NCBI RefSeq assembly: GCF_030028105.1 | Contig: NC_092371.1 | Span: 233,800,031-233,864,030, forward strand | Length of the DNA stretch: 64,000 bases | Source: Mobula birostris | Taxonomy: Eukaryota | Direction of reading: 5' to 3' | Shown: positions 1 through 64,000 of the stretch, in pieces | How the letters are laid out: each line of letters starts with the position of its first letter | Position numbering within the stretch: position 1 is the stretch's first letter | Notes under the pieces: generated by a model | What the model was told of the DNA's origin: nothing | Seen by the model: the letters and a program-made list of their open reading frames with translations, nothing else | Database searches by the model: none | Translations under genes and position numbers: made by a program

Positions 1-574
1 CCTGCCTTTGCCCCCTCCCCTGTCAGTAGAAATGGATCTGCCGCGCTTAGTGGTTAAGCCACACTTGAAGGCCAGGAGCTGGATTTGGTTATCAAAGCCT
101 ATTTGAGGTGCATTTAATAGGTAGTGGGAGCTTGTCCCCATTACCATCATCCCCCACTCCCCAGCTATAACAACCTTAAGAAACCTCCATAAACACAACC
201 TTTCCAATATCTCCTTATAACCACAGCATAAACACACGAGATTCTGCAGATGCTGAAAATCCAGAGCAACCCACACAAATTGCTGGAGGAACTCAGCAGC
301 TCAGGCAACATCTATGGAAATGATAAACTGTTGATATTTCGGGCCGAGACTCTTCAAGCACTCCACTTTAGGAATGTGCTGGTGAATCTCTTCTGCGCTG
401 TCTATGTAGATACCCAGTTCTTAGTATGATATCCAGATCTGTTCACAGTCCTCTAAGAGCAGGCTGAACTATGTGTATTGTGTATTTTTGTATTGATAAT
501 TCCCAGTGCTAAACTCCTGCATTCCTTTGTCAGAATTCGCGTGCTCATTTGTTCGAACATGGTTCTTCATAGAG

Positions 575-655
575 CAGGGGGTTCCCAACCTAGGGTCCAA
601 GGACTCCCTGAATAATGGAAGGGGTCCATGGCATAAAGAAGGTTGGGAACCCTTG
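575..655. mobile_element. hAT (Charlie-like) MITE, ~80 bp
   Basis: CAGGGGGTTCCCAACC...GGTTGGGAACCCTTG inverted ends; 8-bp TSD tcatagag/tcatagtg. Related copies near 11303, 14003 and 17731. Confidence 0.8.
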
Positions 656-939
656 TCATAGTGGCTGCAGGAATCACCTGAATGTCAGCACAAAGTGTAC
701 CAACGGGTAAAGCAGTGTGCATTTCCTGAAACCACTTATTTTAACAGGAAAAGTGCACAATTTTGCCTAATTGCTGGTATGGTTGCTTGCTCTGTGTTGT
801 AAATGTTTTGCTCAGTCAAAAAAAATTATATTCATTATCAAAAAAGCATGTATCTAATTAATTTTTCATGGCAATCTTCATAATAAGGAATTGGTATCCT
901 GTGATTTTTTTAAAACATGCTTTTTCCTGCTTTTCGTCC

Positions 940-1210
940 TTAATCATCCCTTTAACACCTCCATCTATCACTTCCCAGCTTCTTACTTCATTCCTCCTCC
1001 CCCACCCCGCCACCTTCCCCCTCACCTGGTCTCGCCTATCATCTGCCAACTTGTACTACTTCCCCTCCCTCCACCTTCTTATTCTGGCTTCTTCCCCCCT
1101 TCCTTTTCAGTCCTGATGAAGGGTCCTGGTCCAAGATGGTGACTGTTTATTCCTCTCCATAGATGCTGCCCGACCCGCTGAGTTCCTCCAGCATTTTGTG
1201 TGTGTTGCCA
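940..1210 (+). mobile_element. Penelope-like element terminal repeat fragment with decayed hammerhead motif
   Basis: Pyrimidine-rich body, then cagtcCTGATGAagggtc...gactg...gatgctgcc...ctgagttcctccagcattttgtgtgtg. Same sequence follows the GIY-YIG ORF near 15080. Confidence 0.7.
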
Positions 1211-1574
1211 AAGAAATTCAGCTATTGTCCATACCAACTCATCCAAGATGACACCACAACGTTTTTTGGCTTTGAAGTAAAAAAAAGGTCAAGGGCACTA
1301 ATTTATTAATAGGAAGAGCAATGGAAACACTTTAAAAAAGCAGTATATAAGTAGCTATTCATCTAGAAAAAAACACACCTATTGTACACATATCCAACAA
1401 ATGTGATTAAGGTTCCTTAAGGTTGTTATAGCTGGGGGGTGGGGCAGTGGCTCCCATAAGCTCCCATTACCTATTAAATGCTTCCATGGCATGTGCCTCA
1501 AATAGCCTGTGACAATGAAGTCCAGATCCTGGCCTTCATGTGTGGCTTTGCTACTAAGCCCAGTGGAACCATTA

Positions 1575-2777
1575 TAGACCATAAGACCATAAGATTTAGG
1601 AGCAGAAGTAGGCCATTTGGCCCATCAAGTCTGCTCCACCATTCAATCATGGGATGATCCACTTCATCTAGTCATCCCCACTCCCCTGCTTTCACCCCAT
1701 ACCCTTTGATGCCCTGGCTAATCAAGAACCTATCTATCTCTGCCTTAAATACACCCAATGACTTAGCCTCCACAGCCGCTCAAAGCAACAAATTCCACAG
1801 ATTTGCCACCCTCTGACTAAAGTAATTTCTGCGCATCTCAGTTCTAAATGGACGTCCTTCAATCCTGAAGCCATGCCCTCTTGTCCTACCATGAGAAATA
1901 ACTTTGCCATATCTAATCTGTTCAGGCCTTTTAACATTCAGAATGTTTCTATGAGATTCCCCGCTCATTCTTCTGAACTCCTGGCAATACAGCCCAAGAG
2001 CTGCCAGACATTTCATATACGGTAATCCTTTCATTCCTGGAATTATTCTCGTGAATCTTCTCTGAACTCTCTCCAATGTCAGTATATCCTTTCTAAAATA
2101 AGGAGCTCAAAACTGCACATAGTACTCAAAGTGTGGTCTCACCAGTGCCTTATAGAGCTTCAACACCACATCCCTGCTCTTATATTCTATACTTCTAGAA
2201 ATGAATGCCAACATTGCATTCGCCTTCTTCACAACCGACTCAACCTGCAGGTTAACCTTTAGGATATCTTGCACACGGACTCCCAAGTCCCTTTGCATCT
2301 CTGCATTTTACAACTCTCCCCATCTAAATAATAGTCTGCACATTTATTTCTTCCACCAAAGTGCATGACCATACACTTTCCAACATTGTATTTCATTTGC
2401 CACTTCTTTGCCCATTCCACTAAACTATCTAAGTCTCTCTGCAGGCTCTCTGTTTCCTCAACACTACCTGCTCCTCCACCTATCTTTGTATCATCAGCAA
2501 ATTTAGCCACAAATCCCTTAATACCGTAGTCCAAATCATTGACGTACATTGTAAAAAGTAACGGTCCCAACGCCAGCTCCTGTGGAACTCCACTGGTAAC
2601 CGGAAGCCAGCCAGAATAGGATCCCTTTATTCCCACTCTCTGTTTTCTGCTGACCAGCCAATGTTCCACCCATGCTAGTAACTTCCCTGTAATTTCATGG
2701 GCTCTTAACGTGCTAAGCAGCCTCACGTGCGGCACCTTGTCAAAAGCCTTCTGAAAATCCAAGTACACCACATCTAC
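1575..2777 (-). mobile_element. CR1 LINE, 5'-truncated RT and 3' end
   Basis: ORFs 2259..2846, 2107..2298 and 1780..2076 with YLDFQKAFDKVPH, KFADDTK and LVRPH; frameshifted; (tcttatgg)n tail. Confidence 0.92.
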
Positions 2778-3019
2778 TTGCGTGAAGATCTGATCACTTT
2801 TTAGGCCATGTTTATGCAGAAATACAGAAAATTCTACAGGGTTCACTAACTTCCCAGCACCATTGTATTAGTTTAGGCTGACAGAAAATGAGTGAGCAGA
2901 AATTAGTATATTCTTTCCCCCCCTCTAATTCATGGTGTGAAAGTTAACTGCCTGCTATCATTTTTATCACAATATAAAGCCTACTCCTGCTCCTATTTCT
3001 TATGTTCTTAAATATGGGT

Positions 3020-3380
3020 GGCCGGGTGGAGATGCATCTCTACTAAAGGTGGTGTGAGGTGCTCTTTCCCTCCAATAGTCTGCAAGTCACCCTTGGACAA
3101 GGTAAAACACCCACTTAGCTCCCCCACCACCGAATCATGATCACATGAAGACATGGGAGCAGTTGGTGCTATGACAAGCCCTTGTTATGTGACCACTGAC
3201 ACTAGGCAGATGATCTCCGAAGAGTTTTGATAATAGCTGGGGTCACCCATCTTGTAAAGACAGTGCCCAGAAGAAGGCAATGGTGAACCAGTTCTGTAGA
3301 AAAAGTTGCCAAGACTAATCATGGTCATGGAGAACATGATCGCCTACGTCATACGACACGGCACATAATAAAGATGATGA
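3020..3380 (+). mobile_element. Short interspersed repeat with RTE-type (GAT)n tail
   Basis: Ends ...acacggcacataat..gatgatga; homologous copies at ~21960-22225 (+) and ~57660-57995 (-). Confidence 0.55.
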
Positions 3381-3943
3381 TAAATGTAGATTCACGAAGC
3401 TGGGATGTTACGCAGCTAATTGGTCATGACAGCAGTGAAAATTTCAAAACTATTGGTTAGGAATTACTTCTGAATTAACCTTGTGTTGGAGCTCTGATTT
3501 TTTTCTGATCCTTGGGGTCCTTCCAGGAGTCAGGAATGATAAGGAATCTTAATTCCAAGATTTCAGTTTATTTTGGAGTACAAGCCAACATACAAATATG
3601 ATGCTGAGAGGTGAATGCGAAGACAAGAGAATAAAGAAGCAAAAATGTCACCTCTGAAAAATATATATCTTTTATATACTAGCTAATATGCTCCATAATT
3701 AAAACAATAACATCACATGGGTAACGTGCTACTACTTAGCCAATGAAACATGAGAAAGGTGATAAAACGTTAGTTTAGCTGCTATACCACTTTGTTCCAG
3801 CGAGTGGGGATGAACGACCACATACTGTGAAAAATTCATGAGTTTGTTTAAAAAGTACAAATCTTATTTTTTTTAAAGTATTATTTAAAGAAAACACTGG
3901 TCTGTGACTCTCATGATTTTTCATCCTCCTCTGCTTTCTTTAG

Positions 3944-4198
3944 ATACTATTGGAGTTGGGTGTGAGTTAAATGGAATAATTTACAGACATGGTCAAACGT
4001 TCCAACCTCACTGCCACTATAAATGCACGTGCGTGAATGGGGTTTTGGGATGCACACATATCTGTACAAGGAAACTGGCAGCAGGCCAATGTAAAGATGT
4101 CACGGTCATAAAGGGATCTGAATATTGCTGTGAAAAGTCCGTTTGTGATCATTCAGAACTGAAGAGACAGCAAGCAATAACTCACAGAGCAATGTCTG
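3944..4198 (+). CDS. CCN6: CCN family member 6 (WISP3), VWC-domain exon; upstream signal-peptide and IGFBP exons lie outside the window
   Basis: ctttag acceptor and gtaggt donor, phase 1-1. Encodes TIGVGCELNGIIYRHGQTFQPHCHYKCTCVNGVLGC...CCEKSVC...HRAMS, a CCN VWC module. Adjacent to TUBE1 as at the human CCN6 locus. Confidence 0.93.
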
Positions 4199-6323
4199 GT
4201 AGGTTGTTTCAATAAATATGCAGAGTATTATGAGCAGTTGAAATAGAATTCATAACTTTGGTTTTGGCAATACAATTGGTCCAATGCAGTTAAATCCTTC
4301 TGTTGATGGGTGTATGATTAATTTGATCAGTTCTTCATTGACTGAAAGGATACAGTACTCCCATTGAAGATGGAGGAGCCTGGCTTATGCTTCATATCCC
4401 TTATGGCTACTGGGTTGTCGCAGAAAAAGTGACAGAGCAGCATTGATATCGAAGGAATCTACAATCTGTGGATGGATAGTGACACGGGGGGAAAAGCCTT
4501 AAAGCAAGAAAATTTAAAATTAAAAACCCAAATAAATTTCCAAATTTCCCTCAGGATTAATAAAGTATATCTATCTATCTACCTATCAAATTAACTTGGG
4601 CATCAAGTAGAGACCATATTATGGTGTTGTGTAATTTTTTTCCCCGAAAATTGAATCAAATGTCTAAGGAATGTGAAATTTTCAGCAGTTCCCTTTTTCA
4701 ACTGAAAGGTAATTTATGGTGTAAGAAAAGTGAATTTGAAAGTCTCATGCCAGAGATTGCTTTTCTTAGTTAATTTATTTGTATAAAACAGGAGAATTTG
4801 TTGGAAATCTGGGAATAGACACTGATGTTTATTTTTTTAATAGTTTTGTTTAAATATGATATGGATGAGATAACCAGGAAAACTAGCACTGTGCATAGAA
4901 GAGCTTTGATCTTTGTAAAGATCCAGTATAGCAGCAAGATCATGAAATATTATAAGAACAATTTCATAACTTTTTAAAATGTGGAAACCTTAATGTCACA
5001 TGACATAATAAATGGCTCTATCCCAATTAACAAAAACATTACAATCTCCCAACATATGGATTGTATATGATTTTATTCTAAGCTTCAATAGTTTCTATAT
5101 TAAAATATTTTAAAATTGTGGGAAGAGAATGATCAGATAACTTAACCCTTGCATATTTTAATAGTCTCTTTCTAAGTCTACTTAGATAAGGTTGGAATGA
5201 GATGCAATAGCTAATAAAGTTGAGTAAGATGCCCCTCTCCAGTTCTGTTTAAATAATGTAACTGACCAAATGAAGAAAAAGATTCAGCTCCCTATTATTT
5301 CATTTCTTTCCTCCTTTCAATTCTATTTCTAGTTATAACAGAACATGTTAATTATTGCAGGATTGTAGACTGTAATAATACCTAGCCTATAACCTCCCCC
5401 AATGTCCTTCTTTCCCTTTCTCCCATGGTCCACTCTCCTCTCCTGTCAGATTCCTTCTTCTCCAGTGTTTACCTTTCCTAACCACCTGGCTTCACCTATC
5501 ACCTTCTAATTAATACTCCTTCTCCTCCCCCCACCTTTTTATTCTGGTGGCTTCCCCCTTCCTTTCCAGTCCTGAAATGTTGACTGTTGATCCATTTCCA
5601 TAGATGCTGCTTTGGATTTCCAGCATCTGCAGAATTCCTTGTGTCTAGAATAATCCTTTTTTGATTTTGGTTATAGTTTTATAATTTCATCAAATGGAAC
5701 AAAGCCTATGGCAATTGACTTACTGTGCTTAACAGTACGGATGGATGTCAATTGCTGCAATTTATTTTCACCACCTTTTCACTCTAGTAATCTAAAACAT
5801 TTCACAACAGGATCTCCACCTGTAAGGCTATGGGAGAGGAGATGCAGAGTTTTAATCTGGGTGTGAGCTTCTCCTTAAGCTGTCCTTGATTATCTCGGCC
5901 TTGCAAAGTCTCCAGCTGCTTCACAGCTTCAGAATGTGTACTTTCAATAGGTGCAGCTCACAACAGTTTCTGCATGTGTTCCACCCAGACACCGGAACAG
6001 GCCCGGCTTCCCATTTAGTGAAGGAGAAACATCTCGCATGACCAATCATTTACATGGAGTGCTGCCACAAGAAAGTAACATCCGTCATCAAGGAACCCCG
6101 CCACCTCTTAGGTCATGTCCTTTTCTCATTACTACCATCAGGCAGAAGGTACAAGACTGAGATTTGTCAGTGCAAAAAATAGTCTCCAAATTTTTATTTA
6201 GTGTTCACGATGAACAAATGGCAGAGATGTTTGAAAGACAGAAAGCAGAGGGGAAGTAAATGTGCGTCCTTGAGATCTGACCACATATAAATGATTTATT
6301 TGTCTATTTATTTATTTTATCAG

Positions 6324-6517
6324 TTTACAAGGCAAGACCAGTTGTGTGGCGGAAGAAGTGCATGCTTCAAGCAACTCCATGGAGTGAATGTTCAAGAACC
6401 TGTGACATCGGAATTTCAATCAGAGTGACAAATAACAACAGCAGGTGTGAACTTGGGAGAGAAAGTAGATTGTGCTTTATTCGACCCTGCAATACAGGCA
6501 TATTAAAAAATATGAAG
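6324..6517 (+). CDS. CCN6: CCN6 thrombospondin type-1 exon
   Basis: tatcag acceptor, gtaaat donor, phase 1-0. YKARPVVWRKKCMLQATPWSECSRTCDIGISIRVTNNNSRCELGRESRLCFIRPC resembles the recalled CCN6 segment [29 protein letters not shown]. Confidence 0.95.
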
Positions 6518-7992
6518 GTAAATCATGTTGGAAAATAAATATCTTTTTTTCCCAAGAGTGGAGGATCAAATTTCTAAATGACAATAAGCAAGGACTGAGT
6601 GTTCTCATAATCTAATCTAATCAAATGCTGTATGAAGAGTTAATTTGATTGCACGGAGATATATATTTATGTACTACAGTAAAAAAAAGACTATCTCAAA
6701 ATAGCAAACACTCCTTTGGTCATCCAGTTGCTGGATAAGGGGTCATTTTGTGAGGACAGTTTCATTCTTGGTTAGTAACAGTAAACGTGTTCCAAAGTTG
6801 GCACCTTTGTAGCCAAATGTATTCTGTCAAAGCCAGTGAAATTAAGTCCAGAGTAGTTTGATGCTTTTGCGCAGTCCATTTTAACTTTTTATCTGACAAT
6901 GAAATTCTATGCACGTGTGTCTGAAATTGTTTTAATGCGAGAAATTACCATGTTTGAGAAAGGAGTAAATGTAATTTGAGTGAAAGCAGTGAAAACTCAC
7001 TTAAGATCCCACCCACACAGAAACTTCCCCTCTTTTGGACATCCCTATATTAGGGAAGTAGTCTAGAAACATACAGTATCTGATGTCTTTTTTCCTACCC
7101 TAGGATCACCCTCAGCAATATCGGATGTACCATTATTTCACTTTATCTCATTTCTTTTATAGGACCTTGTTCACAAATTGACTGATCCATTTCGCGAAAT
7201 GTGAAAGTGATTGAAATTCAAACATATGCCATTGGTTCTATCGTGCATTGTAACAAATGGAGGTTGTGAACTTCTTTTGTCTATTTTCATGTTCCCCTTC
7301 ATTTTGTTAAATCATCATCAGCAGGTGCCATGTCATAAGACATGGGCGATCATGATCTTCCATCCGTCTTTAATTTGAGAAGCTCTATTAAGCTCTTCAA
7401 AAATTCTGCCTTTCCACGCCTTAATGTAACTCATGAATGTCATGCACTGTCAACCACAACCTTTTCTTCCATCAATCTTTCCCATCAGTGCAAGATATTT
7501 GAGCTTCTCTTTCCTCAGTACATGTCCCAGGAATTCCATTTGCTTTTCCTGGTTGATACCAGCTCTCTTCTTATTCTGGCTTTTCAAAATACCTCATTTT
7601 TTTCAATAGGGGTCTGAAATACTTCAGAAAATAATGATGAAATACAAATCAATGCTCTGATTTAAATTAATAGCATCAAATCTATATACAGCAGTAATCT
7701 TCCCTGGTTTCCTCCCTATTGGTCCATCGATAGACTTCTTCAAATATGTTTACCACTGCCTTAAGTTAAAGTTTAAAGAGAATTTGTCATTCTCAAGGCT
7801 AAAGGGGCTCATCCTGGATAAAAGCCTTTTATATATTAATAGTTTGAAACAAACTGAATCCTACGACATTGCATGGACTGACTTTAATGCATACAGTCCC
7901 TTCACTATCTATAATCTGTAGTTTCTTGAAATTATTTTTTAAAATGTTAAACACAGCTCAAACCCAATTATTACTATAAAGCATGAAAAAAA

Positions 7993-8262
7993 TGGTAATG
8001 TAACAGTGAGCAAAATGCTTTACTGTGCTTTTCCTGCTGTATGTAAGGAGTTTGTTTGCTCTCCCCATCATCTTGTGGGTTTCCTCCAGGTGCTCCAGTT
8101 TCCTCCCACGCTCCAAACACAGACAGAGAGGTTAGGAAGGGCTAGTAACTTGTTGCCGTCAGTGGGCTGCCCCCAGCATATCCTGGGACTGTGTTGATTA
8201 TTGATGCAAACAGCACATTTCACTGTACGTTTCAATATACATGTGACAAATAAAACTAATAT
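7993..8262 (+). mobile_element. tRNA-derived V-SINE-like element
   Basis: V-domain core gggtttcctccaggtgctccagtttcctcccac; tail tgtgacaaataaa. Confidence 0.7.
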
Positions 8263-8403
8263 TTAAAATAATAAAGCCAGCCATTAGCCAGTACAAAATT
8301 CCTTTCACTTGATGCACGTTTCTGAATCTGATTCATAGTATTGGGCAGTGAGTGGAAGAAGAGGCTAAGTAATGCCCGAAATCCTAATGTTGTTAGTTCA
8401 ATT

Positions 8404-9441
8404 TGTCACATACCCCGTGACGGGTTAAAGAACCAGCAGAGATGGAAAACACTTTGGAGTCCGGTATTGCAATTAACTGATATTTATTAGTAACTACGCA
8501 ATACAGTAACATAAATACAGATAAATCAAATAGGTTAGCAATAATTATATATAAGTAAGTAAATTAGTAAGTGTGGAAATATATGAAAAACCAAGCTTCT
8601 TTAAGCCTAGGGGTAAAACTATACAGTCTTACAATGATGAGTACAGTTCAGTTCGTGGTATTGAGTTGAGTAGTGATGGAGAGAGAGGGAGAGGGAGGTG
8701 GAGGAGAGGGAGAGGGAGGAGAAGGAGAGGGAGAGGGAGGAGAGGGAGAGGGAGGAGAGGGAGAGGGAGAGATTTGAGTATTCAGTTGAACTGACCCTGT
8801 CAATCTCCTCATTGTCCTCCGAAATCCTTTAACAGTCACTGACTGTGACTACAACAAAGGGAACCATTTTTTTGTGGTGGAGCTATCAACCCAGGCAAGG
8901 GTGGACACATGGACAACTCCCCACCGGTCAATCCCTTTTCTCACTGCAAGAGCCTGATCGAACCTCCAAAAACCCACTTTTCATGTGGGCACAACAAAGC
9001 TATATCAACTGACCTCCTATTTATTTCACCATACTGAGTACCAACTGTCATTCAAATAACTCCTCCTGCCCTTCTCTGTGTAAGAAATGTACAAGCAGGC
9101 AAATATCCTTGAGAAGTATAAACACACTGCCAAAAAAAATCATAACATCGATTGTCCATCAAATAACGCCGCCCTCGGTCACCATAGCGACTTACGAGCT
9201 GCTCGGTCTCTCCAACTCAGTAGAAATCCAAAAGTTCCTCTTGTGCCTTAAAGTGACAGTCCAAAAGTTAGTCTTCATCTCTCTCTCTTTCTTTCTCTCT
9301 CTCTCTTTTCAAAACAAGATATCGGTGTTAAATAACTCTCTCTCCCTCTCTTTTCAAAAGCACAGATCTTAGGAGTAACCGAGCACAGTTTATAGGGGTA
9401 ATTTAGCACTGTTCATAGGGGTAATTCAGGACCCCGTCACA
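8404..9441 (-). mobile_element. Solo LTR (1038 bp) with 4-bp TSD, in the last CCN6 intron
   Basis: TGTCACA...GTCACA termini flanked by aatt (8400-8403 and 9442-9445); minus-strand AATAAA at 8483-8488 near its 3' end. Confidence 0.8.
8678..8771 (+). repeat. GA-rich (GGAGAG)n polypurine microsatellite inside the solo LTR
   Basis: Direct reading of the sequence; explains the RG-rich and PS-rich ORFs. Confidence 0.9.
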
Positions 9442-9621
9442 AATTATATTGTAATTATACCCGGAGGAGGAATGGATTCTTTGCACACCAGATTTAGTTG
9501 ACTATACCGTCAAAACTTTGAACTAACAGGCAATGCAAAAACTATTACCAAAATCTCGACTTGCATTGCAAAATAGTAGTGCTAAAGGCTTCCATTGTTA
9601 TAAGACCATAGGGTAGCTTGG

Positions 9622-9922
9622 CATGGTAATTTAGTGGTTAGTGTAATGCTTTGAAAGAATGGATTCAATTCCCATTGCTGTCAGTAAGGAGTTTGAGTGC
9701 TGAACTTGTGACCGTGTGGATTTCCTCTGGATGATCTGGTTTCCTCCCACACTCCAAAAAAGACACACAGGTGAGGGTTAGTAAGATGTGGGCATACAAT
9801 GTTGACAGCAGAAGCACGATGACATTTGCAGGCTCCCTCTAGCACGTACTCCGGCTGTTTTGACCATTGATGCACATGACACATTTCTCTGTAAGTATAA
9901 GGTACATGAGACCAATAAAGCT
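9622..9922 (+). mobile_element. tRNA-derived V-SINE-like element
   Basis: Box A/B-like gtggttag...ggattcaattccc, V-domain tggtttcctcccacactccaaa. Further copies at ~11950-12215 (+), ~25625-25852 (-) and ~55680-56305 (-, split). Confidence 0.7.
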
Positions 9923-9956
9923 CCCCTAACCTTTTTTTTCTGTGTTTTCTTTTTAG

Positions 9957-10232
9957 AAAGACAAGAAGTGCTTACAGTCATTCCAGCACGCGAAGCCTGA
10001 AAGATTTACTCTCTCCGGCTGCACAAGCAGAAGAAGTTATAGACCAATGTTCTGCGGTACATGCTCAGATTCCCGCTGCTGCGTCCCTAATCAACAAAAA
10101 ATAGTGAAAGTAGAATTTAACTGTACCGACGGAGGAATAAACATTTGGCAGATGATGTGGATCACATCTTGCAAATGTCAGCGAGTCTGTATTGATTCAG
10201 GGGACATATTCTCAGATCTGAAGCTGCTGTAG
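9957..10232 (+). CDS. CCN6: CCN6 terminal exon, C-terminal cystine-knot domain
   Basis: ccctaac branch point, T-rich tract, tttag acceptor, phase 0. KDKKCLQSF...SGCTSRRSYRPMFCGTCSDSRCCVP...WITSCKCQRVC...GDIFSDLKLL*; the ending matches CCN6 GDIFSELKIL. Confidence 0.95.
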   Translation, partial: KDKKCLQSFQHAKPERFTLSGCTSRRSYRPMFCGTCSDSRCCVPNQQKIVKVEFNCTDGGINIWQMMWITSCKCQRVCIDSGDIFSDLKLL

Positions 10233-13200
10233 TTAGTTGGTGCCCGTAACATGGGCAGTATAAGAGAACAGATATATTTATGCACCTTTCTACACATAAG
10301 GATGTAAATTTGGTCTTGTATTTTAACTACACCTTAATTACACAGAAAGGTAAACAAACTTCATAACACAGCTTGACAAATTCCTCATAAATCATCCTCC
10401 ATTTACGGTTCTAATTTGCTTCATTCTGTAAGTAAGTAGGATCCGTTTGTAAAGTGTGTCTGCATCATTAGTTTCTTTGCCTGGGCCTTTTAAACTCTGT
10501 GGAGTCAGAAACATTTCCTCCATAACATAATGACATTTCAAACTTCAAAGCAAAATGTTGGAGGAATCCAGCAGGTCAAGCAGCATCTGTGGAAAAAGAG
10601 TTGACATTTTGGGCTCAGACCCTACTTCAGGACTGAGAAGGAAGGGGGTAGGAAGATGTCTGAATAAAAAGGTGGTGGGGAGGTGGGCTAGCAGGAAGGT
10701 TATAGGTGAAACCAGGTGGGTGAGTGAGGACAAGGACTGTAGAAGAAGGAATCTGATAGGAGAAAAGAATAGACAACAAGAGGAGGACATGGGAAGTAAT
10801 AAGCAGGTGAGAAGTGAAAGGTTAGAGTAGGGAATAGAGGAAGGGGGATTTGGTCACCGTTCAAAGTAAGTTTATCAAAGTACACATATGTCTCCATATA
10901 CAACCCTGAGATTCACTTTCTCACGGGCATATTCAATAAATCCATAATAAAATAATGAAGATAATAGAATCAATGAAAGACCATACCAGTTTGGGCATTC
11001 AACCAGTGTACAAAAGTCAACAAACTGCAAATAAAATAAAATAATAAATAAGCAATAAGTATCAAGAATATGAGATGAAGAGTCCTTGAAAGTGAAAATT
11101 AGAGAGTATAATTAAAATCACTGCCTTAGATGCACAATTCATCAGTTTGAAGTAGACAATGTCCTGTGATAATCCACAAACTGACTAATTTTCATTTTAA
11201 TTAGGCTTTAAAACAGATGCTTATATTTGTTAAAGAACATTGAAAGTAACATTTGATTTGTTACTACACACACACACTGCCGAAGAAACTCAGCACGTCA
11301 GGCAGGCTTCCCAACCTGATATCCATAGACCCCTCGCCTAATGGTATAGGTCCACAGCATAAAAAAAAGTTGGGACCCCCCCTCCCCAATCTATGGAGAG
11401 GAATAAACAGTCTACATTTGGACCCAAACCCTTCATGAGGGCTGGTCTCAGCTTGAACTGTTTTTCCCCTCTCCATAGATGCTACCTGACCTGCTGAATT
11501 CCTCCAGCATTGTGTGTATGGCTGTAGATTACCAGCGTCTGCAGAATACTTTGTGTTACAATAAAGATGCTAATCCTGTATCTACCTTTATATTATTCTG
11601 CACGTTTTATTGTTCACTCAGTCCAATCTGGTCAACTCTCAATGGTTACTAAATGGTTGAGGGAGAGCAATCTTGTCTAGGTTAGGTGTTTAATGGTTTA
11701 AAATCCAGTCTAGTGGATTGAGAACAAAACCTAGTCTGATGTTATCGACGTTTTAGATTAATCATTGAGCCAATGTGTTTATATTTTGAACGAGTAGGAA
11801 GACAACATTGTTCAGAGAGCGGGGATATTCACTTCGTCAGCCTTTATCCCCCGATCAGCACTAAACCAATTCACTGGCTGTTTATTTCATTGCTGACTGA
11901 GATAAATTTGCTAAGTAAATCAGCTGTCATTATTGCTTGTACTAACTGGTGGCATGGCACACCATGGTGGTTAGCATGACGCTTTACAGTACCAGTGACC
12001 CGGGTTCAATTCCCACTGCTGCCTGTAAAGAGTACATTCTCCCTGTGACCATGTGCTCTGGTTTCCTCCCACAGTCCAAAAGCATACCAGTTGGTAGGTT
12101 CATTGGTCATTGTAAATTATCCTGTGATTAGTCTAGGATTAATTCAGGGTGATGGTGGGGGAAATTGTTGGGTAAGGTGGCTTGAAGGGCCTAAATTATG
12201 CTGTATCTCAATCAAGAAATAAACAGAGCTACTATTCATTACAACACTATATTGACTATAGAACTATCTGGCCTGAAAACATTATACATGTATATTGTTT
12301 AAATTTTTAAGAACACATACCCTAAATTGTCATATAGTTACACAACTTGCTTTCAAAGTGCATGAAACCTCCAATGATCCATGATCGGACATTTCAGAAA
12401 CCTGCTTCTTCAACTTCTGGATCCCTGGATTGTTATTTATCGAGCTCTCTTTGACATCACTGATTCCTCCACTTCCAAATCACCAGGGCATCGACTTCCA
12501 GGCTCCCTTTGAATCTACCGTGTTCACTTAAAAAATTATAATGCTCAAAGGTCGAACTTAATGTCAGAGAAATGTATACAATATACATCCTGCAATGTTT
12601 TTTCTTCACACTTAGAGGCTATGTCACACCTAAACATTAAACATGTTAGGGATATTGAATAACAAACAATAGTCTGGCAAATCTGCCATTCTGGCACTCC
12701 AGATTATTAGTGTTATTACAGCTATTCTGCTTACATGGGTAATCTTATTTGGTAAATGTCCAATCACCTCATGGAAAAAATCACACAGAAACTCCTTCCA
12801 ATATGCTCTCAGAAAACATATGCCATATCATAGCAATCAATCAAATAATTTTATTTTTCAAAAAAAAATTCAACTACTTAATATTTTATTTATGAACCCA
12901 ACCTAACAACTTTCCATTTCAGATGTAACAAATAACAGTTCTTGAGGAAAGAAATACTGCTGTCAGAATTAAGTAGATCAGGGGAAAAAAGGGACAGAGG
13001 ATATTTGATCTGAAGTGCAAGATGAAGGCTAGTGTCAAAAAGGAGAGTGGAAGTAGTGAGGAACTGACAAGGAAGGCATAGGTGACACAGGTCAGTGGTG
13101 GGAGGAGGTAGATAAATGAAGGGAGTGGAAATAGTGACAGCGGCTGGGAGGTGCTAGGTGGAAGCAACAAAGAGCTGCGATGATGGCATCTAACAGGAAA

Positions 13201-13369
13201 GGAAGGTAGAGCATGGAACCAAATGAAGGAGGCAGGGTAGGCAGATGGGAACAATTGAGGGAGGGGACCCAGTAGTGGGAGTGGGTGGAGGATGAGAACG
13301 ATTACAAAAATGAAAGGGTTACCAATTGATGGTTCTGGGCCTGTACACACTGGATTTCAAATGGGGGGG

Positions 13370-13742
13370 GGGGTGGATCTCATTGAAACCTATTGAATGT
13401 TGAAAGGCCCCTATAGAGTGGATGTGGAGAGGATGTTTCCTGTGCTGGGAGAGTCTAGGACCAGAGGGCACAGCCTCAGAATAGAGGGACGTGCATTTAG
13501 AATGGAGATGAGGAAGAATTTCTTTGGCCAGAGAGTGGTGAATCTGTGGAATGCTTTGCCACAGGTGGCTGTGGAGGCCAAATCATTGGGTATATTGAGA
13601 TTCTTGATTAGTCAGGTCATGAAGGGATACAGGGAGAAGGCAGGAGATTGGGGCTGAATGGGAAAATGAATCAGGCATGATGAAATGGCCGAACAGACTC
13701 GATGGGCCAAGTGGCCAAATTCTGCTCCTATAACTCATGGAA
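13370..13742 (+). mobile_element. CR1 LINE 3' fragment
   Basis: ORF 13397..13657 SRTRGHSLRIEGRAFRMEMRKNFFGQRVVNLWNALP, the CR1 ORF2 C-terminus. Confidence 0.88.
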
Positions 13743-14504
13743 AGAAACAGGTTGAACAGGGCTGGGGTGTGAGTGGGTGTAGGATCAACTGGATGAATCG
13801 GAAGAGAGAGATGGAGCAGGTTACCTGTAATTGGAGAACCGGGGAACATTAGTGGTCCAATTCCTTCCACTGATGCAGCCTAACCTCTTCTTCCTCCAGC
13901 AGTTTGTTTTGCTTTATTCCAGATTCCAGCATCTGCGGTCTCTTATGTCTTCAGATTAAAATTCTCTTCAGATTGAGCTTTACTATTTTCTTTACATTAC
14001 ATCAGGGGTTCTCAGCCTGGGATCCACAGGGCCCTTGCTCAATGGTATTGGTCCATGGCATACAAAGGGTTGGGAACCCCTACATTACGCAGGTGATCTT
14101 CAGTAAACTTCAGCAAAGTTCTGCCTGTACCCCTTTACTCCTGTGTATTACTTAATTAGCTGAAGTGGATTAATATAAATTAACATTCTATGTTTCTATG
14201 TAATATTAACTGAATTAAGAAAACTACTTGGTAACTGCCTTGTTATCATTCAAATTTGTCTAAGAATTGCAATGAAATAAATGATGCAATACAGCGTAAT
14301 AAAAATTAAAAAGGCCCATCTTGGAAGTGATGCATTTCAGTGATTTACTTGCTTGGCCAGCTCTGTCCACTTAGAACTCCAACCCAACAGTCTTCATGCA
14401 AACAGCCGGAGGAACTCGGTAGGTCCCAACTCTGTTCCAGATTCCAGCATCTGCAGTCTATTTTAATGTCATATTTTATGTACCTAACTACTTTAGTCTT
14501 ACTC

Positions 14505-15215
14505 CCATTCCTTTCCTTCCTCACCTCCATTCAGGGTCCCAAACATACCTTCCAGGTGAGGCAACACTTCACCTGCGAATCTACTGGGGTGGTCTATTGT
14601 GTACGGTCCTCCCAATGCGGCCTCCTCCGCATTGGTGAGACCCATCGTAAATTGGGGACCCAAAAGTGGAACTTCACGATGGCCAAACATTTTAATTCTG
14701 TTTCCCACTTCTATTCTGACATGTCGGTTCATGGCCTCCTCTTGTGCCAAAATAAGACCACCCTCAGGGTGGAAGAGCAACACCTTATATTCCATCTGGG
14801 TAGCCTCCAACCTGATGGCATGAATATTGATTTCTCCTTTTGGAAAGAAAAAAATCCTTCTCCCTCTCCTATTCTTCTATTCCGCACTCTGGCCTCTTAC
14901 CTCTTCTCACCTGCCTTAGGTTCCTTCCTCCTTCCCTTTCTCCTCTCCTATCAGATTCCTTTCTCTACAGCCCTTCACCTTTCCTACCTACTTGGTTTCA
15001 CCTATCTCCTTCCAGCTAGCCTCTTTCCCCTCCCCGCCCCCCATCTTTTTATTCAGGTGTCTTACGCCTTCCTTCTCAGTTCTGAAGAAGGGTCTTGGCC
15101 CAAAATGTTGACTGTTTTGTCATTTCCATAGATGCTGACAGACCTACTGAGTTCCTCCAGCATTTTGTGTGTGTTGCTTGAATTTCCAGCATCTGCAGAT
15201 TTTCTCTTGTTTTGT
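14505..15215 (+). mobile_element. Penelope-like retroelement 3' part: GIY-YIG endonuclease plus terminal repeat
   Basis: ORF 14340..15131 FTCESTGVVYCVRSSQCGLLRIGET...AKHFNS...EEQHLIFHLGSLQPDGMN, a degenerate GIY-YIG domain typical of Penelope. Confidence 0.88.
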
Positions 15216-15338
15216 GTGTGTTATTTTAGTCTTCTGCATTGATTGTTGCTTAGATAAGTACTAGGTAAAATTATACACAATATTTTTTCTCCCAATTTCA
15301 TATATAAAGTGAGGAGTGTGTATGGCAACAACGTAAGT

Positions 15339-15344
15339 TTTATT
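15339..15344 (-). terminator. Candidate TUBE1 polyadenylation signal (AATAAA)
   Basis: tttatt on + at the distal edge of a ~1 kb AT-rich, apparently non-repetitive block downstream of the TUBE1 stop. Confidence 0.4.
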
Positions 15345-16389
15345 AGAACTAGAGATATATTGTCATCAACTAAATTCTTTGGTCATATATACAAAACAGA
15401 TTTGGATGTCAAAATGCAGCTTCTATTTCAAATCACCATATGAAATAGACTTCCCAAACAGTGCTATATTAACTGGTAATATTATCTTTGGTTTTACATT
15501 TTTTTTAAAAATGGTGCAAGTTTCAGCACAGATTTCTTTTACAAAAATGATCACAACTGAATTAATTTAACCAAATGAGGATGTAAACCACAATAAATAA
15601 TGCAATCCAAAAAGGATCTTACAGGTAATCAAATATATTTTCTCTAATACACTGATTCACAGCTCTGAGGATTGCAAGTAGTTTAACACATTGTGAAGTG
15701 TTAGTTTAATTCCCTGGAGTGTACTGCAAAGTAACAAGCCTTCATGAACATACAACTATTGATGATAGAGAAACGCTTATTCATTGTAACCCAATGGTAG
15801 AGTAAATTGACTGACTTTGTCCTTCCAAACACCAGGTTATCAATATTGGTGTGCTATAATTAAATGTCAGAAATATTATAAAAATAGTTCATTATCTCAA
15901 TTAATCAAAGTATTAAGAGTGAAAACAATATAACTACTCATATGTACAATATTCCAACAGCTTTTCCTACTGATTCTGAGATACATCTGAAGATTATATT
16001 TTCAAATGACATTAGCAAGTATCATTTCCACAACATTCACACCTGAGAGCAGAGGGCGATTCAGGTTTGTCTCTTAACATGCCGAGATTGAGCCCATACC
16101 ACTGTACTGAACAGCAGTAGCTTCAAAACCTCCCTAAGATAGCCTTCAGATGAGCAGTATGAAGTGCCCACCAAATCGTCCCTGGAAATAATGAACTGCT
16201 TTGAAATAAATAATTCAGAAAATCTGCACAATAAAGATATAAAATAATGCCACTAAGAACATTTTATATTTTGAGGAATACATCTCACTTTCAATAAAAC
16301 TTGAAGGAGTGTTATTGTGTACCCAATTATTTCAGTATTATACATTAAATTTCTAAAGGAAATTTAGATTTAACGGCTTCATTATCCAA

Positions 16390-17075
16390 TACGGTTCTAT
16401 GCAAAAGTCTTGTATATAGCTAGGCTGCCTAAGATGGAGGATGAGAGGTAACCTGACAGGAGTGTATAAGATAATGAGAGGCATTGATTGTGTGGATAGT
16501 CAGAAGCTTTTTCCTTGGGCTGAAATGGCTAGCACGAGAGGGCACAGTTTTAAGGTGCTTGGAAGTAGGTAAAGAGGAGATGACAGGGGCAAGTTTGTTT
16601 TTTTTTAAAAAATGCTGAGAGTGGTGAGTGCGTGAAATGGGCTGCTGGCAATGGTGGTGGAGGCAGATACAACAGGGTCTTTTAAGAGACTCCTGGTTAG
16701 GTACATAGAGCTTAGAAAAATAGAGGGCTATGGGTAACCTTAGGTAATTTCTAAGTGCATACTTCTTGGCACAGTATTGTGAGCCAAAGGGCCTGTATTG
16801 TGCTGTAGGTTTTCTATGCTTGGAATCAAATGACCTTGCCTGGTGTCTCAAGGCTGGATGCGTTTGCCCCTGTGCCACCTTCCACCCTGGCACTCCTTCC
16901 CTGCCACCTGCACTACACCCCTCCCGTGACACTCCATCCTTGCCATTTCCAACACCCTTTGCCCCCACCTGATTTACAAACTTGCTCTCCGCTCCATGTT
17001 GACAAAAACAGTACTGTGCAAAACTCCTAGGCACCATAACTATACATATATGCATAAGGTTTTTCCACAGTACTG
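16390..17075. mobile_element. Non-autonomous Tc1/mariner-like element with palindromic CAGTACTGTG ends, interrupted by a CR1 3' fragment (~16434-16820), in the TUBE1 3' region
   Basis: Palindrome 17009-17075; shared internal sequence with copies at 26928-27075 and ~50918-51342; the 26928-26992 palindrome is flanked by TA on both sides. Confidence 0.65.
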
Positions 17076-17079
17076 TATT

Positions 17080-17238
17080 TTACGTAGCAATGGAAAGACG
17101 AGGAACATTGTTGATGATTTGTCCTTTAGTAGCATCCAGTTCGTTGTACTCTTCTATCAGGGATGTCAAGGAATTAGTTGCTTCTGTGAAACAGCTTTGT
17201 TCCATCCCATCCACATGAAGGTAGTGGTGAATATGAGC
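17080..17238 (-). CDS. TUBE1: TUBE1 exon 12 (terminal, stop TAA)
   Basis: AHIHHYLHVDGMEQSCFTEATNSLTSLIEEYNELDATKGQIINNVPRLSIAT*. Not in the ORF track; read by hand. The 12 exons sum to 1422 nt, i.e. 473 aa plus stop. Confidence 0.95.
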   Translation of the reverse strand, partial: AHIHHYLHVDGMEQSCFTEATNSLTSLIEEYNELDATKGQIINNVPRLSIAT

Positions 17239-17379
17239 CTGGAATGAAGTTACCATTGGTCATTAAAATAACCATGAAATATCCTGTGATTAATAGAAAT
17301 ATCCTATTAACATGGAAACAACAATATTGGAAATTAGAAGAGCTGATGATAGATTTACCCTTAGTGACAACTTCATCCA

Positions 17380-18010
17380 AGTTAAAGTCACTAAGATCAC
17401 ATTTCTTCCCCATTTTGAAGTTTGTTCTGAACAACAATTGAACCTCTTGACCACGTCTGCATGCTTCGATGCAACAAGTTGCCATAAAGTGGCCACTCAT
17501 TGTACGTGGGTCTTCTACTGCTGTAGCCCATCCACTTCAAGGTTTGATGTGTTGTGCATTCAGAGATGCTCTTCTGCACATTACTGTTATAATGTGTGGT
17601 TATTTGAGCTGATGTCACCCTCCTGTCAGCTTGAACCAGTCTAGTCATTCTCCTCCGCTCTCTCTCATTAACAAGGCATTTTCACCCGAAGAACTACTGC
17701 TCACTGCATGTTTTTTGGTAAACTGTAGAGCAGGGGTTCCTGAACTGGTGTCCACAGATCCCTTGCTTACTGGTATTGGTCCATGGCATAAAAGGTTGGA
17801 AACCCCTGCTCTAGAGACTATTGTGCATGAAAATCCCAGGAGATCAGCAGTTTCTAAGATACTCCAACCACCCCATCTGACACCAACAATCATTCTATGG
17901 TCAAAGTCACTTAGACCACATTTCTTCCCCATATTGCTGTTTTTTCTGAACAACTAAATTTCTTGACCATGTTTGCATGTTTTAATGGATTGAGTTGCTG
18001 CAACATGGTT
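17380..18010 (-). mobile_element. Tc1-like transposon remnants (two partial copies) with a nested hAT MITE at 17731-17808
   Basis: MGKKCGLSDFDHRMIVGVRWGGWSILETADLLGFS and ITTHYNS..QKSISECTT..TLKWMGYSSRRP are Tc1 transposase N-terminal remnants. MITE TSD ctgtagag/ctctagag. Confidence 0.8.
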
Positions 18011-19290
18011 GGATTTTTGTAAAAGCAAAAGAAAGGGCATACAATAAAGCAAAAATTAATGGGAAGATAGAGAATTGGAAGGTTTTTAAAAACCTACAGA
18101 GAGCAACTAAAAAATCATTAGAAAGGAAAAGATGAAATATGAAAGCAAGTTAACAAATAATTTCAAAATGGATAGTAAGTTTTTTTCAAGTACGTTAAAA
18201 ATAAAAGAAATGAGAGTGGATACAGGACTGCTAGAAAATGAAGAAGGAGAAATAATAACAGGGGACAAGGAGATGGCTGATGATCTAAATGAGTATTTTG
18301 TGCAAGTCTTCACCGTGGAAGACAATAGCAGTATGCCTGATCTTGTAGTGTGTGAAGGAAGAGAAGTGGGTGCAGTTACTGTTACAAGAGAGAAGGTGCT
18401 CAAGAAGTTGAAAGACCCAAAGGTACTTAAGTCTCTCAGACCAGATGAACTGCACCCTAGGGTTCTGAAAGAGGTAGCGATAGAGGTTGTGGTGGCATTA
18501 GAAATGATCTTTCAAAAATTATTGGACTCTGACATGGTGCCAGAGGACTGGAAAGTTGCAAATATCACTCCATTCTTTAAGAAAGTAGGAAGGCAACAAA
18601 AAGGAAAATATAGACCAGTTAGGCTGACCTCAGTGGCTGGGAAGATGATAGAGTCAATTGTTAAGGAAGAGGTGATGGAGTGCTTGGTGACACAGTACAA
18701 GATAGTACAAAGTCAGCATGGCTTCCTTCAGATAAAATCCTGCCAGACGAACCGGCTGGAATTCTTTAAGATTACAAGTATGACAGATAAAAGAGGATGC
18801 AGTGGATGTTGTATATTTGGACTTTCAGAAGGCCTCTGACAAGTTGCCACACATGAGGCTGCTTACCAAGTTAAGAGCCCATGGTATTACAGGAAAATTA
18901 CTGTTATGGTTAGAGCATTGGCTGATTAGTAGGAGGCAGCGAGTGGGAGTAAAAGGATCATTTTCTGGTTGGCTGCCAATGAGTAGTGATGTTCTGCAGG
19001 GGTCGGTGTTGGGACCACTTCTTTTTATATTGTAAATAAATGATGGAATAGATGGCTTATTGCCAAGTTTGCAGATGATACGAAGATTGGTGGAGGGGCA
19101 GGTAGTATTGAGGAAACAGGTAGGATGCAGAAGGACTTAGATTAGGAGAATGGGCAAGAAAGTGGCAAATGAAATACAATGTTGGAAAATGCATGGTCAT
19201 GCACTTTGGTAGTAGAAATAAATATACGGACTATTTTCTAAACGGGAGAAAATCCGGGAATCTGAGATGCAGAGGGACTTGGATTTTTGT
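18010..19290 (+). mobile_element. CR1 LINE ORF2 internal fragment
   Basis: ORFs 18132..18839 and 18802..19035: PDELHPRVLKE, VPEDWKVANITP, YRPVRLTS, YLDFQKA. Confidence 0.92.
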
Positions 19291-20479
19291 AGACATATCG
19301 CCCAGGGCATTTACCATCACTCATTGTCAGCCCATGCTAACGTTTCATTAAGGAATGAGATTTCTCCATCTACCATTTCATGTTCAGATGGGACAGTGCC
19401 TGCAACCAGAGCCTGACAGCTGAGCAACAGGATCAAGTGGACAATTACTGCAGTTTCAGGGAGGAGAGGTGTATGAAAATAGCTAATGCCTCCTCCTTTG
19501 CTGTAGATTTCTTGAATGCATGGTTTGTCTGAAGAGAAATAAACCTATGCATGGGCATTACATGATCAACAGATCAAAACGAAACTCCTTGGCTCAAAAT
19601 GGTTGGCAGCACACCTAGGGGAAGGAGAACAGTGATCTCAAACCTCTGCTGCCTTATGGTTATTCCTACTCATGGGGAAGGTTCTGGGAGTACGCCCCCA
19701 GGGAAAGATCCGGATCTGGAGTTCCCAAGGCAGTCCTACACCAAGTTCAATGTTGACTGGCAACTCCTGTGACACTGCTGGTACCAAACTGCATCGGTCT
19801 CTGCCGTTCCTTTGGGTTCATCAAAAGTGTGGAGAGGAGATTGCTCCATGAGCAATAGTTTGTTCTCTATATCATACTGCCGAAGTTTGCCTATCTAGAC
19901 AACTAGGACACAACATCCATGGACGACCCTGACTGACGGAGGCCTCACTCATGTATCAGCAGCTCAAAATCCGTAAGATGCCTCTAAAAATATTCAGCAA
20001 AATCTTTGTCGTCCAGCATTAACATTAATGAAATATACCATACAAAATTCAGACAGGTTTGAAAGGATGAGATGATCTTCACTGAAGACAAAAAAAAACA
20101 ATAAATTAACAATGGCTGTTCATTAAATACTACCAATTAAGACAATCCAATGAACTACGTAGATAGATTTGGAATAGCATTTGGTCATTAATCTGAAATG
20201 AAAATGATAAATGTTTTATCATAAAGTTGTAAAGTGCATTGAATAAAGAAATTAAGATCGGACATTTAAACTAAACATTTTATAGATCAATTTACCTATC
20301 GAGATGACACGAACTCCAAACTGGAATGGCCAGTGAGCCTTAGTTAGAACTACTCACAATAATCTGGAGGAGAGACGCTGAGCAGTACTAATTGGGTATA
20401 TTTAAGGCACAGGTTGATAGATTCTTGGTGAGTCAGGTCATGAACGGATACAGGGAGAAGGCAGGAGATTGGGGCTGAG

Positions 20480-21450
20480 AGAGATAGATAGAAACTTTAT
20501 TGATCCCGAAGTAAATTACAGAATCACAGTAGCATTAGAAGTGCACAGATATACAGATATTAGGAGAGAAGAAAGAATTTTAAATAAAAGTTACATTAAA
20601 AATAGATCAGAGCTGAACAGAGCTTAATAACAATCTATCAGGAGGGGGTCATTCCTTCTCCAACTATAGGTTGGCTTATTATTGAGCCTAACGGAGGAGG
20701 GCAAGAATGACCTCACCTAATGCTCTATGGAGCAGTGCAGTTGTCTCAGTCTATTACCAAAAGTACTCCTCTGTTCAGCCAAGGTGGCATGCAGAGGGTG
20801 AGAAACATTACCCAGAATAGCCAGGATTTTCCAGAGGGTCCTTTGTTCTATCACAGTCTCCAATATGTCCAAATTGATACCTATAAACAGTGCCAGCCTT
20901 TCTAATCAGTTTATTGAGCTTGTGGCATCACTTGCGCTGATGCCATGGCCCCAGCACACCTCCGCATAGAAGATTGTACTGGTAACAACAAACTGGCAGA
21001 ACGTGTGAAGAAGAGGCCTGTATTCCCCACAGAACCTCCTCAGGAAGTTGAGGCGACTCTGCCCTTCTTGCACACAGCCTGTGTCAGTGCTCCACTCCAG
21101 TTTGTCATCCAGGTGCACCCCCAGGTACTTATAGGTCCTCACCACCAACAGTACAAGGAAGCAATGCAGGCTTAGTCTTCCTAAAGTCCTTCACCATCTC
21201 CTTTGTCTGTTGTCCTTGTTGAGTTGCAGACGATTCAGCTTGCACCATTTGACAAAGTCCTCCACTAGGGCCCTGTATTCATCCTGTCGTCCTCCCTTGA
21301 TGACCCAACTATTGCTGAGTCAACAGAGAATTTCTGCAGATGACATGACTCGTGTATGCAAAGTCCGAGGTTATCAGGGTAAATAGGAAGGGAGCCAATA
21401 CAGTCCCACAGTCACATAAACTGTGGTGTGCCAGTTAGGTAGTCCATTTT
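20480..21450 (-). mobile_element. Degenerate Rex1/Babar-type LINE
   Basis: ORF 20906..21148 YKYLGVHLDDKLEWS...GQSRLNFLRR; tail ggatcaataaagt(tcta)n. Confidence 0.75.
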
Positions 21451-22253
21451 CCAGGAGAACAAGCAACTTGGCATGGCTGAACTCATGCAGTAGATAATAC
21501 AAACTCACAGCAGGCAGTTCAATACTGGACTGCAGATTTGTTCTTTCACAGAAATGTGACTGGGATTACACGATTTGTTGTTCACAAGCACAGCAAGCCC
21601 ACTTCCCTTCCTTTTACCACTGTAGATCAACTCTGTCTGCTCGTCACATTGAAAACCCATTCACAGTAGCGTTGGATTTGCTTGTGTAGCCATGTCTCGG
21701 TGAAACACATAACACTGCAAACCCAGTATACGTTTTGTGTCCGCTTGAGTATTGCGGGGGAAAGTGGATCAGCCATACTCGATGGGCCAAATGGCCCAAT
21801 CCTGCTCCCACATTTAATGATCTTATAACCTCTGCCTGAGAAAGAAAAGCAATAGCAGTGGCTCCACTTGCAGATCCAGTACAGTTTTTGTGTCCTTATT
21901 GTGGGCATCTATGTCGCTCACAACTTGGACTCAGCAGCTGTCTATGAACACACAACAGAACTGCACGTGACGCCCATGGGAGCAGGTGGTGGATGGTTGT
22001 ACAAGAAGCTGGTGCACATCACGAGTCCTGGTTTTGCAACCACTGACACCAAGCAGACAATCTCTGAAGAGTATTGATAATGGCTATGGATACCCATCTT
22101 GTAAAGACACTACCCAGAAGGTGGCAAAGGCAAACCACTTCTGTAGAAAAATTTGCCAAGAATAATCACGGCCATGAGACCATGATTGTCTCCATCACAT
22201 GACATGGCACATAATGATGATGACACTGAGGTAATGAGTTGGTTGTAACTTAC

Positions 22254-22428
22254 CCTTTTCTTGTAGAGTTTTACAAAGCGATCCTTGAGATCTGTGAAGG
22301 TCGATTTAACACAAGTATTATTGGCCAATGCCAATAAGGAATGTGTGTGTCCCACAGGAGGTATTGAGCAGAGGCTCGTTTTCCAGCCTTCTCGATTCCA
22401 TGAGACAAACTGAAGGGAAGGTTTCAAT
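22254..22428 (-). CDS. TUBE1: TUBE1 exon 11
   Basis: LKPSLQFVSWNREGWKTSLCSIPPVGHTHSLLALANNTCVKSTFTDLKDRFVKLYKKR; 175 nt. Confidence 0.97.
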
Positions 22429-22676
22429 CTGGAAGGAAGTATTGATGTTATTCTCTTATGACTCAACTGATGAATTGTAATTACAGTATAAATACAATTG
22501 CTGCCGTGCACATACGGACAAGAACTAAACAATTATTGCTGTAAAACTGAGAGAATTCTAAATAACTTGATGTCAGAACTGTTGCAAGTTGGTTTGTTTT
22601 CTCCTTCTCTAACTTCTTTCTAATTGGTTTCATTAATCTATTAATTAAGTAGCTCCATAAACAGCAGAATCACCTT

Positions 22677-23752
22677 GGCAACCCTAGCCTCACCCATTCA
22701 AAGATTCATTTTATTTCCATAGAAGGACTTTTCCTATAGATGCTGCCTGGCCTGCTGAGTTCCTCCAGCATTTTGTGTGTGTTGCTTTTATTATCAAAGT
22801 ATGTATGCAGAATACAACTCTGAGATTTGTCTTCTCAAGATAGCCATAAAATACAGAAAACCATTGAAGTTGTTGAAAGAAATCCATTCTCCCCCACACA
22901 AAAAGAAAAAGAAACAAAAACACACAAATCTTAAACACCCCCAACCTTTCCGTGTATAAAATCTAACAGATCACCCAAACCACCAGCCTGCCAATCTGCA
23001 ACAAGGAAGAATGGGCAAGAATATGAAAGAAACATAGAACTGAAAGAGGCCAATATGAACTACAGTCCAATTCATAAATCTCAGAATTTTGATAACATTG
23101 GCAAGAGTAACAGGACCCAGCGGCCTCTCTGAAGGTAGCGGCATGTACCAGCAGCCTTCTGAGAACCACTCGCTCTCCTCCACATATGCCTCAATGTTTC
23201 AGGCTTCCTAATATTTTAATCTGCAAGAAATGTAGGCAATCATGGCCCCTTGTCTCATCTCTGAGCTTCTCCTTGTGGTAGCTCGCACTCGCATTTCTCT
23301 CCTAGAGTTTTCTCTCCGGAGCAACAGAGCACTAGCTCACTCAATTGAACTACAGACTGTAAGTCACAGGCTCCAACAGTTTCCAAAACAAAAATAAGGT
23401 AAAAAGAATAAGTAGTAGAAAAACTGAAATGATTGTCTGGAGATGCTGCCGGAGGAATCGTTGCTTACTGGCGCCATCTTGACTGGAAGGTAAAAGATTT
23501 GCGAGTCTTTGTTTCTTTTTCTTTTTGTGTGGGGGAGAATGGATTTCTTTCTTTCAACATCTTCTATGGTTTTCTGTACTTTATGGTTATCTTGAGAAGA
23601 CAAATCTCAGAGTTGTATTCTGCGTACATATTTTAATAATAAAGGCAACACACACAAAATGCTGCAGGAACTCAGCAGGCCAGGCAGCATCTATGGAGAA
23701 GTCCTTCTATGGAAATAAAGTGAACCTTTGGAAGGGTGAGGCTAGGGTTGCC
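22677..23752. repeat. Long inverted repeat, arms 22677-22932 and 23494-23752
   Basis: Arms are reverse complements; also visible as near-identical ORFs 22711..22944 (-) and 23525..23803 (+) sharing YGYLEKTNLRVVFC.H.LIIKATHTKC.RNSAGQAAS. Confidence 0.9.
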
Positions 23753-24426
23753 TCTCTTAAACTGACTCACTTTCTCATTTTCCCACCTCTGATCTCCACT
23801 TGAGATGAAACATAGAAAGTATAGCACAGGGACAGGTCCTTTGGCCTGGAATGTTGAGCCAAACCAGCTGAGTAAATCACCCCCCCCCCCCCAAAAAACT
23901 AATCCCTCCTACCTACACAAAGTCCATATCCCTCCATCTTCCCCACATTCAAGTGACTCTAATGTATTTACGTCTACCACCATACCAGGCAGTGCATTCC
24001 AGGCATCCACCACTCTGAGTACAGAAACTTACCCCTCACATCCCCTTTGAACCTACCCACTCTCACCTTCAATGCATGACCTCTGGTATCAAGACGTTAC
24101 TACCCTGGGAAACAGATACTCCCTGTCAACTCTATCTATGACTCAAATGCTAACTGTTTCTCTTTTCACACGTTTCTTAGCTTTTTGAGAAGAAGTGTTC
24201 CTCCCTCCATGAAATAGTCGACAGAGGAAGCTCAGTAATAGACAACTCATCGTCAGGCCAGGTAAGATATTGGACTCTGTTCTTAATCTCAGATTTCCAG
24301 TACTCATCAACGGGGGAAAAAAAAACCCAATGGATTTCACATACAAGTTTAAAAATCAAAAGGCAACAGTATTAATTTAGTAAAAGGAACAACAATAAAA
24401 AAAAATGGTTTAGCATATTCTCAAAC

Positions 24427-24567
24427 CTCTCAATATTTCTTCTCAGGTCAGAAATCTGAACATTTCCCCGGACCATAAGTGCACAGGCAAGGTATAGGTT
24501 ACGTTTTGGATCAGCATGCATTAACTGGTGATCCTTACTGAAAGCATCAGTGAACATCTGATCCAAC
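24427..24567 (-). CDS. TUBE1: TUBE1 exon 10
   Basis: LDQMFTDAFSKDHQLMHADPKRNLYLACALMVRGNVQISDLRRNIE; 141 nt; gtttga donor. Confidence 0.96.
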
Positions 24568-26687
24568 CTGTTTAAGTAAACAAATAGGCAATCAGTCAAG
24601 CAAGCGCTGGAATTTTTTCCCTAGCAGGATACAAGTCCAATTTATAAACATACCTTTATTGTATTAAAACCTATTAAACCTACTCAACAATATCACAATT
24701 AGTATTAGTGGTATCACAGTAGCAGTACTATTAATTCAGGACAACTGCTGTGAAATTCCTTTTAAATGAAGCATTATTAACTTGTAGATTACATGATTTA
24801 ATCTATAGACATCAGTTCTGAAAGGAAATATCAAAATACAAGCATTTAATCTTGACTTTAATGACAAATCCTATTGTTGGTGGTGGAGCTCGGCCTAGTG
24901 ATAGAAATCGCCCGTCACATCCTCCGCCAGTCATGAATGGCATATGATCCAAGACCCCATTTAATTTCATAGAGTTTTGTTATCTGATTAGATAGCTAAG
25001 AGTATTGTTTTCCTTTATTTCAATCATTTTAATTATTTCTAACTGATTAATTAATTTTGTCTTCATATTTTCCAATTATTTCAATTTCAGTCTTTTTTTT
25101 AAAGCATCTCCATATAACAAGGCATTTAAAAACTTTAAAAATCAATGGTACTCTTACAAAAGGCAAGGACTTGTAGTCATTCAAAGCCCATCAAAGGAAG
25201 GTCCATTGAATTACACCATCTACTGCCCAGTTACTGCTGAGGAACTCGCAACTGAACTCATAGGGTGGAGATTCACCCAGAGAAATTCCTGGTAATAGGC
25301 CCAGCCAAAGTGATTTGGTCATTCTGAACTTCAAAATAAATTCTGGGTGTTCCCCCAACTCAAAGTACTTAAGTGGACTCTACATATCAACTTCATGCGA
25401 ACCAAAAATGTTTACATCAATCTTTCGTTCCCTAAAAGGTAGAAGCATTTTTTTTTCCTGTCAAGCTCAAGGTCATAGAAAGTGCTGACCCATCTTTGGT
25501 TTACAAACTCAGCACTGCTACCCTGATTCTGAATCAAAGGTTTGCACATTTGTTGAGTTAGCTGATTCAAGCTTTAAGTTTATGCTTCACCTATTCACCT
25601 TTTCATTTAAATATTTTTATTCTGTTATTTAGAGATGCAGTAACAGTCCATTGTAGCCCAAAGAACCTGCACCGCCCAATTACACCGATCTGACCAAATA
25701 AGCTACTGACATACATGTCTTTGGAATGTGGGAGGAAACAGACACGGTCACGGGGAGAATGTACACGTTCCTTACGGAGAGCGGCAGGAATAGAAACTGG
25801 ATCACTACTGCTGTAACAGCATTACACCAACTGCTATGCTACCGTGCAACCCCAAAATAAATATCTAAAGTATTCATTTAAAAATCTAAAAGACAGATCA
25901 AGCTTGACTGAATCAAAGTTCCTTTAACATATAGGTATAACTCATGCTGCTTCCTGTCAAATCCTGTTACTGTTTCCTTCTCACTTCTTTAAATTTGCAA
26001 TCACACCTGACATACTTTAATCTGTGGTTTATACTTTCTTTCTCATATCACTGAGAGTTCTCTTTCTACTTTCAAAACATGTTGACAACGTTCTGTTCCA
26101 ACTTTTCTCTACTGCTTCAAAGAATACCATCACAAGAGTTAAAAGAAAACAAGGAGGACAGAAATATTGTTCCATTATTTAGAATTCTTTCATAATCCTA
26201 ACCCCAATGCTATTATTTCCTTGTCACTACACACTTCCTTACATGCCTGATCTTTTATACCTTCTACGATTCCCTGAGCTGGGTTCTTCAGATCATTTTC
26301 CATCGTGGCAATCTTCTGTTCAATCCACATCCTTGCATGTACCTGGCACTGAATCGCTGCTTGCTCTCGGTCTTGCTAGTCGTTGCCTTCTCAGCTCGGT
26401 TCAAATGCCCACCCCTTCAAATTAACAAGAATCTTCTTAATTCTTCTCCCTTTTGGCCCAATCCTAGTCACTATTTTGTACATGTTCATTCCTTTTTCTG
26501 AAAAGTGTAAAGTGCTCCTAGGACATTCGGAATATTACAAGAACACCAATTGTTACGTGTCAGCCTACTCAATGCAAATGAGATTACAACTGATGAGCAG
26601 TTTCTGCACTGATGCAGGGATCCTCTCGTCCCAGTCCTAACATCAGTAACATCAGAGCAATGTTAACATTCTTTGTGAAAGTCCTAC

Positions 26688-26828
26688 CTTCTTGTAGGGA
26701 TGTTTAAATCAGCCAGGGTGTACAAAGGAGTTAGACTAGAAACAAGGTAATGCAGCCGTGGAAACGGAACCAGATTCATGGTAATCTCATTAAGATCCAT
26801 ATTGAGGGACCCTTCAAATCTGGAAGAA
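26688..26828 (-). CDS. TUBE1: TUBE1 exon 9
   Basis: SSRFEGSLNMDLNEITMNLVPFPRLHYLVSSLTPLYTLADLNIPTR; 141 nt. Confidence 0.97.
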
Positions 26829-27649
26829 CTGCAGCAAAGATGACAGAAATTAAATGAACAAAATCTACACAAAATAGGAACACAACTCCCAGTACAGTAA
26901 ATTCAGAGCAATTATATCATGGCTATACAGTACTGTGCAAAAGCTTCAGGCACATATATAGTTAAGGTGCCTAAGACTTCTGCACAGTACTGTAGTTGTC
27001 AATGTGGAGCACCATGGGAGGGGTGTGGGACAGGTGGCAGAGGAGGAGACCAGACACACCCAACCTTGAGACTCAAGCCAGTCCTGATATATAACAGCCC
27101 CATTCTCCCTGTAAGCTTTGTTGCCCTGACTAATCAAGAACCTATGAACCTCAAAGAAGTTTTGATGAAAAGCCCCTCAACCTCAAATGTTAAACTTTGT
27201 TTATCTTTTCACAGATGCAGCCTGAATGCCGAGTATTTTCAGTATTTCCTGCTTTCATTTCAATGTGCAGGTTATTCACCTCTGGTACAACCAATTCAGG
27301 AATATTAATACCTGGCTTGAAAATTCACTGAATATTTTACATTCAAGACTCTTCATCTCATTTATTAGAAGCTGCAGAATCTGCTAGTCAGATAATATCT
27401 GAAATTTTGATTTCAATATCCTGCTACTGGACTTTTGATAGAACAAAGTATTGCAGCTTCCGATGCATGGAAGGCGAAGACTTTACGTAATGTCTGTCCT
27501 TAACAGATATAGCTTCCCCAATCCTACATTTTGTTTCAACCCTCTTTCTTTATGCTACCTAGTTTCAATAAAAGTATTTATTTTTCCTGATTTTCAGAAT
27601 ATATATACACAGACACACACACATCTAATCTACTTAATTCATGATTCAA

Positions 27650-28380
27650 GATTAATATCATTTCCAGTACGCAAGTGTAAAGGAGAATGAAATTATTGTT
27701 ACTCCTGGTCTGATACAGCACAAAAATGAATAAAATAAAGAATACAATAATAAAAATATAATTAATATAAATGCAAAAGATAGCTTATATATGTAGATTG
27801 ACTTACATACATAAAGTGATGCTATGTAGGAGTGTCTGTACACAAGGTAACGGACAGGAAATGATAAAATAGTGGTGGTTGGGGTGTGGAGGGGTGGACT
27901 ATTGGGTGGAGGTGTTGATCAGCTTTACTGCTTGGGGAAGATAACTTTTTGAGCCTAGTGGCCCAGACGTGGATGCTATGTAGGGAGTGATGGGAGTGGG
28001 ACAAACAGTCTTTGAGCAGGGTGGGTGGGATCCTTCATAATATTGCTGGCCTTACTCCAGAATCTTTCTGATTGTATGCCCTTGATGGTGGGTAGGCTGC
28101 TGCCAGTGATGCGTTGGGAAGATTTGACTACCTATTGTGGAGCCTTCTTGTCTGCCGCAGTACAGTTTCCATACCATGCAGTGATGCAGCATGTCAGGAT
28201 ATTTTCTACTGCTCATCTGTAGATGGACGTAAATATAGATGTGTATAGTCCAGCTCTCTTCAACCTCCTCAGAAAGTGGAGGCATTGATGAGCTTTCTTG
28301 GTTGAGCAGAATGTGTTCTGGGACCATGAAAGACTGTGCAAGATATTCACTCCCAAGAGTCTGAAACTGCTTGCAGCTTC
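27650..28380 (-). mobile_element. Rex1/Babar-type LINE 3' fragment
   Basis: ORF 28213..28398 SFRLLGVNI...KKAHQCLHFLRRLKR. Confidence 0.75.
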
Positions 28381-29850
28381 TACAAGACCATAAGACATGG
28401 GAGCAGAATTAGGCTACTTGGCCCATCAAGTCTGCTCTGCCGTTCAATCACAACTGATTTATTATTCCGCTCAACCCCGTTCTCCTGCCTTCTTTTGGTA
28501 ACCTTTGACTCCCTGACCAAAAGAACTTATCAATTCCAGTTCATATACTCAACACATAACATTACTATAGTACTGTGTGAAGGTCTCATGCACTCTGGTT
28601 CCCCCCCTCCCCCTTATAGTTACACAAAACCTTTCCCACCAACTGCAATAAGCATATATAATAGCTCATCTCTCTGCGGCAGGCAAACACTCAAAAGTCG
28701 TACAATAGTCTCTGCTTTATTACTTCGTCCATTATTGCACATTGGTACATTATTGTGTATATTATTCTGTACTTCATTATTATTAGTTAAGTCTTCACAG
28801 AGTGTGTTTTTAAATGTTGCTGCTGTAACAAAAGAAACTCGCAATTATTATTAAATTTTCTTGGTCTCCACTGTCATCAAAGGTAATGAATTCCACAGAT
28901 CCACCACCCTCTGGCGAGAGAAATTCCTCCTCATCTCCATTCTAAAAGGACATTCTTATATTCTGAGGCTGTGCCCTCTGGTCCTAGACTCCTCACCATA
29001 GGAAACATCCTCTCCACTCTAAGGCTTTCATAATTTGATGTTTCAATGAGAGATCCCCCTCTCGTTCTTATAAACTCCAGCAGGTACAGCTAGAGAGTTA
29101 CACTTCATCAACTTCACAAGAGGCACACTTCATTAACCCTTTCATTCCTGGAATCATTCTCATTAACCTCCTCTGCACCCTCCCCAAAGCCAGCACAACT
29201 TTTATGGAACCGAAAGCTGCTCACAATACTCCAATTGTTGTCAAATCAGCACCTTGTAACACTTCAGCATCACATCGTCGCTGTTACATTGCAGCACACT
29301 CGAAATGAACGCTAACATTGCATTTGTCTTCCTGATCGCAGATTCATTCTGCAAGTTAGCCCTCAGGGAATCGTGAACAAAGAGTGCCAAGTCCCTTAGC
29401 ACCTCTGATTTTTGAATTTTCTCCCCATTTAGAAAACAGTCTAAGCCTTTATTCCTTCTACCAGGTGACTTATCTACCCTCAGACCTTTCAGCTTCCCAG
29501 GCTTCTCCTCCCTTGAAATGACTACATTCATTTCCGTCCCCTGACACTCTCAAATTTCTGGCATTATACTAGTGTCTTCCACAGTGAAGACTGATGAAAA
29601 ATACTTGCGTTTGTCTGCTATTTCTTTGTTCCCCCATTACTACCTCTCCTGCGTCATAATCTAGATTCTGATTTCCACTCTCACCTCCCATTTGCTCTTT
29701 ACACAGTATATCTGAAAAATCTTCTCTCTTTATTGTATTTTTTCATTGTCCTTTTTTTTTTAAAGCTTCCCTACCCTTTACTTTCACACTGATTTTTGCT
29801 GTATTATATGCCCCCTCTTCTGCTTTATGCTGTCTTTGACTTCAGAATTA
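28380..29850 (-). mobile_element. Degraded CR1 LINE with an inserted LINE tail (~28550-28855)
   Basis: ORF 29241..29531 has CR1 motifs (VDKSPG, EVLRDL, NAMLAFIS); ccataagac tail at ~28388. Confidence 0.7.
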
Positions 29851-30873
29851 GGTTTAATACCATCGGCATATTGTGAAATTTATTATCTTTGCGGCAGCAG
29901 TGCAATGCAACACATAATTGCCCCCAGAAACTCCAGCCATTGCTGTTCCACTGCTGTACCAGCAGTATAAAGAGGGGCATGAGTGCTGCGAGATATCCTG
30001 AAGACGATAACCATCTCCTTTGACTTGTTGATATTTAGGAAGTAGTTATTTGGCTGGCACCAGACCTCGAACTTGTCTGTAGGCCACAGGTTACCTTCCA
30101 CGTTCTCCTCAGTAGGATAGAAATTGCCTTATTGCATGTTATTGGTGTCAAAGAATAACATCACCCTAAAGTTATTTATAAAAATCCCATAAACATCATT
30201 ATCTTTAATTTAGAGAAACTCAACAATGCTGTTCTGTGAACCTCGATGTCAGCTTCAGCAACATTTCACTTGATTGGTCTGTTGCAAGATCTTTGCAAGG
30301 TATGCAATGCAGTTTAATTTTTAAAAATTCCCATATTTACATGCAACATATTGATAGTCCATAACACTCAAAGGCCATTGGCAAGCCAGTGGGGTAGCAT
30401 TATTCAGCTGCACAATAGCCTTCAGGGAAGAAGCTGTTTTTCAATCTTACTGTCTTGGCCAAGATGTTTCTGTATCTCCTACCAAATGGCAGGAGGTCTG
30501 GTAGGACAGTGTCTGGGATGGGATGGGTCTTTAATGGTGTTACAAGTGCACTGTAAGGCATTGAGAGTTGTAAGTTGTCTCCAGGTCCAGTAGTTGAGTT
30601 CCAGTGATGTGCTGAGCCATTCTAATCACCCGGTGGAGTGCTTTGTGATCTGTCTTGCTGCAGCTAGAGTACCACACTGTTATACCATATGTCGGGATGC
30701 TCTCTATCACACATCAATAAAAATTGGTCAGCAATTTTTGGGACAGATTAGCTCTTCTTAAGCAGCTCAAGTAGTATTGTCACTGTTGAATTAACCCCCT
30801 CTCTAGATATAGATGCAATGTACATCCACTGCTTCACCCTTGTCTACAGGAATGTATATAATGTATCACTCAC

Positions 30874-31040
30874 CTGGTCAAATTCAGAAGCAAGTTAGCA
30901 ACAATATTGTTCATTGCATCAAATGGCTTCTCCTGCTTTTTGGCCTCACTCTGACTGGAGATCAGAGTACTTTTCATTTTCACTGATACCATTTTGCCAC
31001 TGGCCATCTGATGGATTTTGTTGACTATGTCCACCAAGGA
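30874..31040 (-). CDS. TUBE1: TUBE1 exon 8
   Basis: SLVDIVNKIHQMASGK...KKQEKPFDAMNNIVANLLLNLT; 167 nt; gtgag donor. Confidence 0.95.
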
Positions 31041-31243
31041 CTAGATTTAGAAACGGAAAGGTTAGTAAATCTGCCTTTCAAAATGCAGCGTCCTCCTCAA
31101 AAATTAACCACATGAATGAATATCGGGAAACAAGATGGTTACGACAGCCAAGAAATCGAACTGTTTTGTAGCCCAATGTTGTGTCTAAAGGTCGAATAGG
31201 GATTTGTAATTGTACTATGTCCAAGTCTACATCCTGTACCTAC

Positions 31244-31431
31244 CTGATTTTCAATAGGCAAAACGCAATCTGCATGTTCAGTCAGCTCCTTCATGGCGAG
31301 AACACTATTATAAGGAGAGGTAATAACATCATCTTCAGCAGAAGGGTAGACGGAAGTAACAAATCTGTAAACCTCTGGGAATTCATCCTCCAGGAGGCTC
31401 AGGACAAAGGTACCCAATCCAGAACCAGTTC
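31244..31431 (-). CDS. TUBE1: TUBE1 exon 7
   Basis: GTGSGLGTFVLSLLEDEFPEVYRFVTSVYPSAEDDVITSPYNSVLAMKELTEHADCVLPIENQ; 188 nt. Confidence 0.97.
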
Positions 31432-31454
31432 CTAAAAAAAAAAATAATGAAGTT

Positions 31455-31806
31455 TTGATTATGAGTGGTATAGATAGGGTAAATGCAAGCAAGGTTTTTC
31501 CACTGAGGTTGGATGGGACTACAACCAGACGTCATGGGTTGAGGGTGGAAGGTGCAAAGTTTAAAAGGAACATGAGGGGAAGCTTCTTCACTCAGAGGGT
31601 TGAGGGAGTGGAACAAGCTGCCAGCACAGGGGCTGCATGTGAGCTTGATTTCAACATTCAAGAGAAGTTTGGATAGGTACGTGGATGGTAGGGGTATGGA
31701 GGCTATGGTCCCGGTGCAGGTTGATGGGACTAGGCAGGTTAAATGGTTCAGCATGGACTAGATGGGCCGAAGTGCCTGTTTCTGCGCTGTGTTTTTCAAT
31801 GACTCT
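31455..31806 (+). mobile_element. CR1 LINE 3' fragment abutting the TUBE1 exon 7 acceptor
   Basis: ORF 31455..31676 IMSGIDRVNASKVFP...TRRHGLRV...FFTQRV. Confidence 0.8.
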
Positions 31807-32270
31807 AAACATAAAGCAATTCCTGTTCAAACTTCTATTTCTCAATTTAGATTACAAGTCACATTTATATTCCTGTTGCTCAAAACAAATGATCGAAGTT
31901 ACAGCTGACAGAAAATGAAAAAGCTACAGATGCTGCAAATCTTGTGTCAGAAGTTTGTTTTCTTTTGCAAGCTCAGTTTAGAAGTACAGGTACATCTGCA
32001 CTTGGGCTGTTTGGGTAACAGAAATTAGCCCTTGGAGAATCCACCAATCACTGCTCAAAAAATTTGATATACTGAATTTATGTGGGAAAAAAAACAATAT
32101 TTATTTTTCTCAACTCACACTTTTTGATACACGTATAGATCCTGTAGCTTCATGTTATAGATATGGAATGTTTTCCAAGAGGGCAACCCACTACCCCCTC
32201 CAGTCCACCTGTAACCCAGAGGCCTCTGTAAAGTTTCTTTCTCCTAAGCTACAAGCTATGTTTGAATGGG

Positions 32271-32381
32271 TTCCTGACGAAGGCTCTCGGCCCGAAACGT
32301 CGACTGTACCTCTTCCTAGAGATGCTGCCTATCCTGCTGCGTTCACCAGCAATTTTTATGTGTGTTGTTTGAATGGGTTCC
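32271..32381 (+). mobile_element. Short Penelope-type insertion with intact hammerhead ribozyme core
   Basis: CTGACGA(32274)-aggctctcggccc-GAAA(32294)-cgTC; 16-bp direct repeat tgtttgaatgggttcc at 32259-32274 and 32366-32381. Confidence 0.7.
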
Positions 32382-32683
32382 ACAGTGTTTCTTTGTTTGT
32401 GGTTGTCTATAGGAGGATGAATCTAAGAGTTGTACACAGCATATACACTTCGATAATAAATACTGTGAATTCCCTTCAGATTCCATGAGCTGCTGGGCAC
32501 AGTAGAAGCTTAAACTAGAAAAATGTTTCAAAGAAAAATGTTTCACTTTCCGCTGATACTGCCTGGCCTGCTGAGTGTTTATAGCATCTTCTGCTTTTTT
32601 CAGATTTCCAGCATCTGCAGTTTTTGATTTTCAAAAATAAAAGGCTATTTGAAGGTAGCACATTGTAAAAAAGCAAGACTCAC

Positions 32684-32805
32684 CTCCACCCATTGAGTGG
32701 ATTAAAAAGAAACATTGCAAAGAATCACAGTGTTCAGCTGTTTTTCGGAGTATATCTACAATTTGGTCCCGGTACTGATTACCGTACTGTTTGTACCCCA
32801 CTGCC
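32684..32805 (-). CDS. TUBE1: TUBE1 exon 6
   Basis: AVGYKQYGNQYRDQIVDILRKTAEHCDSLQCFFLIHSMGG; 122 nt; first half of the tubulin signature GGGTGSG. Confidence 0.96.
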
Positions 32806-33893
32806 CTGTAGAAGAAAAAAAAGATTTTTTTTTTCAGAAAATACAACAATCAGCCAGATTTGTGAACATTGAGTTATGGAATATTATTTTTGTAATTATG
32901 TTCATCATTAATATGCTCAGACACATCCAAGAAAAAACAATTACCAGTAAATCTGTCTAATAACAAATCCTTCTTTATTTACCAGCCAGCTTTCTTGCCA
33001 TGATCATCATCACTTCTAACAGCTCAGTAATTTGTTTTTTTTTATCCTGTATAAATGGAAGGACGTCCCTTTAGAAGAGAGATGAGGAGGATTTTCTTTA
33101 GCCAGAGTGGTGAATCTGTGAAATTTATTGCCACAGATGGCTGTGGAGGTCAAGTCTTTTGGGTATATTTAAAGCGGAGGTTAATAACTTCTTGATTTGT
33201 TGGGCTTGCAGGGAGATGGGATTGAGAGAGATAATAAATCAACCAAGATGGAATGACGGAGCAGACTCGATCGGCCGCATGGCCTAATTCTGCTTCTATG
33301 TCTTACTGTCTTAAGACAGATATTACATGAATAGAACTAAAATGCAAAGGGAAAATAATAAAAATTTGCAATGCACAAAGTAAATTTATTATCAAAGTAC
33401 ATACATGTCACCATATTCAACTGACATTCATTTTCTTGTGGGTAATCATAGTAAATACAACAGAATCAATGAAAGACAAAAACCAATGCACCAAAATAAA
33501 CAATCTGCTAGTACAAAAGGAAAGAGAAAACAAAAAATATTGATAATAAGTAAGCAATAAATATTGAGAACATGAGATGAAGAGTCCTTGAAAATGAGTC
33601 CATAGGTTGTGGGAAGTTTAGTGATATTGCAAGCTACCATACTGTGGAGTTGAAATGGAGGGGATGGATCTCAAATTAGTAAAAGTGATGCAGGAACTAC
33701 AAATCAATAATTTAAGCTCACCAGTATGTTCTTTACTTCAGTCTCTAGTGTGTCAAACAGCCCATTTCTCTGTGGAAATGCAACTCAATGAGTAGGACTT
33801 ATAAAGTCCGGTTAGATGTTAGACCAGCAATGTTATGGACTGGAGGAATGAACTTCGAATGGTGCAACAAGCATTGGCCACATGTTTTCTTAC

Positions 33894-34009
33894 CAATTGT
33901 TACCTGAACCAGATACATCTGATATCAGCTGTTTATTGTCAAAAACATCTCTCAATGGACCCTGAAGTAATTCATTAAGGACACCTTCTTCCATGTCGAT
34001 GAGTACTGC
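33894..34009 (-). CDS. TUBE1: TUBE1 exon 5
   Basis: AVLIDMEEGVLNELLQGPLRDVFDNKQLISDVSGSGNN(W); 116 nt. Confidence 0.96.
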
Positions 34010-34757
34010 CTAAAAAGGAAAGAATATTTTCAGTAAGTCTAGTTACACTTAAATCAATCAGATATAACTGAAACAGATAAACAAATTAGAAGCAGTACTG
34101 GGCCATTCAGATCCTCAAGCCTGCTCCCTACCTTTCAAGTATCTATCCCTGTCCAAGATTCTGTCCTATTGACTTTTGAAAGGAGTTACCTCATCCGTCC
34201 TAATTGGTGATCTCCTACTTAAAATCTCAAGATCCAGAGATAACCCCCACAAGAGAAAACAAGCTCCACATCCACTTTAAGATACCATAGGATCTTACTA
34301 GTTTAATCGAGTCTCTTCTCCTAAACACTTGTGGATATGATCCAGAAGTCCGATCTTTCACCACAAGCTAACAGACCCATTTCATGTATTAATTTAAATT
34401 AATATTTTCTGAACTGCTTCCCATTATTAACATCACCCTTTTAAACTGGATCTGATACTGTTCCCGGTACTCAAGATGTTGTCTTAATTGAGCCCTATAT
34501 AACACAAGAACAAGCTGAATAGTTTAAATTAAATGACACTACACTTTGGCAAAGAGATAAGGTAAAGATTAAGATCTAAACTTTAATATTTTAACAATAC
34601 CATGTAGCATTATTTACATCATTGCTGTCATTAAGAATTTCAGCATAAATTTATCTTGTAGTAAGAAATGTTAATTGTCTATTAGAAAATGATTACATTG
34701 CTGCTAATTTAAAGTCACCACTACAACTGTACTTTAAAATTAATGTAAAAATGTTAC

Positions 34758-34818
34758 CCGAGCTTTGAGAGTTCTTATTAGACCTTTCTTTAGATTTAGA
34801 CCACCTCCATCAGTATAT
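34758..34818 (-). CDS. TUBE1: TUBE1 exon 4
   Basis: YTDGGGLNLKKGLIRTLKAR; tacag and gtaac sites; 61 nt; phase-consistent with both neighbours. Confidence 0.92.
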
Positions 34819-35036
34819 CTGTAAAATAATTGGTTCATAAAATGGGACTAATCTTTTTAAATAACAAAGTAACATAGATGTAGACATATTTCTTTATGCT
34901 ATCTGAAAATTAATTTCCTGTTACGTGTTATTTAATGTATATTAAAATTATTTAAAGTTTATTCTCAATCAACTAGGTCAACAAAATGTTTCATATTTTT
35001 AATATTAAAAACTGTTTGCAAAATTATATTGCCTAC

Positions 35037-35089
35037 CTTGTGTCCACATTTCTAAAGAAATTACTGAGAGCTTCATCATAGATGCCTTT
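35037..35089 (-). CDS. TUBE1: TUBE1 exon 3
   Basis: KGIYDEALSNFFRNVDT(R); tttag and gtagg sites; 53 nt. Confidence 0.95.
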
Positions 35090-35946
35090 CTAAATTGAAA
35101 ACAGAATAATAAAATATTTTGCAATGGGGATAATAATTAAATCCAACTCATCCATTACAAAATTTAAACAGCATCTTCCTGTAACTAACTGGAATAGCAA
35201 ACAAACATCAATCTTTCACTAAAATTGAGGCTGTGACAGCAGGAAGAATCTGAACAATTATTCTGACAAAGATTCTTAAAAAGGAGGTAATAAAGATTAC
35301 AATCATATATTGCAAAAAGGCAAAACCAGAGCATGATTCTAACGGTATTCACTGAAGGATTAATATCATAGAATTGTGAACGCGGATCAATGCAAACCAT
35401 CTGTACCAAACATTGAAATATACATTATAATCTTGAAAGTGTCCTGCTTTGCAAATATGATTACATATAATTAAAAGCCTTGTACATCAAAATCATACAT
35501 CAAGTCTACATGCTGCATCAAAAACAATTATTTTTCTAATTTGTATAACTGTATAAATACATGTACATATATTGATACATAGTACAGGCAATATACATCT
35601 TTTTCCATGTGACTTGGGGAAAGTAGCCCACTTTGGAAGACTGATTCGTGGACCAGCTCATGCCAAAGTAAATACCACAGGGACTCTGATTCCGAAGGTA
35701 ATCACCCAGATATTATCATTTCAAAATTTCATTATCCTCCGCCTACACATTTTGTTTCTTCCTTGTTTCTACCCACAATCTCACTGAAGCCATGGAAGTA
35801 AATATTTGCTATACAATTAGCTGTCTTTGTTGGGCACTGTTAGTATTTGTATTTAAACACAATTTTACCCAAAAAAAACCTCTGCTATCTCACCGGATTG
35901 ATCTGCTAACCTTCCCCTCCCCACCACTTACACTTTGCTACCCTAC

Positions 35947-36020
35947 CTTGTTGATGCTTGCATGCTCCCGGAGAACCAAATTCCAAAATCGGCAGCCGAT
36001 CTGATTGCCACACTGGCCGA
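35947..36020 (-). CDS. TUBE1: TUBE1 exon 2
   Basis: VGQCGNQIGCRFWNLVLREHASINK (tubulin GQCGNQIG motif); ttcag and gtagg sites; 74 nt. Confidence 0.96.
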
Positions 36021-36089
36021 CTGAAAACAAAAATGATACTGTGAGGGTCTGGATTTTATTAGTAAGTTGATGTATTCAGCAACATTAGG

Positions 36090-38780
36090 AGGTAGTAGGA
36101 CGGCAAGTGAGAATAAGAATAAAGGGGGCCTTTTCTGCTAGTGACTAGTGGTGTTCCTCAGGGTTCAGTATTGGAACCACTACTTTTCACATTTTTGCCA
36201 GTGATTTAGATAATAGAATTGATGGCTTTGTGGCAAAGTTTGCGGATAATATGAAGATAGGTGGAGATATAGGTAGTGCTGAGGGAGTAATGCGATTGCA
36301 GCAGAACTTAAAACAAATTGGAAGAATGGCCAAAATAGTGGCAGATGGAATACAGTGTTGTTAAATGAATGATAATGCATTTTGGTAAAAGGAACAATAA
36401 TGCAGAATATTATCCAAATGGGGAGAAGGTTCAAACATCAGAGGTGCAGAGGGACTTGGGAGTCCTCATGCAAGACAGAATGATGACAAAATATAGTATT
36501 AATGGTATGACTATTGGATGTGTGGAGGATCAGAGGGATCTTGGGGTTCGAGTCCATAGGACATTCAAGGCTGCTGCGCAGGTTGACTCTGGTTAAGAAA
36601 GCATACGGTGCATTGGCCTTCATCAATCATGGGATTGAGGTTAGGAGTTGAGAGGTAATGTTGCAGCTATATAGGACTCTGGTCAGACCCCACTTGGGAC
36701 CTTGGTCAGTTCTGATCGCCTCACTATAGGAAGGATGTGGAAACCATAGAAAGGCTGCAGAGGAGATTTACAAGGATGTTGCCTGGATTGGGGAGCATGT
36801 CTTATAAGAATAGGTTGAGTGAACTTGGCCTTTTCTCCTTGGAGCGACGGAGGATGAGAGGTATAAGATAGAGGTGTACAAGATGATGAGAGGCATTGAT
36901 CGTGTGGATAGTCAGAGGCTTTTTCCCAGGGTGGAAATGGCTAGCACGGCAGGGCACAGTTTTATGATGCTTGGAAGTAGGTACAGAGGAGATATCAGAG
37001 AAAAGTTGTTTTTTTTTTAAAAATGCAGATAGTGGTGAGTGCGTGGAATGGGCTGCCGGCAACGGTGGTGGATGTGGATACGATAGGGTCTTTTAAGAGA
37101 CTCCTGGACAGGTATATGGAGCTCAGAAAAATAGAGGGCTATAGGTAACCCTAGGTAATTTCTCAGGCAAGGACATGTTCGGCATAGCTTTGTGGGCCTG
37201 TATTGTGCTCTGGGTTTTCTATGTTTCTATTAAGAATCTCAGGTTAGTTTACAGGTAGCAAATGCAATGTTGGCATGTATTTCAAGGGGGAGGGGAAGGG
37301 AAAAAAGGATCCTTCATTTACATGACAAGTAAAAAATCTTTACATTACGTCTCTGCCTAAATGTGCAATTTATAGTAATTTATTTATTAGTAGTTTGTAC
37401 AACAGGACAGTCAATAGAACATAGAAATCCAATTGTTCAGTATGAATTAATCAGTCTGATGACCTGGTGGAAGAAGCCGTCTCAGAGCCTGCTAGTCTTG
37501 GCTTTTATGCTGTGGTACCATTTCCTGGATGGTAGCAGCTGGAACAGTTTGTGGTTGGGGTGATTCAGGTCCTCAATTACCCCTCAGGCCCTTTTTTACA
37601 TACCTGTCTTTGTAAATGTCCTGACTAGTGTGAAGTTCACATCTACAGATACACTGGGCTGTCCACACCACTCTTTGCAGAGTCCTGCGATTGAGATAAT
37701 GCTATGGCTTTATAAGACACTAGTCAGGCCACACTTGGAGCATTGTCAACAGTTTTGGGCTCCATATCTCAGAAAGGATGTGTTGTCATTGGAGACAGTC
37801 CAGAGGAGGTTCATGAGGATGATTCCGGGAACAAAGGGGTTAACATTTGAGAAACATTTGGCAGCTTTGGGCCTGTACTCACAGGAATTTACAAGAATGC
37901 AGTTGAAAGGACACGATAGGATGGATGGATGTGGAGAGGATGTTTCCTATGGTGAGGGTATCCAGAACTAGAGGGCACAGCCTCAAAATTGAATCTGTGG
38001 AATGCTCTGCCACAGACTGTGGTGGAGTCCAAGTCCGTGAGTATACTTAAGGTGGAGATCGGTCAGTGCATCAAAGGATATAGTGAGAAGGCAGGATATC
38101 TACAAGCAGCAATGACTCAAGAGGACCTGAATATAAAAGAAAGGATATAATGTTGAGACTTTATAAAGCATTGGTGAGGCCTCACTTGGAGTATTGTGAG
38201 CAGTTTGGGGCCCTTATCTTAGAAAGGATGTGCTGAAACTGGAGAGGGTTCAAAGGGGGTTCACAAAAATAACTCCAGGATTGAATGGCTCGTCATATGA
38301 AAAGTGTTTGACGGTTCAGGGTCTGTATTTGCTGGTATTCAGAAGAACACATGATGACCTCATTGAAATCTATTGAATGGTAAAGGCCTTGACACGGTGG
38401 ATGTAGGGAAGATGTTTCCTATGGAGGGAGAGTCCAAGACCAGAGGACACAGCCTCCAAATAGAGGGGCATCCTTTTAGAACAGAGATGAGGAGGAATTT
38501 CTTCAGTCGGAGGGTGGTAAATCTGTGGAATTCAATGCCACAGACAACGACTCAGGCCAAGTCTTTATGGATATTCTAGGCAGAGGTTGATAGATTCTTG
38601 ACTGGTCAGGGCATGAAGAGATGAAGAATGAGCATGGGGTAGAGAAATTTGGATAGGTACATGGGATGGGAGGGATATGTTGGGTTAAGGCTCAGGGGCA
38701 GGTCAATAGGACTACGCAAGAAGTTCAGCACCATCTAGATGGGCCAAAGGGCCTGTTTCTGTTCTGTTGTATTCTATGAC
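36090..38780 (+). mobile_element. Cluster of nested CR1 LINE fragments with a Rex1-type tail (~37300-37690, -)
   Basis: ORFs 36369, 37630 and 38373 with QRDLGV, LVRPHLEHC and FFSRRVVNLWNS; several CR1 3' tails. Confidence 0.85.
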
Positions 38781-39199
38781 TCTACGCTCACCTTTGGAAA
38801 TTTAACTCATTGGTCTACATTTGGGAAAAGGCTGTGAAGGAGTCTTTATCAGTATTTCTGGCAAAACCCAAACAGGCCTCAGTGAATAGGCTAGAATGTG
38901 TAATGTAACCTTGCAGTTTATTGATGATAGCTGTGTGACCACAAGAACCCTGGAGTAGGAATAGGCAACCAGATTTCTCAAAGCTGTTCGCCATTGTTGT
39001 TGATGACTTCTTAGTGCATTGTTAAGCAATTAACCTTCATCATCAGATTGGCCCTTTTTAGATCGTTTCTAGACCATTTGGTCGCTATTGGAAGCACTTT
39101 GTTAGGAGTCGAAGGAATTTTAATCAACATTTGAAACCATCTTTTGTGGGAATACCGAGAAGTACTACCTTTTTACTCAACTCCTTACGCATTGTAACA

Positions 39200-41135
39200 C
39201 ACTGGTAAATAAAATAAAACAACCTTCAAACTACAACAACATGGGACTGGAGATTACCATCTGCCCAGCTGAAGAAAACAGGGAGACTCTTGAACAAGGG
39301 CAGAACAGTAGAAAGGTATTCTCAATGGTTCATTCCATACACGGTAGATAAGATATTGATCCTGCAAGCTCCCATGTGACAAAGTTTAAACGTCGGCGAA
39401 CAGAAACAGGCCCTTGCATAGTCCTACTGACCTGCACATGAGCCCACATTCTCCAACCTCAACCTCAAGCCTAGTGAAGAACTTGGCCCGCTGGTGAAGT
39501 GGTTTGGGCCCAGGTTTGCTGAACATACAAGAAGATTAAGGTTAATTCACAGCAAAAACTCCAGTGGTGCTCTCAGATTAGTCTGGCAAAGACTGGGAGA
39601 ATGCTACGGATCTCTTCAACAAACTCGAGTCCTGCCCCGAGGTTTCTAGCCAGGAGCCCCAATTTCTGTGAGAGCTAGGAGACCTGCTATTGGAGATGGA
39701 GGCAGCCAAAGCCAAAGGCTGCTTACCTGGCTTGTCTTACCTTGACGCTGCACGAGGAATTAGTCGCATCTTGGTGAAATTCCCCTTTAGTCTGCAGGAA
39801 AAGGGGATGTCACAAGGAACCAGATACTAACTGAAAAATGGAGTCAGCTTCCCACCCTTCTCCTTCTTTTCTAGTTTCATCCTGGGCTGACGCCAAAATG
39901 AAATAATCCTTGCTTTATCATGACCACCTCTACACCACTTAAATCAGAGAAACCTGGTTAAGGCCCTATCACGGTGCACAAAACTGAGGTGGACAATGCT
40001 GTCCAAAAGGATGACTCTAAAATGTCAGAAGATCCTAACAAACAGTGCACTCTACATCAGAAATCACACGCTCTCCAGAAGTGTAGAGGCTTCAGGGAGA
40101 AACCTCTAGAGGAGTGAAGAGCCTTCCTTAAAGAGCACTCCATTTTTTTTTTTGCTGCTGTTCTTCAACCAGTCACTGCATGAGGGACTGTAATGCTGTC
40201 ATCCAGTACTCTGAATGGGACTGCGACAAGCACGTTGCAGACCTTCATGTTGGCCCACCTCCTTGGTCCGTGAAGATCAATACAAGCACCCCCCTCACAG
40301 AACGGCGGGGAGAAAGATGAATTCCCTTCCTCTCTAGTGGCCACCTGTTCCTGTACTGTCTGTGGGGAAAACTCTGCCAGTCAGTCAGGTGTAAAGATCT
40401 GACTTGTCAATGTTTACCCAGAAGGCCACTATGAGAAAAGGATGAGGATGCATGTTGTCTTGGATGATCTGAGCAACAAGTCTTTAGCTAAATCATCTTT
40501 CTTCAACGCAACCGATAGCGCTTCAGCTTTCACACTTAAGACATGCGCAGCTGTGTCACAGATGGTGGGTGAAGAGCAATAAGTTTCATTGCTGAATCTG
40601 TTGAAGAAGAGACTCGTTTAGTTCTCCCGGTGCTCATTGACTGTGATGAACTTCCGGACAGTAGAAAGGAAATCCCCCACTCCAAGAAAAGCAACTCGCC
40701 ACCCTCACCTCAACTCTCTAACCGCCAAGATACTGTCACTCAACCCAAAGGCAGAGATCCTGCCCCTGCTCGAAAGAGGCAAGGTACTCGAGCAACATGA
40801 TGGGCCTCCAAATACTCCCTTTACACAGAGGTCAGCACCAAGATGGGTCACAGTAGGAGACGTCTGCCTAGGGAGTGCACACAAACACTCACCTGTGAGC
40901 ATTTTCAGAACTGGCATACTTGCCCGGGCTCAGGACTCCCTTCCTCAAGCAGCATCCACGTCAAGGAGAGCTTTGGCCTGTGCTGCCAGCCTCCTGCCTC
41001 TCCAGCCTTGACCTCGCAACAGAGAGGTTTGGCAAACAGCAGAGCAAGCAAGCGTGGGTGAATCTGTCTTTGTCAATACAGAAGATGACGACAAACCAGC
41101 TCTTTCAATGGATGATGCAAGGGTAAAAGGACCCT
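39200..41135 (+). mobile_element. Degenerate BEL/Pao LTR retrotransposon internal fragment (gag and protease)
   Basis: Hand translation gives EEL..LVKW, VWQRLGECYG, GLSYLDAARGI..ILVK.PFSLQEK, knuckles CTLHQKSHALQKCRGF and C.S.SHCMRDC, protease-like HVVLDDLSNKSL; ORF 40637..41011 (HPHL...WVTVGDVCLG). Many stops and frameshifts. Confidence 0.75.
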
Positions 41136-42221
41136 GATGGCAGTTATATACAGGACTTCAAACAGCAGCTGGGATGTAGACTACAGATTACAATGGACAA
41201 CAGAAAAAGCATGTCAAAAGGGCAATGTTACAGTAGTCATGGGAGATTTCAACATGCAGGTAGATTGGGATAAATCAGCGTGGTAATTGACCTCAAAAGA
41301 GTGAGTTTGTTGAAGGCCTATGAGATGGCTCTTTAAAGTCGTTTCTCATTGAGCCTATTAGAGGGTCAGCTATACTGGATTGAGTGTTATGTTATGAACT
41401 GGAAATGATTAGGGAGCTTAAGGTAAAAGAACCCATAGGACACAGTGATCACAATATGACTGAGTTCAACTAGAAATCTGATAGTCTGACATAGCAGTAT
41501 TTCAATGGAGTAAAGGAAATTACAGTGACATGAGAGAGGAGTTGGCCAAAGTAAATTGGAAGGAGATGCTGGCAGGGATGATAGCAGAGCAGCAATAGTG
41601 AGAGTTTCTGGGGAAAATGAGGAAGGTGCAAAATAGATATATTCCAAAAGCAAATAAATACTCAAATGGCAAAATAGTAAAACTGTGGCTGACAAGAAAA
41701 GTCAAAGCTAATGTAAAAGCAAAAGAGATAATAATAAGGGACAAGGAGATGGCAGATGAACTAAATGAGTATTTTGCATCAGTCTTCATTGTGGAAGACA
41801 CTAGCAGTGTGCCAGATGTTGAAGGGTGTGAGAGAAGAGAAGTGAGTGCAGTTACAACAGGAAATAGGGAAAAGGTGCTCAAAAAGCTGAAAGTTGCAGG
41901 GGTACATAAGTCACTCGGACCAGATGAACTGCACCCTAGGGTTCTGAAAGAGGTAGCGGTAGATATTGTGGAGGCATTAGTAATGATCTTTCAAAAATCA
42001 TTGGACTCTAACACGGTGCCAGAGGACTGGAAAATTGCAAATGTCACTCCACTCTTCAAGAAAGGAGGAAGGCAGCAGAAAGGAAATTATAGACCAGTTA
42101 GCCTGACCTCAATGGTTGGGAAGATGTTGGAGTCAATTATTAAGAATAAGGTTCTGGAGTACTTGGTGACGCATGGCAAGGGAAAATCTTGCCTGACGAA
42201 CCTGCTGGAATTCTTCAGATT

Positions 42222-43490
42222 CTTCTTCTTCTTTTTCTTCTCCTCCTCCATCTTGTTTTACGGTGGTTGGCACCCAGCTTAATGGTGCATTACCTCCACC
42301 TTCTGCTCCGGAGTGTGCAATAGACTTACATTCTACACACACACACACACCCAACCTGCACTTTATCCTCTCATCTTTGGCCATCCTAGTACCCTATTCC
42401 TGCTTATCCATCATATCCTATAAAAAAAACCCTGTATCCCTTAAGAAAGCTAAAACTACCCTGACCTGTGCTCTCTCACCCGTTTAAGAGACTACTAGAC
42501 AGGTATATGGAGGAATTTAAGGTGGGGGGGGTTATATGGGAGGCAGGGTTTAAGGGTCAGCACAACATTGTGGGCTGAAGGGCCTGTACTGTGCTCTGTT
42601 CTATATGTCCAGCAACCCTTTTAATGTGAATTCCTGTGCCCCCAATTCCCTTAGATTCTCATCATCTCTCTCGGCATCCCATACGTTCTGCAACTCAGAA
42701 CTACATGTTCTACTGACTCCTCTTCCTGACATTCCTCACACTATCCTGTCTGGTGTTTCCCTATCATTTTCAATGTTTTGTTTAATGCACAGTGTCCCAG
42801 CCTTAACCTAGTCCACACAGTTTCCTCTCTTCTGTATCTACTACCTACCCTAGTACCTGCAACACCTTTTTGTATTTGATATAAATGCCTCCCTTTCTCC
42901 TCCCTGTCCCATCTTTCTTGCCATATTTGGTTGATTTTTTTCCCCAAATTACACACTTCACCTCTGCTTTACTGATACTAATGTGCATTTCTATATTTTC
43001 TTTCTTTAACGCCCTCTTTGCCAACTCATCCACCCTCTCATTTCCCTTCACCCCCACGTGTGCTGGAACCTATAGAAATTTTACCTGATCTCCCTGATTT
43101 GCAATTCTTGTGACTGACTGAAGGACTTCATAAAGTACATCTTGCCGACTGTTTGAGTGAAAAGACCTTAAACTTGCTAGAACTGAGGATGAATCAGAGC
43201 ATATCAACACTTTGACTTGTCTAGCTTTCTCCACCCATCGTAAAGCAACCAACACTGCCAGTGTCTCCACTATATACAACCCAAACTTATTAGATGTTCT
43301 TTTGTTGATTCCAATTTCTTTTGCTGGTATAGCTACCCCAAACCTTGTCACTCCTGTTTCAGGTTCCTTAGCACCATCCGTATAAATCTGAGTATAATCA
43401 CTATACTTTTTCATCACATGACAGTTCAATGCACTTACTAAACCAGTTTTATATTTTCCTTTCCTTTTTACCTCTAACAAATGCCAGTCT
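42222..43490 (-). mobile_element. I-group (Nimb-like) LINE 3' fragment with RNase H and CCHC knuckle
   Basis: ORF 43070..43480 IYTDGAK...ETLAVLVAL.W...ICSDSSSVL, then HVGVKGNERVDELAK, TRLRLGH and CEECQEEESVEHV..SC; GAA-rich tail; carries a CR1 tail at ~42482-42605. Confidence 0.8.
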
Positions 43491-43610
43491 TGAGATTACA
43501 AATAAGACAGATAAAGAGGATGCACGGGATGTTGAAAATTTGGACTTTCAGAAGGCCTTTGACAAGGTGTCACACTTAAGGCTGCCACCAAGTTAAGAGC
43601 CAATGGTATT

Positions 43611-44420
43611 ATAGTCATACTTTATTGATCCCGGGGGAAATTGGTTTTCATTACAGTTGCACCATAAATAATAAATGGTAATAGGACCATCAATAGTTAA
43701 ATAGTAGTATGTAAATTATGCCAGGAAATAAGTCCAGGACCAGCCTACTGGCTCAGGGTGTCTGACCCTCCAAGGGAGGAGTTGTAAAGTTTGATGGACA
43801 CAGGCAGGAATGACTTCCTATGACACTCAGTGTTGCATCTCGGTGGAATGAGTCTCTGGCTGAATGTACTCCTGTGCCCACCCAGTATATTATGTAGTGG
43901 ATGGGAGACATTGTCCAAAATGGCATGCAACTTGGACAGCATCCTCTTTTCTCACACCACCGTCAGAGAGTCCCGTTCCATCCCCACAACATCACTGGCC
44001 TTACAAATGAGTTTGTTGATTCTGTTGGTGTCCACTACCCTCAGCCTGCTGCCCCAGCACACAACAGCAAACATGATAGCAGTGGCCACCACAGACTCGT
44101 AGAACATCCACAGCATCGTCCGGCAGATGTTAAAGGACCTCAGTCTCCTCAGGAAATAGAGATAGCTCTGACCCTTCTTGTAGACAGCCTCAGTGTTATT
44201 TGACCAGTCCAGTTTATTGTCAATTCGTATCCCCAGGTATTTGTAATCCTCCACCATGTCCACACTGATCCCCTGGATGGAAACAGGGGTCACCGGTACC
44301 TTAGCTCTCCTCAGGTCTACCACCAGCTCCTTAGTCTTTTTCACATTAAGCTGCAGATAATTCTGCTCACACCATGTGACAAAGTTTCCTACCATAGCCC
44401 TGTACTCAGCGTCAACTTCC
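43611..44420 (-). mobile_element. Rex1/Babar-type LINE, young 5'-truncated copy A
   Basis: ORFs 43952..44395 and 43745..43942 (LQLNVKKTKELVVD, YKYLG, FLRRLRSF); tatgac tail. Confidence 0.9.
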
Positions 44421-45114
44421 TAGGAAAGTTTGATTAGAACATTGGCTGATTGGTAGGAAGCAATGAGTGGGAATAAAAGGATACATATATAGTTATGACA
44501 GTGAGGGCATGGAGAGACAGCTAGGAGTGGTTGTAGTAAAGGCAGGTATATTATAGCTACTCAGAAAGCTTGCAGTGAAAGTCACAGCCTCTGACTCGGT
44601 GTGAAGGGGGTGGACAGTGTGATGAGGGTGCCACCACTGAGACACCATTAACATCTAGAATCAGTGTCTGCATCTTACGCACAAACAAGAGGAAAATCTG
44701 CAGATGATGGAAATCCAAAGCAACACACACTAACTGCTGGAGGAACTGTTGACATTTCGGACCAAGTTCTAGAGCACAAATCCTCAGTACCATAGCTGGA
44801 GTGTTGTCTGACCCTGTAAGATGTATCCTATCTGGTGAAAAAATTCAGCATGGCAAGCAATATTATTCTTTGTCCACAGAATGCTATGTGACTTGCTGAC
44901 TGTATTTAGCACATTTTATTTCAAAGTTAAAAGTACATTTGTTTACAAAGTACACTTATGTCACCATATGCTACCCAGAGATTCATTTTCTTGTGGGCAT
45001 TCAAGGTAAATCCAAGAAACAACATAATCAATGAAAGACTGCAACCAACATGGTGAACAGAAAACAAACTGTGTAAATGGAAAAAGAAAAAAAGAAATAA
45101 TAATAAATAAATAA

Positions 45115-46288
45115 GCAGATGTAGTGTATATGGATTTTAGCAAGGCATTTGATAAGGTACCCCATGCAAGGCTTATTGAGGAAGTAAGGAGGCATGGGAT
45201 CCAAGGAGACATTGCTTTGTGGATGCAGAACTGGCTTGCCCACAGAAGGCAAAGAGTGGTTGTAGATGGGTCATATTTTGCATGGAAGTTGGTAACCAGT
45301 AGTGTGCCTCAGGGATCTGTTCTGGGATCTTTACTTTTTGTGATTTTTATAAATGACCTGGATGAGGAAGTGGAGGGATGGGTTACTAAGTTTGCTGATG
45401 ACACAAAGGTTGGAGGTGTTGTGGATAGTGTGGAGGGCTGTCAGAAGTCACAGCGGGACATTGATAGGATGCAAAACTGGGCTGAGAAGTGGCAGATGGA
45501 GTTCAACCCAGATAAGTGTGAGGTGGTTCATTTTGGTAGGTCAAATATGATGGTAGAATATAGTATTAAAGGTAAGACTCTTGGCAGTGTAGAGGATCAG
45601 AGGGATCTTGGGGTCAGAGTCCATAGGACACTCAAAGCAGCTGCGCAGGGTGACTCAGTGGTTAAGGCGGCGTACAGTGTATTGGCCTTCATCAATCATG
45701 GAATTGAATTTAGGAGCCAAGAGGTAATATTGCAGCTATATAGGACCCTGGTCAGACCCCACTTGGAGTACTGTGCTCAGTTCTGGTCGCCTTACTACAG
45801 GAAGGATGTGGAAGCCATAGAAAAGGTGCAGAGGAGATTTACAAGGATGTTGCCTGGATTGGGGAGCATGCCTTATCAGAATAGGTTGAGTGAACTCAGC
45901 CTTTACTCCTTGGAGCGACGAAGGATGAGAGGTGACCTGATAGAGGTGTATATGATGATGAGAGGCATTGATCATGTGGATAGTCAGAGGCTTTTCCCAG
46001 GGCTGAAATGGTTACAAGAGGACACAGGTTTAAGGTGCTGGGGAGTAGGTACAGAGGAGATGTCAGGGGTAAGTTTTTTTTTTACTCAGAGAGTGGTGAG
46101 TGCGTGGAAAGGGCTGCCGGCAACGGTGGTGGAGGCGGATACGATAGGGTCTTTTAAGATAGGTATATGGAATTTAGTAAAATAGAGGGCTATAGGTAAG
46201 CCTGGTAATTTCTAAGGTAGGGACATGTTCACCACATCTCTGTGGGCCGAAGGGCCTGTATTGTGCTGTAGGGTTTCTATGTTTCTAA
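45115..46288 (+). mobile_element. CR1 LINE, young 5'-truncated copy with long open RT frame
   Basis: ORF 45124..46185 (353 aa) YMDFSKAFDKVPH...SVPQGSVLG...KFADDTK...LVRPHLEYC; (tttctatg) tail; inserted in a LINE tail with taagca on both sides. Confidence 0.93.
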
Positions 46289-46709
46289 GCAATAAAGAGA
46301 ACATGAGATGAAGAAATGATGGGAGGAAAGTGTTGGATTGATTTCGAGTAGGTTAAAAGGTCAGTATAACATCATGGGTCGAAAGGCCTGTATTGATCTA
46401 TGTTCAGCTTTAAATCACCAGTTCTTTGTGATTCTCCGACCAGTGAAAACAGCTCAACATCTGCCTTGTCAAGCCCGGTAGGATTTTTGTAGACTTGAAT
46501 AAAGCCACCTCTCATTCAAACTGTGCAAATATAATAAGAGTTGTAAAGAGTCTTTGAAAGTGAGTCTGGAGGTTGTGGAATACCTTCAGAGTTTGCTCGA
46601 GTTTTAAGCTTGGCGGACGGGGCACTGGCGAGGCGCTCGCTAGCAGCACGGGACGCGGCGAGCAAGCCAGCTGCAGCGAGTGAGGACGAAAGGCCGTACT
46701 AGGGCTTAC

Positions 46710-46734
46710 CTTGCACCACCACCGACTGGGTCAT
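46710..46734 (-). CDS. TUBE1: Tubulin epsilon, coding exon 1 (MTQSVVVQ)
   Basis: ATG ACC CAG TCG GTG GTG GTG CAA G followed by gtaag; TUBE1 N-terminus, located in the CpG island. Confidence 0.95.
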
Positions 46735-47396
46735 AGCGTGCAGCCGGCGGACGCAGCTCCCCTGTCCGCGAACGAACCATCCACCTCCCTCAGCAGCCTT
46801 TCTGCCGCCACTTCGCGCGTTTCGCGCGCTGGTTGCTGGAGGGAGCGTCTGACGTCACGTTGCCCTGGAAACCGGAACAGCGGCATGGGCGGGGCAAGAG
46901 AGGGAATCCCAGCACGTGACCAGAGTGCACCACCGACTCACCAAATACACACACACACACACGCCATCTCCGAGCTGTCAGCTCTCTAAACTCACCCCCA
47001 CTACTCTGGTTTACCGCTGTCATCATTTACGTCTGCTTGCACCAATTTCTTCACTGACAGACTCTATAATTTTTCGCAACCTACTCTGACTGCAAAAATG
47101 TCTGCAAGTCAGAACTGTCTGCGCTGATACATAGGTCTGCGGGACAATATCCATTTTAATTGGAATTAATTCTAGTGGTTTTGTGTGAAACAACTTTCCG
47201 TGGCTGAAAAAAAAGAACTACGAGTTGGTGCCTGTGGATACACTCAGATTTTCTTTGCCACGGTGGCAGTGATACCTGAAGCTAGGGCCTCCAGATGGCA
47301 GAGCGAAGTTACTGACCGTACGTAGACTTTCTAACTAGCCCAAACTGATGTCATTCCACGGTTGTAGGGTCGGAGATATAACACAGTGCCTGAAGA

Positions 47397-47407
47397 ATGG
47401 CGGAGAA
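47397..47407 (+). CDS. BSD domain-containing protein 1-like (probable BSDC1 paralogue), coding exon 1
   Basis: ATG GCG GAG AA followed by gtaggt; an 11-nt MAE start exon as recalled for BSDC1. Confidence 0.8.
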
Positions 47408-47496
47408 GTAGGTGTCTCCCTCAAATATCTTTTTAACTCACTACAAAATAGCTATCAATTAAACTGCTATATTCATTTGTACCGATTCCTTTACAG

Positions 47497-47545
47497 TTGG
47501 TGGGGAAGCTGGATTCATCAGAACGTCGCGAAGGCGAAAGCCAAG
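47497..47545 (+). CDS. BSDC1-like exon 2
   Basis: ttacag acceptor, gtaaat donor. (N)WWGSWIHQNVAKAKAK versus BSDC1 WWRSWLQQSYQAVKEK; follows an 89-nt intron. Confidence 0.85.
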
Positions 47546-49008
47546 GTAAATCAGATTTCTGGCCGAACGTCGCCGAACGATCGTAAGATTGCTTCGGAGT
47601 TGTAATCACAGTAATTTTGGTAATGGCTTTGCTAAGGGTTTTAACAACTTGTTTATTTGCGCTTTGTGTCGATAGTCATCTTTGTTATTTGCGCGGGCCC
47701 CACCGCATTGCACTGGTGAATTGGAAACAATGATGAGTCATTTCCTCTATCTGTTGCTGAGATGATTTTTCAGAGCTCTTAGTGCTTAAATCGATTTTCA
47801 ATCTCTTTTTTTTAATGCCTCGTCTTCGGGTTTTTAACTCAAGTAAAGGAGTCAAATGCTATCGTTTTGATGACAGCTGTACCGTCACTCCGCTTTTCCT
47901 AGCACAATCATATTCTTGTTTTCCTCCAGTGATTTTGAGTAGTTTGAAGTAAATTTCTTTCCAACATCATCACAAATTTATCTTCCGGGCTATCGAGTCT
48001 ATATGTTTCAGCGGGAGAAGTCCGCCGAACCAGACCATTTCGAGCCTCGCTATGATCCACGTCACTTAAAATCACCTATTCTCTGACTGAATACACGCTT
48101 TATTCGTCAATCCTGTTAAAGAGGGAATGTTGTTGCATTATATAGACCTACTAATAAACAATTTGTTAGTTAAATCTATTACAGTTCATTGGTTCAGTAT
48201 ATGGACTTTTAAATAAGTTTACAGTTGTGACAGAAAATACCCCACAGGTAATCAGTAAATTGATGTGGTGTTTTGGGTACTGGTTCCAGTTGAACAAACG
48301 ATTTAGACTCATCATGGAATTAAACAGCTCACCCCACCAAATCTCTGCTGATACAAGTTCAAGTTTATAGTTGTCCAACCATACACATGTATACGGTGAA
48401 ACAAAACATCATTGGGGGGGAGGGGGGAGACAAGGTACATAGAGTGGCACACGGCACATATAGTTACAATCCAACACAAAAAGTCACAGAGTAAAAGAAG
48501 CCCTGAAAGAAAAAGAAGAGCATGAAGCCTTGAGTGCCACCACATGAAGATTGACAGGTTGACATAAAGTGTCAGGTTTATATAAGGCAATATAATGACT
48601 AATTAGATTAGATTAGATTCAACTTTATTGTCATTTTGCCAAGTACAGATACAAAGCCAATGAAATGCACTTAGCATCTGACCAGAAATGCAAAGAATAG
48701 TGTTATTTACAAAATAACTGTGAATAAAAAAGTGCTACAGCACACAAATATAAAAGTACTGAGACAGTACAATACGGATGCAATATTGCTTAGTGCTGTG
48801 ATGAGGGGTTCAGCAGTGTCACAGCCTCAGGGAAGCTGAACCTGACATATGGTATTTTGTTTTAATAATGTCCAGCAGGGTCTTGCGGTCATAAGAAAAA
48901 CATGTAAAGCAAAGACTTACACCATTTTTTGGACCTAGAAACATCATTGCAACTCAGTGCGCCACCATTTTCTTTAATTAATCTCGTTTATTTACTCCTT
49001 GGACTGTG

Positions 49009-50025
49009 GACTGGCAGACCACAGTACATGTGCTTGCAACACTGTGTGTCTGACAGAGAGATCAGCAGCACTGGGGCTCCACAGGGGACTGTCTTGTCTC
49101 CCTTTCTCTTCACCATTTACACCTCGGACTTCAACTACTGCACAGAGCCTTGTCATCTTCAGAAGTTTTCTGATGACTCTGCCATAGTTGGATGCATCAG
49201 CAAGGGAGATGAGGCTGAGCACAGGGCTACGGTAGGAAACCTTGTCACATGGTGTGAGCAGAATTATCTGCAGCTTAATGTGAAAAAGACTAAGGAGCTG
49301 GTGGTAGACCTGAAGAGAGCTAAGGTACAGGTGACCCCTGTTTCCATCCAGGGGTTCAGTGTGGACATGGTGGAGGATTACAAATACCTGGGGATACAAA
49401 TTGACAATAAACTGGACTGGTCAAAGAACACTGAGGCTGTCTACAAGAAGGGTCAGAGCCATCTCTATTTCCTGAGGAGACTGAGGTCCTTTAACATCTG
49501 CTGGATGATGCTGAGGATGTTCTACGAGTCTGTGGTGGCCAGTGCTATCATGTTTGCTGTTGTGTGCTGGGGCAGCAGGCTGAGGGTAGCAGCCACCAAC
49601 AGAATCAACAAACTCATTCGTAAGGCCAGTGATGTTGTAGGGATGGAACTGGACTCTCTGACGGTGGTGTGAGAAAAGAGGATGCTGTCCAAGTTGCATG
49701 CCATTTTGGACAATGTCTCCCATCCACTACATAATATACTGGGTGGGCACAGGAGTACATTCAGCCAGAGACTCATTCCACCGAGATGCAACACAGAGTG
49801 TCATAGGAAGTCATTCCTGCCTGTAGCCATCAAACTTTACAACTCCTCTCTTGGAGGGTCAGACACCCTGAGCCAATAGGCTGGTCCTGGACTTATTTCC
49901 TGGCATAATTTACATATTACTATTTAACTATTTATGGTTTTATTACTATTTATTATTTATGGTGCAACTGTAACAAAAACCAATTTCCCCTGGGATCAAT
50001 AAAATATGACTATGACTATGACTAT
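49009..50025 (+). mobile_element. Rex1/Babar-type LINE, young 5'-truncated copy B
   Basis: ORF 48929..49672 GAPQGTVLSPFLFTIYT...KFSDDSAIVG plus 49682..49879; (tatgac)3 tail. Confidence 0.92.
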
Positions 50026-52119
50026 TTCCTCCAAACTCTGTAATCTTCCCTCCTCCTCTCCTTTTCTTTCCCCTTAATCCAGTAATTATTCCTCCTTTGG
50101 TTAATTTATCTAGTTTTCCTTTTAATGATTACCATGGAATCTTGTTTCTTTGTTGTTTCATGCAGTGAATTTGTAAGCAGAGTAGCTTGTGTGTATTTTT
50201 CTTAGATCTTGTTTACTTTGTCTTACTATGATAATAATGTTAAGTTTAGTCTTCTGACACTGAATGTACTAATAGTGGAATTTAATGTAATTGTGAACAC
50301 TAATTGTTCTTTATCTTTTCCACTTTCAGTCCAAAAACTGGTAGACCTAACCATGTTTTAAATCTGATCATGTGTAACAAGGCCAAATTAATTAATAATC
50401 TCTTAGCAAAGGATGCTCTGGGGAAGAGTGATCAAAATGTAATAGGATTTCAAAATAAAATGTGAGAATCTACAGTGCACCCATTCAGATTACAATTTGT
50501 TTTGAAAAGTTACCCATTATAAAATGGTTTCCTGAGTAATAAATCTATAGCATCATCATAGAAACAGAACTAGTACCAGGAATGTGCTGTTTAGTGGATT
50601 ACCTTAGTGTGGAGATGAGTGATATCTTGCAATAATCTTACACTATTATATCTGAAATTAAAATACAAATTATTGTTGCAAACATCTTTCAGTAGACATC
50701 ATCATTCCATATGTTGTTCTTACCTCACAAATCATCTCTGGAGAAATTTACTTGTACTCATTCTAGTCTGTTAATGTTTCATTTTTAAAAAATAGCCATG
50801 AGTTAAAATTCCCTCTGTAACCTCAAACTCTTGATCTCTGTGCTTTTTATTATCCTTGTAACCCCAGAACTTCCCTGGGTTCCTCCAAGTCCAGTCCAGC
50901 GTAATGTTTAGCGATTGTACAGTCCTGTGCGAAAGTCTTGGACACTGTAGCTATATAGGGCTGTGGGACAGGTGGCAGAGAAGGAGTGCCGGGGGCGGGG
51001 GGGTGGTGCGGGTGTTGGCAGTGCATGGTACAGGCACACTGAGACAACAAGCAAGGTCATTTGATTCCAAACAATTGGTTTACTGATCATTACATGGTCT
51101 CTATGATGCTTCCTACTCCCTCCTCCTTTTCCCTTTTCCCAACCTTGATTCCCCTCTCCTTGTCCCCTTCCCATTCTCAATCCATAATATGGACCCATAT
51201 CAGAATCAGGTTTATCATCACTCATATATTTCATGAAATTTGATTTTTTTTCAGTACAATTCAATACATAAAGTTACTGTAGTACTTGCACAAAGTCTTT
51301 GGAGGCACACTAGCCATATATACTGTACTTTTTGCACAGTATCATATATGTAATAAAGACCCAGATTATTGCTGTAAACAGCTTTCAGTATAGTTAATTA
51401 CTGCCCGGTTGAGCTATGCTTGCTTAATATTCTATGATGAAAAGAAACAAAAAGGAGCAAAAGCTAATTGCAAACTTAACTGAGATATGATTTCCATGAG
51501 ACTTTCTTTGCCATGGATCACTGCGACACCACTCTTAAAGGGGAAGGAGGCATTGATAATGATATTTACCAATTGGCAAAGTGATTATAAGCAAATTAAA
51601 GTTTTATTGGGATTATAGAGTGAAAGCATGTAAAAGTAAATTAAAATGAACTGTGAAATTGTTATATTTTCTAATAAGTTTAAATGGAAAGTATTTAATT
51701 GACTGAGACTGAGGGATACATCAATGTTTAGTATATCTCCTTCGAGACTCTTAGCCATACAGAATAGAAGCAGGCTTTTGGTAAAATATATATTGTATTT
51801 GTCAGTTCGATTGTCAAACACTTATCTACACTAATCCCTTTCCTTTATTCTCCTCATCTTCCCATTTCTTCCCCTTTGCCTTCCGATTTCCGAATGGACA
51901 TTGAACATTGAACCTATTAGCACTACCTCACTACTTATTTTAAGTACTGATGAAGGGTCTTGGCCCAAAATGTCCATAGATGCCGCCTGGCCTGCCGAGC
52001 TCTCCCAGCATTTTGTGTGTGTTGCTTTGATTTCCAGTATTGGCAGATTTCCTCTTACCTATTTTTTTAATTTCTATTTTTGCATCACTTACTTAATTTA
52101 AATATTTCATATATATGTT

Positions 52120-52318
52120 GTTGTTGGTGAGTGCTGTCGACTCATGGCGATCCTATGGATAGTGTAGACATCCGAAGGGTTTTAATGGCAAGATACTGAA
52201 GTAGATTGCCAGGCTTTCTTCTGCAAAGATGTTGCTGCTGCCCAGGTTGGGACCCGGCCAGATGGAACCATGTGCAGCCAAGTCCAGTGCTGATGTGACT
52301 ACACAACCGGCTGGCCCG
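52120..52318 (-). mobile_element. tRNA-derived SINE with RTE-type (ACA)n tail
   Basis: Minus strand starts gggccagccggttgtgtagt and ends atcgccatgagtcgacagcactcaccaacaacaaca. Confidence 0.55.
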
Positions 52319-52335
52319 TAAATATATTCATACAC

Positions 52336-52548
52336 TTACTGTAATTCACACATCAAAGTTGCTGGTGAATGCAGCAGGCCAGGCAGCATCTCTAGGAAGA
52401 GGTACAGTCGACGTTTCAGGCCGAGACCCTTCGTCAGGAACCTCTTCCTAGAGATGCTGCCTGGCCTGCTGCATTCACCAGCAACTTTGATGTGTGTTGT
52501 TTGAATTTCCAGCATCTGCAGAATTCCTCGTGTTTACTGTAATTCACA
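52336..52548 (-). mobile_element. Palindromic Penelope-type insertion with hammerhead core in the hairpin loop
   Basis: Perfect inverted arms ~52347-52403 and ~52440-52496; 15-bp TSD ttactgtaattcaca (52336-52350 and 52534-52548); minus-strand CTGACGA...GAAAcgTC at 52437-52410. Confidence 0.8.
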
Positions 52549-52923
52549 GTTTGTTTCCTCTCTATTATTATGTTTTGCATTGTACCGCTACCAAAAAGAC
52601 AACAAATATCTGACATATGCAGGGTGATATTAAACCAGATTCTGATTCTGACTCCCTTGAATCACTCTTTCATGTATGCAGTCAGACCATTTCCAAATTG
52701 CACATCATCAGGGTGAAGGAGAAAACTCATGGGCTCACGAGGAAAACATGGACTACTCTACCTGGACAGCAATGGATATTGTGATTGAACCCAGTTTGTT
52801 GGAACTATGAAGAAACATCACAACTAGCTGCACCATTGTAACCACGTCCACTTCTATAAATCCTTCCTCTGGTATTATTGTTCCTGCTTATAGAATTAAG
52901 CACCCACAGTCACTGAGGAAAAT

Positions 52924-53146
52924 ACACATAAAATGCTGGGGGAACTCAGCAGGTCAGGTAGCATCTACAGAAAAGAGTAAACAGTTGGCGTCTTGGGCCA
53001 AGACTCTTCTTCAGGACAGCTGGTTCTCAACTGGGTCCTCATGAAGGGTCTTGGCCCAAAATGTTGACTGCTTGCTATGTCCATAGATGCTGCCTGGCCT
53101 GCTGAGTTCCTCCAGCATTTTGTGCGTGTTGCTTTAGATTTCCAGG
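52924..53146. mobile_element. Older palindromic Penelope-type insertion with two decayed hammerhead motifs
   Basis: aaaatgctgggggaactcagcagg...cctgctgagttcctccagcatttt inverted arms; similar structures at ~11270-11560 and ~62040-62250. Confidence 0.7.
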
Positions 53147-53941
53147 TGGGTAGGTTTTTTCATGTTCATATATTTGTGATGTGTATTACCATGAATATCT
53201 GTAAAAGGATTTATTTAACATTTGATCTTTTACCTTTGTACCAAAGAACACATTCACAGCGATATAATATTTCCTGTCTTTATTAGGTAAGTTCCCAGTG
53301 AAAAGCATGGGTAATTCCATGAAATCTTTCAGGGATGAGATTGCATTAAGTCTCCTTTGAAGAGATCATTTCAAGTAGTGGTTTCAGATTGTACAACTGA
53401 TCGGTACCTGTGGGAGCCGTGCATCTGTTCCCTATCTGCATTGTACTCTGTGTTGTGTGTTCATTATGTTTATTATGGTAACTAGTCACAAGAGTGGAGG
53501 GTGTGCTAAAAGCGAAGGGAATAAGTTACAAACTCTTGCTTATTTTGTGGCAGTTTGTAGCTTGGGACCGGCGGATGACATATCTTTTGCTGACAGCTCA
53601 GTTATGCTTAGCTCACACCAGGGTACGCTTAAATTTCGTCGCTTCAAGTTTGTATATTTGCTAATTGCTCAAAAAGGATCAAATGAAGGATTCAAATTTG
53701 GAGCAATTATTGAAGCTGAGGGTGCATCACGCAAGTAAACAAGTCTGTGGGGCTTTGTCTTTCGTTTTGTTTTGCTGCTACAGTATCCACGTGGATAGAG
53801 CGGTTGTAGGATATGAGCAGCCCTCAAACAAAAGTCATAGCTTTGATTCTGTCAGAATAAAGTATCATTGGATAAATTCAGATTTCATAATGATATTGCA
53901 ATCAGAATCGGATTTATTATCAGGAAAGTGTCATGAGTTCT

Positions 53942-54570
53942 GCGGGAGGAGAAGATGGTGGCACGCCTGCCTGTGCGCAGCCCTCCGGTGAAAAATGATA
54001 TCGTATCTGTTAAATAGGGGCCACAGACAATTCTGATTTGATGGAGAATAGATGTGAAAGCACAGAGGAACATCTGGAGAAATTTCTGAAACGCCCGTTC
54101 GCTGCTGTCGTTACTGTGTGGTCGTGAATCTTTCAGAGGTTAGGCCTCAAAATCCCCAGCCTTGCCTGCTTTTGGCGGCCGAGAAGGAGGTCGAATCGCT
54201 TGGACAGAGATGGCGCTCAGTGCTCGGTGTCAGAGAGCTGATCAGAGATCGAAGTTTTCGGATGACTCAGAGTTGGATTGTGGTCGGCATGGCAGGGAGA
54301 ATTTTTCTTCCTTCTCCCGTCTGCGTGAGATGTGGGACAGTTGAGAGACTTTGAACTTTACTGTGCTCATGGACTTCTTCATCAAGTTATGGTATTGTGC
54401 ACTGTTGTAACTATATGTTATAATTATGTGGTTTTGTCAGTTTTTTCAGTCTTGGTCAGTCCTGTGTTTTGTGATATCACACCAGAGGAAATAATGTATC
54501 ATTTCTTAATGCCTGTATTACTAAATGACAATAAAAGAGGACTACGTGTCTTCATAATCCTAATCCTAAT
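53942..54570 (+). mobile_element. Non-autonomous LINE-dependent element with CpG-rich head and (taatcc)n tail
   Basis: aagatggtggc start, CpG-rich 5' part, aaatgacaataaaag...taatcctaatcctaat end; inserted within another repeat tail. Confidence 0.55.
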
Positions 54571-54922
54571 ATTTGCTGTTTTGCAGTAACAGTACAGCAG
54601 AATACATGAAATATACGATAAATTGCAATAAGAAATGTATATAAAATGTAGTGCAAAAAGAGGGCTATATAATGAGCTAATGCTCATAGGTTTATAATCT
54701 GTTGTGACCACTGTGAGGAAGAAGTAGCTGCAAAAACAGTGTCCTATACCTCATCTCTGAATGCAGTAATGAGAAAGTGGTGGATGCCTTTTGAAGTTCC
54801 TCTCAGTGGATGGAACAGGTATATTGCTAAGGTGTTATGTCTGAACTGTGGAGAGTATAAGTGTTCAGGTTGAACTATATTTCAAAGTTAAATCTTTAAT
54901 TAAATTTCTTTTTAATTCACAG

Positions 54923-55039
54923 TCTGCAAAAGCCGTGGAACTTCTGAAGTGTGACCTGGCCGAATTCAGACAGGTCATCCAAAATGATACTGTGTCTACT
55001 ATTGCGGCCACAGCTTTAGCATTCAAAGAAAAGCTAAAT
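54923..55039 (+). CDS. BSDC1-like exon 3
   Basis: SAKAVELLKCDLAEFRQVIQNDTVSTIAATALAFKEKLN versus BSDC1 SSEALEFMKRDLTEFTQVVQHDTACTIAATASVVKEKLA; 117 nt, cacag and gtgag sites. Confidence 0.92.
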
Positions 55040-55104
55040 GTGAGTTTATAGCCAACATGCAAACCCACTGAATATTATTTGTTACAAAATGCACAACACT
55101 GTTT

Positions 55105-55652
55105 GAAGTGGCCACTTAATTAGGTACTCCTGCTCATTAATGCAAGTATCTAATTAGCCAATCATGTGGCAGCCACTCAATGCATAAAAGCATGCAGCCA
55201 TGGTCATGAGGTTCAGTTGTTTATCAGACCAAACATCAGAATGGGGAAGAAATGTGATCTAAGTGACCTAGGCTGTGGAATGATTGTTGGTGTCAGAAGA
55301 GTTGATCTGAGTATCTCAGAAAATGGTGATCTGGAATTTACATATACTGTAAAGTTTACAGTGGAAAAACAAACAAAAAAAAACATCCAGTGAGCAGCAG
55401 TTCCATGGACAAAAATGCCTTGCTATTGAGAGAAGTCAGAGGAGAACGGCCAGAATGGTTCAAACTGACTGGAAGGTGACAGTATGTTAAATAACTCTAC
55501 ATTACAACAGTGGTGTGCAGAAGAGCATCTCTGAATGCACAACATGTTGAAATTTGAAATGAATGGTCTACAGCAACAGAAGACCATGAATATAAATACA
55601 GTGGCTACTATTAGGTACAGGAGGTATCTAATAAAGTGGCCATTGAGTTTAT
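55105..55652 (+). mobile_element. Non-autonomous Tc1-like transposon
   Basis: Inverted ends agtggccacttaattaggtac / ctaataaagtggccattgag; transposase remnant MGKKCDLSDLGCGMIVGVRR (ORF 55166..55393). Confidence 0.82.
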
Positions 55653-56888
55653 AAACAAACGTAGAGGTTTCATTCACACATATTTATTGAGATATAGCAC
55701 AGAATAGGCCCTTCAAGCCCTTTGAGCCACGCCACCCAGAAATCTTCTGATTTAAGCCTAATCACAGGACAATTTACAATGACCATTTAACCTACTATCC
55801 ATTATGTCTTTCGATCATGGGAGGAAATGGGGATTTGATCAGAGAGTCTCTCTTTTCTTGGTTTTTCTCTCAGGATAGACTGCCCAGTCCTTTCTTTCCC
55901 CCTTCTGTTTAGAATAGTGTTTTTTTTTAATATAAAAATTGCTAATAGTCCTTCCTTTCTTCATAAATTGATAAGAGGAGAATGAATTAAATTCTTTTTT
56001 TTCTGTATTATACATTCTATATCAAATTTATACTTTGTAGACCAACATTATGTGTGATTATTTTACTTTTTGTATGTACTGTTATTGACATCTATACCAG
56101 AGATATTCTCCTCCTGTTTGATAAACACTTTTTTTTAAATCAATAAAAAGATTGAAAAAATAAAGAAAGGAAACGGGAGGACCCAGAGGAAACCCATGCA
56201 GTCATAGGGAGATTGTACAAACTCCTTACAGGCAATGGTGGGAATTGAAACCAGGTCATCTGTACTATAAAGTATTGTGCTAACCACTACGCTACCATGC
56301 TGCCTGAAACCCAAAATAAAATGCAGTTAGATTTTTCGAGTATTTTGTGTCCCACAACAATGTAATAGCAACATTATGAATCTGAGTTTTGAAGTATACT
56401 GTGACATCAAATATGAAATCAGTAGGAATCCAATAACTTTCTGTTATTTGGATAATTGATTTTTCAACCACATGACATTAAGTTGCAGTCAGTTTTGTTC
56501 TTGTGTGTAAGTTGGACCAGACTCATTTGTCACCAAAGTAATGCTAATTGTAGACCAAGGTTTCTTAAGCTTTTTAATGCCATGGACCCCTTTGGCAGTC
56601 CAGTGAAGCCTATGAACCTTTTCTATTGTATCAACTGTAAAGTGATATGAAAATACCTGTGATTTTATTGGTGACAATGTCACAGGTTTTGATAATACTA
56701 CTGTAGTTTGCTGCCTATATTCATAAATGAGGAAATGCTAAATTTCAGTTAAAGGTTAGTGACAATAAAGATGTAAATTTTCCCCATCTAACTTCACAGA
56801 CCCCCGAGGGTTCTGTGGACTCCCTGGTTAAGAACCCCTGCTGTAGAACAACAGTAGGAATTATGTTGGTACTTCCCCTCTCTTCTAG

Positions 56889-57056
56889 GTTGAGGAGTCC
56901 TCAGAAGGATGCCATAGGGTCAGCAAAGGGATTTCAAGTTTTCTTGGAGCCATCTCAGAAGCATTTGCTCCTGTGGTAGAAGAAACACACACACCTCATG
57001 TGAGCACAGTCAAGGGCACTCGGTTGAAAATTGCCGACTCTTATGATGGCATTAAG
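56889..57056 (+). CDS. BSDC1-like exon 4
   Basis: VEESSEGCHRVSKGISSFLGAISEAFAP...DSYDGIK versus BSDC1 KKGLSDFLGVISDTFAP...EPYDGTK; 168 nt, phase 0-0. Confidence 0.9.
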
Positions 57057-57143
57057 GTACGCATACTACTAGTAATTATAGAATGGAAGAGCAGGAATTA
57101 AATAAAAGGTAACCATTTCATAATGAATATTTGTATTCCATAG

Positions 57144-57198
57144 ATTCGTTTGTGTAATCTTCAGGCTGATCCAGCAACATACTGTGCTAAACCAGATG
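57144..57198 (+). CDS. BSDC1-like exon 5
   Basis: IRLCNLQADPATYCAKPD versus BSDC1 ARLYSLQSDPATYCNEPD; 55 nt, gtaag donor; follows an 87-nt intron. Confidence 0.92.
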
Positions 57199-57997
57199 GT
57201 AAGATACATCTAATCTAAAGTTCAAAGTAAATCTATTATCAAGGTATGTATATGTCACCATATACTATATAGATTTTTCGTGCAGTTATTCACAGTATAA
57301 AAAAGACATACAACAGATTCAATGAAAATGACACAGGCAAAGACAGACAAACAATCAATGTGTAAAAGAAGACAAACTGTGCAAATATAAAATTAAATTA
57401 ATAGGTAAATAAATACTACTGAGAACATGACTTGCAGAGTTCTTGAAAGCGAATCCCTGGGTTATGGAACATTATTTAAAACTGAAATGATTAAAACTTA
57501 AATATCCAATCTATAATAGTGCTGTAACTAAAATAATCCTTCCAAAAGTTTCAGCTCCCATATTCTAGCTTTTGTTACCTGATTGTTTTCTGTGCTGTTC
57601 ATCACAAATACTCAAATGGAGAAAAGCAGTGGCCTGCTTCGTTCTGTTTTCCTCCATCTAAATCATCATCGTTGTGTGCCATGTCGTTTGACATAGGTGG
57701 TCATGCTCTCATGGCCGCGATTGTTCTTGGCAAATTTTTCTACAGAAGTGGTTTCCCCATTGCTTTCTTCTGGGCAGTGTCTTTACAAGACAAGTGATCC
57801 CAACCATGATCAATACTCTTCCGAGATTCTGTGCCTGATGTCAGTAGACTTGTGATGTGCACCAGCTGCTCATACGACCATCCACCACCTGCTTACATGC
57901 CTTCACGTGGCTCTGATTGGAGGGGCTAAGCAGGTGCTACACCTTGCCCAAGGGTGACCTGCGGGCAAGCAGAGGGAAGGAGTAATGTACACTTCCT

Positions 57998-58545
57998 TTG
58001 ATGGTTAGGCCACACTTGGAGTGCTGTGTCCAGTTCTGGTCACCTCACTATAGGAAGGATGTGGAAGCATTGGAAAAGGTACAGAGGAGATTTACCAGGA
58101 TGCTGCCTGGTTTAGAAAGTATGCATTATGATCAGAGATTAAGGGAGCTAGGGCTTTACTCTTTGGAGAGAAGGAGGATGAGAGGAGACATGATAGAGGT
58201 GTACAAGATAATAAGAGGAATAGATAGAGTGGATAGCCAGCGCCTCTTCCCCAGGGCACCACTGCTCAATACAAGAGGACATGGCTTTAAGGTAAGGGAT
58301 GGGAAGTTCAAGGGGGATATTAGAGGAAGGTTTTTTACTCAGAGAGTGGTTGGTGCGTGGAATGCACTGCCTGAGTCAGTGGTGGAGGCGGATACACTAG
58401 TGAAGTTTAAGAGACTACTAGACAGGTACATGGAGGAATCTAAGGTGGGGGCTTATATGGGAGGCAGTGTTTGAGGGTCGGCACAACATTGTGGGCCGAA
58501 GGACCTGTACTGTGCTGTACTATTCTATGTTCTATGTTCTATGAG
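57998..58545 (+). mobile_element. CR1 LINE 3' fragment, young
   Basis: ORF 57998..58474 is open to the natural ORF2 end; (ttctatg)3 tail. Confidence 0.92.
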
Positions 58546-58662
58546 ATGTGTCTCCAACCTGCTGCCTGACTATTCAATGTAAAATCTAATTTTTGCATTC
58601 CTATTTATTCCTGATTTGTTTTGATTTTAATTTGAAAAAGCAATGTATACAATAGTATAGAC

Positions 58663-58852
58663 CAGGGGTCGGCAACCTTTTTGCCTCTGTGGGACAGATC
58701 ACGTATTAATGAGCGTATGGTGGGCCAGATAAATGCCATAAAAACTTGAAATATGGGAATTACCCATTTAAATACATCTAGTTATGTTTTGCCTCAAATT
58801 AATGAATAACTCATGCTCAAAAATCATTTGTGCTTCAGGTTGCCGACCCCTG
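58663..58852. mobile_element. hAT MITE, 190 bp
   Basis: Perfect 16-bp terminal inverted repeat CAGGGGTCGGCAACCT; 8-bp TSD gtatagac/gtatagat. Confidence 0.88.
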
Positions 58853-59304
58853 GTATAGATAATATTAATTTTGACGTTGTGGAAACCTAGAATTTCTGTA
58901 GTTGTGAAGCAGCTTTTATAAAGACATCAGAAATCACCATGAATATTAATGAGTTGTGCGAATACCTAATCAGGAATACAAAATAACCTATTGCATGTAA
59001 TCTAAAAATTGTGTAGTCACTTTTAGGCTATTAATATAACCATTGCTTTCATCTCATCAATAATAAGGTAACAAAGGAAAAAAGAGCTTCCATTAATATA
59101 TACATGCAGATGACTCCTGTAATGAAACATTACGTACGAGGGTGAATATAACTGGCAATATCCAGTGTTGATCACTCTTATTAGAATTGATCAGCCGCAC
59201 AAAGAAGAGATAATTTAGTTATAATGAAGAAAAGATTACCATGCCTCATAATTTGGTTTATTATGGTAATTAGACTGCAGACTGCAAAGAAGTAGTGATG
59301 GACA

Positions 59305-60525
59305 AGATTCAAAGTAAATATATTATCAAAGTACATATATGTCACCACTTACAGCCCTGAGAATCATTTTCTTGCGGGCATACTCAATAAATCCAATAAC
59401 CGTGTTAGGATCAATGAAAGCGCACTAACAGGGCACACAACCAATGTGCAAAAGACAAGAAACTCTGCAAATGCAAAATAAAATAGAAAAACAAAATAAA
59501 TAATTAAAATAATAATATGTTTGAGCTGTGAAAAAACAAAAATACAATAACAATAATAATAACAAAAGTAATAAATATCAAGTACATGAAATGAAGAGTT
59601 TTTGAAAATGAGTCCATAGGTTGTGGGAATAGTTCAGCGATGAGGTAGTGAAGTTGAGTGAAGTTATTCCCTCTACTTCAAGAGCTTGATAGTTGAGTGG
59701 TAATAATTGTTTCTGAACCTGATGGTGTGAGTCCTGAGGCTCCTGTATCTTCTTCCTGATGTCAACAGTGAGAGGAGAGTATAATCCGGGTAATGGGGGT
59801 CCCTGATGATGGATGCTGCTTTCCTACAACAACACTCCATGTAAATGTGCTCAGTGGTAGCTTTCACTGTGATGGACTTCTTGTAGGATTTTTCAGTTAA
59901 GGGCATTGATGTTTCCATAGTAGGTTGTGATGCAGCCAGTTGGTACACTGTCCACCACACATCTATGGAAGTTTGTCGAAGTTTTAGATGTCGTGCTGAA
60001 CCTTCACAAATTCCTAAAGAAATAAAGGTGCTGCTGTGTTTTCTTCATAACTTCACTTACATGCTGAGCTCAGACAGATTTTCTGAAATAATAACACCGA
60101 GGAACTTAAAGCTTTGATGAGGGCTTGTACATGGACCTCTGGGTTTTCATCACTTGAAGTCAATAATCAGCTTCTTGGTCTTGCTGACAGTGAGTAGGAG
60201 ATTGCTGTTATGGCCCACTCAGCCAGGTTTTCAATCTCCCTCCTACATGCTGATTCATCACCACTTTTGATTCAGCCTACGAGAGTGGTGTCATCAATGA
60301 ACTTGGATGTGGTATTGGAGTTGTGCTTTGGCACACAATCATAAGTGTAAAGTGAGTAGAGCAGGGGGCTAAAGACACAGTCTTGTGGTACATCTGTGCT
60401 GATGGAGGTTGTGGAGGAGATGTTGTTGCCAATCCCAGCTGAGTGGGGTCTGTAAATGAGGAAATTGAGGATCCAATTGCAGAAAGTGGTATTGAGGTCT
60501 AGGTCTTGATTATTCATTAGTTTTG
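59305..60525 (-). mobile_element. Rex1/Babar-type LINE, degenerate RT and 3' UTR
   Basis: ORF 60272..60589 CNWILNFL...VPQDCVFSPLLYSLYT...KFIDDTTLVG and ORF 59673..59960. Its 3' tail recurs at ~10860, 33378, 44920 and 57220. Confidence 0.82.
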
Positions 60526-61599
60526 AGGAGACAAGAATTCTATTATAATGATATATGTACTGAGATTTTTTAAACAGCTTGGAGTACAAAAGGAGAGATA
60601 TATACTTAAGTAATTGTAGTTAGAATTTCTAGTTCAGGTTTATTGTCATCTGACTGTACATATACACAACCAAATGAAATAACATTCCTCTGGACTATGG
60701 TGCACTCACAAAGCATATATCACACTCAGCACATAAAACAAGTTCAATAAGTTAATAAAATATAAATATAAATTATGTATTATTATCATGAAATAAGTTA
60801 ATAAAATATAAATCAAAATGCATGTAGTGCGCAGCACAGGTAAACGGTAAGCATATTCTATATTTAATTTGAATTACTATGATAATTTGATGGTGGGAAG
60901 GCACGAGTAAGAATGTTTAAAAAAAATATTGAGTAGAATGGTCCCACGGATGGAGAATTTCATTTATGTGAATAGACTGGAGAAGATAGGATAGCCCTAC
61001 TTAAAATGGAGAAGGTTAGAAGGATATTATCAATGGTCCAGACAGGAGAAGGATGAGAAACTATTTTTATTGGCTGTGGTGTTAAAAAGCAAAATCCGCA
61101 TTTCTGGGGAAAAGAACAGAAAGTGATGAGGAAACAATAATTTCATGCAATGATCAAAAAAAGGCCACTGACTCAGAATAGAAGAACAATCCTTTAGATC
61201 AGAAATGAGGTGGAATTTCTTTAGCCAGAAGGTGGTAAATCTGTGAAATTCATTGCCACAGACAGCTGTGGAGGCCAGGTCAATGGATAGATTTAAAGCG
61301 AGATTGAAAGATTTTTGATTAGTAAGGGTGTCAAAGGTTATAGGGCGAAGGTAGGAGAATGGGCTTGAGAGGGGAAAATAAATCAGTCGTTCTGCCCCTC
61401 TGTCTTATGGTCTTATGATTATACTGATTTGGAATTTGTTGTGTGAAGGGATGGTGAAGTGAGATTCATTCATTCCTTTCTAAAGGAAATAAAATAGATA
61501 CTTCAGGAATCAATGGGAAACTTTGACACTTTGAGGAAAGAGTTACAAGGTGAGACTAATCAGATTGCTCTGATAGAGAGTTGATACAGGTTGTCACCA

Positions 61600-61794
61600 T
61601 GTGTGCTGGCAATATCAGAGAAGTATGGAAGAAAGACAGACCCCGATGTAGAGACGGCAACTAGAGTTTATTTATAATAATTCCAGAAGAATGTCGGTGG
61701 CCCGCCCAAGCTACAACGCTAGAAGTAACATTCTCAAAACTAAGACCCTGCTGTTAGTGCTAATTGGACATCTGCTTAAATAATACAGCTAACA
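61600..61794 (-). mobile_element. Possible short solo LTR
   Basis: TGT...ACA ends with minus-strand AATAAA ~70 nt from the end; no clean TSD found. Confidence 0.3.
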
Positions 61795-62583
61795 TGGAAT
61801 CCCTGAGCCTACCAAAATTGACAAGCACAAACAGGAATCAGTAGGAAACTGCATTTCAAAGAACAAGTTGCTCGAGATAAACACAATGAACTCCAAACTA
61901 TTGACGACTGTCATTAAACAACAATTAACCAATTCAGGTGCTCTAAGAACCTCAGAGCTCAATGCTCTCCATCGCCCCACACAGGCTCAGAGCTCCATAG
62001 ACAGGTTCTATATGCCTTCCTTCCACTGGAGATACAAAGCACTGCAGATGCTGGAATCTGGAGCAACAAACAATCTGCTGGAAGAACTTAGAGGACTGGG
62101 CTGCATTTGTGGGAGCAAAGGAATTGTTGACATTTTGGGTGAAAACCCTACATGAGTCCTGATGCAGGGTTTTGAACTGAAATGTGATCAATATATTTTC
62201 TCCCACAGATGCGTTTGACTTGCCGAGTTCTTCCAACAGATTGTTTGTGATGTCTTCTTTCAATAACTAGCAATAACATGACTACAGTACAATGCACAGT
62301 ACTTCATTAAACATTCAGTTGATTTACACCCTTTGTGGGTAGCTTGAAATTATAGGCTTCATTTCACTAAATAACCACGATTTAGCCTTTGAAAAGAACA
62401 ATCAAGAAAATTACCCCTGGGATTTGGGCACTTTACTAAGTCACCATGGATTAATAGTGAAAAAAACTTGATTGAAATATTTGATGTAACACTAAGAGTT
62501 TGAGCTTAAAAGATGACCTATTTTCAAGTGTTCTTTGAATTGTCTTACTTTTTTCCTTCAGTGTCATTCTTTTGTGTCCACAG

Positions 62584-62690
62584 AACAATATAATAACTGG
62601 CTGTCAGGCTTCGACTTGGAAAGTGAGAAGTTCACGATATCGAATCTCCTGGTTGACAGGACAGAAATAAGAGATCTTTACACAAAATTG
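62584..62690 (+). CDS. BSDC1-like exon 6 (start of BSD domain; acceptor position uncertain)
   Basis: (E)QYNNWLSGFDLESEKFTISNLLVDRTEIRDLYTKL versus BSDC1 ELFDAWLSQFCLEEKKGEISELLVGSPSIRALYTKM. The nearest phase-compatible AG is at 62582-62583. Confidence 0.85.
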
Positions 62691-63501
62691 GTATACTTTG
62701 TTTTAAGTAGTGATTGTGATCATTTAAGATGTCATATCTACAGTATGTTGCTTACAGTTATATCAATGCAAAAGTTGTTTCTTTTTTGATCTTCCTACCC
62801 CAAATAGCTTTTTATTGGTTTGAAAATAAAATTGGGCTGCACAGTAAGGGTATTCTATTTAAATGAGCTTTAGAAAATGATTGCTACATTTTGAAATATC
62901 TTCTTTAACTTTAAGATATTGTTTTTGCAAATTGAAAAAATACAATTGTCTTCTTTTGGGAAGCAATATTTCTACATAGACTCAATGGTTTGGTGCGACT
63001 ACAACTAGAGGCCATGGGTTAAGGGTGAAAGGTGAAATGTTTAAGAGGAACATGAGGGGAAGCTTCTTCCCTCAGACAGTGGTGAGAGTGTGGAATAGGC
63101 TGCCAGTGCAAATGGTGCGTGCAAGCTTGAGTTCAAAGTTTAAAAGAAGTTAGGATAGGTACATGGATAGTAGGAGAATGGAGGGCTATGTTCCTGGTGC
63201 AGGTCGATGGGATTAGGCAGTTTAAACAGTTCAGCAGGGACTAGATGGGCTGAAGGGTCTATTTCTATGCTGTATTTTTCTGTGACTCTATGACTCGTAG
63301 ATTAAACGATTAATCACGCATTTTGAAAGACTTGGGGTTAACCTTCAAAGTTCAAGGTACAAATTATGAATTTATAACCTTCCATTTTATATAATGCTTG
63401 AGAAGCATATTTTTATCAATAGATACAAAATATACATTTTTATACTAATTGCTCACATGTGTGTTCCTACCTGGCTTTAATACTTTACATGTTTATGACA
63501 G

Positions 63502-63570
63502 GTCCCGAGTGAAGTGGCTCATAATGACTTCTGGTGTCGGTATTTCTATAGAGTACATCAACTTCATCAG
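63502..63570 (+). CDS. BSDC1-like exon 7 (BSD domain FW motif); gene continues beyond the window
   Basis: VPSEVAHNDFWCRYFYRVHQLHQ carries the BSD-domain FWxRYF signature; gacag and gttag sites; 69 nt. Confidence 0.93.
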
Positions 63571-63594
63571 GTTAGCATAACAGTGCACGGAAAT

Positions 63595-64000
63595 TTCTTT
63601 TTCTTTTTAAATCTTTTTATTGAATAAGTATACAAAAGGGTAAGCCATATAGGCACTAATACACTGTTAGAATATAATAAAATTACAGGAGATATTAATA
63701 CAGAAAAGAAAGTGATGCAAACAATGTAATTTAAACATAACATACTAAGGTAACGTAATAGTATACTAATTTATATATATATATCAATAGAGAAAAGGGA
63801 AAAAAAAACCCCAAAAAAAACCCACCGTGCAACTAAACTAAAAGCAAAGCAAAGCAATGGACTAACTTGGAACCAAATAGAGTTAAAGAACTTAAAATCA
63901 CGTCCTCAAACCCGACCTCCATTAAAAACAGTAAAAAAAAACAAGAAGGGTATACAAATATGGAGCAAAAAAGAGAAGAAAAAAAATTACATTAAATGAA
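63595..64000 (-). mobile_element. 3' end of a LINE (L1/Tx1-like), running off the window
   Basis: Minus-strand caataaaaagatttaaaaagaaaaaag terminus with T-rich UTR; a similar tail on + at ~55835-56168. Confidence 0.5.

Follow-up and report, generated by a model that had tools for sequence, protein, structure and literature searches.

What kind of gene sits beside the tubulin gene in this stretch of the Mobula birostris genome (64,000 nucleotides, hereafter the window)? From its letters, the locus had been read as a divergent BSD-domain gene, a second vertebrate BSDC gene from the early genome duplications that mammals lost and that would probably be annotated only as BSDC1-like; the source label is indeed 'BSDC1-like'. 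The analysis described here points to a paralogue of BSDC1 with 11 exons, intact and spliced, whose site corresponds to that of BSDC1 within a duplicated block of genes. It likely goes back to 2R, the genome doubling of jawed vertebrates; cartilaginous fishes retained it, and the bony-vertebrate lineage likely lost it at an early stage. We put the probability of this reading at roughly 0.8.

An eleven-exon BSD-domain gene facing a tubulin gene

The part of the gene within the window occupies 47397..64000 on the plus strand. All seven exons of the sequence-only reading are present at their reported lengths and with GT/AG boundaries: the coding part of exon 1 (11 nt, 47397..47407, placed by sequence and by contig X2 record 8), exon 2 (49 nt, 47497..47545), exon 3 (117 nt, 54923..55039, predicted to form a helical N-terminal region), exon 4 (168 nt, 56889..57056), exon 5 (55 nt, 57144..57198, coding for DPATYC), exon 6 (107 nt, 62584..62690, where the BSD domain begins) and exon 7 (69 nt, 63502..63570, continuing the domain with FWCRYFY). 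Together they give 192 amino acids free of stops. Four more plus-strand exons lie past the window end, in extended coordinates: exon 8 (79 nt, 68473-68551), exon 9 (480 nt, 69540-70019), exon 10 (104 nt, 76966-77069) and exon 11 (45 nt, 77160-77204). The joined exons encode a 427-aa protein that matches the manta ray "BSDC1-like" record (P0001) exactly and scores 59.6 bits against Pfam BSD (cut-off 24.6) at aa 139-196.

Contig X2 record 8 spans 46973-47407 with 0 mismatches and thereby supplies a 5′ untranslated part of exon 1 of at least 424 nt (46973..47396, plus strand), which contains three short upstream ORFs. Two contigs link pieces of exons 1 and 3 across a 49-nt gap, the size of exon 2. 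These spliced contigs derive from a single study whose runs are RNA by guess only; the likely RNA support for the exon boundaries covers the joining of exons 1 to 3. Broken downstream exons and a lack of transcripts had been named as what would overturn the sequence-only reading; exons 8-11 are intact, and the spliced contigs are likely RNA. A retrocopy or pseudogene is ruled out by the intact exons with introns and the spliced contigs.

The first coding exon of the tubulin gene lies at 46710..46734 on the minus strand, a later exon matches Pfam Tubulin, and the two ATGs stand head-to-head, 663 bp apart. Between the genes is a CpG-rich promoter region (46501..47250, with CpG windows at 46501 and 46751) bearing CRE-, ETS-, GC-box- and E-box-like words, which are consensus matches only. 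The top PDB match of the tubulin exon is gamma-tubulin, at 51 bits only; we take the gene to be TUBE1, from the motif MTQSVVVQ and synteny. The proposed pairing with TUBE1 is shown as a pairing with a tubulin-family gene, TUBE1 being its presumptive name. The same is true of the nearby CCN6: a cystine-knot exon of a CCN-family gene is present on the far side of the tubulin gene (9957..10232, plus strand), and we presume it to be CCN6 by synteny. Downstream of the paralogue and past the window end are FAM229 (extended coordinates ~82340-88130, plus strand) and then a laminin-alpha gene on the minus strand.

A second BSDC1 and a matching gene block

A more conserved BSDC1 had been predicted beside HDAC1/LCK in the same genome, and one is found on a small chromosome, C34. 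A single translocated BSDC1 is rejected because of this conserved copy. The two genes have the same exon phases (10/10 intron phases identical), which marks the paralogue as a DNA-level duplicate and not a retrocopy. Exons 1 (coding part), 3, 4, 5, 7 and 10 are identical in length, whilst exons 2 and 6 measure 64 and 116 nt in the C34 gene. The homology, like the exon structure, extends outside the BSD domain, with 116/217 identical positions in the core. For exon 3 the identity is 24/39, the same as against aardvark BSDC1 when counted by eye, and comparable to the 23/39 given in the sequence-only reading for human BSDC1. The other cytosolic BSD protein, SYAP1/BSTA, shares the BSD domain, but the paralogue reaches only 13.5 bits (E 0.28) against the SYAP1 structure 1x3a, compared with 277 bits against gar BSDC1, which rules out a SYAP1 relative beyond that domain.

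The neighbourhoods of the two genes correspond. On the large chromosome, C3, the order is BSD (plus strand, 233.85-233.88 Mb), FAM229 (plus, 233.888), MARCKS (plus, 235.94) and HDAC1/2 (minus, 236.12); on C34 it is BSDC1 (plus, 0.744-0.785 Mb), FAM229 (plus, 0.802), a MARCKS-family gene (plus, 1.276) and HDAC1/2 (minus, 1.304). Order and strands are equal, so three flanking gene pairs accompany the BSD pair. Matches to FAM229 are confined to C3 and C34, as are those to MARCKS, and a lamprey BSDC1 query finds only the C3 and C34 BSD loci in the ray genome. Within 1 Mb, the C34 gene has a TSSK-type kinase, FAM229, a MARCKS-family gene, HDAC1/2 and an LCK/HCK-type SH2 gene; one-exon PDB searches do not distinguish HDAC1 from HDAC2 or LCK from HCK. 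This characteristic set of TSSK-type kinase, MARCKS-family gene, HDAC and LCK-type kinase within 1 Mb surrounds the C34 gene and not the paralogue; a search for a TSSK relic beside the latter, covering the window and a further 200 kb, gave no match at E<=1.

Membership of a FYN block, also part of the sequence-only reading, did not survive. FYN was considered as a neighbour of the paralogue and partner of LCK, but no FYN-type SH2 exon lies near the C3 locus, the FYN-type match being 118 Mb off on the same chromosome. By motif we take the SH2 exons on C3 to be FRK-like (238.17 Mb), BLK-like (215.2 Mb) and FYN-like (115.5 Mb). The block is accordingly BSD-FAM229-MARCKS-HDAC. The proposal of a second BSDC gene from an early duplication, by contrast, is supported by the conserved C34 gene and by the paralogous block order. 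An ancestral BSD-FAM229-MARCKS-HDAC1/2 block would have doubled, the small-chromosome copy becoming BSDC1, and the copy on the large chromosome, next to the tubulin gene, would have passed through a burst of change before the chimaera/elasmobranch split and stayed intact since.

Age of the duplication

In three trees, shark and bony-vertebrate BSDC1 cluster without the paralogue (supports 81/95, 88/95 and 93/87). Proteins of the window type group with one another as a clade (100/99-100), apart from shark-plus-bony BSDC1, in the three best trees, and the C34 gene nests within shark BSDC1. A BSDC1/SYAP1 tree had been called for; these trees are without SYAP1 rows and answer the BSDC1 part, placing the paralogue, which is not the sole BSDC1 of this genome, outside the orthologue clade. 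In five alignment columns window-type proteins carry the cyclostome residue and shark and bony BSDC1 share another, with 0 and 0 columns for the other two patterns. Supports and columns (5:0:0) thus favour a duplication older than the split of cartilaginous and bony fishes.

In AU tests, a tree that joins the two chondrichthyan copies is not rejected (p 0.061 and 0.101), and the case is therefore carried by synteny. Could a duplication in stem cartilaginous fishes have placed a BSDC1 with its introns between the tubulin gene and the FAM229B of an old paralogous block, so that bony vertebrates never had the copy? The copy is seen in cartilaginous fishes only, among the matches listed, and the branch to the window-type proteins is long (0.43 vs 0.11 for shark BSDC1), so that they may be pulled towards the root. 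Against this, such an event requires that the copy landed precisely on the upstream side of the paralogous FAM229 and in matching orientation, no column unites the two chondrichthyan copies where five unite shark and bony BSDC1, and the log-likelihood is lower by 13.3 and 9.9. In cattle, moreover, FAM229B, LAMA4 and TUBE1 are neighbours according to one study (PMC8454143), so this copy of FAM229 is not shark-specific. We regard a shark-only duplication as unlikely.

An origin in the first vertebrate genome doubling (1R), before the cyclostome split, would make the paralogue older still. The best trees with invertebrate outgroups do place the window-type proteins outside cyclostome plus gnathostome BSDC1, but with supports of 54/56 and 72/31, and a gnathostome-only clade is just 0.76 log units worse than the best tree (p 0.371). 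Given the support of 72/31 and this p of 0.37, sequence does not settle 1R versus 2R. The chromosomes themselves (250.7 Mb for C3, 40.6 Mb for C34) fit 2R, whose duplicates are described as large-plus-small pairs in PMC8302630, and we consider 1R quite improbable.

Retention in cartilaginous fishes

Among the matches listed, 154 proteins were classified, and 19 are of the window type. The 17 of these that are named come without exception (17/17) from cartilaginous fishes, chimaera included. None from bony vertebrates is among the matches listed (best 120 of 207 and best 120 of 213), an absence at the level of protein searches. The loss, proposed for mammals, appears to extend to all the bony vertebrates sampled, fishes and land-dwelling forms alike, and it likely predates mammals by far. 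In databases the chimaera copy of the paralogue carries the plain label BSDC1. No paper on this chondrichthyan BSDC1 paralogue was found in a literature search in which most subscription papers were not covered.

What has been kept and what has been dropped bears on whether the copy is functional. The paralogue evolves faster than BSDC1 in every region, and among the listed proteins features conserved in BSDC1 are gone from all 19 of the window type: the exon 4 loop motif P[DE]K.I.C[DS]V (0/19 vs 133/135), the EPDG extension of exon 6 (0/19 vs 133/135) and ELNSDSGKSTPS (0/19 vs 132/135), the last belonging to a serine-rich block just ahead of the tail in BSDC1. Fast change and the loss of two conserved motifs are what a decaying or functionless copy might show, yet 17 named species, ranging from rays to chimaera, have an open reading frame, conservation is concentrated in the BSD domain (78% identity among 8 matched taxa) and the tail (84%) with the linker at 48%, and spliced contigs, from runs that are RNA by guess, exist. 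Decay is thus very improbable indeed.

A possible trafficking adaptor

The paralogue retains the BSD domain, N-terminal tryptophan helix, DPATYC segment and acidic tail of jawed-vertebrate BSDC1, besides its 11 exons with identical phases and a FAM229 gene directly downstream. It differs in lacking the three sequence features above, in its tubulin neighbour and large-chromosome location, and in the absence of a TSSK-type kinase downstream. Its predicted architecture would be a helical N-terminal half with the BSD domain, then a long disordered linker, then the acidic tail. The structural model has a mean pLDDT of 53 and a pTM of 0.29; the fold search, itself uninformative, gave no match at E<=0.001, and an atlas search with the protein returned BSD clusters only.

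The acidic tail keeps W388, W419 and W422 and is a candidate trafficking-adaptor signal. Human BSDC1 was reportedly among the positives of a 2011 survey of kinesin motifs. As in the W-acidic kinesin-1 cargo adaptors SKIP and calsyntenin-1, two tryptophan sites, set apart from each other and in acidic surroundings, lie where a disordered region ends. W419 is flanked by E/E and W388 by N/D, but the L/M at W-2 that such motifs often have (PMC5450233) is missing, and binding is predicted only. The tail may be a candidate for binding kinesin light chain or a coat-adaptor ear, and the paralogue a cytosolic trafficking adaptor like BSDC1, a proposal to which we give slightly less than even odds. With the ELNSDSGKSTPS block and the exon 4 loop motif lost, it would escape whatever regulation acts on BSDC1 at those sites.

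In the ray, the promoter facing TUBE1 belongs to the paralogue, and FAM229B begins 35 kb downstream at a CpG-rich start of its own. Human FAM229B, we assume, has non-coding first exons that place its start head-to-head with that of TUBE1. More speculatively, then, an unnamed vertebrate gene (BSDC2) could have been lost in the bony-vertebrate ancestor, a loss that would have rewired the genes around it, and its TUBE1-facing promoter inherited by FAM229B, whose untranslated exons would perhaps be BSDC2 relics; sharks would keep the prior state, with an adaptor that lacks the serine-rich regulatory block. We think this doubtful as a whole.

Significance

Retained chondrichthyan ohnologues are already a known class, with 19 cases counted that bony fishes lost (PMC10115646 section 7, in a paper of 68 cases), wnt6b and cspg5 among those retained ohnologues it names. 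The apparent pattern of retention and loss is the same here; the paralogue is uncommon but well precedented and represents no new kind of biology. It differs in that the fast, lost copy lies on the large chromosome, the opposite of the trend for 2R segments (the beta segments) reported in the same section, and it is an exception to the direction that loss after 2R usually takes. The paralogue probably adds a gene to the ancestral jawed-vertebrate set, one hidden by human-centred naming as 'BSDC1-like' or, in chimaera, plain BSDC1. It also offers a natural variant of BSDC1, itself little studied and almost uncharacterised: keeping the BSD domain and tryptophan tail while dropping two motifs that are preserved in sharks and mammals and in the lineages between, it indicates which parts of BSDC1 are worth testing.

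The paralogue and its neighbours

The window occupies G000:C3:233800031–233864030. The seven exons of its BSDC1-like gene (plus strand; 47397–47407, 47497–47545, 54923–55039, 56889–57056, 57144–57198, 62584–62690 and 63502–63570) have canonical splice sites and translate without a stop into 192 amino acids, and Pfam places a BSD domain at residues 139–196 of the protein (59.6 bits), as the sequence-only reading had proposed. Four further exons lie 3′ of the window, and the translation of all 11 agrees letter for letter with P0001, a 427-residue protein record. Its source labels it 'BSD domain-containing protein 1-like [Mobula birostris]', so the gene is, as supposed, already in databases under a BSDC1-like annotation. 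Four presumed-RNA runs from a single study were aligned to positions 46600–56600. In two of them (X1 record 1, X2 record 8) one contig joins exons 1 and 3 with no mismatches and a 49-nt gap, the length of exon 2; in X4 the two pieces come from different records, and neither is listed for X3. The contigs extend the transcript 5′ at least as far as 46973. The 5′ untranslated region at 47098–47396 holds three upstream ORFs of only 9, 6 and 16 codons. Introns contain high-copy repeats, among them fragments of LINE-type reverse transcriptase (45115–46185, 48908–49900, 58000–58540); these are ordinary.

The expected head-to-head neighbour was found: a tubulin-family gene, presumably TUBE1, starts 663 bp from the paralogue's start on the opposite strand, with a CpG-rich stretch between them, and a CCN-type cystine-knot exon, which we take to belong to CCN6, lies at 9957–10232. 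Nine cystine-knot exons are related to the latter, at G000:C34:12329772 and seven other loci; this exceeds the six CCN genes that mammals have, and some of the nine may represent extra retained CCN paralogues.

Two matching blocks

Searched against the genome, exon 3 of the paralogue matched one other locus, C34:755140 on a small chromosome (63%), and a lamprey BSDC1 query matched C34 and the window only. The second BSDC1 sought in this genome is thus present on C34, where it groups inside shark BSDC1 in the tree and has HDAC1/2 and an LCK/HCK-type SH2 gene nearby. Its 11 exons (11, 64, 117, 168, 55, 116, 69, 82, 519, 104 and 33 nt) compare with 11, 49, 117, 168, 55, 107, 69, 79, 480, 104 and 45 nt in the paralogue, with equal intron phases at 10 of 10 positions.

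On C3 (250.7 Mb) the block reads tubulin (−), paralogue (+), FAM229 (+, 233.888 Mb), laminin-alpha (−, 233.966), MARCKS (+, 235.94) and HDAC1/2 (−, 236.12); on C34 (40.6 Mb) it reads BSDC1 (+), FAM229 (+, 0.802 Mb), a MARCKS-family gene (+, 1.276), HDAC1/2 (−, 1.304) and LCK/HCK-type SH2 (−, 1.394). Four gene pairs share order and strand. A kinase encoded by a single long ORF, presumably of TSSK type (G000:C34:789880–790593, minus strand), lies antisense and 3′ of BSDC1, before FAM229, but is absent on C3. Just upstream of BSDC1, about 33 kb (G000:C34:700751–733500, L003–L006) are unusually CpG-rich (GC about 0.58, CpG o/e often >1.2) and might be a tandem array close to the end of the chromosome. 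FYN, which in humans presumably adjoins CCN6, had been assigned to the window's block, but the FYN-type SH2 exon lies 118 Mb away on C3 (G000:C3:115494288–115499909), a separation from the CCN/tubulin locus that would reflect rearrangement in one lineage. In cattle FAM229B, LAMA4 and TUBE1 are placed together (PMC8454143), and the skate supplement puts Tube1 on Leri_5C and 'Bsdc1-2' on Leri_26C (PMC10115646).

The ray FAM229 gene (L024; extended coordinates about 82250–82750 and 88040–88130) lies 5 kb past the point where the paralogue's reading frame stops, and its first coding exon is itself CpG-rich, separate from the paralogue's start. Together with human annotation, this separate start allows a bolder reading, that after the paralogue's loss its promoter would have been handed over to FAM229B.

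Age and distribution of the paralogue

Three trees were built (48 rows by 431 columns; 29 by 259 and 26 by 259, the latter two with fewer rows and hand-chosen core columns), with lamprey, hagfish, amphioxus, tunicate, hemichordate and echinoderm outgroups. The paralogue forms its own clade (100/99–100), outside a group of shark plus bony BSDC1 (81/95, 88/95 and 93/87, never with starred support). However, a duplication within chondrichthyans, uniting their two copies, was not rejected by the AU test (p 0.061, 0.101), nor were a gnathostome-only clade (p 0.371) or a union of the paralogue with bony BSDC1 (p 0.211). At five core columns the paralogue agrees with cyclostomes and differs from both BSDC1 groups, and no column supports either alternative. 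The trees and core columns thus favour an origin before the split of cartilaginous and bony fishes, and the gene-order match carries the case. Pairs from the second genome duplication (2R) typically match a large chromosome with a microchromosome (PMC8302630); the pairing seen here leads us to infer 2R rather than 1R.

Two full-length protein searches (120 of 207 and 120 of 213 matches listed) yielded 154 proteins, which profiles classified as 19 of the window's type (margins of at least 126 bits; the profile was made from 13 of them) and 135 BSDC1-type (at least 267 bits). Among the matches listed, the 17 species-named window-type proteins come only from rays, skates, sharks and chimaera, BSDC1-type records appear as well for eleven of these species, and gar, bowfin, bichir, reedfish, sturgeon, teleosts, coelacanth, lungfish, frog, reptiles, birds and mammals yielded only proteins of BSDC1 type. 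Of the 150 best representatives at 50% identity, whose clusters could conceal a paralogue member, none outside the known chondrichthyan set exceeded 39 bits in favour of the paralogue profile. In the chimaera (records P0017 and P0058), the source names the paralogue simply 'BSD domain-containing protein 1' although the same species has a separate BSDC1-type record, likely an orthology misnaming. Narcine and Hypanus have only BSDC1-type records among the matches listed (P0029, P0033, P0055); they may have lost the paralogue, or it may be missing from the lists or hidden in a relative's cluster. Both tarpons have two BSDC1-type records (P0284 and P0051; P0110 and P0043), P0284 being long-branched inside the teleost clade, likely a teleost-duplication pair unrelated to the paralogue.

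The class to which the paralogue belongs is already known. No description of the gene itself was found in the literature searched, although the skate paper's 68 differentially retained ohnologues or the catshark supplement may include it; 'bsd' is absent from the main text of PMC8455134 and 'bsdc' from that of PMC11979771.

Divergence and possible function

Across eight matched taxa, identity within the paralogue and within BSDC1 is 78 and 97% at the N-terminus, 53 and 97% in the loop (86–112), 78 and 91% in the BSD domain, 48 and 68% in the linker and 84 and 92% in the tail. The exon 4 loop motif and the exon 6 EPDG extension each occur in 133 of 135 BSDC1-type proteins, and the serine block ELNSDSGKSTPS in 132, a variant of it being visible in lamprey and hagfish; all three are absent from the 19 paralogues, of which 14–17, partial records included, keep the tail motifs. 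A structure model of low overall confidence has helices at 2–211, disorder at 213–389 and a short helical tail. Beta segments are described in the skate study as evolving faster and suffering more loss (PMC10115646), whereas this pair shows the reverse.

PMC11079228 lists BSDC1 as a protein that binds HIP1 and whose knockdown increases cell adhesion. In the protein set compared, conservation of its acidic tryptophan tail spans echinoderms to mammals, and W-acidic motifs are known to recruit kinesin light chains (PMC5450233). In the proteins compared here, that tail is shared by both copies. Delta-COP and the ear domains of AP complexes are bound by similar motifs. BSDC1 is, to our knowledge, barely studied. 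Because of the conserved tail and these motif precedents, we tentatively regard BSDC1 and the paralogue as putative trafficking adaptors, at slightly less than even odds; the cartilaginous-fish copy would then have kept the adaptor core and tail while its serine-rich block has gone.

Follow-up and report, generated by a model that had tools for sequence, protein, structure and literature searches.

Two head-to-head pLTR pieces of a Penelope-like element carrying a probably inactive minimal hammerhead ribozyme

Metazoan Penelope-like elements (PLEs) bear in their pLTRs a minimal hammerhead ribozyme (min-HHR) that combines CUGANGA and GAAA boxes with an extra nucleotide separating positions 9 and 10.1, a palindromic 15.2-16.2 segment lacking a loop 3 and a native stem I of 5 bp. 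It occurs mostly in solo copies, with some close opposite-strand pairs, and is reported in the fish Xena, Poseidon and Neptune elements (PMC4209133). No cleavage was seen for single minimal hammerheads (PMC4209133). The RT, CX4CxxC motif and GIY-YIG domain form the signature of the Neptune and Nematis elements, the latter sharing the linker motif (PMC8557442). In the Neptune clade of EN+ PLEs, an inverted 5'-truncated copy typically lies beside a forward copy, with a tail of 30-40 bp on one side only and a target duplication of variable length (PMC8557442, PMC3846280), and head-to-head is the most frequent arrangement (PMC3846280). The PAc protein of a green anole Poseidon element cuts and extends both target strands, and the tail is bounded by the two internal positions at which its RT starts (PMC11167929). 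Non-LTR retrozymes are non-coding units with a type I hammerhead, are related to PLE pLTRs and occur in cartilaginous fish; they are built of head-to-tail tandem units with a ribozyme in each (bioRxiv 10.64898/2026.07.22.740005).

The segment 52336-52548 of the window (the whole 64-kb stretch of DNA analysed here) is a real, ordinary PLE fragment inserted as two head-to-head pieces. A 15-nt direct repeat (52336-52350 / 52534-52548, 100% identical) bounds an insert of 198 nt, and a contig of the related species organism C (run X9) links 52335 directly to 52534. This empty site with a single target copy establishes that the 198-nt insertion is real. The insert contains two inverted arms of 57 nt each (52347-52403 / 52440-52496), 100% complementary and spaced by 36 nt, with a fold z-score of -18.2 and none of 200 shuffles equally stable. 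Hence, both the perfect hairpin of about 57 bp and the 15-bp target-site duplication described in a first-pass annotation of this DNA stand. It overlooked that the left target copy shares its final 4 nt (52347-52350) with the arm; their match to the 3' end of the inverted pLTR piece would represent a priming microhomology. The parts of the locus are:

52336-52350, plus strand: left copy of the target-site duplication, 15 nt, matched by the empty site in run X9
52347-52439, minus strand: inverted 5'-truncated pLTR piece without tail, colinear with the copy at 32272 (86/93 nt identical)
52347-52403, minus strand: left hairpin arm, pLTR sequence natively downstream of the ribozyme
52405-52439, minus strand: minimal type I hammerhead, with C3 of the core at 52437, CUGACGA, the extra A and GAAA at 52417-52414
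52440-52535, plus strand: forward 5'-truncated pLTR piece without the ribozyme, starting 6 nt downstream of the cleavage site
52534-52548, plus strand: right copy of the target-site duplication

Colinearity of the 32272 copy with the inverted piece identifies the left arm as what natively follows the ribozyme, and the insert is therefore an inverted piece joined head to head with a forward one. The inverted piece begins 2 nt upstream of the hammerhead core and spans the core and 57 nt of native downstream sequence, whereas the forward piece duplicates those 57 nt and then runs into a tail of 37-39 nt (52497-52535); the hairpin arises from the copying of this one 57-nt stretch into both pieces. 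The locus thus displays the marks of EN+ PLE insertions, namely a target-site duplication with an empty site, an inverted 5'-truncated copy and a one-sided tail in the 30-40-bp range. Unlike the Neptune-clade examples of PMC8557442 and PMC3846280, both pieces are shorter than 100 nt and lack an ORF, the CX4CxxC and GIY-YIG ORF of that clade being seen here through the ray homologues of an older sibling, and the target duplication is 15 nt long as against 8-10 in the rotifer insertions. The target itself lies in another, older low-copy repeat (52120-52335), where contig depth is raised in all runs.

Between the arms, the minus strand reads UC-CUGACGA-A-GGGU-CUCG-GCCU-GAAA-CG-UC-GA-CUGU, and all elements of the hammerhead core named in the first-pass annotation are present, with the cleavage C at 52410. 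The nucleotides C3-A9, G12-A15.1, U16.1 and H17 are in place, as are the extra nucleotide between 9 and 10.1 (A at 52430) and the palindromic 15.2-16.2 segment without loop 3. Stem II pairs 52429-52426 with 52421-52418 over 4 bp, compared to 7-8 in the Schistosoma families (PMC4209133). Stem III is the loop-less palindrome ACGU (52414-52411), C17 is 52410 and cleavage would follow it. The 3' strand of stem I is GACUG (52409-52405) and its 5' strand is reduced to 2 nt, leaving 2 contiguous pairs instead of the expected 4-5, with 5 bp seen in the long copies. On sequence grounds, the core, the extra nucleotide and the loop-less palindromic stem III point to a minimal type I hammerhead of the dimer-dependent kind, as had been proposed. 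The closing pair of stem II, previously overlooked, is G10.1-U11.1, in contrast to the highly conserved G10.1-C11.1 of the min-HHRs (PMC4209133). Because C11.1 is found in 7 of the 8 ungapped copies in the window, the family has the usual pair and the copy at 52437 does not. This copy further differs from the described min-HHRs in retaining 2 bp of native stem I within a 57-bp hairpin that stems from the inversion (PMC4209133).

A family-blind minimal-hammerhead descriptor gave one match on both strands of the 64 kb, the copy at 52437, and none in 100 of 100 approximate dinucleotide shuffles, while a 33-nt core pattern matched twice in the window and not at all in 100 shuffles. Thus, the descriptor search suggested at first pass singles out this motif. 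The companion suggestion, Infernal with the Rfam hammerhead models, yielded no match at the gathering score in the window, and no hammerhead family was among the 6 and 12 Rfam matches up to E=10; the below-threshold matches to miRNA hairpins were rejected as generic hairpin scores. Non-detection is expected for a motif without a stem III loop, and it lowers membership in the Rfam models rather than likeness to hammerheads.

Around 20 pLTR pieces of one repeat family lie within the 64 kb; in four of them the sequence continues upstream as a pyrimidine-rich 3' UTR, which in one case leads on to a GIY-YIG remnant. The copies most useful for comparison are:

14505-15212, plus strand: dead 5'-truncated Neptune-type copy of an older subfamily, with the GIY-YIG remnant at 14505-14846 and the pyrimidine-rich 3' UTR
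32272-32365, plus strand: colinear solo pLTR of the young subfamily with the same 5' boundary, used as the comparison copy
52921-53145, no strand assigned: older head-to-head pLTR pair with decayed cores in both pieces and arms 76-87% complementary
11266-11557, no strand assigned: older head-to-head pLTR pair, core decayed

Pfam did not recognise the remnant (14502-14858), which was identified through its homologues. Those from rays carry an RT, the CX4CxxC motif and GIY-YIG; the CX2-5CxxC linker upstream of GIY-YIG is present in ray homologues P0001-P0003, and the remnant in the window is truncated below it. As the pLTR follows a GIY-YIG remnant whose ray homologues carry the Neptune/Nematis signature, the repeat is the pLTR of a PLE, probably of Neptune type, which upholds the Penelope-type origin proposed earlier. 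The position of the pLTR downstream of an RT/GIY-YIG ORF is seen via the older sibling at 14505-15212 only. The young subfamily would be Neptune-type too, its clade being read from that sibling because no full-length active young element was seen. The pLTR of the 14505 copy is 72-82% identical to the young pieces and includes a CpG-decayed hammerhead at 15082; this copy has no RT, an 11-residue deletion and changed residues in the YIG and inner CxxC motifs. The homologues of the endonuclease remnant and of a tubulin epsilon exon indicate a cartilaginous fish as the source. Over the element, contig depth sums to about five orders more than on the unique flanks, a depth that is not a copy number.

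The 32272 copy, in an intron of the minus-strand tubulin epsilon gene and antisense to it, has an intact core with one stem II mismatch and is 86/93 nt identical to the inverted piece. It is flanked by a 16-nt direct repeat (32259-32274 / 32366-32381), which overlaps element-like sequence at both ends. Together with the 52437 copy it alone keeps the full core, older copies having decayed (G12 is lost in 6 of the 8 ungapped ones), consistent with the young subfamily previously suggested. The two older head-to-head pairs share the layout of a short left and a longer right piece. Organisms B and C likewise have contigs over the centre of the 52921-53145 pair, and the left piece of the 11266-11557 pair is broken by another insertion, with a possible 6-nt target duplication. 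Their junctions differ from that at 52440, one having a 17-nt spacer and the other a start inside stem II. Across the window, the 3' ends of pLTR copies (230-62162) cluster at two GT-rich sites about 37 nt apart, in keeping with the PLE 'tail'. Other related sequences include an inverted repeat at 159-1437 (22-nt exact run) that encloses old pLTR pieces at 230-358 (minus strand) and 1003-1208 (plus strand), and old copies at 5434-5644 and 44683-44790 whose internal deletions remove most of the ribozyme or the sequence after it. An element of about 1 kb in a TUBE1 intron (22680-23750) has long inverted repeats with exact runs of 107, 44 and 21 nt, which include pLTR-derived sequence at 22728 and 23697; it may be a fold-back/MITE-like unit or else a PLE inversion of larger size. 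Metagenome scans with two family patterns returned 0 stretches each.

The first-pass annotation had the inversion rebuild the ribozyme fold, with the arms supplying a long stem I. The comparison with other copies points the other way. Native stem I is CAGUC/GACUG, 5 bp, with CAGT upstream in 3/3 long copies; family contigs of three DNA runs continue likewise at 52439, where consensus agreement is low (0.37-0.38). Of the 5 pairs, 2 survived the inversion and 3 were removed, and the arm is native pLTR. When the 150-nt hairpin is folded in silico, a pairing probability of 0.012 is obtained for the two remaining stem I pairs and of 0.84-0.99 for CUGACGA with the strand of the cleavage site, and the proposed ribozyme fold lies 6.2 kcal/mol above the MFE. 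The ACGU stem III has no loop and hence cannot close in a monomer, so that an active form would have to be a double hammerhead whose stem I strands are exchanged. For this, the 57-bp intramolecular helix would have to open, and it would thus oppose the strand swap in a dimer; the double hammerhead (-242.9 kcal/mol) is predicted to be 14.9 kcal/mol less stable than two hairpins (-257.8). Nearest-neighbour energies take no account of Mg2+, protein assistance or tertiary contacts, and misfolding in silico is also seen for the colinear young copy (32272), such that folding alone is no proof of inactivity. Position 7 in the young subfamily is C, which makes the CUGACGA box complementary to the cleavage-site strand (52432-52436 with 52409-52413), and this alternative pairing could keep monomers inactive. 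On balance, the hairpin is an insertion by-product, more likely to block the ribozyme than to restore it. With its loop-less stem III, short stem I, G-U pair and a core predicted to be mispaired, the 52437 ribozyme is most likely an inactive passenger; it is without a partner in cis, and the copy is expected to decay like the older ones. Ribozyme function would reside in the source element, as slow, dimer- or protein-assisted cleavage of tandem transcripts.

We consider a single retrotransposition of a young Neptune-type PLE, leaving two pLTR pieces head to head with the ribozyme as a passenger, to be the likely origin of the locus. As to the mechanism, we lean, with less assurance, towards a two-strand cut, extension from two start sites and joining of the cDNAs. 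The RT-endonuclease of the element would make a 15-nt staggered cut and extend both DNA 3' ends. The top strand would be primed at the first internal start site via the 4-nt microhomology and acquire no tail, and the bottom strand would be primed at the second site, 37-39 nt further on, and acquire the tail, both short cDNAs then being joined at their ends. We propose that both are short because they were begun in the upstream pLTR near the 5' end of the RNA. The PAc element likewise has two internal RT start sites bounding the tail, an AT-rich target, cutting and extension of both strands and a hammerhead in the pLTR region (PMC11167929). It belongs to another clade, and its pLTR starts well upstream of the ribozyme rather than at the ribozyme 5' edge as in most copies here (PMC11167929).

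From one locus, two-primer insertion is indistinguishable from self-priming, in which the cDNA or RNA of the same element would fold back at the stem I inverted repeat; alternatively, the arms could have been homogenised or the loop flipped later. Self-priming has been proposed for PLE head-to-head junctions with palindromes (PMC3846280), and the 52439/52440 junction equals the stem-I-annealed joint minus 4 nt. Another contig of run X1 (record 2) can be aligned across that junction at the cost of 11 differences and 3 gap letters, and both arms share one non-majority base (52473/52370), which fits either one template or later conversion. However, the tail into which the forward piece runs for 37-39 nt is absent from the inverted piece, so that the former was not wholly copied from the latter; moreover, both piece ends sit at the two usual 3' ends of the family, and the two older pairs have other junctions. 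We therefore regard self-priming or later homogenisation as unlikely. Least probable of all is a fold-back chimera of the assembly giving a false perfect hairpin. High-copy repeats do break contigs, and in run X1 none of the contigs listed, the longest pieces, spans the whole hairpin, but the exact 15-nt duplication matches the empty site in organism C, the right junction recurs in contigs of organisms A (17 element letters) and B (26 element letters), the tail is asymmetric and analogous older pairs lie nearby.

Scarcely more credible is the original suggestion of a retrozyme-like, non-autonomous unit mobilised by the 14505 element, its ribozyme rebuilt in active form by the inversion. All core nucleotides are intact in what is the sole descriptor match in the window, a helix does close the core beyond a 4-nt bulge, and an origin of retrozymes from PLE pLTRs has been argued, with retrozymes present in one chondrichthyan that was sampled (bioRxiv 10.64898/2026.07.22.740005). 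Yet, the tandem units that define an active retrozyme in that preprint (at least two head-to-tail units with complete hammerheads) are absent: the locus is one head-to-head insertion with one core, and what it contains belongs to the pLTR found after the GIY-YIG ORF in long copies. Native pLTR makes up the arm, stem I has been shortened rather than rebuilt (P=0.012 for the proposed pairing), stem III is unable to close, and the older inverted pairs have decayed. The supposed mobiliser is itself dead and of another subfamily, with no RT, a damaged endonuclease and an older pLTR.

The head-to-head retrotransposition can be placed in time by comparison of species. Contigs of four runs were aligned to 51500-53400, and the pieces taken as orthologous (records 17, 19, 20, 23 and 24 of organism B; 25, 27, 28, 30 and 31 of organism C) show 30/1352 and 69/1153 differences, respectively; records 18, 21, 22, 26 and 29 were excluded as likely paralogous repeats. 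The insertion postdates the split from organism C. In organism B, a contig (52508-52651) has 26 element letters and the same flank, below the 31-letter bridging rule, and the insertion is probably common to this organism. Hence, of the recent insertion claimed at first, an age below the split from organism C holds, tempered by the probable sharing with organism B. The neutral probability of zero arm differences falls from 0.28 to 0.03 across this age bracket, and the perfect arms thus need no selection unless the insertion lies near the older age limit, where they would be unlikely without conversion (P=0.03). Apart from the free position 7 and CpG sites, the old and young subfamilies agree in the ribozyme block (one more marked column reflects a tie caused by a private change), whereas the downstream sequence differs widely. 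Over five pairwise comparisons with CpG sites set aside, 19/133 ribozyme columns differ as against 86/289 downstream, a difference that the computed P value overstates, the comparisons not being independent. The ribozyme block, including the CUGANGA and GAAA boxes, is therefore preferentially conserved at the level of the source elements, as the first reading would have it, while the full core persists among inserted copies only in the two young ones.

A further pattern concerns the 5' ends. In 8 of the 11 core-bearing copies, resemblance to the long copies ends within 2-6 nt upstream of C3:

C3 positions of the eight copies: 358, 11439, 32274, 51947, 52437, 53014, 53038, 62156

The two young copies (32272 and 52437) start at the same base. 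Under a lenient null, 8/16 ends in 7 of 100 positions has P = 4e-6, the boundaries being judged from short matches. The site at the 5' edge resembles an initiator and, equally, a splice acceptor. The idea that a common upstream exon had been spliced to the AG at the core 5' edge was rejected as a source of the pattern, the 8 short copies sharing no upstream sequence. PLE start sites have been located in the pLTR (PMC2377424) and a Penelope intron ends at helix I (PMC4209133). The clustering suggests that the ribozyme lies at the transcript 5' end and that solo pLTRs are run-off cDNAs; in the open-access literature, supplements apart, we did not find it described. The expectation that 5' ends would map to the cleavage site is not borne out in the window (0/11 core-bearing copies), the forward piece alone starting near it (+6). 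One could combine these points into a record of the PLE cycle, with an initiator-like start at the hammerhead 5' edge, run-off solo pLTRs and a second cDNA from hammerhead-cleaved RNA joined through stem I, but we hold this to be doubtful, more so than self-priming. One other contig (the X1 record mentioned above) crosses a similar junction, the two older pairs differ, and RNA-seq of the anole element did not show cleavage products as templates (PMC11167929). If true, this would amount to in vivo evidence for hammerhead cleavage products of PLEs acting as templates.

The coding exons of tubulin epsilon (TUBE1; 11 found by tblastn, 17086-36045, minus strand) place the insertion about 16 kb upstream of this gene, outside its coding introns. 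Among 126 of the stop-free frames of at least 48 aa from 46.3-64 kb, a set taken outside the evident retroelement ORFs and the element itself, no host-gene Pfam domain was found, the three weak matches being one RT and two below the cut-off. A host or non-coding transcript may nevertheless cover the locus. Several unique flank bins have no cover in run X17 (presumed RNA), which has no bearing on expression. Many LINE-type RT remnants, which we take to be CR1/L2-like, are scattered over the window (2259-2867, 18111-18839, 41602-42282, 43952-44419, 45115-46185, 48908-49672, 57986-58474 and 60275-60619).

Taken on its own, the locus is unimportant, pLTR fragments being very numerous: it adds one copy to an established type of PLE insertion and bears an established, here probably inactive, type of ribozyme. 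As a caution, perfect hairpins at PLE hammerheads arise from the well-described tendency of these elements to insert inverted copies and do not indicate selection. Nevertheless, the many short dated copies offer 5' ends and inversion junctions that could test the role of the hammerhead in PLE transposition.
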